Part shown: one piece after another, positions 1 through 64,000 of the stretch
Layout: each line of letters begins with the position of its first letter
Position numbering within the stretch: position 1 is the first letter of the stretch
NCBI GenBank assembly: GCA_034521065.1
Contig: JAXHMW010000020.1
Coordinates: 196,986-260,985 of the forward strand
From: Planctomycetota bacterium
GTDB lineage: Bacteria; Planctomycetota; B143-G9
Length of the DNA: 64,000 bases
Reading direction: 5' to 3'
Notes under the pieces: generated by a model
The model's database searches: none
The model's input: the letters and a program-made list of their open reading frames with translations, nothing else
Told to the model about the DNA's origin: nothing
Position numbers and translations under genes: made by a program

Positions 1-213
1 TTTCGAAGTACCGTTCAGATGTTATCGAAATGTTGAACTCGCAAGAAGCATACCATGTTCACAGGCGTCAAAAACTAAAATGGGCGAGCAACGAGTTCGC
101 TGCAATGTCCGACGATAAGATGGCGGGGCAATGTGCTTTTCCCTTGCAAACTCGGCCCCAACTGCTTATACATAAGTAGATTCTCACCCGTCTTTTTCAA
201 TCTCGGAGGAACC

Positions 214-970
214 GTGAAGCAAACCCTGATACTTGCAGTGCTTATCGTGTCGCTGGCTTTCCTTGCAGGCTGTGGCGAGAGATATCGGAAGAACCGGAGA
301 CCTCTTCCGAAGTCGCGTCCCGCGGCAAGTTCGTGGCCGGACTCGGCCAGTTGCGCGAGGCATCTTTTACTGAAAACGGTCAACTGCACGAACGAGAAAA
401 TCTTCAGCAAGTTGCTCATCGTACCGCCACGAGACCTGACTCTCGGAGCTAACGCCATGATGGCTCTGGCCGTATCCGAACTCGCCTCCATGCGCCTGTT
501 CCGCGGCCAGGTTGTGTTGGGGGTCACCGTCGAACAGGAGACGGCGAGAAAATACGCCAACAGGGCTATACAGGCTAATCCCTCGCTCGCCCTAACGCGC
601 GATTCACTCCATAGTTCATACGAGGCTCGGGGAGTACGAGGTCGCGAAAGACAGTATGAAGGCCGCTCGCTCCAAAGGACGCGACGACGTTTTCTACTTC
701 ATCGCAAAGGGCGATTACCTGTTCTCGGTTCCGGAAGAAAAGCCCGCCGAGAAGGCAGAGAACGTCATTGACGCCATCGAGCTGTACACCTCGGCAATCG
801 AGACGGGCGAACGCATCGGAATACCCTACATGCGTCTGCTTGACGCATTCGAGTACATAGACGATGCCCGCGGCATCCAGCAGACCGCTAAACTTCTGAA
901 GGACATGGGTTACGACCTGCCTTCAGCACGTGCGGCGAAGTACCGTGCGGCAGGCATCGAGCTTCCCTGA
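214..970 (+). CDS. putative lipoprotein with helical/TPR-like C-terminal part; reading frame broken about three times
   Basis: GGAGG lies 5 nt upstream of GTG 214. The N-terminus VKQTLILAVLIVSLAFLAGC is a signal peptide plus lipobox. The protein-like translation then changes frame near 279, 440-452 and 630-655 and finishes in track ORF 656..970. The off-frame stretches are Arg-rich junk. Confidence 0.35.
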
Positions 971-1015
971 ATCCGTCGATGTGCGAAAAACAACACTTTG
1001 TCGTAGAATATTTGT

Positions 1016-1211
1016 ATGACTGAACAGCAAAGCGGGGGCAAGTGCCCCATATGCAACAGCTCCAACAAGGAGCTTTAGGGCAAGCCCGGCCCTTACTTCC
1101 CCTTTTGCTCGAAGGTGCAAGTTGGTTGACCTCGCCAACTGGCTGCAGGGCTCGTACACGCTTGATTCCGATTCCGGCTCGGTGGACAATACAGAAGATC
1201 AGGGCGATTGA
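1016..1211 (+). pseudogene. yacG: YacG-like zinc-ribbon protein (DNA gyrase inhibitor family), interrupted by in-frame TAG and one frame change
   Basis: From ATG 1016 the translation reads MTEQQSGGKCPICNSSNKEL, then TAG at 1076..1078, then GKPGPYFPFCSK. A +1 shift near 1115 gives CKLVDLANWLQGSYTLDSDSG..., ending at TGA 1209..1211. The pattern CPxC...PFCSxxCxxxDLxxW matches the YacG signature. Confidence 0.5.
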
Positions 1212-1213
1212 GA

Positions 1214-2870
1214 ATGGACTACCGTCCTCTGACTAAGACAGAATGCGAGCCCTACCTGAATGAGCTCGCGGCGTGGCTTGCAGCGCGTTCGAGCGGGACG
1301 CCGAAGGATTTATTAAAAGAGGTTAAGAATGTGTATCTTGAACAGGGTTTCGTGTCACAGGCGCGGATATCCATACTCTCCGAAGAGCGCGAGACGGTTG
1401 ACAAGAACTCCCGCAAGGCGCCCGACCTTCCGCCCGAGCAGGTCATCACAAAGGCCGAACTCGAAAAGGAGCTTCCTGCTCCGGAAGAGTTCCGCACTCA
1501 GAAGCTCACCTACCTTTTGTCCGACACGCTCGAGGAGGAGCAATGCGCCGAATGTGACGGCAAGGGCATTTTCGACTGTGACTTGTGCGAGGGCGCGGGC
1601 AAGAAGACCTGCCCCGCTTGTGGCGGAAGCGGCGACTGTCCGGAATGCCACGGCAGCAAGACGATTGAATGCAAGAGTTGCGGCGGACGCGGCAGCGACC
1701 CCTGCACTCACTGCAACGGCAAGGGTTGGATCAAAGAGGGCATGGAAAAGATACGTTGCCCAAAGTGCATTAACGGCCGCAATGTCTGCGACCACTGCGG
1801 CGGACGTGGGAAGCTGGAGTGCGAAAAGTGCTTTGGCCGCGGCAGCCGCACCGAATGAGGGAAGCGGCAAGCTGAAGTGCGAGGCCTGCTACGGCCGGGG
1901 CATACGAGTATGCGATGCCTGCGGCGGAGAAGGGAAGTGGAAGACCTACACCCTTTTGCAACGGTCTTTCACGGCCCGGCAATTTGATTGCTTCGACCGC
2001 GGCGACGAGATGCCTCCCCACATTCAGGCATCAGCTTCGGCAGCACTGCACAACGCGCGATTCGACTTCGATAACAGTTTCCGTGTCGGCATGACGCCAG
2101 ACCTGCGCGCGATAGAAGAGCCGATCCGCTCATTCGCAAAAAGGGCGTTTGAGGAACTTCGCACTTATGTCTGCGAAGAGACCGACCACATGTACCGTTT
2201 CACGATTCGGTCAGTGCCGGTCACAACGATATTCTTCACCTTCGACGGCAGGCACTACAGCGGCTATTTCGTGGGCGATGACAAGGCCTTTTTCTGCGAT
2301 GAGGCTCCCGACCCGGTTCAGCATCAACACCAGAGCACTCTCAACCGCGCACAGCTCTCGCTCGACGAGGGGGACCCCAAGGGCGCATACGCAACACTGA
2401 TGAAGACGATGGAGCACGCGGTCGCCGTTCCGCAGATCAGCAGAGAATACCGCAAGCTGCTGTGTGCCGCTATGGAAGAAGCTCGCAAGGCGTTCGAGAC
2501 CTCCGGGTTCACGCTCGCACTCGTACTCGCAATCGTGCTGCCTACCTGGTTATCGTTCACGGGACACGTGTTCGGCACGGCTGCCTCGCTCGCAGCGGTC
2601 GTGATGCCGGTGCTAATAAGCCGCGTTCTCGGCACACGCATATGCTTATGCCCACCGCGTGCGGGGCTTTTGATATCCGTTGTCGGTGTGCTGCTCGCTT
2701 CCGGGCTTTCCTGGCTGATGTCGCCGCTGTACGCCTTTCCTCTGGGGCTCGCGGCGGTAGCACTCACCGGTGCTATCGGTACGTTCTACATTTTCACGCG
2801 CCTGACGACCGTCTCGCCTATCGAATCGAACATTCTGCGCCTGTGCATGAGGGGCGAGGAAAGATCCTGA
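1214..2870 (+). CDS. membrane protein with an array of 11 CxxC (mostly CxxCxGxG, DnaJ-type) zinc-finger motifs
   Basis: Track ORFs 1208..1858 and 1329..2870 join through a frame change near 1838-1860. The CxxC motifs are CAEC, CDLC, CPAC, CPEC, CKSC, CTHC, CPKC, CDHC, CEKC, CEAC and CDAC. They are followed by an unknown domain of about 200 aa and four hydrophobic C-terminal helices. Confidence 0.6.
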
Positions 2871-3047
2871 GCATTCCTCACAGGCCGACTTCGACCCGCC
2901 CGTTCGCCGAAGCTCGCACCAACTCGATTACCCGTCCATCCCCGCATTCGAAGCGTCCGTCATCCCGAACTCCATCAGGAAGCCGGTGCCGTTGACGAAC
3001 GTGTCAACAGAGTACCTCGAAAATGTAACTTCATGCCAGCCGGGCTC

Positions 3048-3791
3048 TCAGAGCCTTGTCCCTATCCTCGAATTATACGAGTGCTTGACTGCCTTTGTGA
3101 ATTCACCGAAAAGGGTCTCGCGGTGGTTCTCATCGGGGTGACGTTCCGGATGCCATTGCATGAACATACCGAACCCGCGCATCTTGCGTTCAATGGCCTC
3201 GACGGTACCGTCCGGCGCGACTCCGGTAATCTGGAACACGTCCGGGACTGAGTCCGCATCGACAGCCTGGTGATGGGCCGAGTTGACCTCGAAGTTATCC
3301 GCCAATACCGCCGACAGCTTTCCCGTGGCCAGCTTCAACTCGTGCATTACATCGGAACAACCATCCTCCGAGCGGTGCATGTAATCAGGGTCGTCGAGAT
3401 GAGGAACTATGGAACCTCCCATGGCGAGGGAAGCAAGTTGAATGCCCTGGCAGATTCCAAGCATCGGCTTGTTGGTCTGCCACGCGAGCCTGAACAGAAC
3501 CACATCGTTCCTGGAGCGCTCCGCGGTAACGGGGTTCTCGTGCTCCGTTTCGGGGAAACCGAAGTAGTCGGCGGGATAATCGCGTCCTCCGATGAACATG
3601 AATCCGTCCGCCATGTCCACGAGACTCTTCAGCAGTCCTTCCGGATATTGGGTTGGCAGAGCTGCAAGCACGATAATGCCGTGCCTCGCGAAGATATCGC
3701 AATAGGAGACCGGCGAGGTATAGGTGGATTTGTACCAGCAGTCCGGGTTGATCTCGTGGTCGAAGTTTACCAGCACCTTTGGAAAGTCCAT
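3048..3791 (-). CDS. class I glutamine amidotransferase / peptidase C26 (PuuD-like gamma-glutamyl hydrolase family)
   Basis: Intact 247-aa ORF with the nucleophile elbow LGICQGIQL and the SAHHQAV and WHPE motifs. Confidence 0.8.
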   Translation of the reverse strand: MDFPKVLVNFDHEINPDCWYKSTYTSPVSYCDIFARHGIIVLAALPTQYPEGLLKSLVDMADGFMFIGGRDYPADYFGFPETEHENPVTAERSRNDVVLFRLAWQTNKPMLGICQGIQLASLAMGGSIVPHLDDPDYMHRSEDGCSDVMHELKLATGKLSAVLADNFEVNSAHHQAVDADSVPDVFQITGVAPDGTVEAIERKMRGFGMFMQWHPERHPDENHRETLFGEFTKAVKHSYNSRIGTRL

Positions 3792-3792
3792 G

Positions 3793-4278
3793 TCACTCCC
3801 TTTTGTTTCTCAGTGATGAAAAGAACTCGGCGAGCAGTTCGGCGCACTCGGCTTCCATGACCGGCGCGACCGTCTCTACGGTACCGCCAAGACGTTTGTC
3901 GGAGGTAATTTTCAGAACGCTTTCGCACGCGCCCATTACCGGGTCGTACGCGCCGAAAATGACACGGGCGATTCTCGCCTGCTGTATCGCCGACGCACAC
4001 ATCGGACAAGGTTCAAGGGTGACGTACAACTCGCAGCCGTTCAAACGCCAGTCTCTGAAACCCTCCGCAGCAGCCGTGATAGCTATCATCTCCGCATGAG
4101 CGGTGGGGTCTTTGAGAAGCTCGCGCTGGTTGTGGCCCTTCGAGACCACCATTCCGTCCTTCACCACGACAGCTCCGACCGGCACATCGCCCGCATCGAG
4201 CGCTGCACGGGCCTCCGCAATCGCCATTCTCATAAAGCGCCTGTGCTTCTCATTAAGCCCCTTCTTGCCCTGTTTCAC
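3793..4278 (-). CDS. tadA: tRNA adenosine(34) deaminase
   Basis: Deaminase zinc motifs HAEMIAI and PCPMCASAI. The GTG start overlaps the upstream stop (GTGA). Confidence 0.9.
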   Translation of the reverse strand: MKQGKKGLNEKHRRFMRMAIAEARAALDAGDVPVGAVVVKDGMVVSKGHNQRELLKDPTAHAEMIAITAAAEGFRDWRLNGCELYVTLEPCPMCASAIQQARIARVIFGAYDPVMGACESVLKITSDKRLGGTVETVAPVMEAECAELLAEFFSSLRNKRE

Positions 4279-5347
4279 AGCAGTGACTCCCTTGCCAGTT
4301 CGATGTGGCTCAACGCCTCCGCAACCGCGTCCTTTCTCAGTGCGGCCTGAGAGCTTCGAAGATGTTCTCTGGCCGCCCTGCCGAAGGGAATGCGTTCCTT
4401 GACAGTACCGCTTTCAGGCGGCAGGCCGAGAGCGTCCGCTATCCTCGCAAGCAGTGCGGACAGATTGTCGCCCTCCTTCGCGCTTACGACTACGTCGAAG
4501 CCGGTCCGGCGCAGTTCATCGCACAGGTCGCTCTTATTTCCCACAACTATCCCGGCTGAGGAAGTCGAGGGCGGCCCTTCGCATTCGTCCAGCGCGTAAA
4601 CGTGCACGGTAAGGTCGGCCCCGCGGAGCAACGCACCCGCCGCAGGCATCACCAGTCCCTCCCACTCGTCACCGGCCCCGCTGCCGGGGGAGTCCCACAA
4701 CTCCACCGCGAAGCCGTTCAGTTCGAACGTTTCCGAAACCACATCCCGTGTAGTTCCGAGTTCGTGTGAGGAGATAACACGGTCGTAACCCACAATGGCG
4801 TTGAAGAGCGTACTCTTGCCCGCGTTAGTCGGGCCGTTCAGCGCTACCACGGGGGGATTTTCGAGCCACCTTGCAAGACGTGAGTTGCGCAGTATGGCAG
4901 CGAGTTCGGACATCGCGGCCTGGTATACACCGCCCGAACGGTAGCCGAGTAATTGAGTGCAGAATTCCGCGAGCTTTCGGGGGTGTTGAGCGCTCGCAGC
5001 ACGGCCTCGCGCCGCGTTCGGGCACAGGCGAGGAACGAGGCCTCCTTGTAAGGGTCGGCAAACTCTTTTTCACGGAAACCGAGTTCACGAAGGTGTCGGC
5101 ACAGGGCCTCGACGACGACGCGCGAGGCGTGCAGGTGAAACTCGTAGCAGTCCTCGCGAGTTCTTGCAAGGACGCACCTGTCCACAACGTCCTCGCCGAT
5201 GACGAATCTGCCTGCCGCGGCCGAACCGCTGACGGGGGGCTCGGAGCCTTCAAACAGCGAACAGGCGACCCGCTGGGCGGACGGCCCACAGAGTGCGACC
5301 ACCGCGATACGATCTGCGTCCGCGTGAGGTCAGTACACTGAAAACAT
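4275..5347 (-). CDS. MnmE/TrmE-like GTPase, short and divergent; contains an in-frame TGA and one frame change
   Basis: The C-terminal half has G1 GPTNAGKS, G2 GTTRD, G3 DSPG and G4 NKSD. The N-terminal half (track ORF 4844..5302) resembles the MnmE N-domain. The frame change sits at a C-run near 4978-4985. ATG 5347 is in frame but followed by TGA at 5330..5332; the alternative start is GTG 5302. There is no C-terminal CxGK motif. Confidence 0.55.
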
Positions 5348-5356
5348 CGGCTCGGT

Positions 5357-6070
5357 TCAAAGCTTCTCCTGTGAAATATGACGCAGGCCGCAAAACACGA
5401 GGTCAGGTTTGTGTTCTATACCACAATCGGTGCTTTCGCACAACCATTTCGACCATCCGCCCCATGCGAAAAAGCGAGGTTTGTCAAGGACATTCCCGTA
5501 GGCGGCACATAGATGTTCGACTCCGGCCTTCAAAAACACACCGACTCCCTTGTTGACAGCCTCTCCGGTCGTTCGCCCTACAGGGTCGGCGGACGCCCGA
5601 CGGAGGACATCATCGCCCTGCAAGACGTCGCTTGCGCACTCCAGAAGCGACTGAACCTGGAGCCTCGGCCCGGGAACTATATTGCCACCTGTGAACTCGC
5701 CATCCTTGACAAGACCTGTTGCAAGAGCCGTGCCACAGCCGAAAACCGCCACATCGCCCCCTGCTTCGCGGTGCGCGGCGTAAGAGGCAACGAGCCTGTC
5801 CTCTCCCACCTGGGCAGGCCGGTGCGTCGCGTTAGCGATGGGCACCTCCATATCCTGCCCGAGAACGACAAGATGCTGGCCACATTCGTCTTTTAGGGCG
5901 CGACGCAAGCTCTCGACCACGGAGCAAAGGAGTATGACATCGGCATCGGGGAGAACGGGATTTTTAATCAGGTCTATTGTGGCAACCGTCCGCAGAGCCG
6001 AGTAAGGCTCGTCGGCAAAAAACCACTTTGCATTGCTGTTCCCGGCATCAACGAGGAGTATCCTTTTCAT
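5357..6070 (-). CDS. coaX: type III pantothenate kinase
   Basis: MKRILLVDAGNSNAKW phosphate-binding motif and the overall CoaX pattern. I moved the start to ATG 6070; the track ORF begins upstream at 6205. Confidence 0.85.
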   Translation of the reverse strand: MKRILLVDAGNSNAKWFFADEPYSALRTVATIDLIKNPVLPDADVILLCSVVESLRRALKDECGQHLVVLGQDMEVPIANATHRPAQVGEDRLVASYAAHREAGGDVAVFGCGTALATGLVKDGEFTGGNIVPGPRLQVQSLLECASDVLQGDDVLRRASADPVGRTTGEAVNKGVGVFLKAGVEHLCAAYGNVLDKPRFFAWGGWSKWLCESTDCGIEHKPDLVFCGLRHISQEKL

Positions 6071-6259
6071 AGGAGACGGATTATAGTAGTTTTGGCTTCT
6101 GACAATATCCATGCGCCGTTGCATAGCGTATAATAGAATGCGGACGTTTGGGCTTCGAGAAACGGAGAGAATCAATCCTGTCCGCAATATCAGACCACAA
6201 CACATAAGTCGTGCGCCCCTGAACCGAGGGGCGCCCTTGTTTTTTCAAAGGGAGAAGAC

Positions 6260-7198
6260 ATGTCGATCTTTTTCAAGATGCAGCAGGATGACGATGGCAA
6301 GAAAAAGGTGGTGGACTTCCTCTCACGCGAGTACGGAGGCGTGGGACTCAACGTTCTGGAGTTCATCCCTGAAAGCTCCATCCTCTGCGGTTGCAGACCT
6401 TCGAAGAAGGAAGAACTAATCCAGCTTCTCGCTTCCCGCATCGCACGGGCCGAGAAACCCGAAGCCGAGCAGGCAATCCTCGAGGCCGGATGAACTCGCG
6501 AGTCACTCGGCTCAACAGTCGTAGATGGCGGCGTTGCGTTCCCTCATGCCCGCACGGAAGACGTTTCCGCCCTTCACATAGGCGTTGCGGTTTGCAAAGA
6601 GGGCTTCGACTTCGGCGACGAGGGCAAGGTCAACGTGGTTTTCCTTCTCGTCTCCAACGACGAATTCGCGAGCCTCTACCTTCTTGCCCTTGCGGCGCTT
6701 GCGAAAGTCGTTCAGGACAAGGAGAAGCTGGCGAAGCTCGCCGAGGCCACCGAGCCGAGCGAGGTTCGAGAGATACTCGACAGCTTGCCTCTTCGCATGA
6801 AGGCGAAGATGACGGTGGAAGAGGTGATGAAGTGGCCCGAGGTCGTTCTCGACCCCGAGCATACACTGCAGAAGGTCAGCTACGCGTTGGAAGAGTCGAG
6901 AATCGACTGCGCGTTCGTGGTTGACGACAAGGGCATACTGATAGGCGAGATAAACGACCTGGATCTTCTGCGCATTACCGCAGCGGACGTTTTTTCGGGA
7001 GAGCACGAAAGAATACTGCTGACCAAGGACGCCATGCAGCGTAAAGTACCCTCTCTTTCGCCCGACCACAGCGTGGCCGAGGCGGCCATGCAGATGGTTG
7101 ACCAGCGCCGCAACCGCCTTCCTGTAGTTGACGGCGAAGGCAAGCTGCTGGGCGAAGTAGTCTGGAACGATCTGATAGGAAAGATGCTGACAAAATGA
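6260..7198 (+). CDS. PTS EIIA(Ntr)-like domain fused to a CBS pair; single in-frame TGA at 6491..6493
   Basis: GGGAG SD before ATG 6260. Track ORFs 6260..6493 and 6635..7198 are in the same frame. Translating across the TGA gives ...AILEAG*TRESLGSTVVDGGVAFPHARTEDV...FDFGDEGKVNVVFLLVSND, a PTS_EIIA_2 fold with the phospho-His motif. Two CBS motifs follow. Confidence 0.7.
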
Positions 7199-7737
7199 AC
7201 GACCCATCCAGAATGCACGGCACGACAATAATCGCGGTAAGAACTGACAAGGGCTCAGCCATCGGCGGCGACGGGCAGGTTTCCCTCGGAGAGACCATCA
7301 TGAAAGCCGGAGCCCGCAAGATACGCAAGCTCAACGAAGGACAGGTGACGGTGGGTTTCGCGGGCGCCACCGCGGATGCTTTCGCCCTGCTCGAACGTTT
7401 CGAGGGCAAGCTGCGCTCGACTTCGTCTTCCACCCTGCGCAGCGCCGTTGAACTGGCGAAGGACTGGAGGACGGACAGGGTACTGCAGAAGCTCAATGCG
7501 TTCCTCGTGGTTCTCGACAAGGAGCACTTGATACTTCTTTCCGGTAACGGAGACGTGATCGAACCCGATGACGGCATTCTCGCGGTCGGTTCCGGTGGCG
7601 GATACGCGCTCGCGGCAGCGCGTGCCATGGTCGCCTCCGGCCGTACGGACGCGAAGGAGATAGTTCGCGAATCACTCGAAATCGCCTCGCAGATATGCGT
7701 TTACACCAATGACAACATCTACGTTGAGGAAGTCTGA
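7195..7737 (+). CDS. hslV: ATP-dependent protease subunit HslV
   Basis: HGTTIIAV N-terminal Thr motif and GSGG. The ATGA start overlaps the upstream stop. Confidence 0.95.
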   Translation: MNDPSRMHGTTIIAVRTDKGSAIGGDGQVSLGETIMKAGARKIRKLNEGQVTVGFAGATADAFALLERFEGKLRSTSSSTLRSAVELAKDWRTDRVLQKLNAFLVVLDKEHLILLSGNGDVIEPDDGILAVGSGGGYALAAARAMVASGRTDAKEIVRESLEIASQICVYTNDNIYVEEV

Positions 7738-9095
7738 ATGAATGAATACACTCCCGCAGAACTGGTAGAACTTCTCGACCAGTACATAATCGGCCAGGAC
7801 AAGGCCAAGAAGGCAGTCGCGGTGGCGGCACGCAACCGCTGGCGGCGAATGCAGCCTCCTCCCAGATGAGGGAGGACATTACCCCTAAGAACATAATCAT
7901 GATCGGGCCGACCGGCGTCGGCAAGACCGAGATAGCACGGAGGCTCGCCTCTTCGATCAGGGCTCCGTTCATCAAGGTCGAGGCGTCGAAGTTCACAGAA
8001 GTGGGCTACGTAGGCAGAGACGTGGACTCCATGATCCGCGACCTCGTGAAGATATCCATCAGCATGGTGGAAAAGGAAGAAATGGAGAAGGTGAAGGACC
8101 GCGCCAAAGCAGCGGCGACCGACAAGCTTCTCGACATCCTTCTTCCCCGCCCCTCCCACTACGGAGAGGAGGACACAGGCTACGAGGAACGCCTGAAACG
8201 CTACGAGACCTCCCGTGCGAAGATACGCAAACAGCTCGAAGAGGGAGTTCTCGACGAGCGCGAGGTAGAGATAACCCAGACCCACCAGCCCGGCGGCAAC
8301 ATGGTGGAAGTTTTCTCCTCCAGTGGTCTGGACGAGATAAGCGGTGACATGGGAGAGATGCTCAACAAGATTCTGCCCGAACGCAAACAGACCATGAAAG
8401 CCCACGTCAGCGAGGCGAAGGAAATCCTGCTCCGCCAGGAAGCTGAGAAGCTCATAGACCAGAACAAGGTCGTCCAAGAGGCTATTCGGAGAACCGAGAA
8501 CTCCGGAATGATATTTCTTGACGAGATAGACAAGATTGCCGCTCGCAGCACCGACATGGGCTCGTCGAGTCCGGATGTCAGCCGGGAAGGCGTTCAGCGC
8601 GACCTTCTGCCCGTAATCGAGGGCACGACGGTCAACACTCGCTGGGGAATGGTTCGAACGGACCACATTCTATTTCTCGCGGCGGGTGCGTTCCACACGT
8701 CCCGCCCTTCGGACCTGATACCGGAACTGCAGGGTCGCTTTCCCATCCGTGTGGAACTCGACGCGCTTGACCGCGAGGCGTTCTTCCGCATACTCACAGA
8801 ACCCCGCAACGCGCTGCTGAAGCAGTACACGGCGTTGCTCGCGACTGAAGGTGTCACGCTGGACTTTTCGGAAAACGCTGTGCGCGAAATCGCCCAGATC
8901 GCCGAGACTCTCAACAGCAGCCTGCAGAACATCGGAGCGAGGCGGCTCCACACAGTTATGGAAAGGGTGCTGGAAGAGCTGAGCTTCGATGCTCCAACGA
9001 GGGGCGGCGAGAAGGTTAAGGTTGACGTTCGATACGTCAAGAGCATGCTGCGCGAGGTGCTCAAAGACGAGCACCTCTCGCACTACATACTCTGA
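7738..9095 (+). CDS. hslU: ATP-dependent protease ATPase subunit HslU (one frame change)
   Basis: [39 protein letters not shown] runs to a premature TGA. It continues in track ORF 7866..9095 ([23 protein letters not shown], Walker A). The shift lies within the CCTCCTCCC run at 7853-7865. Confidence 0.9.
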
Positions 9096-9113
9096 CACAC
9101 CACTTCGCAGCGC

Positions 9114-9151
9114 AAAAAAGAGCCCCGCCGTGGAGGCGGGGCTTTTTATTT
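9114..9151. terminator. bidirectional rho-independent terminator
   Basis: An A-run, the stem AGCCCCGCC / GGCGGGGCT with a 5-nt loop, then a T-run, between convergent hslU and the ppiD-like gene. Confidence 0.7.
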
Positions 9152-9169
9152 CTCAAGTGTTCGGGTCTG

Positions 9170-11080
9170 TCAGTCCTCTTCCTCTATGCCGAACAGCTTC
9201 TTGTCGAACTTGCTCCACGCACCGAGTATGCCCTTGGGATCCGCAGGGTCGGTGCCGATGGCATCGCTTCTTGCCTTGTTCTGATAGGTCGAGAACTGCT
9301 CTGCGAACAGGGAGAGCTCGGGCGGAGTGGCCTTTACCAGTACCTGCACCCTCCATGCCTTGGTCTGCTGGTCCTCGATCCAGATGGGCTCTTCTGCTAC
9401 GGTACCTTCCTCGAGAGCCTCTCCGAACTTGTCGAAGAACATGAGGTTGGCCTTGGTGCCCTTTGCTTCCATCCAGGAGACGGCGGAAGAGAGGTCTTCG
9501 ACGGTCTGCCCGGCATTCAGGGCCTCGATGATGTCCATCGCCCTCTGCTTTGCGAGTTCGCGCTGCTTGCGATAGCGGTAGGCGACCTCGACCTGCTCCT
9601 TAACTTCCTCGTAGGGCTTGACCTTCGCGGGCTTCTCGTTTTCCACAAAGAACATGTACTTGCCGCCGGTAACCTCCATGACGGGCGAGAAGGAGTCGTT
9701 GCGCTCTTCGGAGGCATGCGTCCAGTAAGACTCGTCCGTGAAGGCCTTTATCTTCAGCTCGGTGCTGCCGTAAGTCTCAAGCGTCTCGGCCTCCTGCATG
9801 GAAAAGGTCGCCTTGTCCAGTTGGATGGAGTACTTCTCTCCGAGCTTTTCCTGCAGGGTGGAATTGATGATATCGAAGTTGAACTTGGTGAGATACATTT
9901 CTGATATCAGGTTGCGCACCTCGGTGAGTATCTCGTCCGCCTTGTCTTTCGCACGAACGGACAGGTAATCGTCAATCACATCTTCGCGAACGGCATCGAG
10001 TTCCTTGAACTCGGAACCATCCCAATCCCCGTACGGTGTATATGCTTCGAGCTTGTTGACGGTGTAATCGTTGTCCACATCCGGGTTCGGAATGCGTGGC
10101 GGTGGCTGGTCGTAATCGGGCGGCGGAGTGGAAGTTTCGTCGGGACTCTCTGTATCAGGAGCAAATGGGCCGTAATACACGGGCTCGGGCAAGTTATCCT
10201 CGCGGTAATTTGCAATGTTGTCGTAGTAGTGCTCTGTAATCTCCGGGCCTTCGGGGTCGTACTCTATGTTCTTCCGGACCTCGTCATAAGGGACATAGAC
10301 AAAGCGGGCCTCGGCGTAGGGGCCATCGTCGATATCGCACTTGTCAATTAGGGGGTCCCCGGAAAGTTCCCTGAGCTGCTTTTCGAGTTCGGCGAGTTCG
10401 TCATCGTTTACGTCGAAGCTCGCCTTCATCTTCTGAATGCGAACTCTCAGGTCGAACTTCTCCTGCCACTTCTCCACCGATTCGTCGTACAACTCCCTGA
10501 GCTTTTCCTCGTTTACGATCACGTCCTCGGCGTAGTCCTCGGGATTGATGTGGGCGTACTTGACCACGTAGTTATAACGGTCAAAGAGAAACTTGGAGTA
10601 AACTTCGGATGCGGTTGGCGTTATTATGGACCTTCGGAAGTTGCTGTACTTTTCACGCAGAGTCTTCTGACGGAACCAGAGCCTGAGTTCCTCGGGCGTC
10701 AGCCCTAATTGCTTGAGGGTGGCCTGGTAGGTTTTCTGATTGCCCTGGAACTGTTCGGCAATCTGAATGTCAATCTCGGCATCGGTGGCGGTGAACCCGT
10801 ACTTTTTGGCAAGGATGCATTCGCCGACTACCTCTTTGACGTCGTCTTCATTGAAAGAACGGTCTTGGTTGATTGCGCCCCAGACCTTTGCGGTGCGGAT
10901 GTGGTAACCCTTTTTCACGTCCTCGCCGTGGATCTTGTAAATCACCTCGCGCTCTTCGCTGCCGAAAATGGCGTTGATCGCGAAGCCCAAGCCAAAAAGC
11001 GAGAAGGCCACGACGACCGGCATGAGTAGAACCCAGGTGACCAATTTCTGCTTGGAGCGCAGGAATTGCATTAACGTCAT
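9170..11080 (-). CDS. membrane-anchored periplasmic chaperone, PpiD/SurA-N-terminal-domain-like
   Basis: Intact 636-aa ORF with an N-terminal TM anchor (LVTWVLLMPVVVAFSLFGLGF). Its size and layout resemble PpiD, and it has an acidic/Pro-rich insert. The assignment rests on architecture only. Confidence 0.6.
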   Translation of the reverse strand: MTLMQFLRSKQKLVTWVLLMPVVVAFSLFGLGFAINAIFGSEEREVIYKIHGEDVKKGYHIRTAKVWGAINQDRSFNEDDVKEVVGECILAKKYGFTATDAEIDIQIAEQFQGNQKTYQATLKQLGLTPEELRLWFRQKTLREKYSNFRRSIITPTASEVYSKFLFDRYNYVVKYAHINPEDYAEDVIVNEEKLRELYDESVEKWQEKFDLRVRIQKMKASFDVNDDELAELEKQLRELSGDPLIDKCDIDDGPYAEARFVYVPYDEVRKNIEYDPEGPEITEHYYDNIANYREDNLPEPVYYGPFAPDTESPDETSTPPPDYDQPPPRIPNPDVDNDYTVNKLEAYTPYGDWDGSEFKELDAVREDVIDDYLSVRAKDKADEILTEVRNLISEMYLTKFNFDIINSTLQEKLGEKYSIQLDKATFSMQEAETLETYGSTELKIKAFTDESYWTHASEERNDSFSPVMEVTGGKYMFFVENEKPAKVKPYEEVKEQVEVAYRYRKQRELAKQRAMDIIEALNAGQTVEDLSSAVSWMEAKGTKANLMFFDKFGEALEEGTVAEEPIWIEDQQTKAWRVQVLVKATPPELSLFAEQFSTYQNKARSDAIGTDPADPKGILGAWSKFDKKLFGIEEED

Positions 11081-11267
11081 TCGAGCATCCTTACATTTAT
11101 GTATGAGAGGTCTCTACTTCGGCATAATACCCAAGGAATTGTAGTGTCCGATTAACGTATCTCAAACATTTTTTCCAGCCTGCAACGACCTATACAGACA
11201 GGTTTTGCGCATACATGTCCTGCTCTGAGGCGGTCCGGTCGCCCATCTCATCGAACCGGATACAATC

Positions 11268-12228
11268 TTGAACATGGATATAATGCCCCTTGCCACACAA
11301 CCAATTCTTCTCGAAAAGGTATGGGGAGGCTCGCGTCTCGCGGCCTTCAACCGTGATGTGCCCGAAGGTCTCGCGGTTGGTGAATCCTGGGATGTATCCG
11401 ACTACGAGAACCTCTACAGCTATGTTTCGGCTCCGCCATTGGGCAACGTCACACTGCATAACCTTCTCGCGCGCCATGGCGAACAGGTTCTCGGACAGGC
11501 TGAATATGACCCGCGCGGGAGATTTCCGCTGCTTTTCAAACTGATAGACGCTTCGCAGCGCCTTTCGCTGCAGGTACATCCCGACGACGAGGTAGCAGCG
11601 AAGCTGAACGACCCGAACGGCGGAAAGGAAGAGGCGTGGTTTGTGCTCGAATCCGGCGAAAACGGAAGGCTTGCGCTGGGACTCCGCGACGGAACGGGCG
11701 TTGAAGACCTGCTTGATGCCATTTCATCGGGCCGCGAGGAGGAAGTCGTCAACTGGGTTCCGGTAAGAACGGGAGACTTCGTCCTTGTCCGCCCGGGACT
11801 CGTGCACGCCATTGACTCGGGAGTGGTACTTGCGGAGATCCAGCAGACAAGCGACGCCACTTACCGGCTTTCGGACTGGGGTTCAAAGCGTTCTCGTGCA
11901 ACCCATCACGAGCAGGCCCGCGCGGCTATCCGTCCCGAACTGAGTGCGAGCCTCATCCACACGGATGAGGCGCAAGAAGATGACGTCCGCCTCTGCTTCA
12001 CCGGCAAACTGACGGTAAGACTCGTGACCGTGAACGGAGAACGTGAACTGTTCCGGACCCGTTCCGCAGATAGTGTTCTGTCTGGAAGGCAGTTGTGAAC
12101 TGTCCAACGCCGAAGGTACGCTGACAGTTGAACGTTATTCTACCTCGCTTGTGCCCGCGCTGCCCGCACGCAAGACGGTACGCGGCAGGGCGAAGCTTCT
12201 GATTATGACAAACGGACCGAGGAGTTAA
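11268..12228 (+). CDS. manA: class I mannose-6-phosphate isomerase (one frame change)
   Basis: Motifs LLEKVWGGSRL, LQVHPDD, KEEAWFVLE and VHAIDSGVVLAEIQQTSD. The C-terminal barrel continues in track ORF 12043..12228 after a shift near 12040-12060. The start is uncertain (TTG 11268, ATG 11274 or ATG 11283). Confidence 0.75.
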
Positions 12229-12229
12229 A

Positions 12230-13052
12230 TTGAGAATCAACCGTTTCCTTGCGTCGGCGGGAGTTGCCAGTCGCCGTAAGGCGGAAAAGTACATACTCGA
12301 CGGAAGAGTTGCAGTCAACGGCCAAACGGTGGTTGACCTCGCCACTACGGTCACTCCGTCCGAAGACAGAGTGACCCTTGATGGGAAGCCTCTTCAAATC
12401 GAAAAGAAGGTGCACTACCTTCTCAACAAGCCCAAGGGCTACGTTACGACCAACAAGGACGAGTTGGGCCGCAAGACGGTATTCGAGCTGGTTCCCCCCG
12501 CTGCTGACAGGCTGTTCGCGGCGGGAAGGCTTGACGTGCGACTCCAGCGGTCTCGTGCTGATAACCAACGACGGCAAGCTTGCCAACCGTCTGGCACATC
12601 CTTCCTTTGAACTCGGCAAGACGTACAGGGTCTTACTCAGAGGACAGTTGAGCGAGAAGGACATCGCCGAACTTCGAAGCGGCGTATGGCTTGCCGAGGG
12701 CAAGACCAGTCCAGCGCACGTAAAGGTGGTATCTTCTACTAAGGACTCCACCATCGCGCATATCACCATCCACGAGGGCATCAACCGGCAGGTACGCAGG
12801 ATGTTCGCGAAGGTCGGGAGCAAGGTGATAGAACTGGAACGCATCTCGATCGGTCCGGTAAAAATAGAGCAAATGCAGCCCGGCGAGTGCCGCCCCCTTA
12901 CCGAGGAGGAGCTTTCGGCACTACGGGAGGCAACGCTACGCAAGAAGAAACGCAAAAAACCTCCGCACAGCCGCGGCCGTTCCGGCGGCGGTCAGCGCAG
13001 GGCGGGTCGTAAAGATTCCGACAGGGGCACAAGAAGAGGTAAGAAACGATGA
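12230..13052 (+). CDS. rluB: pseudouridine synthase, RsuA/RluB family (one frame change)
   Basis: AGGAG SD before the TTG start. S4 domain MRINRFLASAGVASRRKAE and catalytic GRLD, then a shift near 12535-12541 into track ORF 12378..13052 (SSGLVLITNDGKLANRLAHPS). The tail is Lys/Arg-rich. Confidence 0.8.
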
Positions 13053-13816
13053 AAAAGGCGACGTTTTTCCTTCTGATGACGGCGTTTGGCCTGGCAGCGT
13101 TTTCGGTTTCCACGGTCTTCGCGGACGGTGAGGAAGAGGGAACCGCGACCCCCGTGCCCAAGACCACCGGGTCCGCACAGGTTCTGAAATCAGTTGACGT
13201 TGTTACCCTCGAGGACGGAACCGAAATCCGGGGCAGGATTATCGCCGCAGGCCCGAAGGCCGTGGTGATACTCGTAGAAAAGGGCGACAAGGTGACACAG
13301 CGTACCATCTCTCGCGACAAGGTTGCGAAAGTAGAAAAGGGTAAGACCGTGCCCGAACGCGATGAGTACGAGACAGGTGTTGTGGACGGCCACGAGAAGA
13401 TTATCTCGAAAAAGGAAGGCGACGAGAACTCCTCGTCCGAGACACCCGATACACCGGAAAAGACCTCCACGCGAACACCACAAAAAACGAAACCCGCAAA
13501 GACCGACAAACCTGCCGAAATAGAGAAGCTCACCACTTCCTCCAAGGCGGATAAAATTCTCGAAGAGCTTTCGAAGCACAAATCCTTCAAGGGGCTCGCA
13601 GACATCCTCGGCAGGGAGAACGCCCTGAAGATGATCAACAACAGCCGTAAACAGAAGCACTTCCAGAGAATCCTGGAAAGCCATAACGCCGGAGACGATA
13701 TCCGGGCACGCGACATGATAGACCTGTTCTATCGCAGCCGCCTGAAGCTCGAGGACGAAACCCGTAAGCGAGCAATGCGATACCTTTCCGACATTGCATG
13801 GCAACCCAAGAGATAA
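13049..13816 (+). CDS. secreted hypothetical protein
   Basis: Intact ORF. The signal peptide MKKATFFLLMTAFGLAAFSVSTVFA is followed by DGEEEG. No recognisable domain. Confidence 0.6.
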   Translation: MKKATFFLLMTAFGLAAFSVSTVFADGEEEGTATPVPKTTGSAQVLKSVDVVTLEDGTEIRGRIIAAGPKAVVILVEKGDKVTQRTISRDKVAKVEKGKTVPERDEYETGVVDGHEKIISKKEGDENSSSETPDTPEKTSTRTPQKTKPAKTDKPAEIEKLTTSSKADKILEELSKHKSFKGLADILGRENALKMINNSRKQKHFQRILESHNAGDDIRARDMIDLFYRSRLKLEDETRKRAMRYLSDIAWQPKR

Positions 13817-13835
13817 CGTTCAAGGAGAACAGTTA

Positions 13836-15116
13836 ATGCTCCAGCTCGCGATAGCAAGGGCCGGCAAGATAAGTGACCAGGTAAAGGTCGTGGCGAACGC
13901 GGAAGGGGTTTCTTCTGACCTCGTGCGCGAAAACCTCGCGAACGGCAGGCTCGCAATACCCTGCAATAAGAACAGGGGAGACCGAAACCTGTACGGAATA
14001 GGTGCCGGCATGACCGTCAAGGTCAACGCCAACATAGGCACCAGCGGAGAGATAGACGACATAGAAATGGAACTCGAGAAGCTGCGCGCTGTGGAAGAGG
14101 CCGGAGCACATGCCGTAATGGATCTTTCCACGGGAGGCGACCTTCGCAAAACGCGCAAAATCCTTCTCGAAAACACCCGCCTGTGTACGGGCAGTGTGCC
14201 GATTTACGAAGCCGCCGCCGTCGCACGCAGAACGGAAGGCTCGTTCAACAAGCTGTCGGTGGATACCCTTCTGGAGGTCATCCGCTGGCACGCCGAGGAT
14301 GGCATAGACTTCCTCACCCTTCACTGCGGAGTCACGCGCGAGAGCGCGAAGCTCGCACAGGACAGAATATGCGGAACGGTATCGCGAGGCGGAACGCTGC
14401 TCGTGGACTGGATGGAACACAACAACGAGGAAAACCCGCTTTACACGCACTACGATGAGGTTCTGGACATCTGTCGTGAATACGACGTGACCATCTCGCT
14501 TGGCGACGGCATGCGTCCCGGTTCTCTCGCGGACTCATTCGACCAGGCGCAGATACACGAGCTTTACGTTCTTGCGGAACTTACCCGGCGTGCGTGGGAA
14601 CGCGATGTGCAGGTCATAATCGAGGGTCCCGGTCACGTTCCGCTCGACCAGGTAGAGGCTCAGGTGAAGATGATGAAGACCGTGTGCAAGGACGCGCCGT
14701 TCTACATCTTAGGGCCACTCGTAACCGACGTCGCCCCGGGATACGACCACATTACGGGAGCCATCGGCGGAGCAGTTGCGGCAATGGCGGGAGCGGATTT
14801 CCTCTGCTACGTCACTCCGGCCGAACACCTTTCTTTGCCAGATGCGAAACAGGCGAAACACGGAGTGATCGCATCGCGCATCGCAGCCCATGCTGCGGAT
14901 GTCGCACGCGGGCACAAGGGGGCTCGCGACTGGGACGACGATATGAGCCGAAGGCGCGCCGAACTCGACTGGGAGGGCATGTTCCGAAACGCCATTGACC
15001 CCGAGACCGCGCAGGCGATTCGCACCCAGGGCATGTCGAACGACCCGGACGTATGCAGCATGTGCGGAGAGTTCTGCACCTACAAGGTTCGCAAAAAGGA
15101 CACCGAAAGGCAATAG
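13836..15116 (+). CDS. thiC: phosphomethylpyrimidine synthase
   Basis: ThiC-like along its whole length, with the C-terminal CSMCGEFC cluster motif. AAGGAGA SD before ATG 13836; the track ORF starts upstream at 13794. Confidence 0.95.
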   Translation: MLQLAIARAGKISDQVKVVANAEGVSSDLVRENLANGRLAIPCNKNRGDRNLYGIGAGMTVKVNANIGTSGEIDDIEMELEKLRAVEEAGAHAVMDLSTGGDLRKTRKILLENTRLCTGSVPIYEAAAVARRTEGSFNKLSVDTLLEVIRWHAEDGIDFLTLHCGVTRESAKLAQDRICGTVSRGGTLLVDWMEHNNEENPLYTHYDEVLDICREYDVTISLGDGMRPGSLADSFDQAQIHELYVLAELTRRAWERDVQVIIEGPGHVPLDQVEAQVKMMKTVCKDAPFYILGPLVTDVAPGYDHITGAIGGAVAAMAGADFLCYVTPAEHLSLPDAKQAKHGVIASRIAAHAADVARGHKGARDWDDDMSRRRAELDWEGMFRNAIDPETAQAIRTQGMSNDPDVCSMCGEFCTYKVRKKDTERQ

Positions 15117-15145
15117 CGGTTTTCGGCGCAGTCCGTCCAAAGGAT

Positions 15146-16648
15146 ATGGCAGAAAAGAACTCGACCCATTTCAGTATTCTGCTCGCACTGACTCTCTCGG
15201 CAGTTCTCGCTTTGTCGGCACTGTCGGCTTGTGAATCAGGTGCCGAGAGCGACTCGGCACAGGTTCGCGAGGCATACGTAGACGCGCTGAAGGCCGAAAG
15301 CCCCCGTAAACGCGCCGCGGCTGTGCGCAAGCTGGGCATGTACCTGCCGGACTCCGTCGCCGTTCGCGGTCTGAAAGCGGTGTTCGAAAGGGAACAGGAC
15401 GCGTCGGTACTGCTCGAAGCGGTCGAATCCTGCAAGACGAAGAAGGCCGAAGCGCTCTCCGAATCCCTTCTGGCACTCGTGTCACATCCTGATATTGACG
15501 TAAACCTTCAATCGGCCAGGGCTGCGCACGTGATAGATGCAAAAAAGGCAAAGGGCGCGCTGCACCGGCTTGCGCACACACCTGGCCGCAGCCCCCTTCC
15601 CTACCTTCGCGCACTCGTGGCACTTTCCAAAAGAGGCGAGTACGAGGATTTTCTGAAATATCTCAGCGACAAAAGACCCGAAGTGCGCTCCGTGGCCCTT
15701 TCGGCCCTGGTTCAACTCGGCGCAGTCAAGAAGTCGAATCACGCGGTTAAGATGCTTTCGGACAGGAACGAAGCCGTTCGGCGCGAGGCGATACGGGCCG
15801 CGGCTCACTTTCGTGACAAGAATGCCATACCGCACCTTATAGCGCTGCTCGGTGAAGGGAATTATTCCACGCAGGCGCACGAGGCGTTGAAAGAGCTTTC
15901 GAGGGAGGACTTCAAGCCCGACCCTGCCGTCTGGCAAAGGTGGTGGAAGGCGGCGGAAAAGGACTTCCGTGCGCCGGAATACGAATACCTCTCGTCCCGC
16001 GGGAAAGTTCGCTTCTTCAAGCATTCCCCCGAGGCCACAAGGGTGGTTTACATGCTCGACCTGTCCGACAGCATGGGCTCGGGCAACGGTTCGTCTCTCG
16101 AGGCACAGTTCGAGGAGCTTGAGAGTTCCCTGTACTCCCTTCCCCCCACTCTCTCGTTCAACCTCGTCGCGTATTCTCGTGGTGCCGAGTCCTTTGTGCC
16201 CACCGCGCTCCGCGCCGACATGCCCGCTATTCTTTCGGCCCTGAAGTGGTTGCGAATGCAGGGCACGGACAAGTACACGTCAAGCTATGACGGATTCAAA
16301 AAAGCTCTTGCCGTAAGGGATGCAGAGGTTATATTTTTCTCGGGCAACGGCCTTCCCAACTGGGGCGACCTTCCCTCCGGCGAGAACCCCGAACTGGAAG
16401 ACAATGTCGTCACGGCGGTCAGGAAATTGCGAAAAGAACTTAACCCCAAGATTCGGATATTCACCGTAGGTTTCCCATTCCAACCCGACCTTCATGAATC
16501 CGGCGGCGGGAACCTTTTGCCAAAAGAACGCACAAAGAGGATAAGGACGTTCGAAAAGAGGGCAGCGGGATTCTTCCGCCTGCTCGCCGCGTTGAACGAC
16601 GGAGAATTCTGTTACGTGGACAAGACCCAGTCCGACACTATGAGGTGA
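15146..16648 (+). CDS. lipoprotein with HEAT-like repeats and a C-terminal von Willebrand factor A domain
   Basis: ATG 15146 with an AAAGGA SD. Signal plus lipobox LALSALSAC. Repeated xVRxxAxxxLG helices, then a VWA domain with the MIDAS motif DLSDSMG. Confidence 0.7.
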   Translation: MAEKNSTHFSILLALTLSAVLALSALSACESGAESDSAQVREAYVDALKAESPRKRAAAVRKLGMYLPDSVAVRGLKAVFEREQDASVLLEAVESCKTKKAEALSESLLALVSHPDIDVNLQSARAAHVIDAKKAKGALHRLAHTPGRSPLPYLRALVALSKRGEYEDFLKYLSDKRPEVRSVALSALVQLGAVKKSNHAVKMLSDRNEAVRREAIRAAAHFRDKNAIPHLIALLGEGNYSTQAHEALKELSREDFKPDPAVWQRWWKAAEKDFRAPEYEYLSSRGKVRFFKHSPEATRVVYMLDLSDSMGSGNGSSLEAQFEELESSLYSLPPTLSFNLVAYSRGAESFVPTALRADMPAILSALKWLRMQGTDKYTSSYDGFKKALAVRDAEVIFFSGNGLPNWGDLPSGENPELEDNVVTAVRKLRKELNPKIRIFTVGFPFQPDLHESGGGNLLPKERTKRIRTFEKRAAGFFRLLAALNDGEFCYVDKTQSDTMR

Positions 16649-16651
16649 CAA

Positions 16652-17259
16652 ATGAACAAGGCACTGACAATGATTATGGTCGTGGTCGTACTGATTGCTG
16701 CAATCGCGGTGGTCTATTTCGCCATGCTGAAGGAAGATTCGACGGAGAACGGGCCGGAACTTTCGGCCGAGCCCGGCACTTCTCTGAACATAACCAAGGC
16801 AGCTCTCCCCGGCACGTCGAACAACATAGTCATCAACGCTGCGGATTACGAGAAGATTGAGGGTCCGCTAGAAGTCGAAGAGCAGGATGATTATGCCGGT
16901 GGCAAGTCACTTTATCTTCCCGACGCCGTTCTCGGCAAGCCCGCTGAACTCAAGGCCAAGGTCACCTACAAGTTCTTAGTGCCCGAGGCAGGCACGTACA
17001 AGGTATGGATACGCCACTGGTGGAAGGACGAATGCGCCAACTCGTTGTTCTTGGTCTTCGACGACGGCCCCGGCATGCTTTTCGGCCGACGACGGCACCG
17101 TGAATCACTGGCGCTGGCCTCCACCGCTGAAGATGACGGTGGAATTGGATGCCGGAGAACATAAGCTTGAGATAATTCGCCCGCGAAGACGGATTGAAGT
17201 TCGACCAGATATTGATTACGCCTGACGAGGACTTCTATCCTGTCGGCATCCAGAACTGA
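16652..17259 (+). CDS. membrane-anchored protein with jelly-roll/carbohydrate-binding-like domain (two frame changes)
   Basis: The start lies 3 nt after the upstream stop. TM anchor LTMIMVVVVLIAAIAVVYFAM. The sensible translation needs shifts near 17080-17090 and 17185-17200, giving ...YKVWIRHWWKDECANSLFLVFDDGPGMLFG / DDGTVNHWRWPPPLKMTVELDAGEHKLEIIRP / REDGLKFDQILITPDEDFYPVGIQN. Confidence 0.5.
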
Positions 17260-17281
17260 CGAGTTGCGGATTCGACATTCA

Positions 17282-17311
17282 AGGCCCCGCGTTCTGCGGG
17301 GCCTTTTTCTT
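17282..17311 (+). terminator. rho-independent terminator
   Basis: Stem AGGCCCCGC / GCGGGGCCT with a 5-nt loop, followed by TTTTT. Confidence 0.7.
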
Positions 17312-17370
17312 GTGTGAACAGAGGGCGGCAAGCGAATATAATCACAGCAGGAAAACAAGAGGACTGTAAC

Positions 17371-20153
17371 TTGGCACCGAAGCGCAACATAGCGATTATC
17401 CTGATATCAGTCACGCTGCTCGCCGTTTGTGGGGTGCTTATAGCCTACTGGCGGTTTTCGCGTCTTCGGATTTTCGAATGACAGCCGCCGAGAGGCAGTA
17501 CGTCAAAAATTTCGACCCGCTCAAGGTCGGCTACGTATCCGATGACGCCCCCTTTTCATACTCCCTGCCCTCCGGCCAACCTGCCGGCATCTATCCCGAA
17601 GCACTCCGCGAACTCGCCCACAAGCTCGGAATCTCCATCGAATTCGTTGACCTGACACGCTCGGACTCTTCTGCCGCATTGAGGTCAGGAGTCGTTCATG
17701 CTATTGTCGCCATCGACCAGGAGACGAAGCTCCGCTCAGCCCTTCCTGCCGGTAAAATTTTTGACATCCCTCTTGTTATCTACACAATGCGGGCATCCCC
17801 TGAAGTTAAGGCGGCCAAAGACCTTAAAATAATTGGAACTGTTCGTGGTGACCCTTCCGAGAAATATCTGCGACATAACGTTTCCTCTGTAATGCTCGAA
17901 CGTTCCGACAGCTACGAGGAGATGTTCGTAAAACTGATCAAGGGCGAGATACCTGCCATGAGCGGCGAACGCCAAGTGATAGAGCACATCGCTCGGAAAA
18001 GGGGCGTTGCCGGTCACATACAGGTTTTCGGGCTTCCGCTTTTCGTGCTATCGAGTTCCGTTTACGTTCACGTCAGGAACGAAAAGCTTCCGGGCCTTTT
18101 CGAACGCGCCATTCGCTGCATGGTAGAAGACGGTACTCTCGAGAGAATCGAACAGATACACACCGGAGTTTCGATAACGGATTACACGTGCGAGGCAGAG
18201 AAGAGCTTGTATTCTGCAGTAGCCCTTCTGCTGTTGTCGTTTGTAATACTCGCCGTAGCACTATTCGTGGGCGGAAGGCCGCAAAGGTCGGAAGAGGTTG
18301 AGATTCGGTCAGGCAATCCCTTTGAGGACTACGGGGGCGACGTTCCCCTCAATCGCTACTCGGTCCGCCATCTTTTGACGGGCCTCACGCGAACTCTGCG
18401 AATGACCACCGCGGTATTCCGTACACCCTCCGGAGAAGATTTGAGCGTTCCTGAGAACATCCGCTTCACCGAGGGTGAAGACCTCGAAACCCTTCTCGAT
18501 GTGGACTCCGATGTAATCGAACAGCACTCTAAGTACCATGAATGGTACGGCGCGAAACTGCCGAGAGGCAGCCGGATAGCGTTCCGCAGCAGATTGCGCA
18601 CGCTTACGCCGGAATTGAAGATGCTTTGCTATGTTTACGGAGCACTTCTTGAAGCGGCGGCTGAAGGTTCTCAGTACGCCGCTGGCGAGAGGGCCCTGCG
18701 TGAGATCGTAAAGACCGGTTTCGAACTCAAAGACCAGTTGCTTTGCGTTCTTAACAAGCGACTCGAGGTCGAAGAGGCATACGGCTGCATTGTGCCGGTG
18801 AGCGCAGATATGGTTCTGAACAAGGATTTGGCCGACTTTCTCGACCAGCGGGGCCTGAAAGGTGTCAGGAAGAATATCGAGCAAGTTGCGCGAAGCTCCC
18901 GATTCGATGCGAAGGGCGATATTCTACTGCTCTCCGAAAACAACCGCATTCCCTGTTCATACCGTATGAGCTACCGTGTTCTCAGCCGAGGCGACCGGAT
19001 AATTATCGCCATTCGTGACGAACGAACGCCCACGCGCATCGAAGAGGCAGCGAGAAAAGCGTATCGATTCGACTCTCTCGGCTCACTCGCCGTAGCCTTC
19101 ATAAGCGCGTTCGAAACAATGTTCCTGGCTATACAAGGATACGCGGGCATCCTGCTTCGGGAAAATGACCCGCAAAGCGGAGAAAGACACGTTTCACGAA
19201 TCTCCGACTACGCAGAAAGGGGAAGGAGGCTCTCCGAGAAGCTCCTGATAATCGCCCTGGGCTCGTGGCCCTCGCCCCAGTCAATGGAACTCACCGGCTT
19301 CATGAACGAGACAATGCGCACCCTTGTAACCGCCTTTCCCGACCACGAGATCGTCACACGTGCTGTCAAAGGCGAACATCACATCGATACCGACCCCGAC
19401 CTCCTTCTTCTGTGCATCTTCGCGCTCCTGTCGAACGCCATCGAGGCATCTCCGCCACAAAGCGAGGTGATAGTAGAGTCGAAAATAACAGAGTTGCCCG
19501 AGGATTACAAAGTACATTCCGGCGTGCTGAATCACGGCGCATATGCAATTATCCAGGTCACCGACAAGGGCGAGGGAATGAACAGCTCCGAAGCTGCCAT
19601 GGCGATAGAACCCTTCCAGACCACCAAGGACGAATCTCACAGGGGGCTCGGCCTCACGGTCACCGTCCACGCAGTCAACGCCTTCGGTGGCGGGCTGGAG
19701 ATAGATACGGCAAAGGGCAAGGGCACCACGGCCAAGCTCTATGTTCCCACCCGTGAACGCTCATCACTGCGCGACCAAGACCTTACGGGCAGCGGGGAAA
19801 ACCTTCTTCTCGTCAATCCCTCCCAGGAGTGGCTCGACATACTCTCCAGCATCTTCACCCGTTTCAACTACCAGACCTCCAACGTTCTTCTGACCACCGA
19901 CGCAAAGCGCATCCTGCAATCTCAGGAGTTCGATGCGATAGTGTACGAACCCGAACGTGCCGGTGCCGACACCGTCCTGTTCATCGAGGACGTCCGGCGC
20001 TTGCACCCCATGCTCCCGATAATCGTCATCCTCGCCGCCGGCGAGACCCGCGCATTCAACAAGCTGATACAGGACGACAAGACGTACGTGGTGGTTCGCA
20101 CTGGCGACGTGAAGCACATTGTTCACCAGATTCGCAAGATAATCCGTTCCTGA
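17371..20153 (+). CDS. sensor-kinase-like protein: periplasmic solute-binding domain, TM, degenerate HisKA, HATPase_c, pseudo-receiver
   Basis: Track ORF 17427..20153. An N-terminal signal anchor (LAPKRNIAIILISVTLLAVCGVLIAYW, from TTG 17371 with an AAGAGGA SD) is in another frame and joins at the T-run at 17471-17474. N-box LLSNAIEA, G1 DKGEGM and G2 GLGL are present, but the H-box position reads AFISAFETMF with no His. Confidence 0.7.
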
Positions 20154-20172
20154 CGGGCGAGTCTTTCAAATG

Positions 20173-20202
20173 AAAAGGGGCGGCAGAAGCCGCCCCTTTT
20201 TT
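20173..20202. terminator. bidirectional rho-independent terminator
   Basis: AAAA, then the stem GGGGCGGC, loop agaa, GCCGCCCC, then TTTTTT, between the convergent kinase gene and hydA. Confidence 0.8.
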
Positions 20203-20222
20203 CGATGGTCGAAGCGTGAACG

Positions 20223-22153
20223 TCAGACGATGAATTTGCCGCGCTCCGTGTAGGAGGTGTGGAGCAGCTTGTGGCTGATGTGACCACAAGGTCCGTCCGT
20301 GAGGAACTCCTCGTAGACCTGAGTGATGTGAGGGTTCTCGTGGGACTTTCGGAGATCGAGCCCCATATCCTCGCTGTAGATGGCCTTCGCACGGGCCGCG
20401 CGGATTTCCTCGTTGGTGGGAATCGGCATTCCGCCGCCGCCGAGACAGCCACCTGGACAGGCCATGAACTCGATGAAGTGGCATTCGGAGAACTTGCCGC
20501 CGGCCTTGATGTCCTCCATGACCTTCTTCGCGTTCGCGGTTCCGTGGCAGACCGCAACCTTAAGAGTGGCTCCTTCGAGGAAGTCCCAACTCTCGAACAG
20601 GTTGGCGATTAGTCCGGGAACCTCGCCGAGTTGAGGTATCTCGAGTTCGGCGTACTTCACGCCCTCGAAACCTCGCACAGGTTCGACGTTCATGTTCTCG
20701 AACACGTCTTCGACCTTGAGGCCTGTGACGAGTTCCACTACCGTACGGATGGCCGCTTCCATGACACCACCGGTTGCGCCGAAGATGAGACCGGCACCGG
20801 ATGCCTCTCCGAACGGGTCGTCGAAGTTGCTGCCGGGGATGTTGGGAAGGTCAACGCCGCTTTCCTTGATCATCTGTGCCATTTCGCGGGCGGTAAGGCC
20901 GTAATCAACGTCCTTGAACCCGCTGTCGCCCATCTCGGGACGATTGCACTCGTACTTCTTCGCCGAGCACGGCATAAGTGCGACCGTGACGATGTTCGCC
21001 GGGTCAATGCCGCGTTTCTTGGCGTAGTACGTCTTGAGAAGTGCGCCGAACATCTGCTGAGGGCTCTTGGCCGAGGACACGTTGTCGAGGTACTCCGGAT
21101 AGAAGTGCTCGATGAACTTGACCCAGCCGGGAGAGCAGGACGTGAACTGCGGAAGTGCGACGTCCTTGCCGTTCTTCAGAGCGTCCTGCAGACGCAGAAG
21201 CAGCTCGGTGCCTTCCTCGATGATCGTGAGGTCGGCGGTGAAGTTGGTGTCGAACACCGCATCGAATCCGCAACGGCGGATTGCAGTGTTCAGCTCACGG
21301 GTGACGGAGGTGCCGGGCTCGAGCCCGAACTCCTCGCCGATTGCCGCACGGGGAGAGGAGCGGTCTGCATGACGACGTGTTTGTTGGGGTCGTCAATGGC
21401 ATCCCAGATTTCATCGCGCGGGTCGTTAGCGCGAAGTGCGCCGGTCGGACAGCGGTTGATGCACTGACCGCAGTTGATGCACACTACATCTGCGAGGTCC
21501 TTGTCCATGAAGGCCGCGATCTCGGTCTGGTCACCGCGGTTGATGGCCTCATAGACTCCGACTTCCTGAAGGTCGATGCAGGTGCGCACGCAGCGACGAC
21601 ACTGGATACACTTGTCCATATCGCGAACTACTGAGTAGCTCGAGTTGTCAACTACGTGCTTCCTCTCGGTCGGATGACCGAAGCGGAAGTGGTCAACGCC
21701 GTATTCATCTGCAAGCGATTGCAGTTCGCAGTTGTTGTTGCGGAAGCAGGCGTAGCACTCGCCGTAATGCTCGGAAAGCAAGAGGTCGAGTACGTGTCTG
21801 CGGGCCCTGCGAACCTTTTCGGAGTATGTTTTTACGACGATGGGCTGTGTGATGGGGAAAGCACAGGCTGCCTGCAGCAGGTTCTGTCCCTCGATCTCGA
21901 CAACGCAAAGGCGGCAAACGCCAGCGATGCACAGGTCATCATGATGACAGAGAGTGGGGATCCGAACGCCTATCTTTTTGGCTGCCTCGAGTATGGTCGT
22001 CCCGAGCGGGACCTTCAGCACGTTGCCGTCTATGGTGATCTTTACCTGTGCGCCGATGGCGTCCTGGTTGTCACCACCGTCAACGGTGTGTGGCTTGTGG
22101 CTCTTGGGCGCCCGGGAAGTGCTTTCGGAGAACGGCTTTTTCGATTCGCTCAT
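20223..22153 (-). CDS. hydA: [FeFe]-hydrogenase catalytic subunit (one frame change)
   Basis: N-terminal 2Fe-2S and ferredoxin motifs (CIQCRRCVRTC, CINCGQCINRCP). H-cluster motifs MPCSAKKYE and EFMACPGGCLGGGG. Track ORFs 21290..22153 and 20223..21257 join at a C-run near 21350-21356 (QTAP..RAAIGEEFG). Confidence 0.9.
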
Positions 22154-22162
22154 TGTGCCTCC

Positions 22163-23347
22163 TTAGCGGGTCTGAGTACGCCCGAGTATTTCTGGCTGGA
22201 AGTTTTCTACGATGGAAAGGAATGCGTTGGGGCTGCTCTGTCCGAGCCCGCACTTGGACGCGACCCTCATGGTCTCGCCAAGCCTGACAATCTCCTTGAG
22301 ATAGCGGTTGGAGCACTCGCCGTTTTCGAGCATTTCCACGCATTCGAGGAGCTTCACGTTGCCGATACGGCAGGGGGTGCACTGTCCGCAGGACTCTTCC
22401 TTGAAGAACTCGAGGAAGTTGCGGGCGATGTCGAGCATGTCGGTATCGGGGCCGAAGATGATTATCGAACCACCGGTAGAGACATCCTCGTAAGAGATGG
22501 TTCGGCCGAAGGAGTCGGCCGGAACGCAGTGACCGGCTGCTCCGCCGATTTGCACTGCTTTGGCGTTCTCACCTCCGACATGTTCGAGGAGTTCCTTCAC
22601 GGTGATGCCCAGGGGCAGTTCGTAAACGCCCGGGTTCTCACAGTCACCTGAAACGCTTAAGAGCTTGGAACCCTTGGATTTGCCGGTGCCGTGTTCCTTG
22701 AACCATTCCGCGCCCTTGTCGAGGATGTGCGGGATGGTCGCGAAGGTCTCGACGTTGTTGACGATCGTGGGGCAACCGTTGTAGCCCTGCGTGACGGGAT
22801 ATGGAGGACGGTTGCGGGGTTCGCCGCGGTTGCCTTCCATGGACTCGATAAGAGCCGTTTCCTCGCCGCACACGTACGCGCCGGCACCCATGAAGATTTC
22901 GATATCGAACGAGAAGTCTTCCTTGCCCTTGATGTTCTCACCGAGCAGGTTCTTCTCGCGACGGGCGGCGAGCACGTTCTCGAGATGCTCACGCATGTAG
23001 GTGTACTCTCCGCGCAGGTACACCATGCCCTGTTTTGCGCCGACGCAGTATGCGGCCACGGTCATTCCCTCGAAGACATAATCCGCATATTCCATGAGGA
23101 GAACCCTGTCCTTGAAAGTGCCGGGTTCGCCTTCATCGGCGTTACATATGACGTACTTGCAGTCGCCTGTAGTGGTTGCGCAGAAGTTCCACTTGACACC
23201 AGTGGGGAAGCCTGCTCCGCCACGGCCCTTGAGCTCGGAGTTGCGGACTGCGAGCAGAGTGGCCGAACGCCCGACTTCCAGTGCCTTCTCAAGGCCTGCT
23301 TCAGGTTCGATCTCTCTGAAAAGGATGGGGCCCTTTCTTGTCGTCAT
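22163..23347 (-). CDS. hydB: NuoF-like flavoprotein subunit of the hydrogenase
   Basis: Motifs GRGGAGFPTGVKW, EGEPGTFKDR and CGQCTPCRIG. A strong GGAGG SD precedes downstream hydA. At 394 aa it is core only. Confidence 0.9.
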   Translation of the reverse strand: MTTRKGPILFREIEPEAGLEKALEVGRSATLLAVRNSELKGRGGAGFPTGVKWNFCATTTGDCKYVICNADEGEPGTFKDRVLLMEYADYVFEGMTVAAYCVGAKQGMVYLRGEYTYMREHLENVLAARREKNLLGENIKGKEDFSFDIEIFMGAGAYVCGEETALIESMEGNRGEPRNRPPYPVTQGYNGCPTIVNNVETFATIPHILDKGAEWFKEHGTGKSKGSKLLSVSGDCENPGVYELPLGITVKELLEHVGGENAKAVQIGGAAGHCVPADSFGRTISYEDVSTGGSIIIFGPDTDMLDIARNFLEFFKEESCGQCTPCRIGNVKLLECVEMLENGECSNRYLKEIVRLGETMRVASKCGLGQSSPNAFLSIVENFQPEILGRTQTR

Positions 23348-23862
23348 CAGTGAGCCTCCTTACTTTGAAAACTGGACGCGCTGAAGTGCTTTCTGCATGC
23401 TTCGATGAGGTCGTGAACCATCATTGGAGTCACGTGGGTGTAAACCTCGTCGTTAATGAGCATTGCAGGCCCCTGGTCGCACATCCCGATACAATTTACG
23501 TATTCGAGCGTGAAACGACCGTCCGGGGTACTCTCTCCGAACTTGATGCCGAGTTCATTCTCGAGCTGGGTGGCAACAGCGTCTTTGCCTGCGAGGTTGC
23601 ACGAGATGGTCTGGCACAGACGGATGATGAACTTGCCCTTCTTGTTCTGAGAGAGGAAGTGGTAGAAAGTGACTACAGCGTAAACTTCCACGGGGTGGAT
23701 ACCGAGTTTGTTCGCGATATCCTGCATAGCGAAGTCGGGCACGTGCTGGTACTTGCGCTGGATCTCCTCAAGTATGGGAAGGAGACCTCTGCGCTCGTTG
23801 TCGTACTCCTGCGCCATCTTCGCGATGTCTTGTTTCATCAGGTTACGTTCGCTTTCGAGCAT
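23347..23862 (-). CDS. hydC: NuoE-like thioredoxin-fold [2Fe-2S] subunit of the hydrogenase
   Basis: Motifs LCQTISCNLAG and CIGMCDQGPAMLIND. AAGGAGG SD before ATG 23862. The stop overlaps the hydB start (ATGA). Confidence 0.85.
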   Translation of the reverse strand: MLESERNLMKQDIAKMAQEYDNERRGLLPILEEIQRKYQHVPDFAMQDIANKLGIHPVEVYAVVTFYHFLSQNKKGKFIIRLCQTISCNLAGKDAVATQLENELGIKFGESTPDGRFTLEYVNCIGMCDQGPAMLINDEVYTHVTPMMVHDLIEACRKHFSASSFQSKEAH

Positions 23863-23872
23863 CAGGTCCTCC

Positions 23873-24250
23873 TTAAGACTTTCCCAGAAGCGCCTTGATT
23901 TTGGACACCAAGACCTTGGGTTCGACCGGCTTTTCGATGTATTCGTCCACCGGAACCATTTCCGAGTCCTTATCGAAGTCGAGACCAAAGGTCTTACCGA
24001 CCGAGGTCATCATAACGATAGGCGTCTCGATCTTGCGGGCACGAAGCTCCTGCGCCATGACAAACCCGTCGTCGGGTGCGTCCATCATGACATCAAGAAC
24101 AATCAGGTCGGGGTTTTCACTGTCAACCATGGATTTTCCATCCGTGATATTGGATGCGGAAATCACATCGAACCCCTCGTTTTCAAGTACGATCTGTGTT
24201 GATTCGACGACATCGGGGTCATCATCAACGATCAAGATCCTTGCCATCAT
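23873..24250 (-). CDS. single-domain response regulator (CheY-like receiver)
   Basis: Motifs ILIVDDD, the phospho-Asp in LIVLDVMMD, VMMTS and EKP. The start overlaps the upstream gene. Confidence 0.85.
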   Translation of the reverse strand: MMARILIVDDDPDVVESTQIVLENEGFDVISASNITDGKSMVDSENPDLIVLDVMMDAPDDGFVMAQELRARKIETPIVMMTSVGKTFGLDFDKDSEMVPVDEYIEKPVEPKVLVSKIKALLGKS

Positions 24251-25317
24251 TCCTCCTTAGGTCTGGCTTTTGAAAAATCGTTACGTATTGCCCGCTCCCC
24301 GGGGCCGGGGGTGGAACCGAGAACGAGCGTGTTTCCGTTGCTTTCCAGCCGGTGAAGCAGGAAGCCGCTCGCAGAAAACATGCGCGAAAGGTTGGACCTG
24401 CTCGGTACCGGCACCGAAAACTCATCGCTGGATGAACGACCACGCTCGACCACGAGTATCAGACCGGTAGGTCTGAGAATGTGGCGCATTCTTCGCAGGA
24501 ACGCGGACTGATCCAGAATTGTTGAAAAGGTATTGTTGCACAGCACGAAGTCAACGCTCGCGGCTGGGAGAGTGAGAGCGAGAAGGTCTTCGTGGCGTAG
24601 CTCGACACGATTGCCGAGCCTCTCCCTCGCCTTCTCCAAAGCAGCGGCGGAAAAGTCAACGCCGATTACCCTGCCGTCAGGCTGAACACGCTCGTAGAGT
24701 GCGAGTGTGCCGCGACCCGTGCCACAACCGGCATCGAGAGCGGCCTTGCCACGTAGGGAAAACTCGTCGAGCGTGGTTTGCAGATAGGCGGTATCGGTTT
24801 CGTCATCGAGGCTGCCGCCGTCGTCGAGAAAGGAATGAAGCGGGTTGCTCTCGTGAAGGGGAACGTCAGAAGGACGGGGCGAAAAGTCCGAAAGAGCCTC
24901 GAAGGGGGCATTGACCGTCTCGACGTGCTGAACACCCTCGATGGAGGACGCGCGCTGTTCCAGCTCGCGCACCACACTGGCCTCTCCGAGCAAACCGAAA
25001 ACTTGCAGACAGGAGTTGCCACGCAAGGGTATATCCATCTCGCCCTTGATCACGGAAGAATAACTGCTTCGGAGCGCTCCGAGCCTTTCCGTGACACGGG
25101 AAAACATCCTGGAGTAAAAAACGGATGCGATGGCGGCCACAACGCCGGTTCTGCGCGTGCCACGAATGTTGGAAAGCCTCTTGCGGACGAGATCGCGGAT
25201 GGCCTCTGAACGGTTCCTGTAACCCGATGCGGTGACGAATTCGTCGAAGCTCTTTACGAGCCTCTCCTCCATACTCACACCAAATCTGTACAGGGCGTTA
25301 TCAGCAGTTTTCTTCAT
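24247..25317 (-). CDS. NikR-like ribbon-helix-helix/ACT regulator fused to a class I SAM-dependent methyltransferase
   Basis: The N-terminus YRFGVSMEERLVKSFDEFVTASGYRNRSEAIRDLVRKRL aligns with NikR RHH domains and is followed by an ACT-like domain. The C-terminal half carries motif I LDAGCGTGRGTL. I chose start ATG 25317 by homology; 25350 and 25356 are also possible. Confidence 0.7.
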   Translation of the reverse strand: MKKTADNALYRFGVSMEERLVKSFDEFVTASGYRNRSEAIRDLVRKRLSNIRGTRRTGVVAAIASVFYSRMFSRVTERLGALRSSYSSVIKGEMDIPLRGNSCLQVFGLLGEASVVRELEQRASSIEGVQHVETVNAPFEALSDFSPRPSDVPLHESNPLHSFLDDGGSLDDETDTAYLQTTLDEFSLRGKAALDAGCGTGRGTLALYERVQPDGRVIGVDFSAAALEKARERLGNRVELRHEDLLALTLPAASVDFVLCNNTFSTILDQSAFLRRMRHILRPTGLILVVERGRSSSDEFSVPVPSRSNLSRMFSASGFLLHRLESNGNTLVLGSTPGPGERAIRNDFSKARPKEE

Positions 25318-25487
25318 GCGTGTTACGATTCTACCAGTCGTGCCACGCATTACCAAGGTTTTTTGTGCGTTTTTTCACCCGTCCTTTTACCTGAGTCGCA
25401 ACCCTTTTCAGATGCGGATTCGGGAGCTTTTGAAGAGGGCTGTTTTTCGCCATCGCGAGTTACGTGAAAACAGGAACGAAAAATAAC

Positions 25488-25515
25488 TTGAAAGTTTGAG
25501 CTAACAAACTATAGT
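25488..25515 (+). promoter_or_regulatory. sigma70-type promoter of the dtxR-feoAB unit, probably giving a leaderless or near-leaderless mRNA
   Basis: TTGAAA (25488-25493), a 16-nt spacer, TATAGT (25510-25515), then only 7 nt to ATG 25523 with no SD. The spacer contains the inverted repeat GTTTG-N6-CAAAC. Confidence 0.45.
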
Positions 25516-25522
25516 TGCTGAC

Positions 25523-25993
25523 ATGTTATCCAAACATCAGACGACTCACAGTCAGCAGGACTACCTCGAAGCCGTTCTCGTACTTGAAAAGGAAAACGGC
25601 GATGCGAGGGTGAACGATATAGCGAAGAGCGTGGGCGTGGGCAAGTCTTCCGCGAGCATCGCAATTCGCAACCTTCGTGAACTCGGCTTCGTCGAACACG
25701 GCCATTACGGAGCCGTAGTACTTACCAAGACCGGGCGCGAGGTGGCCACGGAAATACACCATCGCCACATGGTCCTGCACAGGTTCCTCGTGGACCAGTT
25801 GGGACTGCCCGAGGACATCGCGGAGCAGGATGCATGCCAGATGGAACACGTTGTTTCGGCTCGTTTCATGAAGCGGTTGATAAAATTCCTCGAATTCGCC
25901 TCGGAATGCCCTCTCGGAGGAGTCTTCTGGGATGAAGAAAGAGATACCTATGTTTGCTACATCAGGGAGAACAGCACCGAAGATGAGACATAA
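25523..25993 (+). CDS. DtxR/MntR-family metal-dependent transcriptional repressor
   Basis: Winged HTH (QQDYLEAVLVLEKENGDARVNDIAKSVGVGKSSASIAIRNLRELGFV) followed by a dimerisation/metal-binding helix region. Confidence 0.85.
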   Translation: MLSKHQTTHSQQDYLEAVLVLEKENGDARVNDIAKSVGVGKSSASIAIRNLRELGFVEHGHYGAVVLTKTGREVATEIHHRHMVLHRFLVDQLGLPEDIAEQDACQMEHVVSARFMKRLIKFLEFASECPLGGVFWDEERDTYVCYIRENSTEDET

Positions 25994-26042
25994 TAGACGC
26001 GCAAACGCTGCACACGGAAACCATTTCTGTGACAGAGATAGA

Positions 26043-26279
26043 ATGCGGGATTGCGTCCCGCTTGCCCGGGTCGAACAGGGCAAGACCGTGAAGCTCGTAT
26101 GTCTTGATGCCGGTCGTCACCTCGCTTCGAGGCTCGCGGCACTCGGTATGTTTCCCGGCGCTGAAGTGGAGGTCATTCAGAACTCAAATCACGGGCCGGT
26201 TATCATATCACTCACCGGTACGAGGTTCGTGCTCGGAAGAGGCGAGGCCGGCAAGATATACGTGAAGTACACATCCTGA
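26043..26279 (+). CDS. feoA: ferrous iron transport protein A
   Basis: SH3-like FeoA pattern: PLARVEQGKTVKLVCLDAGRHLASRLAALGMFPGAEVEVIQ. An alternative start at ATG 25983 overlaps the end of dtxR. Confidence 0.8.
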   Translation: MRDCVPLARVEQGKTVKLVCLDAGRHLASRLAALGMFPGAEVEVIQNSNHGPVIISLTGTRFVLGRGEAGKIYVKYTS

Positions 26280-26289
26280 AAGCTGGCGC

Positions 26290-28354
26290 ATGGCTTTTGA
26301 CCACACCTTCTACCTTGCAGGCAACCCAAACTCCGGCAAGACGAGTCTCTTCAACTCCATTACAGGCCTTCGCCATCACACCGGCAACTATCCCGGAGTA
26401 ACCGTTGAGAGACTCGAAGGCTCGAAGACCTTCAAGGACAGGAAACTGCGCTTCATCGACCTGCCGGGCTCGTACAACCTCACTTCCTATTCGATTGAAG
26501 AACGAGTCGCGCGCGATGCGCTTCTCGAAGACCCTCCCGATGCCGTAATCAACGTAGTTGACGCGACAAATCTCGAACGCAATCTTTACCTTGCGCTCTC
26601 TCTCATGGAGATGGGCGTGAACGTGGTCATCGCGCTGAACATGAGCGACCTCGCCAAACGCAATGGCATAATCATCGACACTCGTATGCTCGAGGAGAAC
26701 CTTAAAGTGCCGGTGGTCGAGACTGTCGCGATCAAGGGAGAGGGAGTCGAAGAACTACTTGAGAAGGCAATCGAGAGCACTTCTCGAATAGGCCCCCCGC
26801 TGAAGGTAAACTACGGCAAGGTAATCGAACGCGAACTTGAATTGGTGGAAGAATATCTCGAAGGGCACGAGGAGAAGTTGCGCGGCAATGTCCGCTGGAC
26901 GGCGGTCAAGCTAATCGAGGGCGATGAGAACGTCACTGAGAAGGTAATCGAGAGTCTGGGTGACGAGGACTTTGCGCAGGCGCTCGAGGACGCACGCAAC
27001 CGCATTGAATCCATGTTCAGCGACACTGTCGAAGTGGTTATGGCGGAACGTCGTTACGGCGTGATTTCCGGCGTTTCGCATCCCGCGATTAAGTACACGG
27101 TGGATGCGCGCCACACCTTCTCAGACCAGATTGACATGGTCCTCACGAACCGCTTCGCAGGCATTCCGATTTTTCTCATAATGATGTACTTGGTGTTCTA
27201 CGCCACGTTCAAAGTGGGCGAATACCCCATGCTCTGGCTGGAGTCCTTTTTCGGCTGGCTTTCGGCCTCCATTGCCTCCTCGTGGAGCGAGGCCACCATG
27301 CCGCTGCTGCGTTCTCTGCTAATTGACGGCATAATCGGCGGCGTCGGCGGCGTTCTTGTATTCCTTCCGAATATCATAATCCTGTTCTTCGCCATTGCGC
27401 TTTTGGAGGATTCGGGTTACATGGCCCGGGCTGCATTTCTCACTGACCGCTTCATGCGGGCGATGGGCCTGCCCGGAAAAAGCTTTATTCCAATTCTCGT
27501 GGGCTTCGGATGCACTGTTCCGGCTGTTTCTTGCTACCAGGTCTCTTGATAACGAACGCGATAGGCTCGTGACCATACTCGTGCTTCCGCTGGTAAGTTG
27601 TGGGGCGCGGCTGCCGGTTTTCGCGCTGCTCATCCCCGCGTTTTTCCCCACCGACTGGAGGGGGACGATACTCTTGGGCGTTTATCTTTTCGGAATTCTG
27701 TTGGCTGTCGTGGTGGCGAAAATACTGCGCACAACCACGTTTTCGGGCGAGGATACACCGTTCATCATGGAACTTCCCCCTTACCGCGCTCCTACGCTTC
27801 GCGCGCTGTCCGTACACTGTTGGGACCGCTCGAAGGAATACCTGAAGAAGGCGGGAACGTTCATTCTGATTATATCGGTACTCATATGGGCACTTGGCAA
27901 CTTTCCCACTCCGTCCGAGGAGGACACGCGGGGAATGAGCGAGAACCAGCAGGCCGCCTACGAACTCGAATACTCCGCGCTGGGGCGCATCGGCAGGACC
28001 ATCGAGCCGGTCACCGCGCCCATCGGTTTCGACTGGAAGCTCAACACCGCCCTTCTGGGTGCGACGGCGGCAAAAGAGGTATTCGTCGCACAGACAGCGA
28101 TCGTCTTTTCTCTTGGAGAACAGGACGAGGAGAGCTTAACTCTTCGCAAAAAGCTTTCGGACAACTACACCCCCCTGACCGGCATCGCGCTTATTCTGTT
28201 CTTGCTTATCGCCACACCATGCGGAGCTACAGTGGCAGTCGTTGCGCGAGAGAGTGGAAGCTGGAAGTGGGCGATTCTGCAATGGGTGGGACTGACAGTG
28301 ATGGGCTACCTTTTTGCGCTGGCGGCCTTCCAGCTCGGCGGCTTATTCTACTGA
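26290..28354 (+). CDS. feoB: ferrous iron transporter FeoB (one frame change)
   Basis: G-domain GNPNSGKTSLFN. Track ORFs 26290..27549 and 27395..28354 join at a T-run near 27526-27531 (GFGCTVPAV / LATRSLDNERDRL). Confidence 0.9.
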
Positions 28355-28412
28355 CCTTAAGCGGCAAATCCGGTAGAATGAAATCGAAAACATCACATTC
28401 GTTTGGAAAAGC

Positions 28413-28637
28413 ATGGAAGAGACGAACGCACTTGACATCATCATAGCCTGCATCGTTGTTTTCGTGGCACTGATAGGCCTTATCATGGTGCTGATCAAGG
28501 CCGCTAAGAAGGTGGAACCGGAGGACGACGAGTGCGGCCCGGTGGGCTGTACTCACTGTCCGTCAATTACCACCTGCACTCACGCCGCCGCACTGGAACA
28601 CCGCCGTAAACGCAAGGACCCATCCGAAAACTCCTGA
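28413..28637 (+). CDS. small FeoB-associated Cys-rich membrane protein
   Basis: One TM helix, then ECGPVGCTHCPSITTC. It lies directly downstream of feoB. Confidence 0.6.
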   Translation: MEETNALDIIIACIVVFVALIGLIMVLIKAAKKVEPEDDECGPVGCTHCPSITTCTHAAALEHRRKRKDPSENS

Positions 28638-28643
28638 CCCCTC

Positions 28644-29132
28644 TCAGCAGGCCACGAATCGCGGTTGAACCTCTCCCGCAGTCAACTCCACAATTGCGTA
28701 TGAGCGAACCTTGTCCTTGGGCTTTCTCACGGAGCCGGGATTGATGAGGATCGTGTCCTCGTAGTTAGATATGCCCTTACGGTGCGTGTGGCCGTAAAAG
28801 ATCAGATCCGGGCGTTCATCAAACTCTTTGAGTATGCCCAAGGGGCCGTTCGAAGCCTTCAGGCCGTGAACGACACCGACCTTCATTCCGCACATCTCGA
28901 ACAATAGCGACTTCTTCGCATCAGGAAACGCATGGGGATCGTCCATGTTGCCCAGAACATAGGAAACGGGCGGGTCGCATGCCTGCAGCGCCGAGATAAT
29001 TTCTGGCGAGGTTATGTCGCCGCAGTGGATTATGCGGTCGCAATCGCCGGTTGCAAGCAACAGCGAGTTGGGCAATTGAGCGGCATCGGTCATGTGAGAA
29101 TCGGACAGAACAAGTATTCTCTTCGCGGTCAT
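28644..29132 (-). CDS. YfcE/MJ0936-family metallophosphoesterase
   Basis: Motifs LSDSH, CGDI, GNMD and GHTH. Confidence 0.8.
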   Translation of the reverse strand: MTAKRILVLSDSHMTDAAQLPNSLLLATGDCDRIIHCGDITSPEIISALQACDPPVSYVLGNMDDPHAFPDAKKSLLFEMCGMKVGVVHGLKASNGPLGILKEFDERPDLIFYGHTHRKGISNYEDTILINPGSVRKPKDKVRSYAIVELTAGEVQPRFVAC

Positions 29133-29707
29133 TGTCCACCTTCGAGAAAGGCTATCGCCTCGCGCATGGCGGAAAGCAGCTTCGCCCTGTCATCCTCCTC
29201 GGCAAAGGTCAATGAGAGGATTTTCTGCGCAAGGTCGGACATGTTCTCGCCAGTGGCCGACTTGTTCCTGCCCTCCTTCACCGCACGACGTGCGAGCATG
29301 TCGCACATCTCGTTGAGATTGTTGCCCTGGTGGCCACGAACGTGAACGCACTTCACCGTTCGCACCGCCAATTCCCTGTCAAGCTCTCGCCACAGGTCAT
29401 CGTTTGGTATGAGCTTGTTGTTGCGCTTGAAGCCCTTGCGCCGCCAGTTGGCAAGCCATTTGTCAATGCCGTTCAGAACGTAGGACGAGTCGCTGTTGAG
29501 GGTGACCTTCGCGCCTTTCGGAGTGCGTCTCAGCCCTTCGAGCGCGGCCTTCATCTCCATCCGGTTGTTGGTGGAACGCTCTTCGTAACCGTATTCGGAG
29601 ATAACTTCCTTTTGCGGGGTTGTGAGGACGAACGCCCATCCGCCGGGCCCGGGGTTGGTCTGGCAAGAGCCGTCAGTGAAGAGTATGTATTCAAACAGGT
29701 CGTTCAT
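29129..29707 (-). CDS. rnhA: ribonuclease HI with a C-terminal extension of about 45 aa
   Basis: Motifs TDGSCQTNPGPGGWAF, NNRMEMKAALEGL, DSSYV and HQGNNLNEMCDMLA. Confidence 0.85.
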   Translation of the reverse strand: MNDLFEYILFTDGSCQTNPGPGGWAFVLTTPQKEVISEYGYEERSTNNRMEMKAALEGLRRTPKGAKVTLNSDSSYVLNGIDKWLANWRRKGFKRNNKLIPNDDLWRELDRELAVRTVKCVHVRGHQGNNLNEMCDMLARRAVKEGRNKSATGENMSDLAQKILSLTFAEEDDRAKLLSAMREAIAFLEGGQ

Positions 29708-29714
29708 AAAAAAA

Positions 29715-29788
29715 TGGAGCGGGTGAAGGGAATCGAACCCTCGTGACCAGCTTGGGAAGCTGGCGCTCTACCATTGAGCTACACCCGC
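29715..29788 (-). tRNA. tRNA-Gly (anticodon CCC), CCA encoded
   Basis: The reverse complement folds as a cloverleaf: acceptor GCGGGTG/CACCCGC, D-stem GCTC/GAGC, anticodon stem CCAGC/GCTGG with loop TTCCCAA, and T-arm GAGGG-TTCGATT-CCCTT. Length 74 nt. Confidence 0.9.
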
Positions 29789-29835
29789 TCTTTCTCCTTT
29801 TGTTCAGACAATTGTATTCGTAAATGTACCCGCTG

Positions 29836-32642
29836 TCAAGGCGCGACATCGTCAGGCGTTCCGGCCTGCTCCTCGAGGGGGTCGAGCATGTCTCGCAACT
29901 TGACGGCAAGCTCCAGGGTAAAGTCCCGGGCCTCTGTTCGCGGAAACCGGTCGGCGTATGACTCGAGGTCCTTGATGAAGAACACCACGTCCAGCGGCTG
30001 GGTGACGAGTCTCATAAAGACCTGCAAAAGACCACGGGCCTCTTCGTAGCGGCCCTGGGCAAGATAGTAGATGGCGAGGTTGCGAAAATCGCTCGACTCC
30101 GCATACTCGGCCATCCCCAGGGTGGTCACGGAGACGGCCTTTTCGACATCGCCCTCGAGAAAATGATACCAGCCCCTCGCCACGGAGTCGGCGCGGCTCA
30201 CCTCTCGCTCGAATGCGCCTGCGACAACGGCGCGGGATTCAGCCCTCTCGCCGAGGTGATGCAGTGTGCAGGCCAAGGTGAAGTCGTAATCCTCCGGCGC
30301 ACGCAAGAAAAGCTCCTGCAGCGGCTCGACCGAATGGTCGTATTGCCCGCGAGCTTGGTGGTATCTCGCGAGTTCAACGAGGAGGTTCTCGTTTTCAGGG
30401 TCGGTTTTCCTGAGAAGCTCGAGCGTGAAGGATGCCTTTTTGAACTGCAAGGTTCCCGTGAAGAACGAAGCCGTCATGACAAGTACAGCGGGGTCATCCG
30501 CGGCGTTCTTCAGTGCCTTGGAGTAGGAGAAGTTCGCGCCCTTCAGGTCGCCTGTTTCCATCTGCAACAACCCCAGAAGCGACCACGCCCGTTCGTCTGT
30601 GTCGTTTGCGGCGATAACCTTCTCAAGGTAACCGATGGCACGGATGAAGTTGTTGCGGTCACGGGTTTCGGCAAGTATCTCGGGCACAGAAGAACGCGGC
30701 CTCACTGTCGAAGCCTACCTTTGACAGGAATTGCTCCAGAATGCCGGCGGCAGGCGCCAGATGCCCTTCCTGGTGCAGCATCCACGCGTAGTTGTAAACG
30801 AACGTGATCTCGAGCGGCTTGCTGCGCGAAAGTTTGAAGAACTCCTGCTTCGCCTCCTCGGTGCGTCCGAGCCTGTACAGTATCAGCGCGTGGTCGTTTT
30901 CGAGCATCGTCTCATCGGGCACGTTCTTCATTGCACGGCGCACAGCCTGCAGTGCCCGTTTGTCCTGGCCCAGTTCCATCAGATAGCCGATGTACTCCCT
31001 GTGAGCCGCAATGTCCCGCGGTGCTTCCTTCAGCGCGGCGCGAAAGGCCTTCTCCGCCTCTTCCTGCCTGTCGAAGAAAGCGCAGAGTTTCGCCAGAACA
31101 GTGAGAAGAGCGGGCTGTTTGGTCTCCCAGGCGGCGCGAACGAAAGGCTTGAGACTCTTGTACTCCCTGGTTCCGACCGATTCGTTAATGACTTTGCAGA
31201 CCGACACGATCTCGTCTCGTTCGGCCTCTTCGACCTCTTCAGGAAGCTCTTCGAACAAGAACTCCTCGATGTGTGCCGAGACCTCGAAAGTCGCGCGGGC
31301 TTCGATAATCGAGGCGACCACCTTGAGCCAGAGGTTCGTGTCGAAGGGCTTTATGAGTACGGCGCGAATGAAGCATTTCACCGCCTCGACCACTTCGCCC
31401 TTTTCGAGATAGAAGCTGCCGAGCCCGTCGAACGCCCGGGCGGACCTGCCCTCGCCCCTGCGTACCGCCGAGCGCAGAAGCCTTTCGCCCGTCTCCTCCT
31501 CGTTCGCGCTGAGGTAAAGCATGCCCAGTTCGCTGGCCTCGTCCGGCGAAATAATGTCCTCTTCGCCAATCTCCCTCATTTCCTCGAGCGCTTCGTCGCG
31601 GCGGCCAAGCTCCAGCAGTGCACCGGCATAAGCGATACGGGCCTTTACGTACCACGGCTCGCTCTCGATGACCTTGTGGTAATGGTCTATCGCCTCTGCG
31701 CTTCTGCCCTTTACGAGCAAGAAATTGCCGTAGTTGAAGTTTGCGAACACGTCGTCCGGATTGGCGTCGAGAGCGCGGCGGTAGAAATTCTCGACCTGCT
31801 CGGAAGGAGCCTGCCTGTCCTGAAGGAGTATCGCGAGATTGTTCAGCGCGTGGAAGTGGTGGGGGTCGATCTCTATGGCGGTCAGGTACATTTTACGCGC
31901 GTGTTCCGTGTCGCCCTTGTCGGCGAACAGGTTGCCCAGCGCGTAGTGATAGTCCGCGGAGTGAGCGAAGTACTCGGCCTTGTCAAGTAGCAGGCGGATG
32001 GCCTCGTCGTAGTTCTCCAGATCGGTGAGAACTCCGCAGGCATCGAGCAGGATGTTAAGCGAGTTCGGCTGCAGCTTTTGGGCTTCGAGCAACTTGTCAC
32101 GTGCCATTTCGCGCTTGTCGGCACCCCAGTAAGCCCTCGCGAGAGAGTGCAGGCGAATCGGGCAGTCGGGAAACTCCACGCCGTCGAATTCCGCCCTCTG
32201 AATGGCTTGCTGAAGGTCGTTGGTCGAGATCGAGACACTCAATGATGGAGTAGTCGAGGTTGGGGTCATCGTCGGTAAGCTGGCGTACCAATTCGAGCTG
32301 TTCGAGCGCGGCTTCGTATTCGTCGTTGGACTGAAGCACCTGTGCGTGGGCCTTGAGCACTTCGACCTCCATCGGGTTGTGCTCGAGTGCCTGTTCGATG
32401 ACGGATCCGGCCTCATCTCCCCTGCCCCTTGCGAGCAGGAAGCGGATGTACAGCGTGGCGGCCTCGGGGTCGTCGGAGTGCCGTTCGAACGCGATGCGGA
32501 ACTGCCGCGCAGCCTCGTCATCCCTGCCGGAAGAGGAAAGGAGAATAGCGTACTCCAGACGGGTAGTGCGGTCGTCCGGGTTCTTTTCCAGCCTGCTTCG
32601 CAGGTCCTGTTCACGTTTTTTGCGCAGGTCGCCCGAATTCAT
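29836..32642 (-). CDS. large tetratricopeptide-repeat protein (about 935 aa; two frame changes)
   Basis: Three track ORFs (32097..32642, 30659..32614, 29836..30705) all read as TPR helices. They join near 32218-32222 and 30690-30705. Confidence 0.7.
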
Positions 32643-32767
32643 ATCGTAACCTGAGTAGATGCCAATGGTTGATGTGAGAGTCCAAAGATTATAATCACGT
32701 TGATGTTACCGGGGGAAAAAGCACCTGACTGATAACTAACCACCGGTGTTGAGACCACGGAGAAAGT

Positions 32768-34240
32768 ATGGCGACCGAGACAGAACAAAGGTCCGACAAA
32801 CTCGACCTGTTCGACACCCATACCCACCTGCTCGACCCGCGTATGCCGGGAGGGTTCTCCGGTGCGGTCGAACGTGCTCGAGCGGCCGGTGTAAACCAGA
32901 TGCTGATGGTGGAATCCTTTCCCGACAGATGGGAAAGGGCTATTGAGAGTGTGCGCTGCACGGACGGAGTTCTTCTCGCATGTGCGCTTCATCCACGTTT
33001 CTTGGACGAAAACTCGGAAAGCTGGTTGAGGGAACTCGAGGGCTTTGCGTCTCAACTCGACGCGCTCGGAGAGATAGGGCTGGACAAGGACGCACCGGAT
33101 ATGGCCCGCCAGCGGGAGTTCTTCCACGCGCAATACGAACTCGCGGTAAAACACAAACTGCCCGTCTCACTGCACTTTCGAGGACACCTCGACGAGCTTC
33201 CCGCACTTATCGACAAGTTCGGTTTCACCCCGCACATCCTGCACAGCTACAGCGGCAGCGCCGAGCAGTTGGACAAGCTTATCGAGACCGGAGCGCATGT
33301 TTCGGTATCAGGCGTGGTGACGTATCCCAACGCAAAAAAGATTCACAGTGTGTTGCAACGTGTGCCGAGAGACAGGCTGCTTCTGGAGACCGACTCGCCC
33401 GACATCACTCCTCACCCGCACAAGCGTGAACACAACGAGCCCGCTTTTCTGCCTCTTATCGCAAAGGCGGCCGCAAAGTCGCTTTCCACGAACCTTATTC
33501 AACTCTGCCACACCACGTCCGAAAACGCACGGCAATTTTTCGATGTCGTGCCGGTCGAGCTTGAGAGGCTCGTGCCATTGCTGTCTCCCGCGCAACTGAG
33601 AAAGCTGCGGGGAATGACCTTCGCGGTCGTCGGTCTCGGAGGGGTGGGCTCGTGGGCCGCGGAAGCCCTGTCGAGAAGCGGAGCGGGAAGAATAGTGCTG
33701 ATAGACGGAGACCGTGTCGCAGCGACCGACCTGAACCGGCAGCTTTTCGCGGAAATGTCTAACATTGGCGAATTGAAAGCGATTGCGGCACGAAAACGTC
33801 TCGCGAATGTCTCAAGTTCAGAGCTTATTGCTGTAGAACGTTTCGTGACAGGCGAGAACGTGGTGGAAGTACTCGATCCCCGTCCCGACATAGTCCTCGA
33901 TGCCATTGACAGGACCGGCGACAAGCTCGCGCTCATCGAGTTCTGTGTCAGGCAGGGCATTCCCCTTGTCAGTTGCATGGGCGCAGGAGGGAGGCTCGGG
34001 CCATCGGCTATCCGCACTGCCGATATCTCGCGAACAGAGGGGTGTTCACTTGCGCGCAAGGTGCGCAGGGCACTTCGTTCAAGGGGCATCGAGAGCGGCT
34101 TCAAGGCGGTATATTCCGCCGAGCCTCGCATAAGCCCCGATGAAGCGGGAAGGAGTTGCCAACCGAGCAGCGTTTTCGCAACCGCGCCGTTCGGTTTCGC
34201 GCTCGCAGCAACTGCCGTGGAAGAGCTCCTGCGCCGGTAG
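32768..34240 (+). CDS. fusion of TatD-family metal-dependent hydrolase and TcdA/CsdL-type (ThiF/E1-like) tRNA threonylcarbamoyladenosine dehydratase
   Basis: Intact 490-aa ORF. The N-terminal part has LFDTHTHL, GEIGLD and ETDSP. The C-terminal part has VVGLGGVGSWAAEALSRSGAGRIVLIDGDRVAATDLNRQ. Confidence 0.75.
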   Translation: MATETEQRSDKLDLFDTHTHLLDPRMPGGFSGAVERARAAGVNQMLMVESFPDRWERAIESVRCTDGVLLACALHPRFLDENSESWLRELEGFASQLDALGEIGLDKDAPDMARQREFFHAQYELAVKHKLPVSLHFRGHLDELPALIDKFGFTPHILHSYSGSAEQLDKLIETGAHVSVSGVVTYPNAKKIHSVLQRVPRDRLLLETDSPDITPHPHKREHNEPAFLPLIAKAAAKSLSTNLIQLCHTTSENARQFFDVVPVELERLVPLLSPAQLRKLRGMTFAVVGLGGVGSWAAEALSRSGAGRIVLIDGDRVAATDLNRQLFAEMSNIGELKAIAARKRLANVSSSELIAVERFVTGENVVEVLDPRPDIVLDAIDRTGDKLALIEFCVRQGIPLVSCMGAGGRLGPSAIRTADISRTEGCSLARKVRRALRSRGIESGFKAVYSAEPRISPDEAGRSCQPSSVFATAPFGFALAATAVEELLRR

Positions 34241-34313
34241 AGGGTTTTTCGCGCAAATGTAAGCGCATGGGGTTGCGCACGTAGTTCTGTACAGACAAGA
34301 AGGGAGCGATTGT

Positions 34314-36117
34314 ATGTTTGCCAAACGAGCCTTTGCACTGATACTTACCGCAGTTCTCGCCATAGCCATCTGCACCATGACCCAGGCCGAAGAGGAAGAA
34401 GTGAACTACTTCCTTCCGTCGTTCGACCCGGGCTTGAACTACGTATCCGACGTCCGTTCGGAAGGTGCGATGAACGTGGACGCCAACGTCCGCTGGTTCA
34501 ACCCGGACAACTTCGACTGGGATTTCACCATGCGTGCAAAGTACCGCCACCAGACGCTTTACAGCGGCACCGAAGGCGGCCCGGCAGGTGCCGTACAGTA
34601 CTACGAGGCGGTTGACTACGGCGCGAACAGGGCCATGAAGCCGGTGGAACAGACTCCTGACCTCAACGAACGCAAGTTCTTCATCAAGATGGGCGAACCG
34701 TCTTATGTTGCGCCTTCCCCGCCGAACAAAATTGGCCAGGGCATAATGACATGCGACTACGGCGACCCTTTCGCAAAGGTGCTGCCGAAGGAACCTCTCA
34801 AGCGAGGGCTGATGTGGGAAGTTTCGGACGAGGAGATGGTGAGCATCTTCGCACGAATAGGCGCCCTCACTCCCTCGGCCGGTGGTGCAGGCGGCTGGGG
34901 TGGCGGAGCAGACGCGGGCGTACCAGAGCCCCTTGCTGAGGCCGAAGGTACTGGCAGAAGCGGAAGAGCTTTGATGCCCGGAATGGAGACCTGTACCGGC
35001 CGTATAACGTCTTTCTCGCCCACCAAGTTCAGCGGTCAGATTGACTTCGAAGGTGCTTACAGCCCGCCCAAGGCAATGCGGGTGGAGCTCCTCCATTCCC
35101 ATGACAGGCACGGTGGAGTTCGCCTACGACCTTGAAAAACGCACTCTTCTGAACGGTGAGTTCCTGATGGAAGGCGAGGTCGAGAAGACCCTTGATCTCG
35201 GACGCGCCACCTTTCCCATCGAGATTCAGTACCGAATATTCCTCGAGGTGCGACGCGAGCTGGGAGAAAAGAGCAAGTTCGTCGAAGGTATCGAGGGCGA
35301 AACCGAGGTGTTCGCCTCGATGGCCGAACGCACTCCCCTGCCGGCCTGCTCGATGGCCGAAAAGGACGCGTACCTACTCGCAAACTGGGACGGCGGCGAA
35401 TCCTACGAGGTGATGAACAGGTTCGAAACCGTCAAGAAGTTCGACGAGCCTCCCACGGCAGCGGCGATATCCGGGGATGCGAAGTACATCGTCATAGCAA
35501 ACGATAAACGCGCGCTGTTCTCCTCCAACTACGGAGAGGACTTCGGGTTCCTGAAGCTTCGCAGGGCGGACATAGCGCACATAGAGTTTCTGAAGTCCGA
35601 GAAGCCGACGGCGCTGATCATGGACTCCAAGGGCAAGTTCTACACCCTCGATTTCACCGCCCGCTCTCCCCGTGAGAAACCACTGCCCATTCCGGCGGCC
35701 GGAAAGGACGTGCTTTGGCCAAACCTGTCCGGGCCCCGACAGCGGCAGCTACTTCACCGCTTCGAACGATGCAATTTACTACACAGCCGGCGGCAAACCG
35801 GTAAAGGTACCGGTAACGCTGTGCAGGCGGCGACTTCCAGCAGTGCCCCCGCCCCTGACGGTGCATTCGCCGTGGCGGACGGGCTTTACAAGCTCACTCC
35901 CTCGGGCGACAAGGTTCAGCTTCAAGAGGTGCCGGACAACGTGAAGCAAATCCTCGCCACGGAAAAGAAAATGATGCTCCTGACGAAGGAAGGTAAGCTG
36001 TTCACCTCTCCGGTTGAAGGCGGCGAACTGGCGGAAGAGGCATCGGGAATCCGGTCCATGGCTCTGAAGTTCGGCAAGTTCTTTGCAGCCACAGACACCG
36101 GCGTGACCATCAAGTAG
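34314..36117 (+). CDS. secreted hypothetical protein (about 600 aa; about three frame changes)
   Basis: The signal peptide MFAKRAFALILTAVLAIAICTMTQA is followed by EEEE. Track ORFs 34314..35135 and 35041..36117 join near 35090-35100. An internal stretch at 35712-35822 reads better in the frame of track ORF 35672..35944 (GPDSGSYFTASNDAIYYTAGGKPVKVPV). Confidence 0.5.
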
Positions 36118-36142
36118 CCCTGGCCTACAGGCAAAATAAAAT

Positions 36143-36168
36143 GCCCGTCGTACGACGGCTACTTTTTT
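36143..36168. terminator. probable bidirectional terminator
   Basis: Palindrome CCGTCGTACGACGG flanked by an A-run and TTTTTT, between convergent genes. Confidence 0.5.
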
Positions 36169-36183
36169 AATTCGCAGCAGGTG

Positions 36184-37430
36184 TCAGGAACAGATCTTTT
36201 TCGCCGCGCTGTTCGCGCGGGCGACGATCTCGTCAGCCCCTTCGAAAACGCGGTCGCGCACGACGAAATCACCGTCAACGATAAGGTCGGTCACCGCCGC
36301 CCCGCAGGCCGAGTAAACCACGTTGGAGACGGCATCGTGCATGGGAACCATTGTGGATGGCTTATGTCGAGAAGCATGAGGTCTGGCGGAGCTTCCCGGC
36401 CTTGAACGTTCCCCTTCCTGTCGCGGGCTGCGCGGTACTTCTTCGTGCGACCAATTTCCAGATCTTCACGGGCGGATGCGCTGGTTGGGTCGCCGGTTCG
36501 GGACTTCGCGAGCATCGCGGCGAACTTCATCTCCTCGAACATGTCGAGATTGTTGTTAGAAGAGCAGCCGTCGGTTCCCACAGTCACACTTACTCCGGCA
36601 TCCCTGAGCCGCACCAGCGAGAACTCCTCTCCAACCGCCAGCTTCATGTTCGAGACAGGTATATGAGCGACTGTAACACCCCTGTCCGCGAGTATGCCAA
36701 CGTCCTCATCCGTCAGCCATACGCAGTGCGCACCAATTACGTCAGGCCCCAGAAAACCAATGCGGTCGAGGTACTGCACGGGGGTAAGCCCGAATTCGCC
36801 GCGGCAGTCCTGCACTTCCTTTTCTGTTTCGGCGATGTGAATGTGAAGCTTCAGCCCGTTATCGCGAGCAAACCGCGCACACCACACAAGGCTCTCTTCG
36901 CTGACGGTGTATATCGCGTGAGGCCCGACAGCAAGGGAAACCCTCCGGTTGACTCCTTTCCACTCGTCAACGAATTCTTCCACCTCGCCGCGCTGGGCGG
37001 CGGCCTTTTCCGAATCGAACATGTCTATCACCACGCCGGTAGACGCGGCGCGCAGCCCGCTTTCCACGGCGGCCTTTACAGCGGCGGCGGGATGCCAGTA
37101 CATATCGCAAAAATACGACGTACCGCTCAGGGCCATCTCCATGCAGCCCAGCATGGCTCCTGCGAAAACGTCCTGCTGAGTCAAGTTGGCCTCCGCGGGC
37201 CATATCTTTTTCTCCAGCCACTGTTGAAGAGGCATGTCGTCGCCGTAGCCGCGCAGGAGCGTCATCGCCGTGTGAGTATGAGCGTTGTGAAGCGGCGGCA
37301 GGACGAGCTTTCCACGACAGTCCACCACCTCCGCATCGTCCGCGGCGGAGACGAACCTGCCGTCTCTGAACACGAGCGAGCCCTGCGAGCCGTCCGCGAA
37401 GGTCAGGTTTCGAAGCTCAAATGCCTTCAT
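36184..37430 (-). CDS. mtaD: 5-methylthioadenosine/S-adenosylhomocysteine deaminase-type amidohydrolase (one frame change)
   Basis: Metal motif LHNAHTH, plus HIHIAET and the overall MtaD/SsnA pattern. The C-terminus is recovered by a shift near 36345-36355 (..DISHPQ / MVPMHDAVSNVVYSACGAAVTDLIVDG..). The start overlaps the end of mtnP. Confidence 0.8.
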
Positions 37431-38136
37431 CCAGTGCTCCGTTGATAATTTGTTCGATGATGTTCTCGACCACGGCGCGGTTGCGGGCTGCATTGTCCCG
37501 AACCCTCTGCTCCGTCAGAATCTGCTCGGAGATTCCGTTGGCAAAGTTGTCCACCATGCAGAATGAGGCGATGGGAATGTCCAGTTCGCTTGCCAAAAAG
37601 ACCTCCTGCGCGAGCGTCATTCCGACGACATCGCCGACCTCGTCTTTCAGAAAGCGTATCTCCGCCGGGGTCTCTGCGGTCGGGCCCAACGTTTGGCAGT
37701 ACACGGCTCCGGCGAAACAGCTTAGTTCGCATGAGCGAACTACGAGTGAGAGTTTTGCGGAAAGCTCACCGTCAATGGATGGCACGCTGAAGGTGACTTT
37801 CTCCCCGTCGAAGAAGGAATCGCGCCGCCAGGGACAGAATACGTCCTCGACCAGGACGAGCTCGCCCGGGACAAGGTCATCCTTCATCGAGCCGACGGAG
37901 TTTACGGATATGATGCGTTGCGCGCCCGCATCCGCGAGTGCCCGAATATTGGCACGATAGTTGATTTCGTGAGGCGGAACGAAGCCGCTCTGCCCGTGGC
38001 GTGGCAGAAAGATACAGTCGCCGTTTACGAAGTACGCGGCAGTTCCGAAGTCGGTCTCGACCTTGCAATACTCGAGATTTTTTAAAAGCTTCGAGCCTGT
38101 CAGGCCGGAGCCGCAGATGATGGCGGTTTTCAACAT
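37417..38136 (-). CDS. mtnP: S-methyl-5-thioadenosine phosphorylase / purine nucleoside phosphorylase family
   Basis: Motifs IICGSGL, FLPRHG and GMTLAQE. I preferred start ATG 38136 (AAGGA SD) over 38154. Confidence 0.8.
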   Translation of the reverse strand: MLKTAIICGSGLTGSKLLKNLEYCKVETDFGTAAYFVNGDCIFLPRHGQSGFVPPHEINYRANIRALADAGAQRIISVNSVGSMKDDLVPGELVLVEDVFCPWRRDSFFDGEKVTFSVPSIDGELSAKLSLVVRSCELSCFAGAVYCQTLGPTAETPAEIRFLKDEVGDVVGMTLAQEVFLASELDIPIASFCMVDNFANGISEQILTEQRVRDNAARNRAVVENIIEQIINGALDEGI

Positions 38137-38282
38137 GGTGTCCGTCCTTGTCATTTTGGGAAAGTGTACACCGTTGCGGAGTTCCTTTCAACCTGTAAGC
38201 ACGGGTGCGGGGAACATAAAACCTCGCGCCGGTGGCGCAAAACGGCTGGCGCTGTTTGAATCAACACCCCGCGGGAGAACAG

Positions 38283-38798
38283 GTGAACAACGTTGAACTC
38301 AAGGCCCGGACGACCGATCTGAACAAGGCTCGCGAGGTATGCGAGGAGCTGTCGGCGGAGTTCATGTGGCGGCGCAACCAACGCGATATCTACTTCGCAA
38401 CAACGCCTGACAGGCGGCTCAAGCTGCGAATCGAGGATAACGAGTCTCCCTATCTCGTGCGTTACAGCCGACCTGACAAGACCGGCGGCAGGGATTGCAC
38501 GTACTCTATTCTCACAATACACAGAACCTGCCACGCCGAGTCCGTGGAATTCTTCACCGGAGCACTGGAGGTGAAGGGAGAAGTCGAAAAGACCCGGGAG
38601 CTGTTCGTGTGGGAGAACGTTCGAATCCACCTCGACCGGGTGAAAGGGCTGGGCGAGTTCATCGAGTTCGAGCATCCCGTCGGCGAGCACGGCAAAGAAC
38701 AGGCCGATATGCGTATTCAGATGTTATGCGAGAGGTTCTCTATCAATACGCCGGATACCGTCCCGGGCTCGTACGTTGACCTGCTTGAGCTTGAATAG
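38283..38798 (+). CDS. CYTH-domain protein (class IV adenylate cyclase CyaB-like)
   Basis: GTG 38283 with a GGGAG SD. N-terminal NVELKAR (ExK motif), with size and beta-rich pattern typical of CYTH. Confidence 0.7.
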   Translation: MNNVELKARTTDLNKAREVCEELSAEFMWRRNQRDIYFATTPDRRLKLRIEDNESPYLVRYSRPDKTGGRDCTYSILTIHRTCHAESVEFFTGALEVKGEVEKTRELFVWENVRIHLDRVKGLGEFIEFEHPVGEHGKEQADMRIQMLCERFSINTPDTVPGSYVDLLELE

Positions 38799-38958
38799 CA
38801 GCCAAGAAGGGCTTTTGCGGTTTTCCAGTACTGTATGATTAACAAGAAAGCCTTGGAGCAACAGCTTTGAGACATTGATTCTCTACTGCGTCTCATAGAG
38901 TGCAGGCAGAATACACAGCCAGGCAAGAGGAACAGATAAACGCGGAGGAACACAGTAA

Positions 38959-40436
38959 ATGAAACAGATCAAACCATATCTAATCTTCCTTGCCGTCCTG
39001 GTGGGCATCCTTGCGGGAATAGCACTGACGGCGGAATTTGACTTAACACCACAACTCTCAGCAGAGAACAACAACGCCGAGCTTCGAGAAATGCGGGACT
39101 CGGCTACCATAGAACAGAAGGACCGCGACATAGCACGTTCGGTATCCGACACCCTCGCCTGGGCTTCGGCAGGCGTGCCCGATCCCGCAGCGGGTCGTTT
39201 CGCTCACGGTTGAACGCAAGCAGCGCGGCGGCATGATACTCGACCTTTTCCGCGGCTTTCGCGTTCCGGAACAGACCATTCGCGGAACAGGTTCGGGCTT
39301 CTTCGTCTCTGCCAAGGGATTTATCATCACCAACTATCACGTCGTCGCGGGAGCCGAGAAGATTACGGTCAACCTCGCTGACGACCGCGTTCTTGAGGCG
39401 GAAGTCAGGGGCGAAGCACCCAATCTCGACCTCGCGGTGGTCAAGGTCGAAGGCGAAGGCTATCCCTTCCTCGAGTTCGGTGACTCGGACGAGATGAGAA
39501 TCGGCGAGACCGTTCTCGCCATAGGTTCTCCATTCGGCTATCGCCACACGGTGACAGCGGGCATAGTCAGCGCACAGGCTTACGTTGACATGAAGAACAC
39601 GCAGCTCGAGGACTTCATTCAGACCGACGCGGCCGTGAACCCTGGCAACTCGGGCGGCCCGCTTCTGAACCTCGAAGGGAAGGTAGTCGGTGTCAACACC
39701 GCCATTTCCTCCAAGAGCGGCGGCTACGACGGTATCTCGTTCGCGATACCCTCTAACTTCGTCTCCTTCGCCTACTCGTCTCTTCGCAAAGAAGGGAAGA
39801 TCGAAGGCGGCTTCGTAGGAGTCGGCATTGATGACGTCTGACCCGCAAACGGCAAGAGAGAACGACCTCAAAGCTGTTTACGGCTGCCTGATCACAGATG
39901 TTCTCAAGGATGGCCCTGCCGACAGGGCGGGAGTGAAGGCAGGCGACATAGTGCTGGAAGTGAACGGCAAAAAGGTGCGCGACCACATCGCGTTTTACAA
40001 CCTGATATATTTCCACCGTCCGGGAGAAATGATCACTCTCAAGATTCTTCGTGATGGCAAGGAAATTGAACTCACGGTCTCTGTAAGTACCCGCGCGGCG
40101 CAGGCAGAAAAGGGCTGGGAGATGGGCGGCCCGGAGGCAGTTGACAATGCGTATGGTGCTGAACTGCGCGAAGAAAACCGCAACGGCAGGTCGTATGTCG
40201 TAATCGAGTCCGTGGAGGAAGGCTCGGTAGCATCAAGGCTTTCGCTTCGGGAAGGCGACGTGGTGATACAAATAAACGGACAGGAAATCAACTCCACCCA
40301 AGCTTTCAAGAAGGCCATGGATGAAGCCGTCAAGGCCGACCGGTTCAAGATTCGCATTCTGAGAAATGGCATGACCTTCATGCTGGAGGTAGAAGGTCTG
40401 AACGTTGAAGAGAACGGTGAACCAGACATGTTCTGA
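38959..40436 (+). CDS. htrA: HtrA/DegP-family serine protease with two PDZ domains (two frame changes)
   Basis: N-terminal TM/signal. Catalytic triad TNYHVV, DLAVVKV and GNSGGPL. Track ORFs 38959..39213, 39233..39841 and 39828..40436 join near 39190-39195 (G-run) and 39837-39840. Confidence 0.85.
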
Positions 40437-40465
40437 GCACCCCTGCTCCGCCTAATAACCTCACG

Positions 40466-40492
40466 AGCCCCCGTTTTTGCGGGGGCTTGTTC
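40466..40492 (+). terminator. probable rho-independent terminator
   Basis: Stem AGCCCCCG / CGGGGGCT with a 6-nt loop. The T-tract (TTGTT) is weak. Confidence 0.5.
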
Positions 40493-40561
40493 AGTTGGCG
40501 AACACATGGTTGAAACGACAAATGGTATGATTAAGCGTTCAGACGACAATCAGGAGAGCCA

Positions 40562-41918
40562 ATGAGAACCATTTTTCTCGTACTCATCGCGGCCGTCTTG
40601 GGAGCTCGGTGGCGGTTATCTTTCTCATCTTCTCATATCGCGCCAGGCACCGGATACCGCATCGCGTCTCGAAAGCGCCGTTCAGAAAGTTCTGAAGTCC
40701 ACAGTCACCTTCACATTGAAGGCCAACGAGAACCCCTTTCGCCTGCTCGAGGATATCACGAACATCACTGCTGAAAAGAAGATATACAGCGCGGCGGGAG
40801 TCGCGGTGGCCGAAGGCGGAGTTATTGCGACCAACGCGCATGTAGTGAGCGATTTCAAGGACTTCTATGTCACCACCTACGACGGTCGGACCTACGCGGG
40901 CAAACCGATAAGGGTTCTGCATGCGCTGGATATCGCGTTCGTCCGCATCGAGGAGGACCTGCCCCCGGTTCCATTGTGTCAATACGACAAGGTCAGCAGG
41001 GGCAGAACAGTGTTTTCGGTCGGAACGCCGTTCCGTCTTCCCTTTTCTGTATCCACGGGAGTCATCAGTGCTACTCACAGAGGCCGGGTAGGCTTTTCCG
41101 ATATCGAGGACTACATTCAGACGGATGCCGCTATAAACCCGGGTTCTTCGGGGGGTCCGCTCTGTGACCTGGACGGTAATCTTGTCGGTTTGAACTCTTC
41201 GATATACAGTCTCGACTCTCGTGGCTCCAATGGCATAGGCTTTGCTGTTCCATCGTACCTCATCGAAGCAGTTCTCGACAATTCGCTCGAAGGGCGGCCC
41301 GTAGGAGACGCTACATTGGGAGTACGGCCTTCGGTATTGGACTTCGATGACATGATTCGCACCGGTTACGATTCCACGAGAGGCGCCCTTATAGAGGGAG
41401 TTCTTGACGGCTCCCCCGCACAGGCAAGTGGTATTCGGCCGGACGACGTGATCTTTGCAGTGGATGGAATGACCACCTCGACACCGTTTGTCCTGCGTGC
41501 GCTGATATTCGTGCGTGACCCGGGAGAGACCGTAAGGCTCGGAGTTTTCAGGGACGGCGCGAAGCTGGAGATTCCGGTCGTGCTGGGACGGATTGACCCG
41601 ACCGACCCGCCCCGCATGTACATACTCGAGCTGGAGGCTTCGGTGGAGAAACCCGACGCGGCGACGATTGCGAGATACAATCTCGGAAATCTGCCGTGTG
41701 CGGCGCAGGTGGATTATTTTCAGTACAAGGGTCTGGCGCACCAGGTCGGGCTCGATTCACGAGACGTGATTATCGCGGTGAACGACAAGGAATTCTCGAC
41801 CCTCACGGAATTGAGAGAGCTTGTCAGCACTGCGATATCGAGAGGATACATCAAGATAAGGTTCATAGATTCGGACTCCGGCACGGAGACCGAGCACGGC
41901 CTGAAGACCAAGAGGTAA
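40562..41918 (+). CDS. second HtrA-family serine protease with PDZ domains (one frame change)
   Basis: The signal MRTIFLVLIAAVLG is in one frame. A shift near 40603-40610 leads into track ORF 40716..41918. Catalytic triad TNAHVV, DIAFVRI and GSSGGPL. Confidence 0.8.
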
Positions 41919-41933
41919 ACCTAAGGAGGAAAG

Positions 41934-42224
41934 ATGAATCTGATACCTTTGGGCAACAAGGTAATAGTAAAACGTCTGGAGGCGGAAGAGAAGACCAAGG
42001 GAGGCATCATCCTTCCCGATACCGCCAAAGAGAAGCCGAAAGAGGGCGAGGTCATTGCAGTGGGCAAGGGCCGCGTGAGCGAAGATGGCACCTGTATCGA
42101 GCCGCAGGTGAAGGTGGGCGAGAGAGTTATCTTCTCGTCCTATGCTGGCACCGAGGTAAAGCTCGAGGGCGAAGAGTACCTGATCATGAGCGAGTCCGAC
42201 ATTCACGCCATCGTCGAAGGCTGA
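41934..42224 (+). CDS. groES: co-chaperonin GroES
   Basis: Full-length GroES pattern ([24 protein letters not shown]). AAGGAGG SD. The start lies 15 nt after the htrA stop. Confidence 0.95.
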
Positions 42225-42268
42225 AGAGTCAACAGCAAATCCGCAACAGCAGTTCTGGAGGACACTAA

Positions 42269-43949
<1,681 letters not shown>

Positions 43950-43971
43950 AAGCCCCGAACTACGCTTCCCA

Positions 43972-44008
43972 CCCCGGTCAGTGACAGCCATTGGCCGGGG
44001 TTTTCTTT
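43972..44008 (+). terminator. rho-independent terminator after groEL
   Basis: 8-bp stem CCCCGGTC / GGCCGGGG with a 13-nt loop, followed by TTTTCTTTC. Confidence 0.6.
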
Positions 44009-44092
44009 CGTCGGACGCCAAAGTTCCGTTTAATTGTTTCCTTATTGCGTTCGTCCGACCCGCAGAGCGGCAAGCGGAAGGCTTATTGCTAT

Positions 44093-45240
44093 ATGGCACC
44101 AACCAAAAAGGACTACTACGAAATACTCGGCGTCCCCCGCGATGCATCTCAGGGCGACATAAAGGCGGCCTATCGAAAGGCTGCGTTCAAGTACCACCCC
44201 GACCGCAATCCCGGTGATGCACAAGCCGAGGAGAAGTTCAAGGAGGTCGGAGAGGCCTACGAGGTGCTGAGAGACCCCGAAACGCGTGCCCGGTACGACC
44301 GGTTCGGTCACGAGGGAGTTCGCGGGGACGTGTTCCAGTACAACACATCGGACTTCTTCGACTTGTTCGACGGTCTTTTCGGCGACTCACTGTTCGGGGA
44401 CATGTTCGGTGGAGGTCGCTCGTCGAGAAGGCGGGGACCGAGAGCCGGTGCATCGCGCAAGATCGAACTGCGCCTCACTCTGGATGAATGTGCAAAAGGC
44501 GCACAGAAGGAGATGACCTACAAGCGGATGATACGCTGCGACGAGTGTGACGGTTCCGGTTCGAAGAGCGGAAACGGATGGCGCACATGCGGCACCTGCC
44601 GTGGCACGGGTTCGGTGACATCATCGCAGGGCTTTATCTCCATGCGTACCCCCTGCCCCACCTGTAGCGGTCAGGGCAGAACCCTTTCCTACCCCTGTCC
44701 GAAGTGTTCCGGCAAGGGCAAGATGGAACAGAAGCGCAAGGTCAGCGTAAAGGTTCCGGCAGGGCATAGACGAGGGCGCTCGCATTCGTCTTCAGGGAGA
44801 AGGTGATGTCGGCGACCGTGGAGCGCCGAACGGCGATTTGCTGGTTTACATCACGGCCAAGCCTTACCAGAGCTCTCCTCAAGACGCGGGCTCGACCTTC
44901 ACTGCGAGTTGGCGATCAAGTTTCACCGTGCGGCCCTTGGCGGAGTCGATCCACCTGCCCCCAACCCTCGGGCAAGGCCGAGCCGAAAAGGAACCCGCCG
45001 GGCATCCAGCCGGGACTCAGACACTCAAGGCACGAAGAAGAACACGGGGAATGCCACATCACCAGATTCCCGACCACAAGGGCGCGCAGTACGTGACAAT
45101 ATCCGTTGAAGTGCCGAAGAACGACAAGCAGGCACAGGGAACTACTCAAGGAATTCGCCGAACTGGAGGGCGATGAGATACAACCGCGCAAGGACGGCAT
45201 CCTCGACAGGCTCAAGGACATGCTCTCCGGCGGTGAGTGA
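44093..45240 (+). CDS. dnaJ: molecular chaperone DnaJ; 3-prime third heavily frame-disrupted
   Basis: J-domain [14 protein letters not shown], a G/F region and four CxxCxGxG motifs are intact to about 44763. After that, conserved C-terminal motifs are spread over all three frames ([72 protein letters not shown]...GGE-TGA at 45238). Confidence 0.85.
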
Positions 45241-45244
45241 AATT

Positions 45245-45877
45245 ATGACCAACAACGACCAGAAAAACAACAACGGTCCCGGCGGCGTGGGAAAGGACAA
45301 CACCATTGACGTTGACACCTTTCTGCACTCTATCGCATCCGGAGACGAGGACAACTCCCTCGGGCTCGTGGTGCCCCATGACAAGCTTCTGCAACTTCTG
45401 CAGGAAGCTCACAGCGCGGAACACTACAAAGACCTCGCGATGCGCATTCAGGCTGATTTCGAGAACTTCCGCAAGCGCACCGAACGAGATGCGGAAGAGG
45501 AGAGGGACGTGCGCTTGAAGTCCCTTTTCGAAAAAATTCTGCCCGCCCTGGAGGCATTTCATCTCGCGTTCGGTCACGACAACGACTGGTCCGAAGCCGA
45601 GACCCTGAACGGCGTGAAGATGGCTTTCGAACAGCTTACGGGTGCTTTGAAGGAATTCGGGCTCAAGAAGATAGAAGCGGAGGGCAAGAAGTTCGACCCG
45701 TCGCTTCACGAGGTTGCGGAGACCGAAGCTTCAAGGAAAAAGCCCCCCAATACCGTTCTGCGCGAACTGAGGCCCGGCTTCACCTTCAAGGGTATGTCAG
45801 TGCGGCCGAGCCAGGTGGTCGTCAGCGTTCCGGCAGCGAAGAAAAAAAACGGCAAGAAGAACAAAGACGGAGATTAG
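45245..45877 (+). CDS. grpE: nucleotide exchange factor GrpE
   Basis: Motifs RIQADFENFRKRTERD and FDPSLHEV. ATG 45245 lies 4 nt after the dnaJ stop. Confidence 0.9.
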   Translation: MTNNDQKNNNGPGGVGKDNTIDVDTFLHSIASGDEDNSLGLVVPHDKLLQLLQEAHSAEHYKDLAMRIQADFENFRKRTERDAEEERDVRLKSLFEKILPALEAFHLAFGHDNDWSEAETLNGVKMAFEQLTGALKEFGLKKIEAEGKKFDPSLHEVAETEASRKKPPNTVLRELRPGFTFKGMSVRPSQVVVSVPAAKKKNGKKNKDGD

Positions 45878-45880
45878 CTA

Positions 45881-46141
45881 ATGCCGACTTACGAATACAA
45901 GTGTGATGACTGCTCCATGAACTTCGAGAAGTTCCAGTCCATGACGGATGCACCGCTGACCGAGTGTCCTTACTGCAAGGGCAATGTCCACAGGGTTCCA
46001 TCCGCAGGCGCAGGGCTCGTCTTCAAGGGTTCGGGGTTCTACAGTACCGACTACTCGGACTCCCCGAAGCCCAAACAAACAAGGCCACCCGAGTGCGACA
46101 ACTGCTGCGGAAGCGACTCCTGCCCCGCGGCGGAGGAATAG
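45881..46141 (+). CDS. FmdB-family zinc-ribbon protein
   Basis: MPTYEYKCDDC...CPYC...KGSGFYSTDY signature with a Cys-rich tail. Confidence 0.75.
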   Translation: MPTYEYKCDDCSMNFEKFQSMTDAPLTECPYCKGNVHRVPSAGAGLVFKGSGFYSTDYSDSPKPKQTRPPECDNCCGSDSCPAAEE

Positions 46142-46165
46142 CTTCCCCCTTCCACAAGTGTTTGC

Positions 46166-46195
46166 GGGCCGCCCTCGCAGGCGGCCCGTTTTGTT
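46166..46195 (+). terminator. rho-independent terminator
   Basis: Stem GGGCCGCC / GGCGGCCC with a 6-nt loop, followed by GTTTTGTT. Confidence 0.65.
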
Positions 46196-46230
46196 GTACA
46201 ATGGTACTAAATACCGTGCAGGAGTGCCAT

Positions 46231-47460
46231 ATGAACAGAAAAGCAGTTCTATTCGCAGTTGTCCTGACTTCAGCACTGATGTTCGCGGCCGGGCTTTTCG
46301 CAAACGCGGAGGACGAGCCCCAGCCCCGCAAGACCGTCCTGGAGCCGGACCAATCGCTTCGCAAACGCGCACAGGTGCGCTATCCGCCAAGCGGTTACGT
46401 TCAAATTCCGGTAAACGCCTCGGCGATGGGGTTCATCACTCGCACCACGATTCTCACCGTACATGTCTATCCATATGACGAGGCCACTCCCCTGATACAG
46501 AACATGGAAGAGCCTATCGAGACGTGGACTCGCCTTCCGGGTGACGCTGCAAAATACGCAGACGACAAGGTATTCTTCATGCTCAACGTCGAACTCGCGC
46601 CGGGACAGCGCCCGGAACAGTTAATCTTCCGCCCGTTTTTCGAGACGGTTGACGGCGAGCACCTTCCCACCAAGGCCACCTGGCATTCAACTGCGCAGAT
46701 ACCCCTCGAACGGCTCGACAGCCAGTCGCAGTACGTTATCGCCTCGCATTCCCAGATAGTAGACAGCCGCGTGCGCTTCATTGTGGAGCGCAGAAAGACG
46801 CTCGAAAAGCAGGCATTCACCGGAGGCAGCAGCGACCTTTTCGCGCCAGACAGACAGCTTACGACCGTACTGGAAAACCCATTTTCCCTGACGGTGACGA
46901 TACCCCGCTTTTCGGCGGCACGGCTCATGATGGAGTCTCACACCGGTAACAGTGGCCTTCGACCTGCTTCTCGACGACAACTTCGCCCACGAGGGACAGG
47001 TTTTCGTGGTCAACGAACTGTCACCCCTGATTCCTCGGCCTTGGCGAAATACACCCCTGTTCGAAAGAACGTGCTCATCGAGGGCACCGACACTGCCCTG
47101 CCCATGGACACAAAGAAGGTGGAAATCGTGCTAAATTCACGCCTTTTCGAACGTGTGAGCATGAAGCTGAAGTACACCAACGTGCAGATTCAGACTGGCT
47201 CGGGAAAGCTCCCCTCGCGCATCGAGCTTCTCGACAACGGCAGGATGAAATTCATAGTGGAACCTCCTGAATCCTACATGTCCAGGGCCGCAGCGGAAGG
47301 CATAGACTGGTCACTACTTCTCAGCTACAACGCTTTTGACGGAGATATATCACTTCCTGAAGCCGTTAATGAGATATACTCAATGAGAGTGACGGGCGGG
47401 GACGAGACGGCGGTGGATCTGGTAGAGACCGGCGAAGGCATATTCGGTAAACGGCAATAG
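46231..47460 (+). CDS. secreted hypothetical protein (two compensating frame changes)
   Basis: ATG 46231 with a CAGGAG SD. The signal MNRKAVLFAVVLTSALMFAAGLFANA is followed by EDEP. The stretch 46948-47035 reads better in the frame of track ORF 46952..47134 (VAFDLLLDDNFAHEGQVFVVNELSPLIP). Confidence 0.55.
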   Translation: MNRKAVLFAVVLTSALMFAAGLFANAEDEPQPRKTVLEPDQSLRKRAQVRYPPSGYVQIPVNASAMGFITRTTILTVHVYPYDEATPLIQNMEEPIETWTRLPGDAAKYADDKVFFMLNVELAPGQRPEQLIFRPFFETVDGEHLPTKATWHSTAQIPLERLDSQSQYVIASHSQIVDSRVRFIVERRKTLEKQAFTGGSSDLFAPDRQLTTVLENPFSLTVTIPRFSAARLMMESHTGNSGLRPASRRQLRPRGTGFRGQRTVTPDSSALAKYTPVRKNVLIEGTDTALPMDTKKVEIVLNSRLFERVSMKLKYTNVQIQTGSGKLPSRIELLDNGRMKFIVEPPESYMSRAAAEGIDWSLLLSYNAFDGDISLPEAVNEIYSMRVTGGDETAVDLVETGEGIFGKRQ

Positions 47461-47804
47461 GGAACAGCGCCACTATTGCGAGGCGCATCCGCCATGCTTT
47501 TTTGCTCTTTTGAGAGCCCGGGACTCCGAGGGGGCTCGAAGCCCCGGTACTCCAGTCATGCTGCCGGCCATGTTGTCAAGCTGCAAGTGAGGAAACCATG
47601 CGGTTCTGAGCTGTTCGTTACTGACCGTGTCGCTTTTCTCATCCGATGCCGGCAATTTTTCGGAAGTTTTTCCGGTATTACTGGCCTGCAAACGCAGTGC
47701 CAAGGTGCATTTCGAGCGTTTTTGGAATTCGAACGTCAAAAAAACATGACAATCGCGCATTCTTCGTGCTAAGCTAACTTCGTATATGATCAACAGGGCT
47801 TACC

Positions 47805-49583
47805 GTGGGTAGATACTTTGGTGAAGACGTCCTTGCGGAAGTCGCGTCCGCCAACGACATCGTAGAGGTCATTTCCTCTTACATCAAGGTCAAGCGTGAG
47901 GGAAAGAACTACTCCGCCCTCTGCCCCTTTCATCGAGAGAAAACACCATCGTTCAAGATCTTTCCTGATTCTCAGCGCTACAAGTGTTTTGGCTGTGGTG
48001 CGTCCGGTAACGTGTTCGAGTTCGTCAAGGAGATGGATCGTCTCAGTTTTCCAGAAGCGGTCGAGCTTCTTGCACGCCGCGGCGGTGTACGAATCGCGCG
48101 GTCTGAAAAACAGGCGAAGGACCTTGCTCAACGCGATATCTGCTTCGAACTCAACAGGGAAGCAAAAAATCACTTTTTGCGTAATCTGCACACCGACGAG
48201 GGTAGTATCGCAAGGGATTACATCCGGACTCGCGGGTTCACACCCGAGACCGCCCGCAAGGTAGGGCTCGGTTACAGTCTGGATTCTTGGTCGGCCCTGT
48301 TGGACCGGCTGAAGGCAAAGGGTCACTCCGAGGAAGAAGTAGTTGGAGCGGGGCTCGCACTTCGTTCAAAACGGGGTTCCGCCTACGACAGATTCAGGAA
48401 TCGGCTTATGTTTCCGATCAGCGACCTTCAGGGCAGGGTCGTCGGATTCGGCGCACGAGCACTCGGCGATGACGAGGTGAAGTACCTCAACTCGCCCGAG
48501 ACACCGGTCTTTAACAAATCAACTCTTCTGTACGGCATTCTCTCCGCCCGAAAGGAAATGGAGGACACCGGCGTGGCCATCGTAATGGAAGGCTACACCG
48601 ATGTGATAGCTGCCGTTCAGGAAGGCATGACCAACTGTGTCGCTACTCTGGGTACAGCACTCACGGCCCGCCACCTGCGACTGCTGAGCCGCTTCGTGAA
48701 AGAGGTGGTATTCGTATTCGACGGTGATGAGGCAGGCATCAAGGCCGCAGAGCGTTCCCTCCCCCTGTGTCTCGAACAGGAGATGGATGCAAGGGTCCTC
48801 GAGTTGCCCGACGGTACAGACCCCTGCGACTTCATCCAAAAACACGGTCGCGAAGTGTTCGTCCAGCTTGTTGCCGACGCGCCCCGCATCTTCGATTTCG
48901 TGCTGTCCAAACTTTCCGCAACCCATGACATGGACGACCCGACAGAGAAGATCAAGGCATGTGAGACTCTCGCGGGGCTCGTTGCACAGGTAAAGAGCGA
49001 TGTACACCGCGAGGTATGGGCGAGTGAAGCGGCACAATATTTGAAAATCAGGCCCGAGTCCTTGAAGACCATGATAGAAGGTGCCACAACCGCATCTTCT
49101 TTGAGAAAAAAGCAACGTCAAGACGTTGATCGGTCACAAGTAACGACGGGCTACAGACATACGCCGGGCTGGACAGTGCTCGGCATCCTTCTCACCTTCC
49201 CTTCTCTCGCACGCGAGTTCGCTTCGAAACTCACGGTCTTCGACGAAACGGAAGACAGCGCGGCACCCTTGCTCGCCAATGTGGGCGACCTTTGCGCAAA
49301 AGAGGAAAAAGAGGAAGAGTGGGACAGGACGTTCTGGCAGACGCTTCAGGAACGCGAGACCTTCATTCTCGCCGAAAGGGCCTGCGAAAAGGTTCCCGAC
49401 GACGAGGACAAGGCACGCGAGGTGATGACGCGCACGCTCGAAATCGCAGCCAGAAAGAAACTGAGGCTGGAAAGAGAAAAGCTGAAGCAACAGATGCTCG
49501 AAGCTGCCAGAGACGGAGACGAATGGGCGTATGACGAACTCATGCGCCGTTACGAAGAACTTGGAAACGAACTTAAGCCATGA
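47805..49583 (+). CDS. dnaG: DNA primase
   Basis: Zinc finger CPFHREKTPSFKIFPDSQRYKCFGCGASGN and TOPRIM EGYTDV. Intact 592-aa ORF with a GTG start. Confidence 0.95.
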   Translation: MGRYFGEDVLAEVASANDIVEVISSYIKVKREGKNYSALCPFHREKTPSFKIFPDSQRYKCFGCGASGNVFEFVKEMDRLSFPEAVELLARRGGVRIARSEKQAKDLAQRDICFELNREAKNHFLRNLHTDEGSIARDYIRTRGFTPETARKVGLGYSLDSWSALLDRLKAKGHSEEEVVGAGLALRSKRGSAYDRFRNRLMFPISDLQGRVVGFGARALGDDEVKYLNSPETPVFNKSTLLYGILSARKEMEDTGVAIVMEGYTDVIAAVQEGMTNCVATLGTALTARHLRLLSRFVKEVVFVFDGDEAGIKAAERSLPLCLEQEMDARVLELPDGTDPCDFIQKHGREVFVQLVADAPRIFDFVLSKLSATHDMDDPTEKIKACETLAGLVAQVKSDVHREVWASEAAQYLKIRPESLKTMIEGATTASSLRKKQRQDVDRSQVTTGYRHTPGWTVLGILLTFPSLAREFASKLTVFDETEDSAAPLLANVGDLCAKEEKEEEWDRTFWQTLQERETFILAERACEKVPDDEDKAREVMTRTLEIAARKKLRLEREKLKQQMLEAARDGDEWAYDELMRRYEELGNELKP

Positions 49584-49600
49584 ACAAACGGAGGTTTTGA

Positions 49601-51208
49601 ATGGCATTCGCTGACGACTTGAAAGCACTTCTCAAGCTCGGTAAGAAGAACGGCTACCTTACCTATGCCCAAGTACTGGAAACCATGGGTAAGACGCTGT
49701 CACCGGAATCGCTCGACAAACTTACCATGGTTCTCGATGACAACAACATCGACCTTGTCAAGAACAAGGGCAAGGACTCGGGTAATGACGATGATCCGGC
49801 ACTCGCCGAACTCGAGAAGAAGGAAATAAACGACCCCGTGAGGCTCTACCTCACGCAGATGGGGTCAATACCCCTCCTTCGCAGACAGGAGGAGATTACC
49901 CTCGCGAAGAAAATCGAGGTAGCAGGCTTCGCCTTCAGAAGGCTCGTGCTCGGTAACGATATCGCCGCGCACTACGCGTACAAGAACATCGAGGCCACCA
50001 ACAACAGCGACCTCGCGGCCGAGAAGAGTCCCAAGCCGACCGGCTTCTATGCGGGCGCCAAGGATGACATGCGCGAGCGCATGAACTCCAACATCCGCAC
50101 AATTGCGGGTATCCTCGCGCGTATCGAGTCGAATTGCGTGGAGCTTTTCGACCCCGATAACACGCTCGACCCCGAACGCAAGAAGATGCTTGAAGAGCAG
50201 ATCGAGGAGAGGCGCGAGAAGGTCATCGTTCTGTTCGAGGAACTCCGCATACGCACCAAGCAGCTCATCCCGCAATTTGAACAGATCGAACAGACCAACG
50301 AACAGGTCCAGAAGGTCGTGCGCCGTCTCAATGAGGCTCGCATGAAGGGTGAGTCGGCCGAGAGAATCGAACGCATCGAGCGCAAGCTCTACAAAATGCA
50401 ACTCTACATCAAGGAGACTCCTGAGAGCCTCGACAACCGCACTCGTCTGGCGAAGAAGTTCCTCACCGACTACCAGTGGGCTGCTCAGAAACTGTCCGGC
50501 GGTAACCTGAGGCTCGTGGTTTCTATCGCGAAGAAGTACCGCAACCGCGGTCTCTCGTTCCTCGACCTGATTCAGGAGGGCAACACCGGCCTGATGAAGG
50601 CGGTTGAGAAGTACGAGTACCGCAGGGGTTACAAGTTCTCGACGTACGCAACGTGGTGGATTCGTCAGGCGATTACCCGTGCGGTGGCCGACCAGGCCCG
50701 CACGATTCGCATACCGGTGCACATGATCGAGACCATGAGCAAGCTGAAGCGAGTGGCGAAACAGCTCACCCAGGAACTCGGCCGCGAGCCTCTTCTCAAC
50801 GAGATAGCCGAGATAGCCGAGATGAGCGTTTCGGAAGTGACCAGAATCTTCAAGATAGCCAAGAACCCCGTGTCCATAGACACTCCGGTAGGAGACTCGG
50901 ATGACTCCTTCATAGGTGATTTCATCGAGGACAAGTCGGTAGAGTCCCCAATCAACCTGGCAAGCTTCGACATGCTCAAGGACAAGATAGACGATGTGCT
51001 GGCCACGCTTTCCTACCGTGAGCGCGAGATTATCAAGCTCCGCTACGGTCTTAACGACGGCTACGCCTACACGCTCGAAGAGGTGGGCCGCAAGTTCAAG
51101 GTCACCCGCGAACGCGTCCGCCAGATCGAGGCCAAGGCCCTTCGCAAGCTCCAGCACCCCATCCGTGCAAGGCACCTTGAAGGTTTCCTCGACGACTCCT
51201 CTTTCTGA
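49601..51208 (+). CDS. rpoD: RNA polymerase sigma factor RpoD (sigma-70)
   Basis: Region 2 [13 protein letters not shown] and region 4 [35 protein letters not shown]. Confidence 0.95.
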
Positions 51209-51229
51209 GAACAAACCGACTGGTCATCA

Positions 51230-51262
51230 GGGGTGTGTCTTAAGACACACCCCTGTTTCTTT
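51230..51262 (+). terminator. rho-independent terminator after rpoD
   Basis: 10-bp stem GGGGTGTGTC / GACACACCCC with loop TTAA, followed by TGTTTCTTT. Confidence 0.75.
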
Positions 51263-51273
51263 ATGAGGACAGC

Positions 51274-52242
51274 ATGAACGCTAAAAATGCTCTGAAGTGG
51301 TTTGGATATTTTCTCGCGGGGTTCGTCGTGGTGTTCGTGTTGTCTGTTCTTGGCTACAACATCGTCACCGGTTTCGGACTGAGAAGATACGAGAAGTCGC
51401 TGCCAAATCCGAAAGACGGCGTACCGGTCAGCGAGGCCGCGCCCTTCTCCCTTACACCTGAAGGCGAATCAGCGACAGAGGCGGTCATGTTCGTTCACGG
51501 CTTCGGCGACTGCCCGATGGACTTCGCCCAACTCCCGCAACTTGTCGCACGGGACGGATATGCTGTGAGGGCAGTCCTGCTTGCCGGACACGGCACCTCT
51601 CCCAGAGAACTCAAACACGTTACCGTGCAGGATCACCTCTCGCACCTCGGCGATGAATACGCGAGGCTCGCGAAGAGCTACGACAAAGTACACCTCGTGG
51701 GCTTTTCTTTTGGCGGCACGCTTTCGACGATACTCGCTGCACGTGCTGAAAAACGGCCTGCATCGCTCACACTTCTTGCTCCCTGTTTCGAGGTCTCGCG
51801 GCGCCGTTCCTTCCTGCTGTCACCGGAGTCCTGGGCGAAGACATTTGGTTGGATGATACCGTACGTCTCCAAGGTCGAGGCGTTTCCGCCGACCAACGAC
51901 CCCTCGATGCGCGGCAAGGTATTCTCATACCGCTATGTACCCACGAACTCGGTTGTCGTGCTTTCGGAGGCCGAACAGGTCGCGAGGAACCCCGAAACGC
52001 TCTCGAGACGATCTGGCCCTGCCCTTTTCATTCACTCTTTAGACGACCGGGTGGCATCATTCGACGCCAGCCTGAAAGCGTACCGACAGCTTGCCACGAA
52101 GCCCGAGAACAAGGTGTTCGTCGAACTTCATCGCTCCAACCATCTTCTTATGTGGGATTATGAGCGCGAAATTGTGAGGGACAGGGTGTGCGACTTCTTC
52201 GGAGTCAGTTCGAAAGGTCCTTATGCCCGCGCAGAACGCTGA
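51274..52242 (+). CDS. membrane-anchored alpha/beta-fold hydrolase (lysophospholipase/esterase-like)
   Basis: N-terminal TM, the HGFGD oxyanion region and the nucleophile elbow GFSFGG. Confidence 0.75.
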   Translation: MNAKNALKWFGYFLAGFVVVFVLSVLGYNIVTGFGLRRYEKSLPNPKDGVPVSEAAPFSLTPEGESATEAVMFVHGFGDCPMDFAQLPQLVARDGYAVRAVLLAGHGTSPRELKHVTVQDHLSHLGDEYARLAKSYDKVHLVGFSFGGTLSTILAARAEKRPASLTLLAPCFEVSRRRSFLLSPESWAKTFGWMIPYVSKVEAFPPTNDPSMRGKVFSYRYVPTNSVVVLSEAEQVARNPETLSRRSGPALFIHSLDDRVASFDASLKAYRQLATKPENKVFVELHRSNHLLMWDYEREIVRDRVCDFFGVSSKGPYARAER

Positions 52243-52265
52243 TAAGGCTGGAGAGCCGATAGGGC

Positions 52266-54068
52266 TTATTGAGATACTCCCAGTTCCCCTCTTCCGAGCT
52301 TCTCGGCGACAGGTGCGCGTGACAGGGACGAGCATACGACCACAGGGGAGCTCGAAGAGGCATCTATAATCCGCTTCAGGGCACTTACACCCTCTACGAA
52401 GACCGTATTGAGGTCCACTATCACGAAGGCGAACCCGTTTCGACCGGACAGCAGGCTCAATGCCTCGTCCAAACCGAGTGCGGAAGAGACAGAATAACCT
52501 ATGTGTTCCAGCATGTTGCGTGCGACGTTGGCCGAGGTGGTGTCGCTTTCGAGAAGCAGAACTTTGCCGGTTGCCCTGTGCGAGTAGAGCTTCTGGTCCG
52601 TGTCGTTCTCCTCGAATTCAAGAACAGGCAGATAAACCGTGAGGGAGAACCCCTCGCCCTTCGCGGTGCGAACCTCTACGCCGCCGCCATGGCTTCTGAT
52701 TATTCCCAGCATTGCCGCGAGCCCAAGTCCGCGACCGAGGAATTTTGTGGTATAGAAGGGGTCGAATACGCGGTGGACGAGTTCGGGAACCATGCCCGGC
52801 CCGTCGTCGCTTATCCTGAAATATGCATACGACCCTTCCCGCATATCGGGATTTCTGTACTTGTCGGCAAAGTTGTCGCCGCTGAGCGAGTCGACACCTG
52901 TGGAGACCGATATGCTCCCCGGTGCTCCGTCGAGGGACTCGATGGAGTTGTTGATGATGCTCATGAAGACCTGGCGCATCAGGAACATATCCACGGCTAC
53001 GACGTTGTCGCCCCCGTTGAGGCTCTTGGTGAACGAGATATTACTCTTGAGGGTTGCCTTTACAACAGGTATGAGTTCATGGACAAGGACGTCAATGTTC
53101 ACCTTGCTGAGGTCGGGTCTGCTCTTGCCCGCATATGCGAGCATCTGTTTGGTAAGTTCAGCCGCCATCACGCCTGCCTCCTCGATGCGGCGAACGTACT
53201 TGCGGACGGGAGATTCGGGCGGAAGGTGCATCAGCGCAAGGTCAGCGTTGCCCAGGACTCCGACGAGAAGATTGTTGTAATCGTGTGCAATTCCGCCGGT
53301 AAGTGACTGGAGGCTCTGAAGCCGCTCGCGCTCTCTCCTGCGTTCGGCTTCCAGCTCCTTAACATTGAGTGCGTGGCGGGCATCGGTGATGTCCCTCGCC
53401 AGCACAAGCGCGTATTCGGCGGATATTCGTGATACGCGCCATTCGAATGTCAATGGGGGATGGCTTGCACAAGAAGTGGCCTCCAACCTCTGTTGCTCAG
53501 CATCGTCAATAGCCTTCCGGACTTTGTTCTTCAGTGCCTGAACTACCCAGTCGGGCAGCCCGAGCTGTGTTATGTGCCTCGGTCTGGACGCGGCCTCCCA
53601 GGGAAACTCGAAGGCATCCGGAAAGTTATGTGTGAGTACCTCGCCCGAACGGGAGACCACGAAAAACGCGTCGGGGATTCCCTGCAGAACAGAAGCGTTG
53701 CATTCGGTTTTGTGCAGCAGATACCTGACCTTTCCGGCAAGAGACTTGGAGTCAGGCTCGCCGAAATCTATGAAATCGGAATAGGGCGCAAACTCCCTGA
53801 GAACATCTCCTTCAGGGATATCGTCCACGTGTACAAGAAGCTGCACGACGGCGTTTTTGCGTCGTACATCAGCCAATTTCTGGACCATTTCATGTGTGAA
53901 TTCGTGCTCACGCCAGAGCAAGATGTCATGGCGACGGTTTTCGTTAAGAACTCCGTCGAGGTGATCGTAATACAGGCATTCGGTACCGGGAAAGTCCTTG
54001 AGAGCAGAATAGATATCTCTGTGCTGCTCCTTAGTGAACCCACAAAGGGCGATGGAGTAAGTGCTCAT
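52266..54068 (-). CDS. cytoplasmic hybrid sensor histidine kinase (pseudo-receiver, PAS-like, HisKA, HATPase_c, receiver)
   Basis: H-box LTGGIAHDYNNLL, N-box IINNSIESL, G1 DDGPGM, G2 GRGLGL, and a C-terminal receiver with FVIVDLN. Confidence 0.85.
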   Translation of the reverse strand: MSTYSIALCGFTKEQHRDIYSALKDFPGTECLYYDHLDGVLNENRRHDILLWREHEFTHEMVQKLADVRRKNAVVQLLVHVDDIPEGDVLREFAPYSDFIDFGEPDSKSLAGKVRYLLHKTECNASVLQGIPDAFFVVSRSGEVLTHNFPDAFEFPWEAASRPRHITQLGLPDWVVQALKNKVRKAIDDAEQQRLEATSCASHPPLTFEWRVSRISAEYALVLARDITDARHALNVKELEAERRRERERLQSLQSLTGGIAHDYNNLLVGVLGNADLALMHLPPESPVRKYVRRIEEAGVMAAELTKQMLAYAGKSRPDLSKVNIDVLVHELIPVVKATLKSNISFTKSLNGGDNVVAVDMFLMRQVFMSIINNSIESLDGAPGSISVSTGVDSLSGDNFADKYRNPDMREGSYAYFRISDDGPGMVPELVHRVFDPFYTTKFLGRGLGLAAMLGIIRSHGGGVEVRTAKGEGFSLTVYLPVLEFEENDTDQKLYSHRATGKVLLLESDTTSANVARNMLEHIGYSVSSALGLDEALSLLSGRNGFAFVIVDLNTVFVEGVSALKRIIDASSSSPVVVCSSLSRAPVAEKLGRGELGVSQ

Positions 54069-54357
54069 TTTTCATATGCGCACGCTGAGCGTGCTTCCTC
54101 CCTCTATAGAACGCCGCACGGCTTGTACAACAGGTTCCTCCCCCTTATGTGCCATAGCAGTCACAGGAACCGTCCACCATTAATGCGACGTACTGATTAC
54201 TCATCCACCGAGCGTTAGAAATGAACGCTCACTGGTCATTTTGCTAAGCTTTTCGCTATGTCAATGATATTCAATCACTTTTTTCAGCTATAGGGCAGGA
54301 ACAGTCCCATACCCTCCATTAGATAACAACCATGGGCGCATGGCATTGGAGACATTG

Positions 54358-55122
54358 CTACTTTGTTGCCTTTGCAGCCGGGGGAAGTATGAATATCTCA
54401 ACGCGGCGGTTCTTCGCCTTGTTCTCAGCAGTGTCATTCGGCGCTACCGGACGGAAGTAAGCGAACCCGGCAATGGACATGCGCTTCTCCTCGACGCCTT
54501 TCTTGCGCAAACCGTGAAGGACGTTCGCCGCACGGGCAACCGAGAGCTCCCAGTTGGACGGATACACCGCTTTGCTGATGGGGTCGCTGTCGGTGTGACC
54601 TTCGATGCGAATCATTCTGTTCGGGAAGTCGGTCTTGAGCGCGTCGGCGATGGCATCAATAGCCTGTTTAGCTCCGGGCTTGAGGTCGGTTTTTCCGCTG
54701 TCGAACAGGATTCGGTTTTCGAGCGTGAGCAGTATCTCGTCACCACGCTTGCTGACTGTCACGCCCTCGACGTTTGCAAGCTTGTTTTCGAGCTTGGATC
54801 TCTCGTCCTCCAGTTCCTGCTTACTGGCCTTCAGTTCCTCGAGCTTCGCCTGCAGTTCGGCCGAGCGATGCTTCATCTGCTCGAGCGCGGTCTTGAGTTC
54901 TTCCAGCTCGACCTTCGACGCGTAGTACTTGTCGCGCCAGTCGTTTCGCTCAGCGGAGATATTGTTCATCTCACGGCGCAGAGTTTCAATCTGCTCGTGC
55001 AACTGGGCGATCTGAACCTTGATTTTCTCGTTTTCCGCCATAAGTGCGACATCAGGGTCTTTGCGGTCACAGCCTGCGAAAAGAAAAAGGATCACGACGA
55101 ATGCAAGTGCTACTTTTTTCAT
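54358..55122 (-). CDS. OmpA/Pal-family lipoprotein with N-terminal coiled coil
   Basis: Lipobox LFLFAGC, a heptad-rich segment of about 110 aa, and the OmpA-like motifs LFDSGKTDL, NWELSVARA and NRRVEI. Confidence 0.85.
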   Translation of the reverse strand: MKKVALAFVVILFLFAGCDRKDPDVALMAENEKIKVQIAQLHEQIETLRREMNNISAERNDWRDKYYASKVELEELKTALEQMKHRSAELQAKLEELKASKQELEDERSKLENKLANVEGVTVSKRGDEILLTLENRILFDSGKTDLKPGAKQAIDAIADALKTDFPNRMIRIEGHTDSDPISKAVYPSNWELSVARAANVLHGLRKKGVEEKRMSIAGFAYFRPVAPNDTAENKAKNRRVEIFILPPAAKATK

Positions 55123-55249
55123 GAAAGCTAACCTCCGAGCAAGTGTAAGCTTATGCTACATTCAGGGTTTACGAGTCCTGCCACGCTGACTGACGCCCCG
55201 TCAAGAGATTATAGCCCGATTTACCCGCTCATGCAAGCGAACCGAAAGA

Positions 55250-55279
55250 CGAAAAAGGGGACGGCAAGCCGTCCCCTTT
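55250..55279 (-). terminator. rho-independent terminator ending the 55.3-64 kb operon
   Basis: On the minus strand: stem GGGGACGG / CCGTCCCC with loop CTTG, followed by TTTTTCGTCTTTC. It lies about 30 nt downstream of the stop at 55307. Confidence 0.7.
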
Positions 55280-55306
55280 GTAATGCGATTCGAAGATGTG
55301 CAGAGC

Positions 55307-55963
55307 TCAGGTTATGAAGTTGACGGTCTCCTTGATCCACTTGTACCAGAGGAAGTTAACACGACCGATAAGCAGCGAGAAACGTGCCATGACCGTGTAA
55401 CCGAAGGTGGCTCCGAAAGAGACCATGATGTAGATGATGCCCACGCGGATGGGAATCTTCACGAGCTTGCCGCGATGCTCGATGGAGAAGAAGAAGTAGA
55501 ACAGCGTACACAGAACACCGGCTACGATCAGGAAGTTATTGAATTCGAAGCCCGCACTGCTCCACAGCGGAAGCATTGACGCACCGAGTTGCTTGAATAA
55601 CTGGGCCTGCACCATGTACGGAATGGCGTAGCCTGAACCGAATCCGATGAGTGCTGCCATCGGCCAGCGAGAGAGCCATCCGTATCGCCGTGAGAAGCGC
55701 GTCAGGTACATAAGACCGAGAGTACACGCGATAAGATACACGAGCTTGCCCTGGTAGAACAGCGGAACAACGAGACGCGGATAGGCAATCTGGTCGTAGT
55801 AAAGACCGAGCAGATATCCCACAGAGGTGCCTACGAACAGGGCTTCACCGAACTTGTACAGCACGTTGTCCTTGTACAGGAAAGAGAAGATGCAAAGCGT
55901 CAGAAACGCTCCGATCCAATACTGCAGGATGTCGGCAAATCCGATATCTATTGCTGATTCCAT
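55307..55963 (-). CDS. integral membrane protein of unknown family (218 aa, about 6 TM)
   Basis: Intact ORF. AGGAGG SD 5 nt before ATG 55963, overlapping the upstream stop. Hydrophobic throughout. No motif recognised. Confidence 0.6.
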   Translation of the reverse strand: MESAIDIGFADILQYWIGAFLTLCIFSFLYKDNVLYKFGEALFVGTSVGYLLGLYYDQIAYPRLVVPLFYQGKLVYLIACTLGLMYLTRFSRRYGWLSRWPMAALIGFGSGYAIPYMVQAQLFKQLGASMLPLWSSAGFEFNNFLIVAGVLCTLFYFFFSIEHRGKLVKIPIRVGIIYIMVSFGATFGYTVMARFSLLIGRVNFLWYKWIKETVNFIT

Positions 55964-55972
55964 TGTTACCTC

Positions 55973-56818
55973 CTACTGCTCGATCTGCTTTTCCTTGGCA
56001 CGCTGCATAAAGTAAAAGATGTTGCCAAGGATGATGAGAACGGATGACAAGCAACATAGAGACAGCCCGACTGAGAAACCCATTCCTCGCTTACCACGGC
56101 CAGTGTGATAGTCAATAAGGTGCTCGTACTCTGCGGCACCCTTGAGCGCGGGAAGCATGCCGACAAGCTGACCGGACTGCAGGAACGGATAGAAGTTCGC
56201 AACGAGCACGCCGGTAACACCGAGAGCAATCTTCTTGCCGTAACGGGTGCCGGGCAGGTTGATCCAGTTGTAGCCGACGTTAGTTCCTGAAAGCGATATG
56301 CACAACTCGAACTCGTCCAGATTCCTTACTCCCTTCATCATGGGCAGTGAACGAAGGTCACGGCCCTGGAAGTCGGTCTGGAAGACCTCGATCATGTCCT
56401 CGCCGATCTGAAGAAGAACAGGACCGATACGGAAGCCTGCCCAAACGTAGCGGGAACCGTCGTCCGGTATGCCGAACTCCTGGCTAATGCGCGCGAAGAC
56501 CTCGACTCCGAGGTTCTGCCCCTGGAGGTTGAGTGTCATGCCGAATACCCTTATGCCCTTGCGGAAGGCGTGACGAAGCAACGCTTCCGCCATCGGATGA
56601 AGCTCGGGCTCGGTTGCGGGGTCGTAGTCGAGGGAGAGAATGATTCGCGAATCGGGGGGAAGACTCTCCATCTCTTTGTACAACGCCTCAACGGGCGGAG
56701 AGGTGATCGTCGGCATCTTTACCTCGAAGACCATCGGCAGAATAACTGCCAGTGCGACGAGGATGAACACGTAACGGGGGTTTATGTTAACAATTTTGTC
56801 GATCGTCGATTTCTTCAC
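55973..56818 (-). CDS. bitopic/2-TM membrane protein with a central soluble domain of about 200 aa, unknown family
   Basis: GTG 56818 with a GGGAGG SD. N-terminal TM YVFILVALAVILPMVF and C-terminal TM GFSVGLSLCCLSSVLIILGNIFYF. Confidence 0.6.
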   Translation of the reverse strand: MKKSTIDKIVNINPRYVFILVALAVILPMVFEVKMPTITSPPVEALYKEMESLPPDSRIILSLDYDPATEPELHPMAEALLRHAFRKGIRVFGMTLNLQGQNLGVEVFARISQEFGIPDDGSRYVWAGFRIGPVLLQIGEDMIEVFQTDFQGRDLRSLPMMKGVRNLDEFELCISLSGTNVGYNWINLPGTRYGKKIALGVTGVLVANFYPFLQSGQLVGMLPALKGAAEYEHLIDYHTGRGKRGMGFSVGLSLCCLSSVLIILGNIFYFMQRAKEKQIEQ

Positions 56819-56830
56819 TTCAAACCTCCC

Positions 56831-57481
56831 TTAACCGAGGTACGCTCGCTCGATACCGAGGATCATCTTCAACGACGTGGCTATACTGCCGAGCGCAATA
56901 CCGAGCAGAATGCCTCGCGACGCTGCGTTGTTGGGCACTTCCATCAGCCAGTTGGAGAACTCGTTAGCTCCGGGGATGGCCATGTTGCCGATGGACGTAT
57001 CCGGAATAAGAATAGCGCCGACGTCAACTCGTCCGAAGATGACTATCGTCGCAGCGATCAGGAGCATGGTCGCCTCGAAGTTCTTCGCCTTGAAAGCTCG
57101 GAACGATGCCGAGGCCATGTAGAACGCCAGCAACGAAAACATCGTGGACTGAAGCGGCACCATGATCGTGTTATAGGCCCAGTTGTAAGGCGAACCCGCC
57201 TGCTGACCCCCTATAATACCAAGCAACGCCATGATGACCATTGAACCAAAGAGAACGTAGCTGAAAAGCCAGTCAGAACGCTTGTGCTGAATCTTCTTCC
57301 AGTGAAGGTTCACAAGCGAATACACGCCGAGAAACATCGCAACGACGCCGATAACGGCGGCGAAGTTACTCATTTCATTGAGCATGTCGGACTGGACTGC
57401 GGGGTGTTTGATGAAGAACTGGACCATCATGAACACACCCGGCAAGAAGCATAATGCGAGTGGTATTTGCCGTTTTAACAT
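56831..57481 (-). CDS. integral membrane protein of unknown family (216 aa)
   Basis: Intact ORF with several hydrophobic helices. No motif recognised. Confidence 0.6.
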   Translation of the reverse strand: MLKRQIPLALCFLPGVFMMVQFFIKHPAVQSDMLNEMSNFAAVIGVVAMFLGVYSLVNLHWKKIQHKRSDWLFSYVLFGSMVIMALLGIIGGQQAGSPYNWAYNTIMVPLQSTMFSLLAFYMASASFRAFKAKNFEATMLLIAATIVIFGRVDVGAILIPDTSIGNMAIPGANEFSNWLMEVPNNAASRGILLGIALGSIATSLKMILGIERAYLG

Positions 57482-57501
57482 CTGCTACCGTTGCCTTTCG
57501 C

Positions 57502-58265
57502 CTACTGAACCCTGAGTATTTCGGAAAGCCAACACGCAGGGGCCGGCGTGTTTATGGACACCGCGATGCAGCCGATTAAGACCATCACGAACATGAGCAT
57601 CTTCGAATAGTCCGAACCTTTCAGGGAACCCATCTGCATGGGGCTCGCGAGAAAGGTATGCGGATGCTGCGTACAGCTCCTCTCCGATGAGCGTGTAGTC
57701 GCACGCCACGATGAAGAACGGGAGCTGGTGAATGGAGTCGGAACCGGCGACCTGGATAGAACCGGTCATCGCGCCGGTCTCAGCGAGGATGAGCGATTCA
57801 GCGTAAAATCCGCCCATGAAGAAGTTCGCGGCCGGCTTTTCGCGGGCAGTAAACCCAGCTGCTGGGCGAACAGGAACCTGTCGGCATGATAAAAAGTAAA
57901 CTGGTCATCATTGACGGTAGCGCAACGGCATGGGGGATGCCGACTTCACGGTACCTGTCGATAGTTCGTCACAAATCAGGTCGCGCATCCGGCAAGATCG
58001 CGGCATGTCATCGGCGATCTTGCGAGCCACACGGCCGAGGATATTGATGGCCGCAATGGTGCCGATAAACTCGATGTTGTCCATACCGGGACGTAGAGAT
58101 CGGCTTGCCCATCTCGGTCGCACGGCCGACAGCCTCGTCAACGGAGTAGACCGGCGATGCGAGTGAACCATCCTGCCGGCGTGCGGTGTAAATGAAGTAG
58201 ATGATGAACGCGAACAGCACGATCATGCCGATAAGTACGTTCAACTTCGCGAAGTCGAAGATCAT
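57502..58265 (-). CDS. membrane protein of unknown family, at least four frame changes
   Basis: ATG 58265 overlaps the upstream stop (ATGA). Pieces appear in track ORFs 58008..58286, 57908..58171 and 57485..57817, plus an untracked C-terminal piece (MQMGSLKGSDYSKMLMFVMVLIGCIAVSINTP..., stop at 57502-57504). Two adjacent in-frame TGA codons lie near 57907-57912 in one of the frames. Confidence 0.4.
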
Positions 58266-61200
58266 CGATGAGCAATCTGATCCCATAAACTGCCCGCAAG
58301 CAAAATGTGCTTTGAGCCAATGTCGGATGGTATGAGAGTACCATCTCCGGACGCGGCGTAGTACACACGAGCTGAAACCGCCTCGGGGGGAATCTTGGCT
58401 GAAATGGAAACGGACGGCGGCTGGATGGCCGTCTGGCGTTCCAGGAAGCTGTAGTGGATGGTGGGGATGCTCTTCTCTTCGCTACTTACCACCTCTTGAT
58501 TTGCATCGAGGAACTCCACGCCCATGACAGGGTTATCAAGTTTGTAGGCGAAGCACCTGCTGGAAACTTCGAAGTTCCTGCCTACCAAGTCGTCTAGGGC
58601 GTCTGCGGGGAACTCGCAAATCTGCTGAATGCGAATCTGCTCTCCACTGAGCGGAATGGCCGAATAGTCGTACATGTTGTCCATGATGTCATCGATCAGG
58701 AAGGTCTTTGCCTTCAGACCGTATGCCTCGAAGTTCTCCGGACGATTCTTCTCGGTCGAGGCGAACCCGGTTCGGCGAACATTCCCCCGGCCATCCACTG
58801 TCTTCAAGCTGTCAGGGTCACCAGCCGGCGAAGTCGGTCTTGAACAGTGCTTCGGAGACCGTTATCTTGTCTGACACGGGCTTAACGTAATTGAAATCAG
58901 CCCTTGCGACAGCGTAAGGCGCATTGCGGAGTTGCTCGGGGATAGTCGCGAGAACCGCATCGGTATCCTCGGCAGGGTCGGAGCCCATGAACTTGAACTT
59001 TGTAATCTGGTAACGCGCGCCAGTGCCTCCATCGAAGCGAATAAACGCACGCACACGCTTCAGGCCCTCGGGTACCACCGTTGTCACCTTGGAAAGCTGA
59101 TAGGGGCTGAAAAGGAGGTCTTTGGGATCGGTGCCTTCGATGACATGTTCGAGCGCAATAACGGTGTCCACCGGCTCCTTGGGATCGTCTCCGTAGAACT
59201 CGAAACCGACCTTGCCGGTCAGGGGCTTTTCACACCGGGCCAGGCACTTCAGGGTTATCTCCTTGCCGGCAAGCTTCTTGAGAAACTCGGGAGTAAGGGC
59301 CTCAATATCCTGATAGAGCATGCCCTGCTCCTTGCGGACAGTGCCCTGGACAGGGGAAGTATTGTAGTGGAAATCCAAAAGCGAGCTGAGGTCGGTGTCT
59401 CCGGAGAGTTCCCACCCGGAAAGTTCTCCGGCTCTTACACTGAAACTGGTATTGCTGATCGTATTGCTGGGAAGCGCGATTCTCTCCGCTTCCATGCGCA
59501 TATTGTCGAAGTAAACCTTGCCCACGCCCTTCATAGTCAGGCGGAACAAGAGGGTGGATACCTCTTCGTGCACAATTAACGCGCATTTCAAGTCCTTGAC
59601 CCAGCCATCGGTCTTGCCGCCGAGGGTAAAGGAGCTCGGCCAGGCCTCGAGAGGAGTGATATTGACCTTGCGACGCGAAGCCGGATATATCTCGATCTTT
59701 GCGTTCTGTCCGAAGTCGTTCTTGATAATGTCGGTCTTGATGTCGGCCTTCATTACGAGCTTGTAACCCGCCGGCACCTTCGGCGCGATGGCACGGATGT
59801 TGAGAGTGGTACTCTGGCCGAGGTTCGGGTTGATGACGCAGACGGAGCGTTCGCCTTCAGTGGAATCGCCGATGATTCCGACCGTGACGCCGCCCATGTC
59901 GTTAGCGGCGGGCTGCCAGTCTGCCGGGGCGGGTGTGAACATCTCCTCGAAACCGGTATTTCAGGAGCTGCGTATTCGCCCTGGTCGTCGACGACCTCGA
60001 TCTTGACATCGTCGAACCAGGCGCGGCCATAGCCGCGAAGCAGGAGCTGCCCATTCGATGCCGAAGCTTCGGGCGGGCACGACGAACTCGGAGGATCTGT
60101 CCTGCCGGAGCCGTTCAGACTCGCCGAACGGCGGTGATCCACAGAACGTCTGTGGCATCGCCACGAGATTCGAGGAATTGTGCCGTGGTCCTTGGCGGCT
60201 GATCTGCTCTGGTGGGAACATGGTTGCTGTGGTTAAGAAGTTGCGCAGGAAGTGATCGTGAAGTTCACCTTCGGCGTCGGACTCCTCGGTGTCCTCGACG
60301 CGCACGAGCCTCCCGGATGCCGCCCATGCAGGTACCGCTCGGAGTGACTCCGGGCGCCATCTGGCTGAGAACCTTGGCGGTCATTCGTATCTTCTTGCCG
60401 CGCAGGGAGCGGTTCTTTCCAATGTCAAAATTGACGGTGAAAGCTATGTTTTCGGCGAGATTAAGAGGATTGGGGTTGCCAATTTCGAGGCTGTATTCGC
60501 CTTCGACCTTCTTCTCGGTAGTGGCGTTGAAGTACGTCTGCTGCCCTCCGGGACGGAAGAACCATTCCTTCGGCTGTTTTCTGTTGACAGGGATGAGTGC
60601 GTTCAGGTCGAGGTTGAACGGCTTTTTAAGCGCGGCTTCGCCGTTTTCGGGATAGGTGAGCTTGAGGTCCTCGAAAATCGCCTCGGCCTGGCCCTTGCAT
60701 TCGAGCATAACCATCGCTTCGTTGACGTTTTCGGGAACCGTCGCCTCTACGTAGAGGGTGACGTAGTCATCGGTGGGGGAGAACGCCATGAGCCTCGTCT
60801 TGGCGGGGGGTACGATCGTGCCGGACTCCAAACCCTCGATGCCCTCGGCGCTCGGAAGCTTCGGATTGAACATGAACAGCAGGTTCAAACCGGCGTAATT
60901 GGTGTAGTCGAGAACTTCGTTCTTGCCGAAATCCTCACCCATAACGAGCTTCTTGATGCCCTCAATGCGGGTGGCTTTGCCGTCCACCATGCGCTGACCA
61001 CTGGCCTTGTAGACCTTGACCTTCGCCTCGAACCGGATGGTCTTGCCGGTGATTGCGCGGAGTTTGTCCGCACATGGGAAGCTGGCGTATGCGGCGTTGG
61101 TGTACTTCGCCTTCGGGTTGTCGGTGGCTATATGGATGCCGTGAATGTTCTCTCCACCGCGTTCCCGAACGTTCAGGGCAACCGAGTTACCGTTCCCCTG

Positions 61201-61395
61201 GGCTACGAACTTGTGCCAGCCATACGGGAAAGTCGCATGAGGGTCAACCTCTGCGACCGGTTCTTCAAAGCCCTCGTTGCTGATAAGATTCAGCGGGTCG
61301 ATATCCGATTTCTGCTGTTCTTCTTCGCCCCACGCGAAGCCGTACAGGCCCGCGACGAGGAGCAGAACAAGCGATATTCCGATGAGCCGTTTCAA
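58262..61395 (-). CDS. secreted protein of about 1040 aa built from about five jelly-roll/carbohydrate-binding-like modules (about four frame changes)
   Basis: TTG 61395 with an AAGGAGG SD. Signal MKRLIGISLVLLLVAGLYGFAWG. Modules start like NEGFEEP or NTSFSV and end like FEDLKL, WFDDVKI or YFDNMRM. Track ORFs 60265..61395, 59961..60305, 59753..60142, 58818..59942 and 58262..58807 join near 60300-60310, 60048-60058, 59955-59965 and 58812-58822. Confidence 0.55.
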
Positions 61396-61417
61396 TGGTA
61401 CCTCCTTGACGAAGAGG

Positions 61418-62554
61418 TTATCTTGCGATCAACTCGACGTTTGCACGCGGGATGGTTCCCTTCGTGCCGCCCTGGAACTCCGCTTGAAGCACGCGAACCC
61501 AGGTTTCAGAATCGACCTGAGTGAGTTCCGGCGGAAGGTTGACCACCTTGCCTATCTTTCCGAAGTATGGTTCTCGGATCGCGCGGATGAGCGAACCAGG
61601 GGCCAGAACACCTTCGCCGTGCTGAGAGTCGTCCGAGACCTCTTTGAGCTTCTCATCCTTGACAGGTATGATGATCTCGGGTCTCATGACGCCGGCACGA
61701 ATCTGGGTTGCGCCGCTTATCGAGGCTTCCATGCCTTCGCGCTTCTTGAGAAGCTCGAAGGTGTGCTCCGCCATCTTTATCCTGCCGTAACCCTCTGTAA
61801 TGATGAGGGAGAACGGAATGTCTTCATGTCCGGTGATAGCGACACCGAGGTCCTCACCGAGGATGCGCTTGAGGTCAGAGTCATCGAAACCACCGATCAC
61901 TATGCCCTTGACACCGAACTCTTCCGCCTTCTTCAATGCGTCGTAGCTCACATACGAGCCTCCGACGATAATCTTGCCCTTGCAGTCCTCGGTGATGAGT
62001 TCCGAGGTTAGTTCGGAGTAAGTGTCTTCGGTAACGATCTTTATCTCGCCGCGTCGCTCGCCGCCAATGCCGAAAATGCCCTGGATGAAACTGCCGGTCG
62101 CCTCGACCATGCAGCCTTCGTCCTCTATGACATCTGTGACCTTTGAGTCGAAGTAGGCATCAACCTGAACGGGGATGTCCGGACCGCGCAGCATCATCTG
62201 GCCGGTAACCTGCGAAATAGCCTCGATATGGCCTTCGATGGGGGACTTAACGCTGGTCTTGAGGAACTTGATTCCGAGAAAGCCATTGTTCTCTGCAAGG
62301 ACCTGGCCCTTTTTGATGGCGTCACCCTCTTTGACCTTGAGGTATTCGCCCAGCTCAGAGGGCTGGCAGCCCATCTTGTGAACCAGGTTGAGCGGTGATA
62401 TCTTGCCGGGAAGATATGTGCGGGCGATAATATCCTCGGCCTTGAGGACGTCGCCGACCTTGACCTGCACATCGCCTTTCAGAGGCAGCCTGCGTTCCTT
62501 GCGGACCACCATTAGTTCGGATACTTTGAGTCCAGGGGTATATGCCTGTCCCAC
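61418..62554 (-). CDS. cytoplasmic protein of unknown function: barrel-sandwich-like N-terminus, Rossmann-like middle, KOW/SH3-like C-terminus
   Basis: Intact 378-aa ORF. GTG start with an AGGAGG SD that overlaps the upstream TAG. Key stretches are LPLKGDVQVKVGDVLKAEDIIA, GKIIVGGSYVSYDALKKAEEFGVKGIVIGG and GSLIRAIREPYFGKIGKV. These domain guesses are made by eye only. Confidence 0.6.
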   Translation of the reverse strand: MGQAYTPGLKVSELMVVRKERRLPLKGDVQVKVGDVLKAEDIIARTYLPGKISPLNLVHKMGCQPSELGEYLKVKEGDAIKKGQVLAENNGFLGIKFLKTSVKSPIEGHIEAISQVTGQMMLRGPDIPVQVDAYFDSKVTDVIEDEGCMVEATGSFIQGIFGIGGERRGEIKIVTEDTYSELTSELITEDCKGKIIVGGSYVSYDALKKAEEFGVKGIVIGGFDDSDLKRILGEDLGVAITGHEDIPFSLIITEGYGRIKMAEHTFELLKKREGMEASISGATQIRAGVMRPEIIIPVKDEKLKEVSDDSQHGEGVLAPGSLIRAIREPYFGKIGKVVNLPPELTQVDSETWVRVLQAEFQGGTKGTIPRANVELIAR

Positions 62555-62562
62555 TGTGCCTC

Positions 62563-63624
62563 CTATTTATCTACAAGCAGCTTGTAGATCTCGGGATTGC
62601 CCATTACGTCCGATACGTAAAGGATCCACTTGCCGTCCGGAGAGAACTCTGGCTGGTTCTCGCGAAATTGATTGTTCGTCAGCCGAACGGTCGTCTTTTT
62701 TTCTGTGTCGTATAAGTAAAACTCCCACTGACGCACGCCCGTGTTCACGTGGAGCACGACCTTGGTGCCAGATGGGTTGACTGCGAAACTCAAAAACGGG
62801 TTCTCTGGCTCGAACAGAACTTTCTTGTCCGAACCATCGGCGTTCATCGTCATCACCTGGTATTCGCCGGTCTTCACATCGGACAGGTAGAAGACCCTGC
62901 CGTCGGCGACCGGTTGAGGATAGGTGTTTTCGAATCCTTCGCCGTCTTTCGTTGTTGTCAATATCTTGCGTTCGGTGCCGTCGGCCTTTACACGGCAGAC
63001 GTTGGCGAAACCGTCGTCGTTGAACTCGACGTAATACACGTATTCGCCCTTGTGGTCGAAGACCGGGTAGTCGCAGTGGTTGGGGGTTTCGACGAGTTTT
63101 CCGCCTTCGCCCTTTTCAATGTCGAAGTAGCTGAGTCCCTGCACGTCGCCGAGGGTAACGAACACGAGCTTCTTGCCGTCGGGGGACATGACAAGGTTGC
63201 CGATGCCGATGCTGGGAACCGGGTAGTCCTTGCGGTCGGCCCCCTTGAGGTCTACCGATGCGATACCCTTTTTCTCGCCCCTGCTGTAGCAGAAGAACAC
63301 CCTCTTGCCGTCGGGACTGAATAACGGACGCGAATGGGACTCGCCTTCCACGTCGCACAACGGGCGCGCGTCCTTGCCGTCCGCCTTCATGATGTGAACG
63401 ACGCTGCGGCCAGCGGCACCCTTGATTGTGGAGATAAATACGATCTGAGACATGTCTGGCGAGAAACTGGGATCGGTGTCTATGACGGGGTCGTTCGTGA
63501 GACGAATCTCTTCGAATTGAGGTTCATTCTCCTCGCCCTTTGCGGACGGGTGGCCAATGCCCGCGGCAGAGACCGCGCACAACAGCAAGAAGAAGACTAC
63601 TGATATTCGAAGAATACTGTACAT
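62563..63624 (-). CDS. periplasmic TolB-like beta-propeller (PD40 repeats)
   Basis: ATG 63624; the track ORF starts upstream at 63819. Signal MYSILRISVVFFLLLCAVSAAG. Repeated FSPDG-type blades: SFSPDMSQIVF, LFSPDGKRVFF, VMSPDGKKLVF, EFSPDGKWILY. Confidence 0.8.
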   Translation of the reverse strand: MYSILRISVVFFLLLCAVSAAGIGHPSAKGEENEPQFEEIRLTNDPVIDTDPSFSPDMSQIVFISTIKGAAGRSVVHIMKADGKDARPLCDVEGESHSRPLFSPDGKRVFFCYSRGEKKGIASVDLKGADRKDYPVPSIGIGNLVMSPDGKKLVFVTLGDVQGLSYFDIEKGEGGKLVETPNHCDYPVFDHKGEYVYYVEFNDDGFANVCRVKADGTERKILTTTKDGEGFENTYPQPVADGRVFYLSDVKTGEYQVMTMNADGSDKKVLFEPENPFLSFAVNPSGTKVVLHVNTGVRQWEFYLYDTEKKTTVRLTNNQFRENQPEFSPDGKWILYVSDVMGNPEIYKLLVDK

Positions 63625-63631
63625 CGTTACG

Positions 63632-64000
63632 TTACATTTCCTTGGGCTCGAACTTGTGTTCCGGGTAGATGTCAAGGGCTTTGTTCCATTCGAGCAGCTT
63701 TTTGACACGTTCGCCCGGGTCATCGGGGATATTGAAAGGCCTGCGACCGCGGCTGTCAAGTATGATGCCCACAACTCCGCCGTGCAGTTTCTTTGTGAGG
63801 GGCTTGCCCCTGCCGGCACCGACGTCGAACTTGCGCTTCGGAGTTATCTCGGCGGTCGCCTCTTCGTCAACCGCGAGAGGAATCTTCTCGATGGAACCGT
63901 ACTTGCATTCGCGCTCTTCGACCTTGCCGTCCGGCATGGTTATCTTGATATTCATGGTAATCTCGCCGTCCTTGCCCTTTCCGACGGGGGCAACGGCGGT
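63632..64000 (-). CDS. 3-prime part of a gene that continues beyond the window; unknown function
   Basis: The frame stays open upstream of Met 63955 to the window edge (..TAVAPVGKGKDGEITMNIKITMPDGK..). The C-terminus is GVVGIILDSRGRRPFNIPDDPGERVKKLLEWNKALDIYPE. It is faintly reminiscent of ASKHA/GlmL(MutL)-type C-termini, but I cannot support that assignment. Confidence 0.45.
   Translation of the reverse strand, partial: TAVAPVGKGKDGEITMNIKITMPDGKVEERECKYGSIEKIPLAVDEEATAEITPKRKFDVGAGRGKPLTKKLHGGVVGIILDSRGRRPFNIPDDPGERVKKLLEWNKALDIYPEHKFEPKEM

Follow-up and report, generated by a model that had tools for sequence, protein, structure and literature searches.

The stretch of DNA analysed here, a 64,000-nucleotide window from a Planctomycetota bacterium, carries on its minus strand a gene (P0001, 24247..25317) encoding a 356-aa fusion of a NikR-like regulator with a class I SAM methyltransferase. 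An earlier note on this sequence had described the fusion as overlapping a complete CheY-like receiver gene and lying, together with it, directly upstream of hydC-hydB-hydA with no intervening terminator, and both observations hold. The stop codon of the fusion overlaps the start of the stand-alone receiver (23873..24250, minus strand, 124-125 aa) in an ATGATG/TGA arrangement, of which the second ATG, at 24247, is the more likely start. The receiver matches PF00072 over the full profile length (72 bits) and is complete in its acidic pair (VDDD), phospho-acceptor Asp (LDVMM), Thr/Ser (MMTS) and Lys (IEKP). On the same strand follow hydC (23347..23862), a NuoE-like [2Fe-2S] subunit of 171 aa whose GGAGGA Shine-Dalgarno sequence lies in the 10-nt gap after the receiver; hydB (22163..23347), a 394-aa flavoprotein consisting of the NuoF core only; and hydA (20223..22153), the [FeFe]-hydrogenase large subunit, which a one-base frameshift near 21350-21356 splits into two frames in this assembly. 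Gaps from the receiver through hydC and hydB to hydA do not exceed 10 nt. No terminator-like site was found on the minus strand between the operon genes, the only such site being a weak 5-bp stem inside hydA, and terminator-like sites in the operon region are fewer than in shuffled sequence. Divergently oriented to the operon is a DtxR/MntR-like repressor gene (25523..25993, plus strand) followed by feoA and feoB, an arrangement that also occurs at some other fusion loci and in a sister genus without the fusion.

Full-length orthologues of the fusion, with 40-48% identity, are present in four other independent assemblies. The gene order fusion–receiver–hydC–hydB–hydA is identical in loci L001, L002, L003 and L095; the receiver is always the next gene after the fusion, translationally coupled to it in the window and in L001, L002 and L003 and separated by a short gap in L095. 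The architecture survey proposed earlier did not reveal a common annotated family: the fusion forms five clusters among 5.8 billion proteins, is found in 2 of ~185,000 species genomes, and is matched at E<=1e-30 by five of 1.84 billion representative proteins. Its sources are a single Planctomycetota family and, otherwise, unbinned metagenome contigs. The fusion is a real and very rare gene. The family as a whole numbers 5-6 members, and a search of the literature on NikR variants and NikR–methyltransferase fusions found no description of such a regulator.

The minus-strand frame is open throughout 24247..25356, the span given in the earlier note, but the TTG at 25356, which would yield a protein of 369 aa, is probably not its start. 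The ATG at 25317 is the likely start codon, because the TTG sits within the -35 hexamer of the promoter and the orthologues begin at an equivalent ATG. In the 369-aa frame, Pfam matches comprise RHH_1 at aa 24-61 (25.8 bits, cut-off 20.5), NikR_C (PF08753) at aa 75-147 (37.6 bits, cut-off 22; 40.7 bits in a genome-wide scan) and Methyltransf_25 at aa 207-298 (75 bits). Numbered on the 356-aa protein and all on the minus strand, the modules are a ribbon-helix-helix (RHH) domain at aa 9-53 (25159..25293), supported by the RHH_1 match, invariant columns and a strand plus two helices in the AF2 model; a NikR_C/ACT-like domain at aa 59-138 (24904..25143), supported by Pfam, the alignment to structure 2bj1 and AF2; a linker at aa 139-190 (24748..24903) modelled with low confidence; and a class I SAM-methyltransferase core at aa 191-336 (24310..24747), supported by Pfam, invariant columns, AF2 and Foldseek. 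The AlphaFold modelling that had been suggested for the fusion thus recovers RHH, ACT and Rossmann modules (pLDDT 85), and the ACT-like domain adopts a beta-alpha-beta-beta-alpha-beta fold with pLDDT >90.

The NikR-like character of the N-terminal module, recognised from the start, is borne out by the Pfam scores above cut-off and by alignment to NikR structures from E. coli, H. pylori and P. horikoshii (1q5v, 2ca9, 2bj1); to NikR proteins the fusion is 33-39% identical over ~125 aa. Like NikR, it combines an N-terminal RHH domain, with an R-x-x-x-S strand and an NRSEAIRD helix, with an ACT-like C-terminal domain, and within the RHH domain YRFGVS-E and NRSEAIR are invariant across the fusion family. 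The NCBIfam NikR equivalog models are not reached (NF003381, 74.2 bits versus 105; TIGR02793, 48.3 versus 175). NikR has been described as the only metal-regulated member of the RHH fold, and the high-affinity square-planar nickel ligands of the E. coli protein are H76, H87, H89 and C95 (PMC7055735). When phmmer aligns the fusion with NikR of P. horikoshii (2bj1), no gap is needed, and S84, D95, P97 and C103 of the fusion fall opposite H78, H89, H91 and C97, the counterparts of E. coli H76, H87, H89 and C95. This agrees with the earlier reading of the ligand positions as RSSYS, MDIPL and NSCLQ, in which the histidines are absent. The Cys had been taken as the sole ligand kept; it is present in the window protein (C103) but not conserved in the family, where the four columns read S/G/G/Q/N, D/S/S/V/E, P and C/G/G/Y/S. 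With no position keeping its ligand family-wide, the high-affinity nickel site is, judging from these columns, lost. The genomic context also departs from that of NikR: instead of nickel-uptake or nickel-enzyme genes, the fusion accompanies a receiver and [FeFe]-hydrogenase hydCBA in every locus.

A further departure from NikR is the additional 200-aa methyltransferase domain, whose in-frame presence in the C-terminal part had likewise been correctly noted. Methyltransf_25/31/11 profiles match with E 1e-20, motif I (LDAGCGTG) lies at 24715..24738, and AF2 predicts a seven-strand Rossmann fold (192-196, 216-221, 239-242, 255-261, 281-292, 320-326, 329-335). Both the GxGxG of motif I and the acidic residue ending beta2 (D221) are present, and the SAM-pocket residues LDAGCG-G, D221, D244 and T263-F264 do not vary among its members, suggesting that the SAM-binding pocket is under strong purifying selection. 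The domain looks fully catalytically competent and its closest folds are ordinary small-molecule methyltransferases; a sensor-only role is therefore not indicated by the sequence. As to the substrate class, Foldseek returned generic small methyltransferases only, with 3dh0 as the top match (TM 0.79-0.80), and the AF2 model shows a minimal Rossmann core to which no substrate-binding cap domain is added. By sequence, the closest relatives either lack annotation or bear the generic name 'trans-aconitate methyltransferase', and their contexts are unrelated. Stand-alone Tam-like methyltransferases reach 50-55% identity to the domain, and the neighbours of the closest two (P0007, P0010) are unrelated and offer no substrate clue. 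A role as a DNA methyltransferase was discarded, since DPPY/NPPY and PCQ motifs are absent on inspection of the translation.

Upstream of the fusion lies a sigma-70-type promoter (25328..25356, minus strand; TTGGTA, 17-nt spacer, TG-extended TAGAAT), one of just two promoter-like sites in 5.7 kb and the sole one there on the minus strand; orthologous loci carry equivalent TTGACA/TATAAT promoters. Only 10 nt separate the end of its -10 box from the ATG, and a near-leaderless mRNA is therefore predicted, with transcription expected to begin about 3-5 nt upstream of the ATG. An inverted-repeat search identified an operator-like imperfect inverted repeat with 13-nt arms and a 9-nt spacer (25316..25350, minus strand), which shares bases with the start codon and with the -10 box of this independently called promoter. 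Its family-conserved 27-bp core at 25320..25346 reads GTGGCACGA-ctggtagaa-TCGTAACAC. At every fusion locus a 27-bp imperfect inverted repeat, GTRRCACGA-N9-TCGTRNYAC, lies across the -10 box and 10-19 nt upstream of the ATG. The repeat is kept in six loci whose proteins are 40-48% identical and whose remaining upstream DNA does not align; the upstream alignments contain no other conserved block. The pattern GTRRCACKA-N4-TANAAT-CGTRNYAC occurs once in each of 10 fusion-promoter records, representing six distinct places, and in 0 of 87 other loci. Two observations qualify this picture: the right arm has only 7/9 symmetric matches in three of the six loci, and the -10 box by itself accounts for some of the conservation. 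We propose this conserved inverted repeat over the promoter, newly recognised here, as a predicted operator.

The geometry of the repeat, 9-N9-9 (or 6-N15-6), is near that of the E. coli NikR operator, GTATGA-N16-TCATAC (PMC7055735), although the sequences are unrelated. As in NikR, the two half-sites of the predicted operator are about two helical turns apart and overlap the promoter, a spacing compatible with a tetramer bound to two half-sites, where the tetramer itself is expected from homology only. The operator pattern occurs once in the 2.69-Mb genome, and in a genome scan with a half-site weight matrix it ranks top, while the runner-up (C9:67771) falls in coding sequence, inside the 3' end of a gene for an NtrC-type regulator. 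A wider regulon was rejected, as the exact pattern and the weight-matrix scan of the whole genome gave no second promoter-located site.

The sister genus from the same family (G003, 98% complete) provides a natural comparison. There, dtxR-feoA faces receiver-hydC-hydB-hydA, and only a promoter/operator relic and ~15 decayed codons of the fusion are retained. The fusion is dispensable for keeping the hydrogenase genes, and because the sister genus keeps receiver–hydC–hydB–hydA with a decayed fusion remnant, we regard it as a dispensable regulator and not a maturase.

The fusion thus appears to be a well-known nickel sensor rewired to a different signal. The reading we favour, which we consider plausible though short of probable, is that of a nickel-independent NikR-type autorepressor of the five-gene hydrogenase operon with the methyltransferase domain as its allosteric input; we infer that the protein forms tetramers and represses, that its ligand is SAM or SAH, and that there is cross-talk between it and the receiver. 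The fusion would be a local repressor devoted to the operon that encodes it, from its own gene through that of the receiver to hydC, hydB and hydA. By analogy with NikR it would form a tetramer through the ACT-like domain, with an RHH dimer seated on each half-site of GTRRCACGA-N9-TCGTRNYAC; as this repeat spans the -10 box together with the transcription start, its occupation would block RNA polymerase. The nickel switch of NikR would have been lost and replaced by the C-terminal methyltransferase domain, which most likely binds SAM or SAH as effector, as in SahR. Alternatively, DNA binding might be coupled to the catalytic turnover of the methyltransferase itself, as in a trigger enzyme. The co-translated receiver probably adds a phosphorylation input, for which an [FeFe]-hydrogenase-like histidine kinase elsewhere in the genome is a possible phosphate source. 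Against the autorepressor reading, there is no obvious physiological reason for placing an NADH-linked hydrogenase under SAM/SAH control, and no SAM-cycle genes (ahcY, metK and others) were found in the fusion loci.

Two known systems offer parallels. SahR is a SAH-responsive regulator with an ArsR-type HTH and a SAM-methyltransferase-like domain (PMC4239095; 10.1101/2022.10.17.512643). Like SahR, the fusion joins a DNA-binding domain to a class I methyltransferase fold that may be able to read the SAM/SAH pool and is predicted to be a local repressor. Unlike SahR, it would act as an RHH and ACT tetramer and not through an ArsR-type winged HTH, and its target would be a hydrogenase operon with a single operator in the genome, whereas SahR controls SAM-cycle genes. 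If so, the family would be a second, unrelated case after SahR in which a methyltransferase fold was recruited to a transcription factor.

PutA, the second parallel, is a trigger enzyme in which an RHH domain is fused to proline-catabolic enzymes and which switches by membrane association. The fusion resembles it in joining an RHH module to an enzyme domain and in the predicted autoregulation of its own operon; it differs in that the enzyme is unrelated and PutA has no ACT domain. NikR is the textbook metal-switched RHH regulator; in the fusion family its scaffold has shed the metal switch and gained a SAM-binding enzyme domain. With one predicted operator and one clearly delimited target operon, the family may offer a compact system for the rewiring of ACT/RHH-tetramer allostery, and it bears on the transcriptional control of [FeFe]-hydrogenases in Planctomycetota.

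Taking PutA as the model leads to an alternative that we consider rather unlikely but worth serious attention: the methyltransferase would be the primary activity, acting on a specific small molecule or on a protein such as the receiver or a hydrogenase subunit, while the NikR-like module would do no more than autoregulate its expression, or tether and oligomerise it. The intact and invariant SAM-binding motifs and the fold resembling active small methyltransferases are in keeping with such an enzyme, the stop/start overlap suggests the receiver as a stoichiometric partner, and PutA itself exemplifies known RHH::enzyme fusions. Moreover, the pairing of a NikR scaffold with a methyltransferase has arisen on more than one occasion. 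The metagenomic protein P0063 is a second NikR::methyltransferase fusion of the same three-module architecture which, unlike the family described here, retains the nickel ligands (H..HxH..C) and a metal-transport context, an ABC-transporter ATPase gene coming directly after it; in G019 a separate methyltransferase gene adjoins a canonical nikR. The methyltransferase domain of P0063 is 30% identical to that of the fusion and its NikR part 35%, no closer than other NikR proteins, so that P0063 probably arose as an independent fusion. Weighing against a primary enzymatic role, receiver-hydCBA is kept without the fusion in G003, the methyltransferase lacks a cap domain, the context offers no candidate substrate, and a methyltransferase lies within 3 kb in only 3 of 79 NikR loci. 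The last count also led us to reject a general linkage of NikR and methyltransferase genes. P0063 was likewise rejected as the ancestor of the family, given its 30% identity in the methyltransferase domain compared with 50-55% for the stand-alone Tam-like enzymes.

The constant position of the receiver raises the further, unlikely, alternative of a split response regulator, in which the DNA binding of the fusion is governed by the stand-alone receiver, which docks on it once phosphorylated; the methyltransferase would be mainly a docking or oligomerisation surface whose ligand is irrelevant. Conservation is higher for the receiver, whose orthologues in the same position share 61-66% identity, than for the fusion, with 40-48%, and receiver homologues with 34-47% identity and the same unusual alpha4-region insert occur in other hydrogenase loci, one of them adjoining an [FeFe]-hydrogenase-like histidine kinase (H-cluster kinase, contig C12) in the same genome. 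The description of the receiver as an orphan accordingly applies to the operon, which contains no kinase, but not to the genome, where candidate kinases lie elsewhere. A kinase-like sensor at 17427..20153 was rejected as a partner: it is convergent, has no HisKA match, and no gene of similar size stands beside hydA in the G003 gene list. However, G003 keeps receiver and hydCBA together in the absence of the fusion, and homologues of the receiver are also seen in hydrogenase loci with no NikR-like gene, indicating that the receiver has a function independent of the fusion; a docking role would also leave the strict conservation of the SAM residues unexplained. The recurrent hydrogenase-associated stand-alone receiver and the H-cluster histidine kinase appear to be parts of one and the same circuitry.

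A more elaborate version, which we regard as a long shot, makes the NikR scaffold the output module of a hydrogen-sensing circuit: the H-cluster kinase on contig C12 would phosphorylate the receiver, the receiver would dock on the fusion, and the methyltransferase would methylate the receiver or itself. Such a circuit would bring chemotaxis-like covalent adaptation to the transcription of an NADH-linked [FeFe]-hydrogenase, with a transcription factor switched by reversible protein methylation and not by a metal.

Continued metal sensing (Ni, Fe or other) at a new site that would govern DNA binding as in NikR is doubtful in the extreme. Candidate sites are the His/Glu-rich linker motif D-PLHE-NPLH, kept in 4 of 5 family members, and the retained residues E38/D42, which correspond to E30 and D34 in the K+/low-affinity site of the E. 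coli protein (PMC7055735); the nearby DtxR-FeoAB iron module and the iron-rich hydrogenase fit such a role. P0005, however, lacks the motif, and the linker that contains it is modelled with low confidence and is probably flexible; at none of the four canonical positions is a ligand retained family-wide, and iron sensing at the locus is already covered by DtxR. Finally, a frameshift or assembly artefact joining a nikR-like gene to a neighbouring methyltransferase gene can be dismissed: although indel-type frame breaks occur nearby in the same assembly (in hydA and, at 27528-27530, in feoB), the frame error or missed stop that the earlier note had named as its possible undoing is excluded by the same uninterrupted fusion in five independent assemblies, the four other clusters, from different samples and assemblers, sharing both the architecture and the conserved linker. 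In the databases the members of the family are named only 'CopG family nickel-responsive transcriptional regulator' or 'hypothetical protein'.

The minus-strand frame that opens at 25356 (TTG) and ends at the TGA at 24249..24247 would encode 369 aa from the TTG. Pfam matches to RHH_1 (25.8 bits), NikR_C (37.6 bits, exceeding the cut-off of 22) and a class I methyltransferase (Methyltransf_25, 75 bits, with several sister models) bore out the initial claim that a NikR-like RHH/ACT regulator and a class I methyltransferase share one frame. Residues 22–148 of the 369-aa frame also matched the NCBIfam NikR equivalog models, at 74 bits, far under the cut-off of 105. The earlier note had let its span (23873–25356) begin at the TTG, which falls within the -35 hexamer and so is ruled out as a start codon. 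The ATG at 25317 lies 10 nt past the -10 box and agrees with the orthologues' N-termini, which gives a protein of 356 aa and a nearly leaderless mRNA. AlphaFold2, run with a 66-row alignment (mean pLDDT = 85), placed an RHH domain at aa 9–53, an ACT domain (beta-alpha-beta-beta-alpha-beta) at aa 59–138 and a seven-stranded Rossmann domain at aa 192–335, with a low-confidence linker between the latter two. A scan of the window's own genome found no second NikR_C domain.

The fusion aligned without gaps to P. horikoshii NikR (2bj1; E 1.5e-13), with S84, D95, P97 and C103 opposite H78, H89, H91 and C97. The corresponding nickel ligands of E. coli NikR are H76, H87, H89 and C95 (PMC7055735). The reported absence of the histidines thus holds (S84, D95, P97), and the reported retention of the cysteine is true of the window protein but is not a family trait: over five family members the ligand columns read S/G/G/Q/N, D/S/S/V/E, P and C/G/G/Y/S. 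Invariant in the family are the DNA-reading strand YRFGVS-E, the NRSEAIR helix, methyltransferase motif I (LDAGCG-G), D221, D244-L245 and T263-F264. Judged from these alignments, the NikR-type nickel site is gone in the family while the predicted SAM-binding residues are kept.

The TGA of the fusion overlaps the start of the receiver gene (23873..24250, minus strand, 124/125 aa), which is followed on the same strand, after a 10-nt gap with GGAGGA, by the NuoE-like hydC (23347..23862), the NuoF-like hydB (22163..23347), overlapping hydC by one base, and hydA (20223..22153). Between the operon genes, a consensus scan detected no minus-strand terminator-like site and, with the coordinates, agrees that the overlapping fusion and receiver genes lie directly upstream of hydC-hydB-hydA, as had been proposed. 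Only two promoter-like sites were detected in 5.7 kb, both in the spacer 25357–25522 and divergent; the minus-strand operon promoter (25356..25328) consists of TTGGTA, 17 nt and a TG-extended TAGAAT. The order fusion-receiver-hydC-hydB-hydA was found again in loci L001, L002 and L003, while L095 ends with its contig after fusion-receiver; the divergent dtxR-feoA-feoB is also present in L001 and L002.

Upstream of the fusion, six loci share one conserved block: GTGGCACGActggTAGAATCGTAACAC in the window, GTAGCACGAatccTATAATCGTGCTAC in L001, GTAACACGAtaaaTATAATCGTGCTAC in L003, GTAACACTAaaacTACAATCGTGCTAC in L090, GTAGCACGAtttcTATAATCGTAGCAC in L095 and GTAGCACGAtttcTATAATCGTGGCAC in L096. In a MAFFT alignment, this predicted operator and an A-rich tract 5' of it were all that was conserved, and the distance from the -10 box to the ATG was 10 to 19 nt in every fusion locus. 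The operator arms are 7–9 of 9 complementary, and in the window the symmetry reaches 13-nt arms (25316–25328 and 25338–25350). A degenerate operator pattern occurred once in each of 10 fetched records spanning the fusion promoter (six distinct places), in none of 87 other fetched loci, and as a single copy in the 2.69-Mb genome; a paired half-site weight-matrix scan ranked the window's own site first, the second-best falling within a coding region. Read as 6-N15-6, the predicted operator is close in spacing to the E. coli NikR operator, GTATGA-N16-TCATAC (PMC7055735), and by this analogy the spacing would be that required by a NikR-type tetramer with one RHH dimer per end. Since the inverted repeat flanks both the -10 box and the point where transcription begins, a bound protein would be expected to repress. 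A lone half-site-like copy, GCGAGTTACG at 25455–25464, resembles GCGTGTTACG at 25318–25327; it precedes the dtxR -35 hexamer by ~25 nt, has no partner arm and may be due to chance.

We consider it probable that the fusion is a local DNA-binding repressor of the fusion-receiver-hydCBA operon. In the full model, it would be a nickel-independent NikR-type tetrameric autorepressor whose methyltransferase domain has replaced the lost nickel site as the allosteric switch, with SAM/SAH as input. We propose this model tentatively, at slightly less than an even chance, and it is the oligomeric state, the ligand and repression that we infer. NikR and class I methyltransferases are already known, as are transcription factors with a methyltransferase-fold sensor, and PutA is a precedent for an RHH::enzyme fusion. 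The nearest functional precedent, by its joining of a DNA-binding domain to a methyltransferase domain, is SahR: this ArsR-family regulator responds to S-adenosylhomocysteine (PMC4239095), and in P. mercurii ND132 the predicted SahR has an ArsR-like HTH joined to a SAM-dependent methyltransferase domain (10.1101/2022.10.17.512643). The foremost alternative, a catalytically active trigger enzyme, appears rather unlikely. The top Foldseek match to the methyltransferase fold was 3dh0 (TM 0.8), a minimal SAM methyltransferase with no assigned function; the next were generic small-molecule methyltransferases, so the fold names no substrate.

The genome G003, which belongs to another genus within this family and is 98% complete, has dtxR-feoA facing receiver-hydC-hydB-hydA, with an intact hydA (644 aa), and lacks the fusion gene. 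Its 620-bp spacer (L104/L111, G003:C2, about 81500–82200) keeps a promoter/operator relic, TTACACGAtattTAGAATgacAGCAC, and ~15 decayed codons, ..FGISFEERSWKVL.. and then a stop, aligning with YRFGVSMEERLVKSF. These relics indicate that the fusion was lost in the G003 lineage while the hydrogenase genes stayed; as a reading of the sequences, such a loss speaks for a regulator that can be dispensed with and against a role in maturation or structure.

The receiver could instead drive the switch, with the methyltransferase domain as a docking surface, which we regard as improbable. Receiver identity is 61–66%, above that of the fusion, and for homologues from other Planctomycetota families (40–47% identity) both loci examined contain hydrogenase-related genes: in G016 (L107, G016:C302), genes for a [NiFe] large subunit and HycI next to those for the receiver and a PilS-like kinase, and in G009 (L106, G009:C123), a HypE-like gene together with genes for the receiver, a Fer4_22 protein and a subunit that binds FAD. 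The receivers of these two loci, at 45–47% identity, look like members of a Planctomycetota subfamily of stand-alone receivers associated with hydrogenases. In the window's own genome, contig C18 encodes a 37%-identical homologue of the G016 kinase, and contig C12 (L115, 8055–13248, minus strand) carries a second hydA, an H-cluster/kinase protein, a stand-alone receiver and then a hybrid kinase with an interrupted frame. With its Fer4, H-cluster, FeS, HisKA and HATPase_c domains, the 669-aa C12 protein is a predicted fusion of a sensory-type [FeFe]-hydrogenase and a histidine kinase. The C12 receiver is 34% identical to that of the window and both have an unusual beta4-beta5 insert; this matching receiver beside the H-cluster kinase makes a hydrogen-sensing phosphorelay feeding the hyd-operon receiver plausible. 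The receiver is therefore hardly the orphan it was first called, having relatives in hydrogenase-related loci and candidate kinases on C18 and C12.

There is a very slim chance that the metal site was relocated, for example to the D-PLHE-NPLH motif in the linker, which is present in four of five family members. Although frame breaks in hydA (~21350) and feoB (~27528) lie nearby, the orthologues come from separate samples and assemblers and conserve the linker, so that an assembly artefact, whether frame error or missed stop, has virtually no standing.

Nor is the fusion a common annotated family. Among 5.8 billion proteins, a word-indexed search recovered only four further full-length clusters (P0002–P0005, 40–48% identity, 334–366 aa), all remaining matches being NikR-only or methyltransferase-only, and a full HMMER profile run against 1.84 billion representatives gave five proteins at E<=1e-30: the window protein (P0001), P0003, P0004 and P0005 from the family, and a distant fusion, P0063. 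Across ~185,000 species genomes, one other genome carries the fusion (Guaymas Planctomycetota MAG B143_G9); among 61 related genomes, it occurs in G000 and G002 only, and in G001 the 70 N-terminal residues of a copy lie at the end of a contig. The family numbers 5–6 members in all. A literature search returned no NikR-family protein without a nickel site and none fused to a methyltransferase, in line with the initial impression that this architecture is unfamiliar from characterised systems.

P0063 (341 aa) is a NikR::methyltransferase fusion retaining H..HxH..C, all four nickel ligands, and its gene (L097 235–1895) runs into the start of a gene for an ABC-transporter ATPase. Its methyltransferase domain is only 30% identical to that of the window, compared with 50–55% for stand-alone Tam-like methyltransferases, and only 3 of 79 NikR loci have a methyltransferase no more than 3 kb away. 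The two fusions therefore look independent, P0063 probably representing a separate event in a metal-uptake operon; this may reflect a functional affinity, arising more than once, of small methyltransferases for the NikR scaffold. In G019, from another Planctomycetota family (L088, G019:C475, 18–2216), a metal ABC permease gene, a 187-aa class I methyltransferase gene, a canonical nikR with His ligands and a zinc-ribbon protein gene follow one another in this order, the methyltransferase and nikR as separate adjoining genes.

Several frame breaks were observed around the operon. With the intact L001 orthologue as tblastn query, hydA switches from frame -1 to frame -3 at 21350–21356 on the minus strand, which looks like a single-base indel in a short G run and marks an assembly error or else a genuine pseudogene. 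The plus-strand feoB lies in two frames (26290..27549 and 27395..28354) with the break at a short T run (27528–27530); its L001 orthologue, of 696 aa, is continuous. Alongside the split kinase and a hydA break on contig C12, these suggest systematic indel errors in the window's assembly. Convergent on hydA, the plus strand encodes a 908-aa protein (17427–20153) with SBP_bac_3 and HATPase_c and no HisKA match; no similar-sized gene adjoins hydA in the gene list of G003. The HydA H-cluster motif reads TSCSPGW both in the window (about 21120–21145) and in the 78–80% identical L001 orthologue (11565–12842), so that its Cys-to-Ser change is a conserved trait rather than a sequencing error.

Follow-up and report, generated by a model that had tools for sequence, protein, structure and literature searches.

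The minus-strand operon that runs off the upper edge of the window (the whole 64,000-nucleotide stretch of Planctomycetota DNA analyzed here) is one instance of a widespread, conserved, and uncharacterized module found in poorly studied bacteria. The full module consists of six genes, encoding an ATPase (A), a 378-aa protein designated c378 (B), a DUF6754 protein (D), and membrane proteins of 216, 281, and 218 aa, designated m216 (E), m281 (F), and m218 (G). We tentatively propose, with low confidence and on the basis of gene linkage and topology only, that the module is a new ATP-coupled inner-membrane machine acting on the envelope. Its components are without a solved structure or an informative name, and no publication turned up in a literature search that used the Pfam identifiers of DUF6754 and MutL. 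The carriers include environmentally important nitrite oxidizers (Nitrospira) and anammox bacteria. If the proposal is true, an actin-fold ATPase energizing a membrane complex would represent a new way in which bacteria use ATP to do work across the inner membrane, and it could fill gaps in the envelope biology of phyla that have no well-studied model organisms.

Organization of the operon

An uninterrupted minus-strand gene array was read in the sequence from position 55307 to past 64000. The features of the array and of the region just downstream are as follows.

63632..64000, minus: last 122 codons and stop of a GlmL/MutL-family ASKHA ATPase gene; start beyond the window edge
62563..63624, minus: PD40/TolB-like beta-propeller with signal peptide, 353 aa (PF07676, E 7.7e-25); start ATG at 63624
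61418..62554, minus: c378, conserved 378-aa cytoplasmic protein; probable RnfC/NqrA-type N-terminal barrel-sandwich hybrid, KOW-like C-terminus
57502..61395, minus: single DUF6754-family gene, disrupted; co-linear with a 1277-aa protein of the close relative L001 over four frames
57502..58286, minus: DUF6754 domain region of that gene, previously read as a 254-aa membrane protein; PF20539 pieces in three frames
56831..57481, minus: m216, polytopic membrane protein, ~6 predicted TM helices, N-terminus inside (family HMM, E 8.8e-87)
55973..56818, minus: m281, TM helix, ~200-aa Rossmann-like alpha/beta domain, and C-terminal TM helix (AlphaFold2 model)
55307..55963, minus: m218, polytopic membrane protein, ~6 predicted TM helices, last gene of the operon (family HMM, E 4e-85)
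55254..55279, minus: intrinsic terminator at the operon end, GGGGACGG-CTTG-CCGTCCCC then TTTTT
54358..55122, minus: OmpA-family peptidoglycan-binding lipoprotein with coiled coil (PF00691, E 5e-20; lipobox LFAGC)

A sequence-only reading of this DNA had described a tight operon of eight genes. The short gaps, Shine-Dalgarno sites, and terminator on which that description drew could all be read in the sequence; the gene count falls to seven, as two of the eight proposed products come from one gene. Between the stop of the ATPase gene (63632-63634) and the ATG of the propeller gene lie 7 nt, and 8 nt separate the propeller stop from the c378 GTG (62554), with a TAGGAGG overlapping the propeller stop as had been claimed. 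The gap upstream is 22 nt for the TTG of the D gene (61395), 20 nt for the m216 ATG (57481), 12 nt for the m281 GTG (56818), and 9 nt for the m218 ATG (55963). AAGGAGG, GGGAGG, and TAGGAGG precede the D, m281, and m218 starts, respectively; Shine-Dalgarno sites are present before all four starts for which they had been proposed (61395, 62554, 56818, and 55963). The terminator at 55279-55254, with an 11-bp stem containing seven G-C pairs and a T tail, is the top-ranked terminator-like site within 54 to 64 kb and closes the unit where the earlier reading had placed its end.

The ATPase and c378

The operon had been thought to encode no ATPase. The 5'-truncated open reading frame that meets the window edge shows otherwise; by its profile match it encodes the C-terminal end of an actin-fold ATPase of the GlmL/MutL family with a full length of ~610 aa. 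The fragment matches positions 492 to 605 of a 606-position family HMM (E 2.9e-37) and is 60% identical to the L001 ortholog; orthologs are ~600 to 620 aa long. The MutL domain itself lies beyond the window edge, the window holding the C-terminal 122 residues, which were assigned via the ortholog profile. Full-length orthologs match Pfam MutL (PF13941) with E values of 1e-124 to 1e-131 (416 to 440 bits), and the ASKHA motifs phosphate-1 (DCGSTTTK), phosphate-2 (DIGGATTD), and adenosine (GSGG) are at least 90% conserved in the family consensus. Two named functions were considered and rejected: GlmL of glutamate mutase (NCBIfam NF040745), for which orthologs score 236 to 237 bits against a cut-off of 475, and Or-4 of the ornithine pathway (NF040744), with 210 to 214 bits against a cut-off of 600. 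The MutL domain and ASKHA motifs of the orthologs liken the module ATPase to GlmL/MutL and allied ASKHA accessory proteins of B12-dependent mutases, a comparison that also takes in the DdrA and EutA reactivases. The module ATPase differs from GlmL/MutL in having an extra ~120-aa C-terminal domain and in being translationally coupled to c378 and the membrane module, never adjoining mutase genes here; the neighbors of its orthologs are c378 and membrane proteins, and the mutase genes glmS and glmE are not among them.

The second module protein, c378, had been described as a barrel-sandwich/KOW protein, and that description held up. In the window protein, Pfam barrel-sandwich matches are subthreshold (RnfC_N, 20.6 bits versus a cut-off of 25.6). 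At the family level, a Pfam scan of 143 sequences (105 membrane-protein members and 38 from the c378 family) gave RnfC_N matches in 30 members (E ≤ 0.05, best 1.4e-7) and KOW matches in 10; both can plausibly have come only from the 38 sequences of the c378 family. The center of c378 is a Gly-rich alpha/beta region. In the family alignment, column identity averages 59% and about 70 residues are invariant; c378 has no sequence relative in the PDB.

The probable N-terminal RnfC_N/NQRA_N-type domain of c378, together with two ~210-aa polytopic proteins nearby, recalls Rnf and Na+-NQR. The RnfC/NqrA-type motif is generic (lipoyl/biotinyl-like), and profile comparison with Escherichia coli RsxC, RsxA, and RsxE gave only a 24-column hybrid-motif match. 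Alignment by hhalign against E. coli RsxA and RsxE, a weak test with single-sequence templates, returned probabilities of 0.1 to 0.4%, and none of the module subunits contains an Rnf-Nqr, FMN-binding, or Fe-S Pfam domain.

A single DUF6754 gene, disrupted in this assembly

The proposed secreted protein of about 1040 aa and the proposed 254-aa membrane protein are, as read from co-linearity with the intact ortholog, one gene extending from 61395 to 57502. The putative exoprotein is really the ectodomain of a DUF6754 membrane subunit, and the ATGA at 58262-58265, taken before as an overlapping gene junction, falls where the ortholog sequence is continuous (..AYRMYFDF..). It follows that one of the four membrane proteins previously called unassignable is a member of Pfam DUF6754; the other half of that statement stands, in that none of the four belongs to a known transporter or secretion family. 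The D gene encodes a signal peptide, a ~1000-aa beta-rich periplasmic ectodomain, a TM helix followed by a basic stretch, a highly conserved cytoplasmic DUF6754 domain of ~200 aa, and a C-terminal TM helix. Orthologs of the window gene are 1276 and 1277 aa long, and the public MAG record splits this one ~1270-aa gene into several hypothetical proteins (NCBI annotation U5N86_13230, 13235, and 13240).

In this assembly the D gene contains 12 or more frame changes as well as in-frame stops; all other cluster genes are intact. Positions 4 to 62, 66 to 92, and 132 to 220 of PF20539 are matched in three different frames with 39.7, 17.0, and 140.9 bits. The 140.9- and 39.7-bit pieces each exceed the gathering score of 27 bits, in two different frames, and the 17.0-bit piece falls below it; the domain is not contiguous, and positions 93 to 131 are undetectable in the window gene. 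Intact orthologs score 381 to 397 bits against the same profile.

With its D gene broken, the module in this assembly has either lost its activity or been mis-sequenced locally. We see an even chance that the breaks are assembly or consensus errors in the MAG contig, as opposed to marks of a pseudogene, and that the module is intact in the organism. A 66-aa DUF6754 stretch retains every family-invariant residue, several of the shifts resemble single-base losses in runs of 2 to 4 nt (CC to C, GGG to GG, CCC to CCCC), and the six neighboring genes, which would be useless without D, are intact and 63 to 69% identical to their orthologs. However, the breaks are limited to one 3.9-kb gene in a 64-kb window that otherwise has intact open reading frames of up to 927 codons, they include an in-frame TGA TGA, and their sites are not long homopolymers. 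Moreover, a stretch of ~40 residues has no match to the Pfam profile, and the invariant AGRPD motif is gone.

The ectodomain had been described as about five carbohydrate-binding-module (CBM)-like jelly rolls. We could find no backing for this: Pfam gave no CBM match at E ≤ 1 for the window fragments, nor for the intact 1276- and 1277-aa orthologs, and BLASTP self-comparison detected no repeats. Only short N-x-G-F-E and (V/A)(Y/W)FDD motifs are visible in the ectodomain. The ectodomain varies among lineages; most relatives have one FN3 domain or nothing in its place, and many D proteins are 275-aa forms without an ectodomain. This rules out capture by the ectodomain as the core function. AlphaFold2 modeled the DUF6754 domain poorly in its most conserved half (pLDDT 30 to 50).

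Membrane subunits

The topology of the cluster proteins was predicted from hydropathy and charge bias. The gene for m216 is present in 81 of 83 loci, always between the DUF6754 gene and m281, and m218 directly follows m281 in 82 of the 83. No recurrent Pfam match was obtained for m216 and none in the PDB, and m218 matched nothing in either database. No invariant acidic residue was found inside the predicted TM segments of either protein, which gives no support to an ion-driven motor. The alpha/beta domain of m281 (AlphaFold2 model, pLDDT 92) is predicted to be periplasmic by the positive-inside rule, since RR precedes the first TM helix and RR follows the last. The m281 family contains 4124 clusters at 50% identity (E ≤ 1e-10). 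Foldseek searches with the model returned only generic Rossmann or GT-B halves, with a TM-score normalized to the query (TMq) of at most 0.36.

The earlier reading had placed the membrane proteins outside known transporter and secretion families, and profile searches of Pfam, NCBIfam, and the PDB agree. The membrane subunits gave no significant Pfam or NCBIfam match to ABC, MFS, Sec, MotA-ExbB, or secretion components, and PDB profile searches with them were empty. In the 143-sequence scan, no Pfam family matched more than two sequences except for RnfC_N, Biotin_lipoyl, NQRA_N, KOW, and Biotin_lipoyl_2, the domain families of c378. A PADLOC search of eight cluster proteins, of which the window supplied five and orthologous loci the other three, returned no anti-phage defense system.

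A quite improbable reading is that the module is a membrane-bound enzyme or biosynthetic complex, in which the DUF6754 and m281 domains would be catalytic and the GlmL-like protein would be an ATP-dependent chaperone or reactivase, as its relatives probably are for B12-dependent mutases, and no motor. Characterized GlmL-family members, going by their NCBIfam names, accompany glutamate and ornithine mutases, the DUF6754 domain has about 75 positions invariant across phyla, which is typical of active sites, and the weak best Foldseek matches of m281 are nucleotide-sugar or NAD(P) Rossmann folds. A gene for a Memo-like metalloprotein also lies directly downstream in Nitrospirota and at one Chloroflexi locus. 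Yet the ATPase is well under the GlmL equivalog cut-off (237 versus 475 bits), the m281 matches are nonspecific, no recognizable catalytic motif was found, and no mutase or cofactor-biosynthesis genes were found linked to the module.

Conservation and distribution of the module

Conservation of the gene order in relatives had been set as a test of the original proposal, and the D-E-F-G order is kept in 60 of 64 evaluable genome loci. The complete A-B-D-E-F-G order was found in 37 of 58 loci and recurs in Nitrospirota, Planctomycetota (anammox bacteria included), Armatimonadota, and Zixibacteria. Median intergenic gaps are 3 to 6 nt, with 70 nt between A and B. At least 593 species from many phyla carry the D-E-F-G membrane core, often as tandem repeats, and the DUF6754 family comprises at least 8000 clusters at 90% identity. 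About one-third of D-E-F-G loci have no adjacent A-B pair; when loci were selected from the c378 side, A and B were adjacent in 28 of 39, and in some lineages c378 stands alone among housekeeping genes. These two patterns, A-B missing beside a third of the cores and c378 alone, suggest that the ATPase may be dispensable or loosely coupled. Ten loci carry two or three tandem D-E-F-G sets with at most one A-B pair, and L001 has a second giant D paralog without its own E-F-G.

Such tandem sets beside a single cytoplasmic ATPase pair are reminiscent of ABC and ECF transporters, from which the module differs in that its ATPase is actin-fold and the scanned cluster genes contain no P-loop ABC ATPase or permease signatures. 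That the module transports a substrate into or out of the cell is in our judgment unlikely; on that reading E and G would form the path, the m281 domain and D ectodomain would bind cargo (e.g., a glycan), and the ASKHA ATPase, coupled through c378, would energize transport in the manner of an ATPase common to several permeases. The two polytopic ~6-helix proteins with a periplasmic alpha/beta domain would suit transport, as would the tandem sets with a common A-B pair and an ectodomain that differs between lineages (~37% identical to that of L001, versus 63 to 69% for the other subunits). On the other hand, no similarity to transporter families was found in Pfam, NCBIfam, or the PDB, the many 275-aa D forms would have no ectodomain with which to bind cargo, and the giant ectodomain has no Pfam carbohydrate-binding module. 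Furthermore, no substrate-related enzymes were found conserved near the module, and we know of no ASKHA-powered transporter.

Proposed function and comparison with known systems

In the machine that we favor, D, E, F, and G would assemble in the inner membrane as one complex that exposes a soluble domain on either side, the DUF6754 domain to the cytoplasm and the m281 domain to the periplasm. A and B would dock onto the former. By binding and hydrolyzing ATP, A would cause conformational changes that pass via the membrane subunits to the periplasmic parts, by which the complex would do work on the cell envelope. A single A-B pair might serve several D-E-F-G modules, as suggested by the ten loci with multiple sets and by the extra D paralog of L001. 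The sequence-only reading had envisaged an envelope-spanning machine for capture, uptake, or anchoring that could not be named; a dedicated, translationally coupled membrane machine survives from it, and capture by the lineage-specific ectodomain as its core function does not. The propeller is lineage specific as well, and an ATPase is present. A broader claim, which we consider doubtful, is that A-B-D-E-F-G represents an unrecognized class of envelope machine whose four-subunit complex is powered by a GlmL-type actin-fold ATPase in place of an ion-driven stator or a P-loop ATPase. It would be a counterpart of Tol-Pal or of a dedicated translocase, with a wide distribution among Nitrospira, Planctomycetota (anammox and others), Armatimonadota, and FCB candidate phyla.

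In the PilM-PilN-PilO system of type IV pili, as in FtsA and MreB tethers, an actin-fold cytoplasmic protein is combined with membrane proteins that project periplasmic domains. The module likewise pairs an actin-fold protein with membrane proteins bearing periplasmic domains. It differs in subunit number and topology, pilins, secretin, and PilB/T ATPases are not linked to it, and the scanned cluster proteins have no Pfam matches to PilM, PilN, or PilO.

Tol-Pal (TolQ-TolR-TolA-TolB-Pal) resembles the window operon in its inner-membrane proteins, PD40 propeller, and OmpA-domain lipoprotein and in a plausible route by which energy at the inner membrane could reach the envelope. The module's energy source would differ, being an actin-fold ATPase and not proton-motive force. 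The cluster has no Pfam or NCBIfam match to TolQ/TolR (MotA_ExbB, ExbD) or TolA, nor does any of these turn up repeatedly in the 105 scanned membrane-family sequences. Only in this lineage does the cluster include propeller and OmpA genes, so the Tol-Pal analogy may not generalize.

Lineage-specific genes

Three features are confined to this lineage: the propeller, the OmpA lipoprotein, and the giant ectodomain. The signal-peptide PD40/TolB-like propeller, in which MYSILRISVVFFLLLCAVSAAG was read, had been correctly called; it scores 115.4 bits against the TolB equivalog TIGR02800, for which the cut-off is 343. Of the relatives, only the close ones, L001 and L002, have a propeller gene inserted between those for the ATPase and c378. 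The OmpA lipoprotein gene is downstream of the operon terminator, and an OmpA gene likewise follows m218 in L001 and L002. In this lineage the operon has recruited a TolB-like propeller and a Pal-like OmpA protein, which points to a role in envelope tethering or maintenance, by analogy and not homology with Tol-Pal. The best NCBIfam matches of the OmpA lipoprotein are MotB/MotD-like, at scores below the cut-offs of those families.

Cluster layout in the window

Minus-strand genes follow one another without interruption across 55250-64000. The sequence-only reading had described tight spacing, Shine-Dalgarno sequences and a closing terminator, and these observations proved correct, both at the individual junctions listed below and in the hairpin at 55279-55254, which ranked first among the terminator-like sites within 54-64 kb.

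Gene junctions and neighboring features in the window (coordinates, strand, description)
63632-63634 to 63624, minus, TAA stop of the truncated ORF to ATG of the signal-peptide ORF; gap of 7 nt; no feature noted
to 62554, minus, TAG stop of the signal-peptide ORF to GTG; gap of 8 nt; AGGAGG overlapping the stop
to 61395, minus, next start, TTG; gap of 22 nt; Shine-Dalgarno AAGGAGG
to 57481, minus, next start, ATG; gap of 20 nt; no feature noted
to 56818, minus, next start, GTG; gap of 12 nt; Shine-Dalgarno GGGAGG
to 55963, minus, next start, ATG; gap of 9 nt; Shine-Dalgarno TAGGAGG
55279-55254, minus, terminator hairpin GGGGACGG-CTTG-CCGTCCCC-TTTTT, directly 3' of the last cluster gene
54358-55122, minus, OmpA-family lipoprotein with lipobox LFAGC and a long coiled coil
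52266-54068, minus, hybrid sensor kinase of 600 aa, HATPase_c and a sub-threshold receiver-domain match; adjoins the cluster
51274-52242, plus, alpha/beta hydrolase of 322 aa; adjoins the cluster

In NCBIfam the OmpA-family lipoprotein came closest to MotB/MotD-like models, at scores under their cut-offs. Its gene also follows m218, the 218-aa membrane protein, in the related loci L001 and L002; despite the terminator that separates it from m218, it probably serves the cluster as a lineage-specific accessory. Neither the sensor kinase nor the hydrolase is kept beside the cluster in relatives.

An ATPase at the window edge

It had also been stated that no ATPase is encoded. One is present but had been overlooked: the ORF at 63632-64000, truncated at its 5' end, matches positions 492 to 605 of a 606-position profile (E = 2.9e-37), which is the C-terminal end of the ~610-aa ATPases encoded in relatives upstream of c378, the 378-aa cytoplasmic protein. 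In these orthologues Pfam detects MutL (GlmL), a domain of the actin/ASKHA clan (E = 1e-124 to 1e-131), and their consensus retains the phosphate-1, phosphate-2, and adenosine motifs. They fall far below the NCBIfam equivalog cut-offs for GlmL and for the ornithine pathway and are therefore placed in a separate subfamily. A PDB search with one ATPase sequence gave no match.

A single, broken DUF6754 gene

The sequence-only reading had an exoprotein of about 1040 aa followed by a 254-aa membrane protein. Neither is an open reading frame, the frame being broken many times between 61395 and 57485. At the same position in L001, a Brocadiia MAG and, among the relatives on long contigs, the closest, lies one gene for a 1277-aa protein with a C-terminal Pfam DUF6754 domain, and tblastn together with frameshift-aware alignment showed the window to be co-linear with residues 1 to 1276 of that protein. 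This co-linearity requires at least 12 frame changes and still leaves in-frame stops. The ATGA overlap formerly read at 58262-58265 sits inside sequence that is unbroken in the orthologue (AYRMYFDF). Positions 4 to 62, 66 to 92, and 132 to 220 of the Pfam DUF6754 profile fall into three separate reading frames of the window, with no detectable Pfam match to positions 93 to 131, and this split directly confirms a single broken gene. It ends at 57502, in the frame that matches the orthologue C terminus, and the NCBI annotation of the source Planctomycetota MAG breaks it up into the hypothetical proteins U5N86_13230, 13235, and 13240.

The breakage is local. Other cluster genes are intact and 63 to 69% identical to their L001 orthologues, the lineage-specific propeller is intact and 40% identical to its L001 counterpart, and elsewhere in the window ORFs as long as 927 codons are intact. 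The breaks may be an assembly or consensus artefact, as several shifts resemble one-base changes within short runs and a 66-residue stretch keeps all family-invariant residues. Equally, they may reflect real decay to a pseudogene, as there is a TGA TGA in frame, the conserved motif AGRPD is lost, and about 40 residues are unrecognizable. A search aimed at settling the frameshifts found the gene in no relative above 90% identity; in the best gene-carrying relatives found, L001 and L162, c378 is only 69% identical to that of the window, and relatives at 89 to 90% are contigs of only 1.6 to 1.9 kb. This copy of the cluster is cut by the window edge, and its key gene is broken.

Conservation of the gene order

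We scanned one genome per species for the pattern of the 281-aa membrane protein (m281) family, examined 80 loci, and mapped six family profiles onto all ORFs. The pattern was found in at least 593 species. Conservation of the gene order in relatives, raised as a question by the sequence-only reading, was clear: the DUF6754 gene, m216 (the 216-aa membrane protein), m281, and m218 stand in this order in 60 of 64 evaluable loci, and the ATPase-c378 pair lies directly upstream of this four-gene core in 37 of 58. Median gaps are 3 to 6 nt between cluster genes and 70 nt from the ATPase to c378. The full six-gene order occurs in Nitrospirota (e.g., Nitrospira lenta), Planctomycetota (Brocadiaceae, Scalindua), Armatimonadota, and Zixibacteria, among others, and the core alone mostly in WOR-3, Ignavibacteria, Cloacimonadota, and others. 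In this mapping, 10 loci hold the core in two or three tandem copies, never with more than one ATPase-c378 pair; tandem copies were noted in several FCB-group and related MAGs (L004, L005, L011, L021, L033, L039, L041, L042, L062, L071, and L078). The m281 family comprises 4124 clusters at 50% identity (E ≤ 1e-10) and the DUF6754 family at least 8000 at 90% identity.

The arrangement of PD40 propeller, OmpA lipoprotein, and ~1000-aa ectodomain is confined to close relatives. No upstream neighbor recurs, and the sole recurrent downstream neighbor is a gene for a ~415-aa Memo-like protein (PF01875), which lies immediately 3' of m218 in numerous Nitrospirota and in one Chloroflexi (Petrachloros) locus (27 of 134 downstream neighbors; e.g., L019 11753-13000 and L085 3578-4816).

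The membrane proteins

DUF6754 proteins begin with a signal peptide, usually followed by a single FN3 domain (titin-like Fn3 matches). Next come a transmembrane helix, a basic stretch, and a domain of ~200 aa in which about 75 positions are invariant; another transmembrane helix lies at the C terminus. This layout predicts that the conserved domain faces the cytoplasm. With AlphaFold2, FN3 and the first half of the DUF6754 domain could be modelled; the most conserved half was poor (pLDDT 30 to 50), the lowest-confidence part of model m9e23e0e593e6, residues 256 to 346 of family member P0205, being exactly that half. This half may need its partner subunits in order to fold, or too shallow an alignment may be the cause. 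Foldseek with this model matched the FN3 ectodomain and nothing else.

Some DUF6754 proteins are without an ectodomain (275-aa forms), and the copy in the window has a large beta-rich region. The CBM-like modules once read in this region found no Pfam match, and there are no internal repeats; one ectodomain piece, used as a query for homologues, retrieved nothing but its own protein. L001 encodes a second, 1276-aa DUF6754 paralogue (9973-13803; 45% identical) without 216-, 281-, and 218-aa genes of its own. A Cloacimonadota locus, L060, encodes two long forms, of 932 and 944 aa (6542-9340 and 11621-14455), whose ectodomains gave no Pfam assignment and only sub-threshold fn3 and helical-repeat matches. 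From these cases, ectodomains differ greatly between lineages. In L086, from the Kow00107 Planctomycetota MAG (70% identity), a 1282-aa protein with no Pfam match is encoded just after m218 on the opposite strand (1833-5681, minus).

The m281 model was confident (pLDDT 92) and has a Rossmann-like domain flanked by two transmembrane helices, predicted from charge bias to be periplasmic; Foldseek gave non-specific matches to generic Rossmann folds (TMq at most 0.36). Some family members carry insertions of 100 to 550 residues inside or after this alpha/beta domain (P0266, 838 aa; P0291, 630 aa; P0368, 643 aa; P0078 and P0088, 393 aa). About six hydrophobic segments are present in each of m216 and m218, with no invariant acidic residue in either. 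Similar topology and a similar C-terminal motif raised the suspicion that m216 and m218, and m281 and DUF6754, are paralogues; hhalign gave probabilities of at most 1.5%, and we rejected this at the sequence level only.

As had been noted, the membrane subunits show no signature of any known transport or secretion family: there was no match in Pfam, NCBIfam, PADLOC, or PDB sequences. A Pfam scan of 143 sequences (105 of them membrane-protein members) matched no family more than twice apart from the domains of c378, and the five non-ATPase profiles found only FN3 among PDB sequences. A role in defence was rejected on the PADLOC result.

Possible function and relation to known systems

The domain family is already catalogued as a DUF. 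Literature searches found no publication on the identifiers DUF6754 or PF13941 and nothing relevant under GlmL, glutamate mutase, Nitrospira, or anammox. No paper searched reports the six-gene system, its ATPase link, or its breadth. We rate it new as a system.

That the genes are tightly linked across many phyla and translationally coupled speaks for a joint function of the six proteins. Their topology suggests an inner-membrane complex that exposes a conserved soluble domain on either face and has two partners in the cytoplasm, of which one is an ATPase. In the simplest reading, which we offer with low confidence, the ATPase and c378 would dock onto the DUF6754 domain, and nucleotide-driven movements would travel through the four core proteins to the periplasmic domains; a single ATPase pair could serve several membrane modules with differing ectodomains. 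In the lineage of the window, the recruited TolB-like propeller, Pal-like lipoprotein, and giant ectodomain suggest work on the envelope, perhaps tethering or maintenance. Two alternatives are live: transport, and enzymatic activity in which the GlmL-type protein acts as a chaperone.

Among known systems, a complex of the proposed kind would most resemble Tol-Pal or a PilMNO-type platform in the way it works; it belongs to neither. Like Tol-Pal, it would be an inner-membrane complex with periplasmic reach, but the defining TolQ/R/A families are absent from the cluster and the propeller lies below the TolB equivalog threshold. The PilMNO platform shares this reach and also an actin-fold partner, but again the defining PilM/N/O families are absent. 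The ATPase orthologues differ from GlmL in scoring below its equivalog threshold. Membership holds for two components only, the DUF6754 subunit in Pfam DUF6754 and the ATPase orthologues in Pfam MutL.

The assignment of c378 as a barrel-sandwich/KOW protein stood: an RnfC/NqrA-type barrel-sandwich and a KOW-like C terminus are sub-threshold in the window protein and recurrent family-wide. Rnf/Nqr homology was rejected because only the generic hybrid (barrel-sandwich) motif aligns, and the likeness to those systems is limited to that motif. The central region of c378 is Gly-rich and very conserved, and its profile found no relative among PDB sequences. When metagenomic loci were selected from the c378 side, the ATPase and c378 were adjacent in 28 of 39. 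In some metagenomic lineages (L098, L105, L117, and L092; c378 at ~10001-11130 or 5709-6833), c378 stands alone among housekeeping genes (accA, prfB, folP, and an aminotransferase gene), and neither the ATPase gene nor any membrane gene lies less than 10 kb away.
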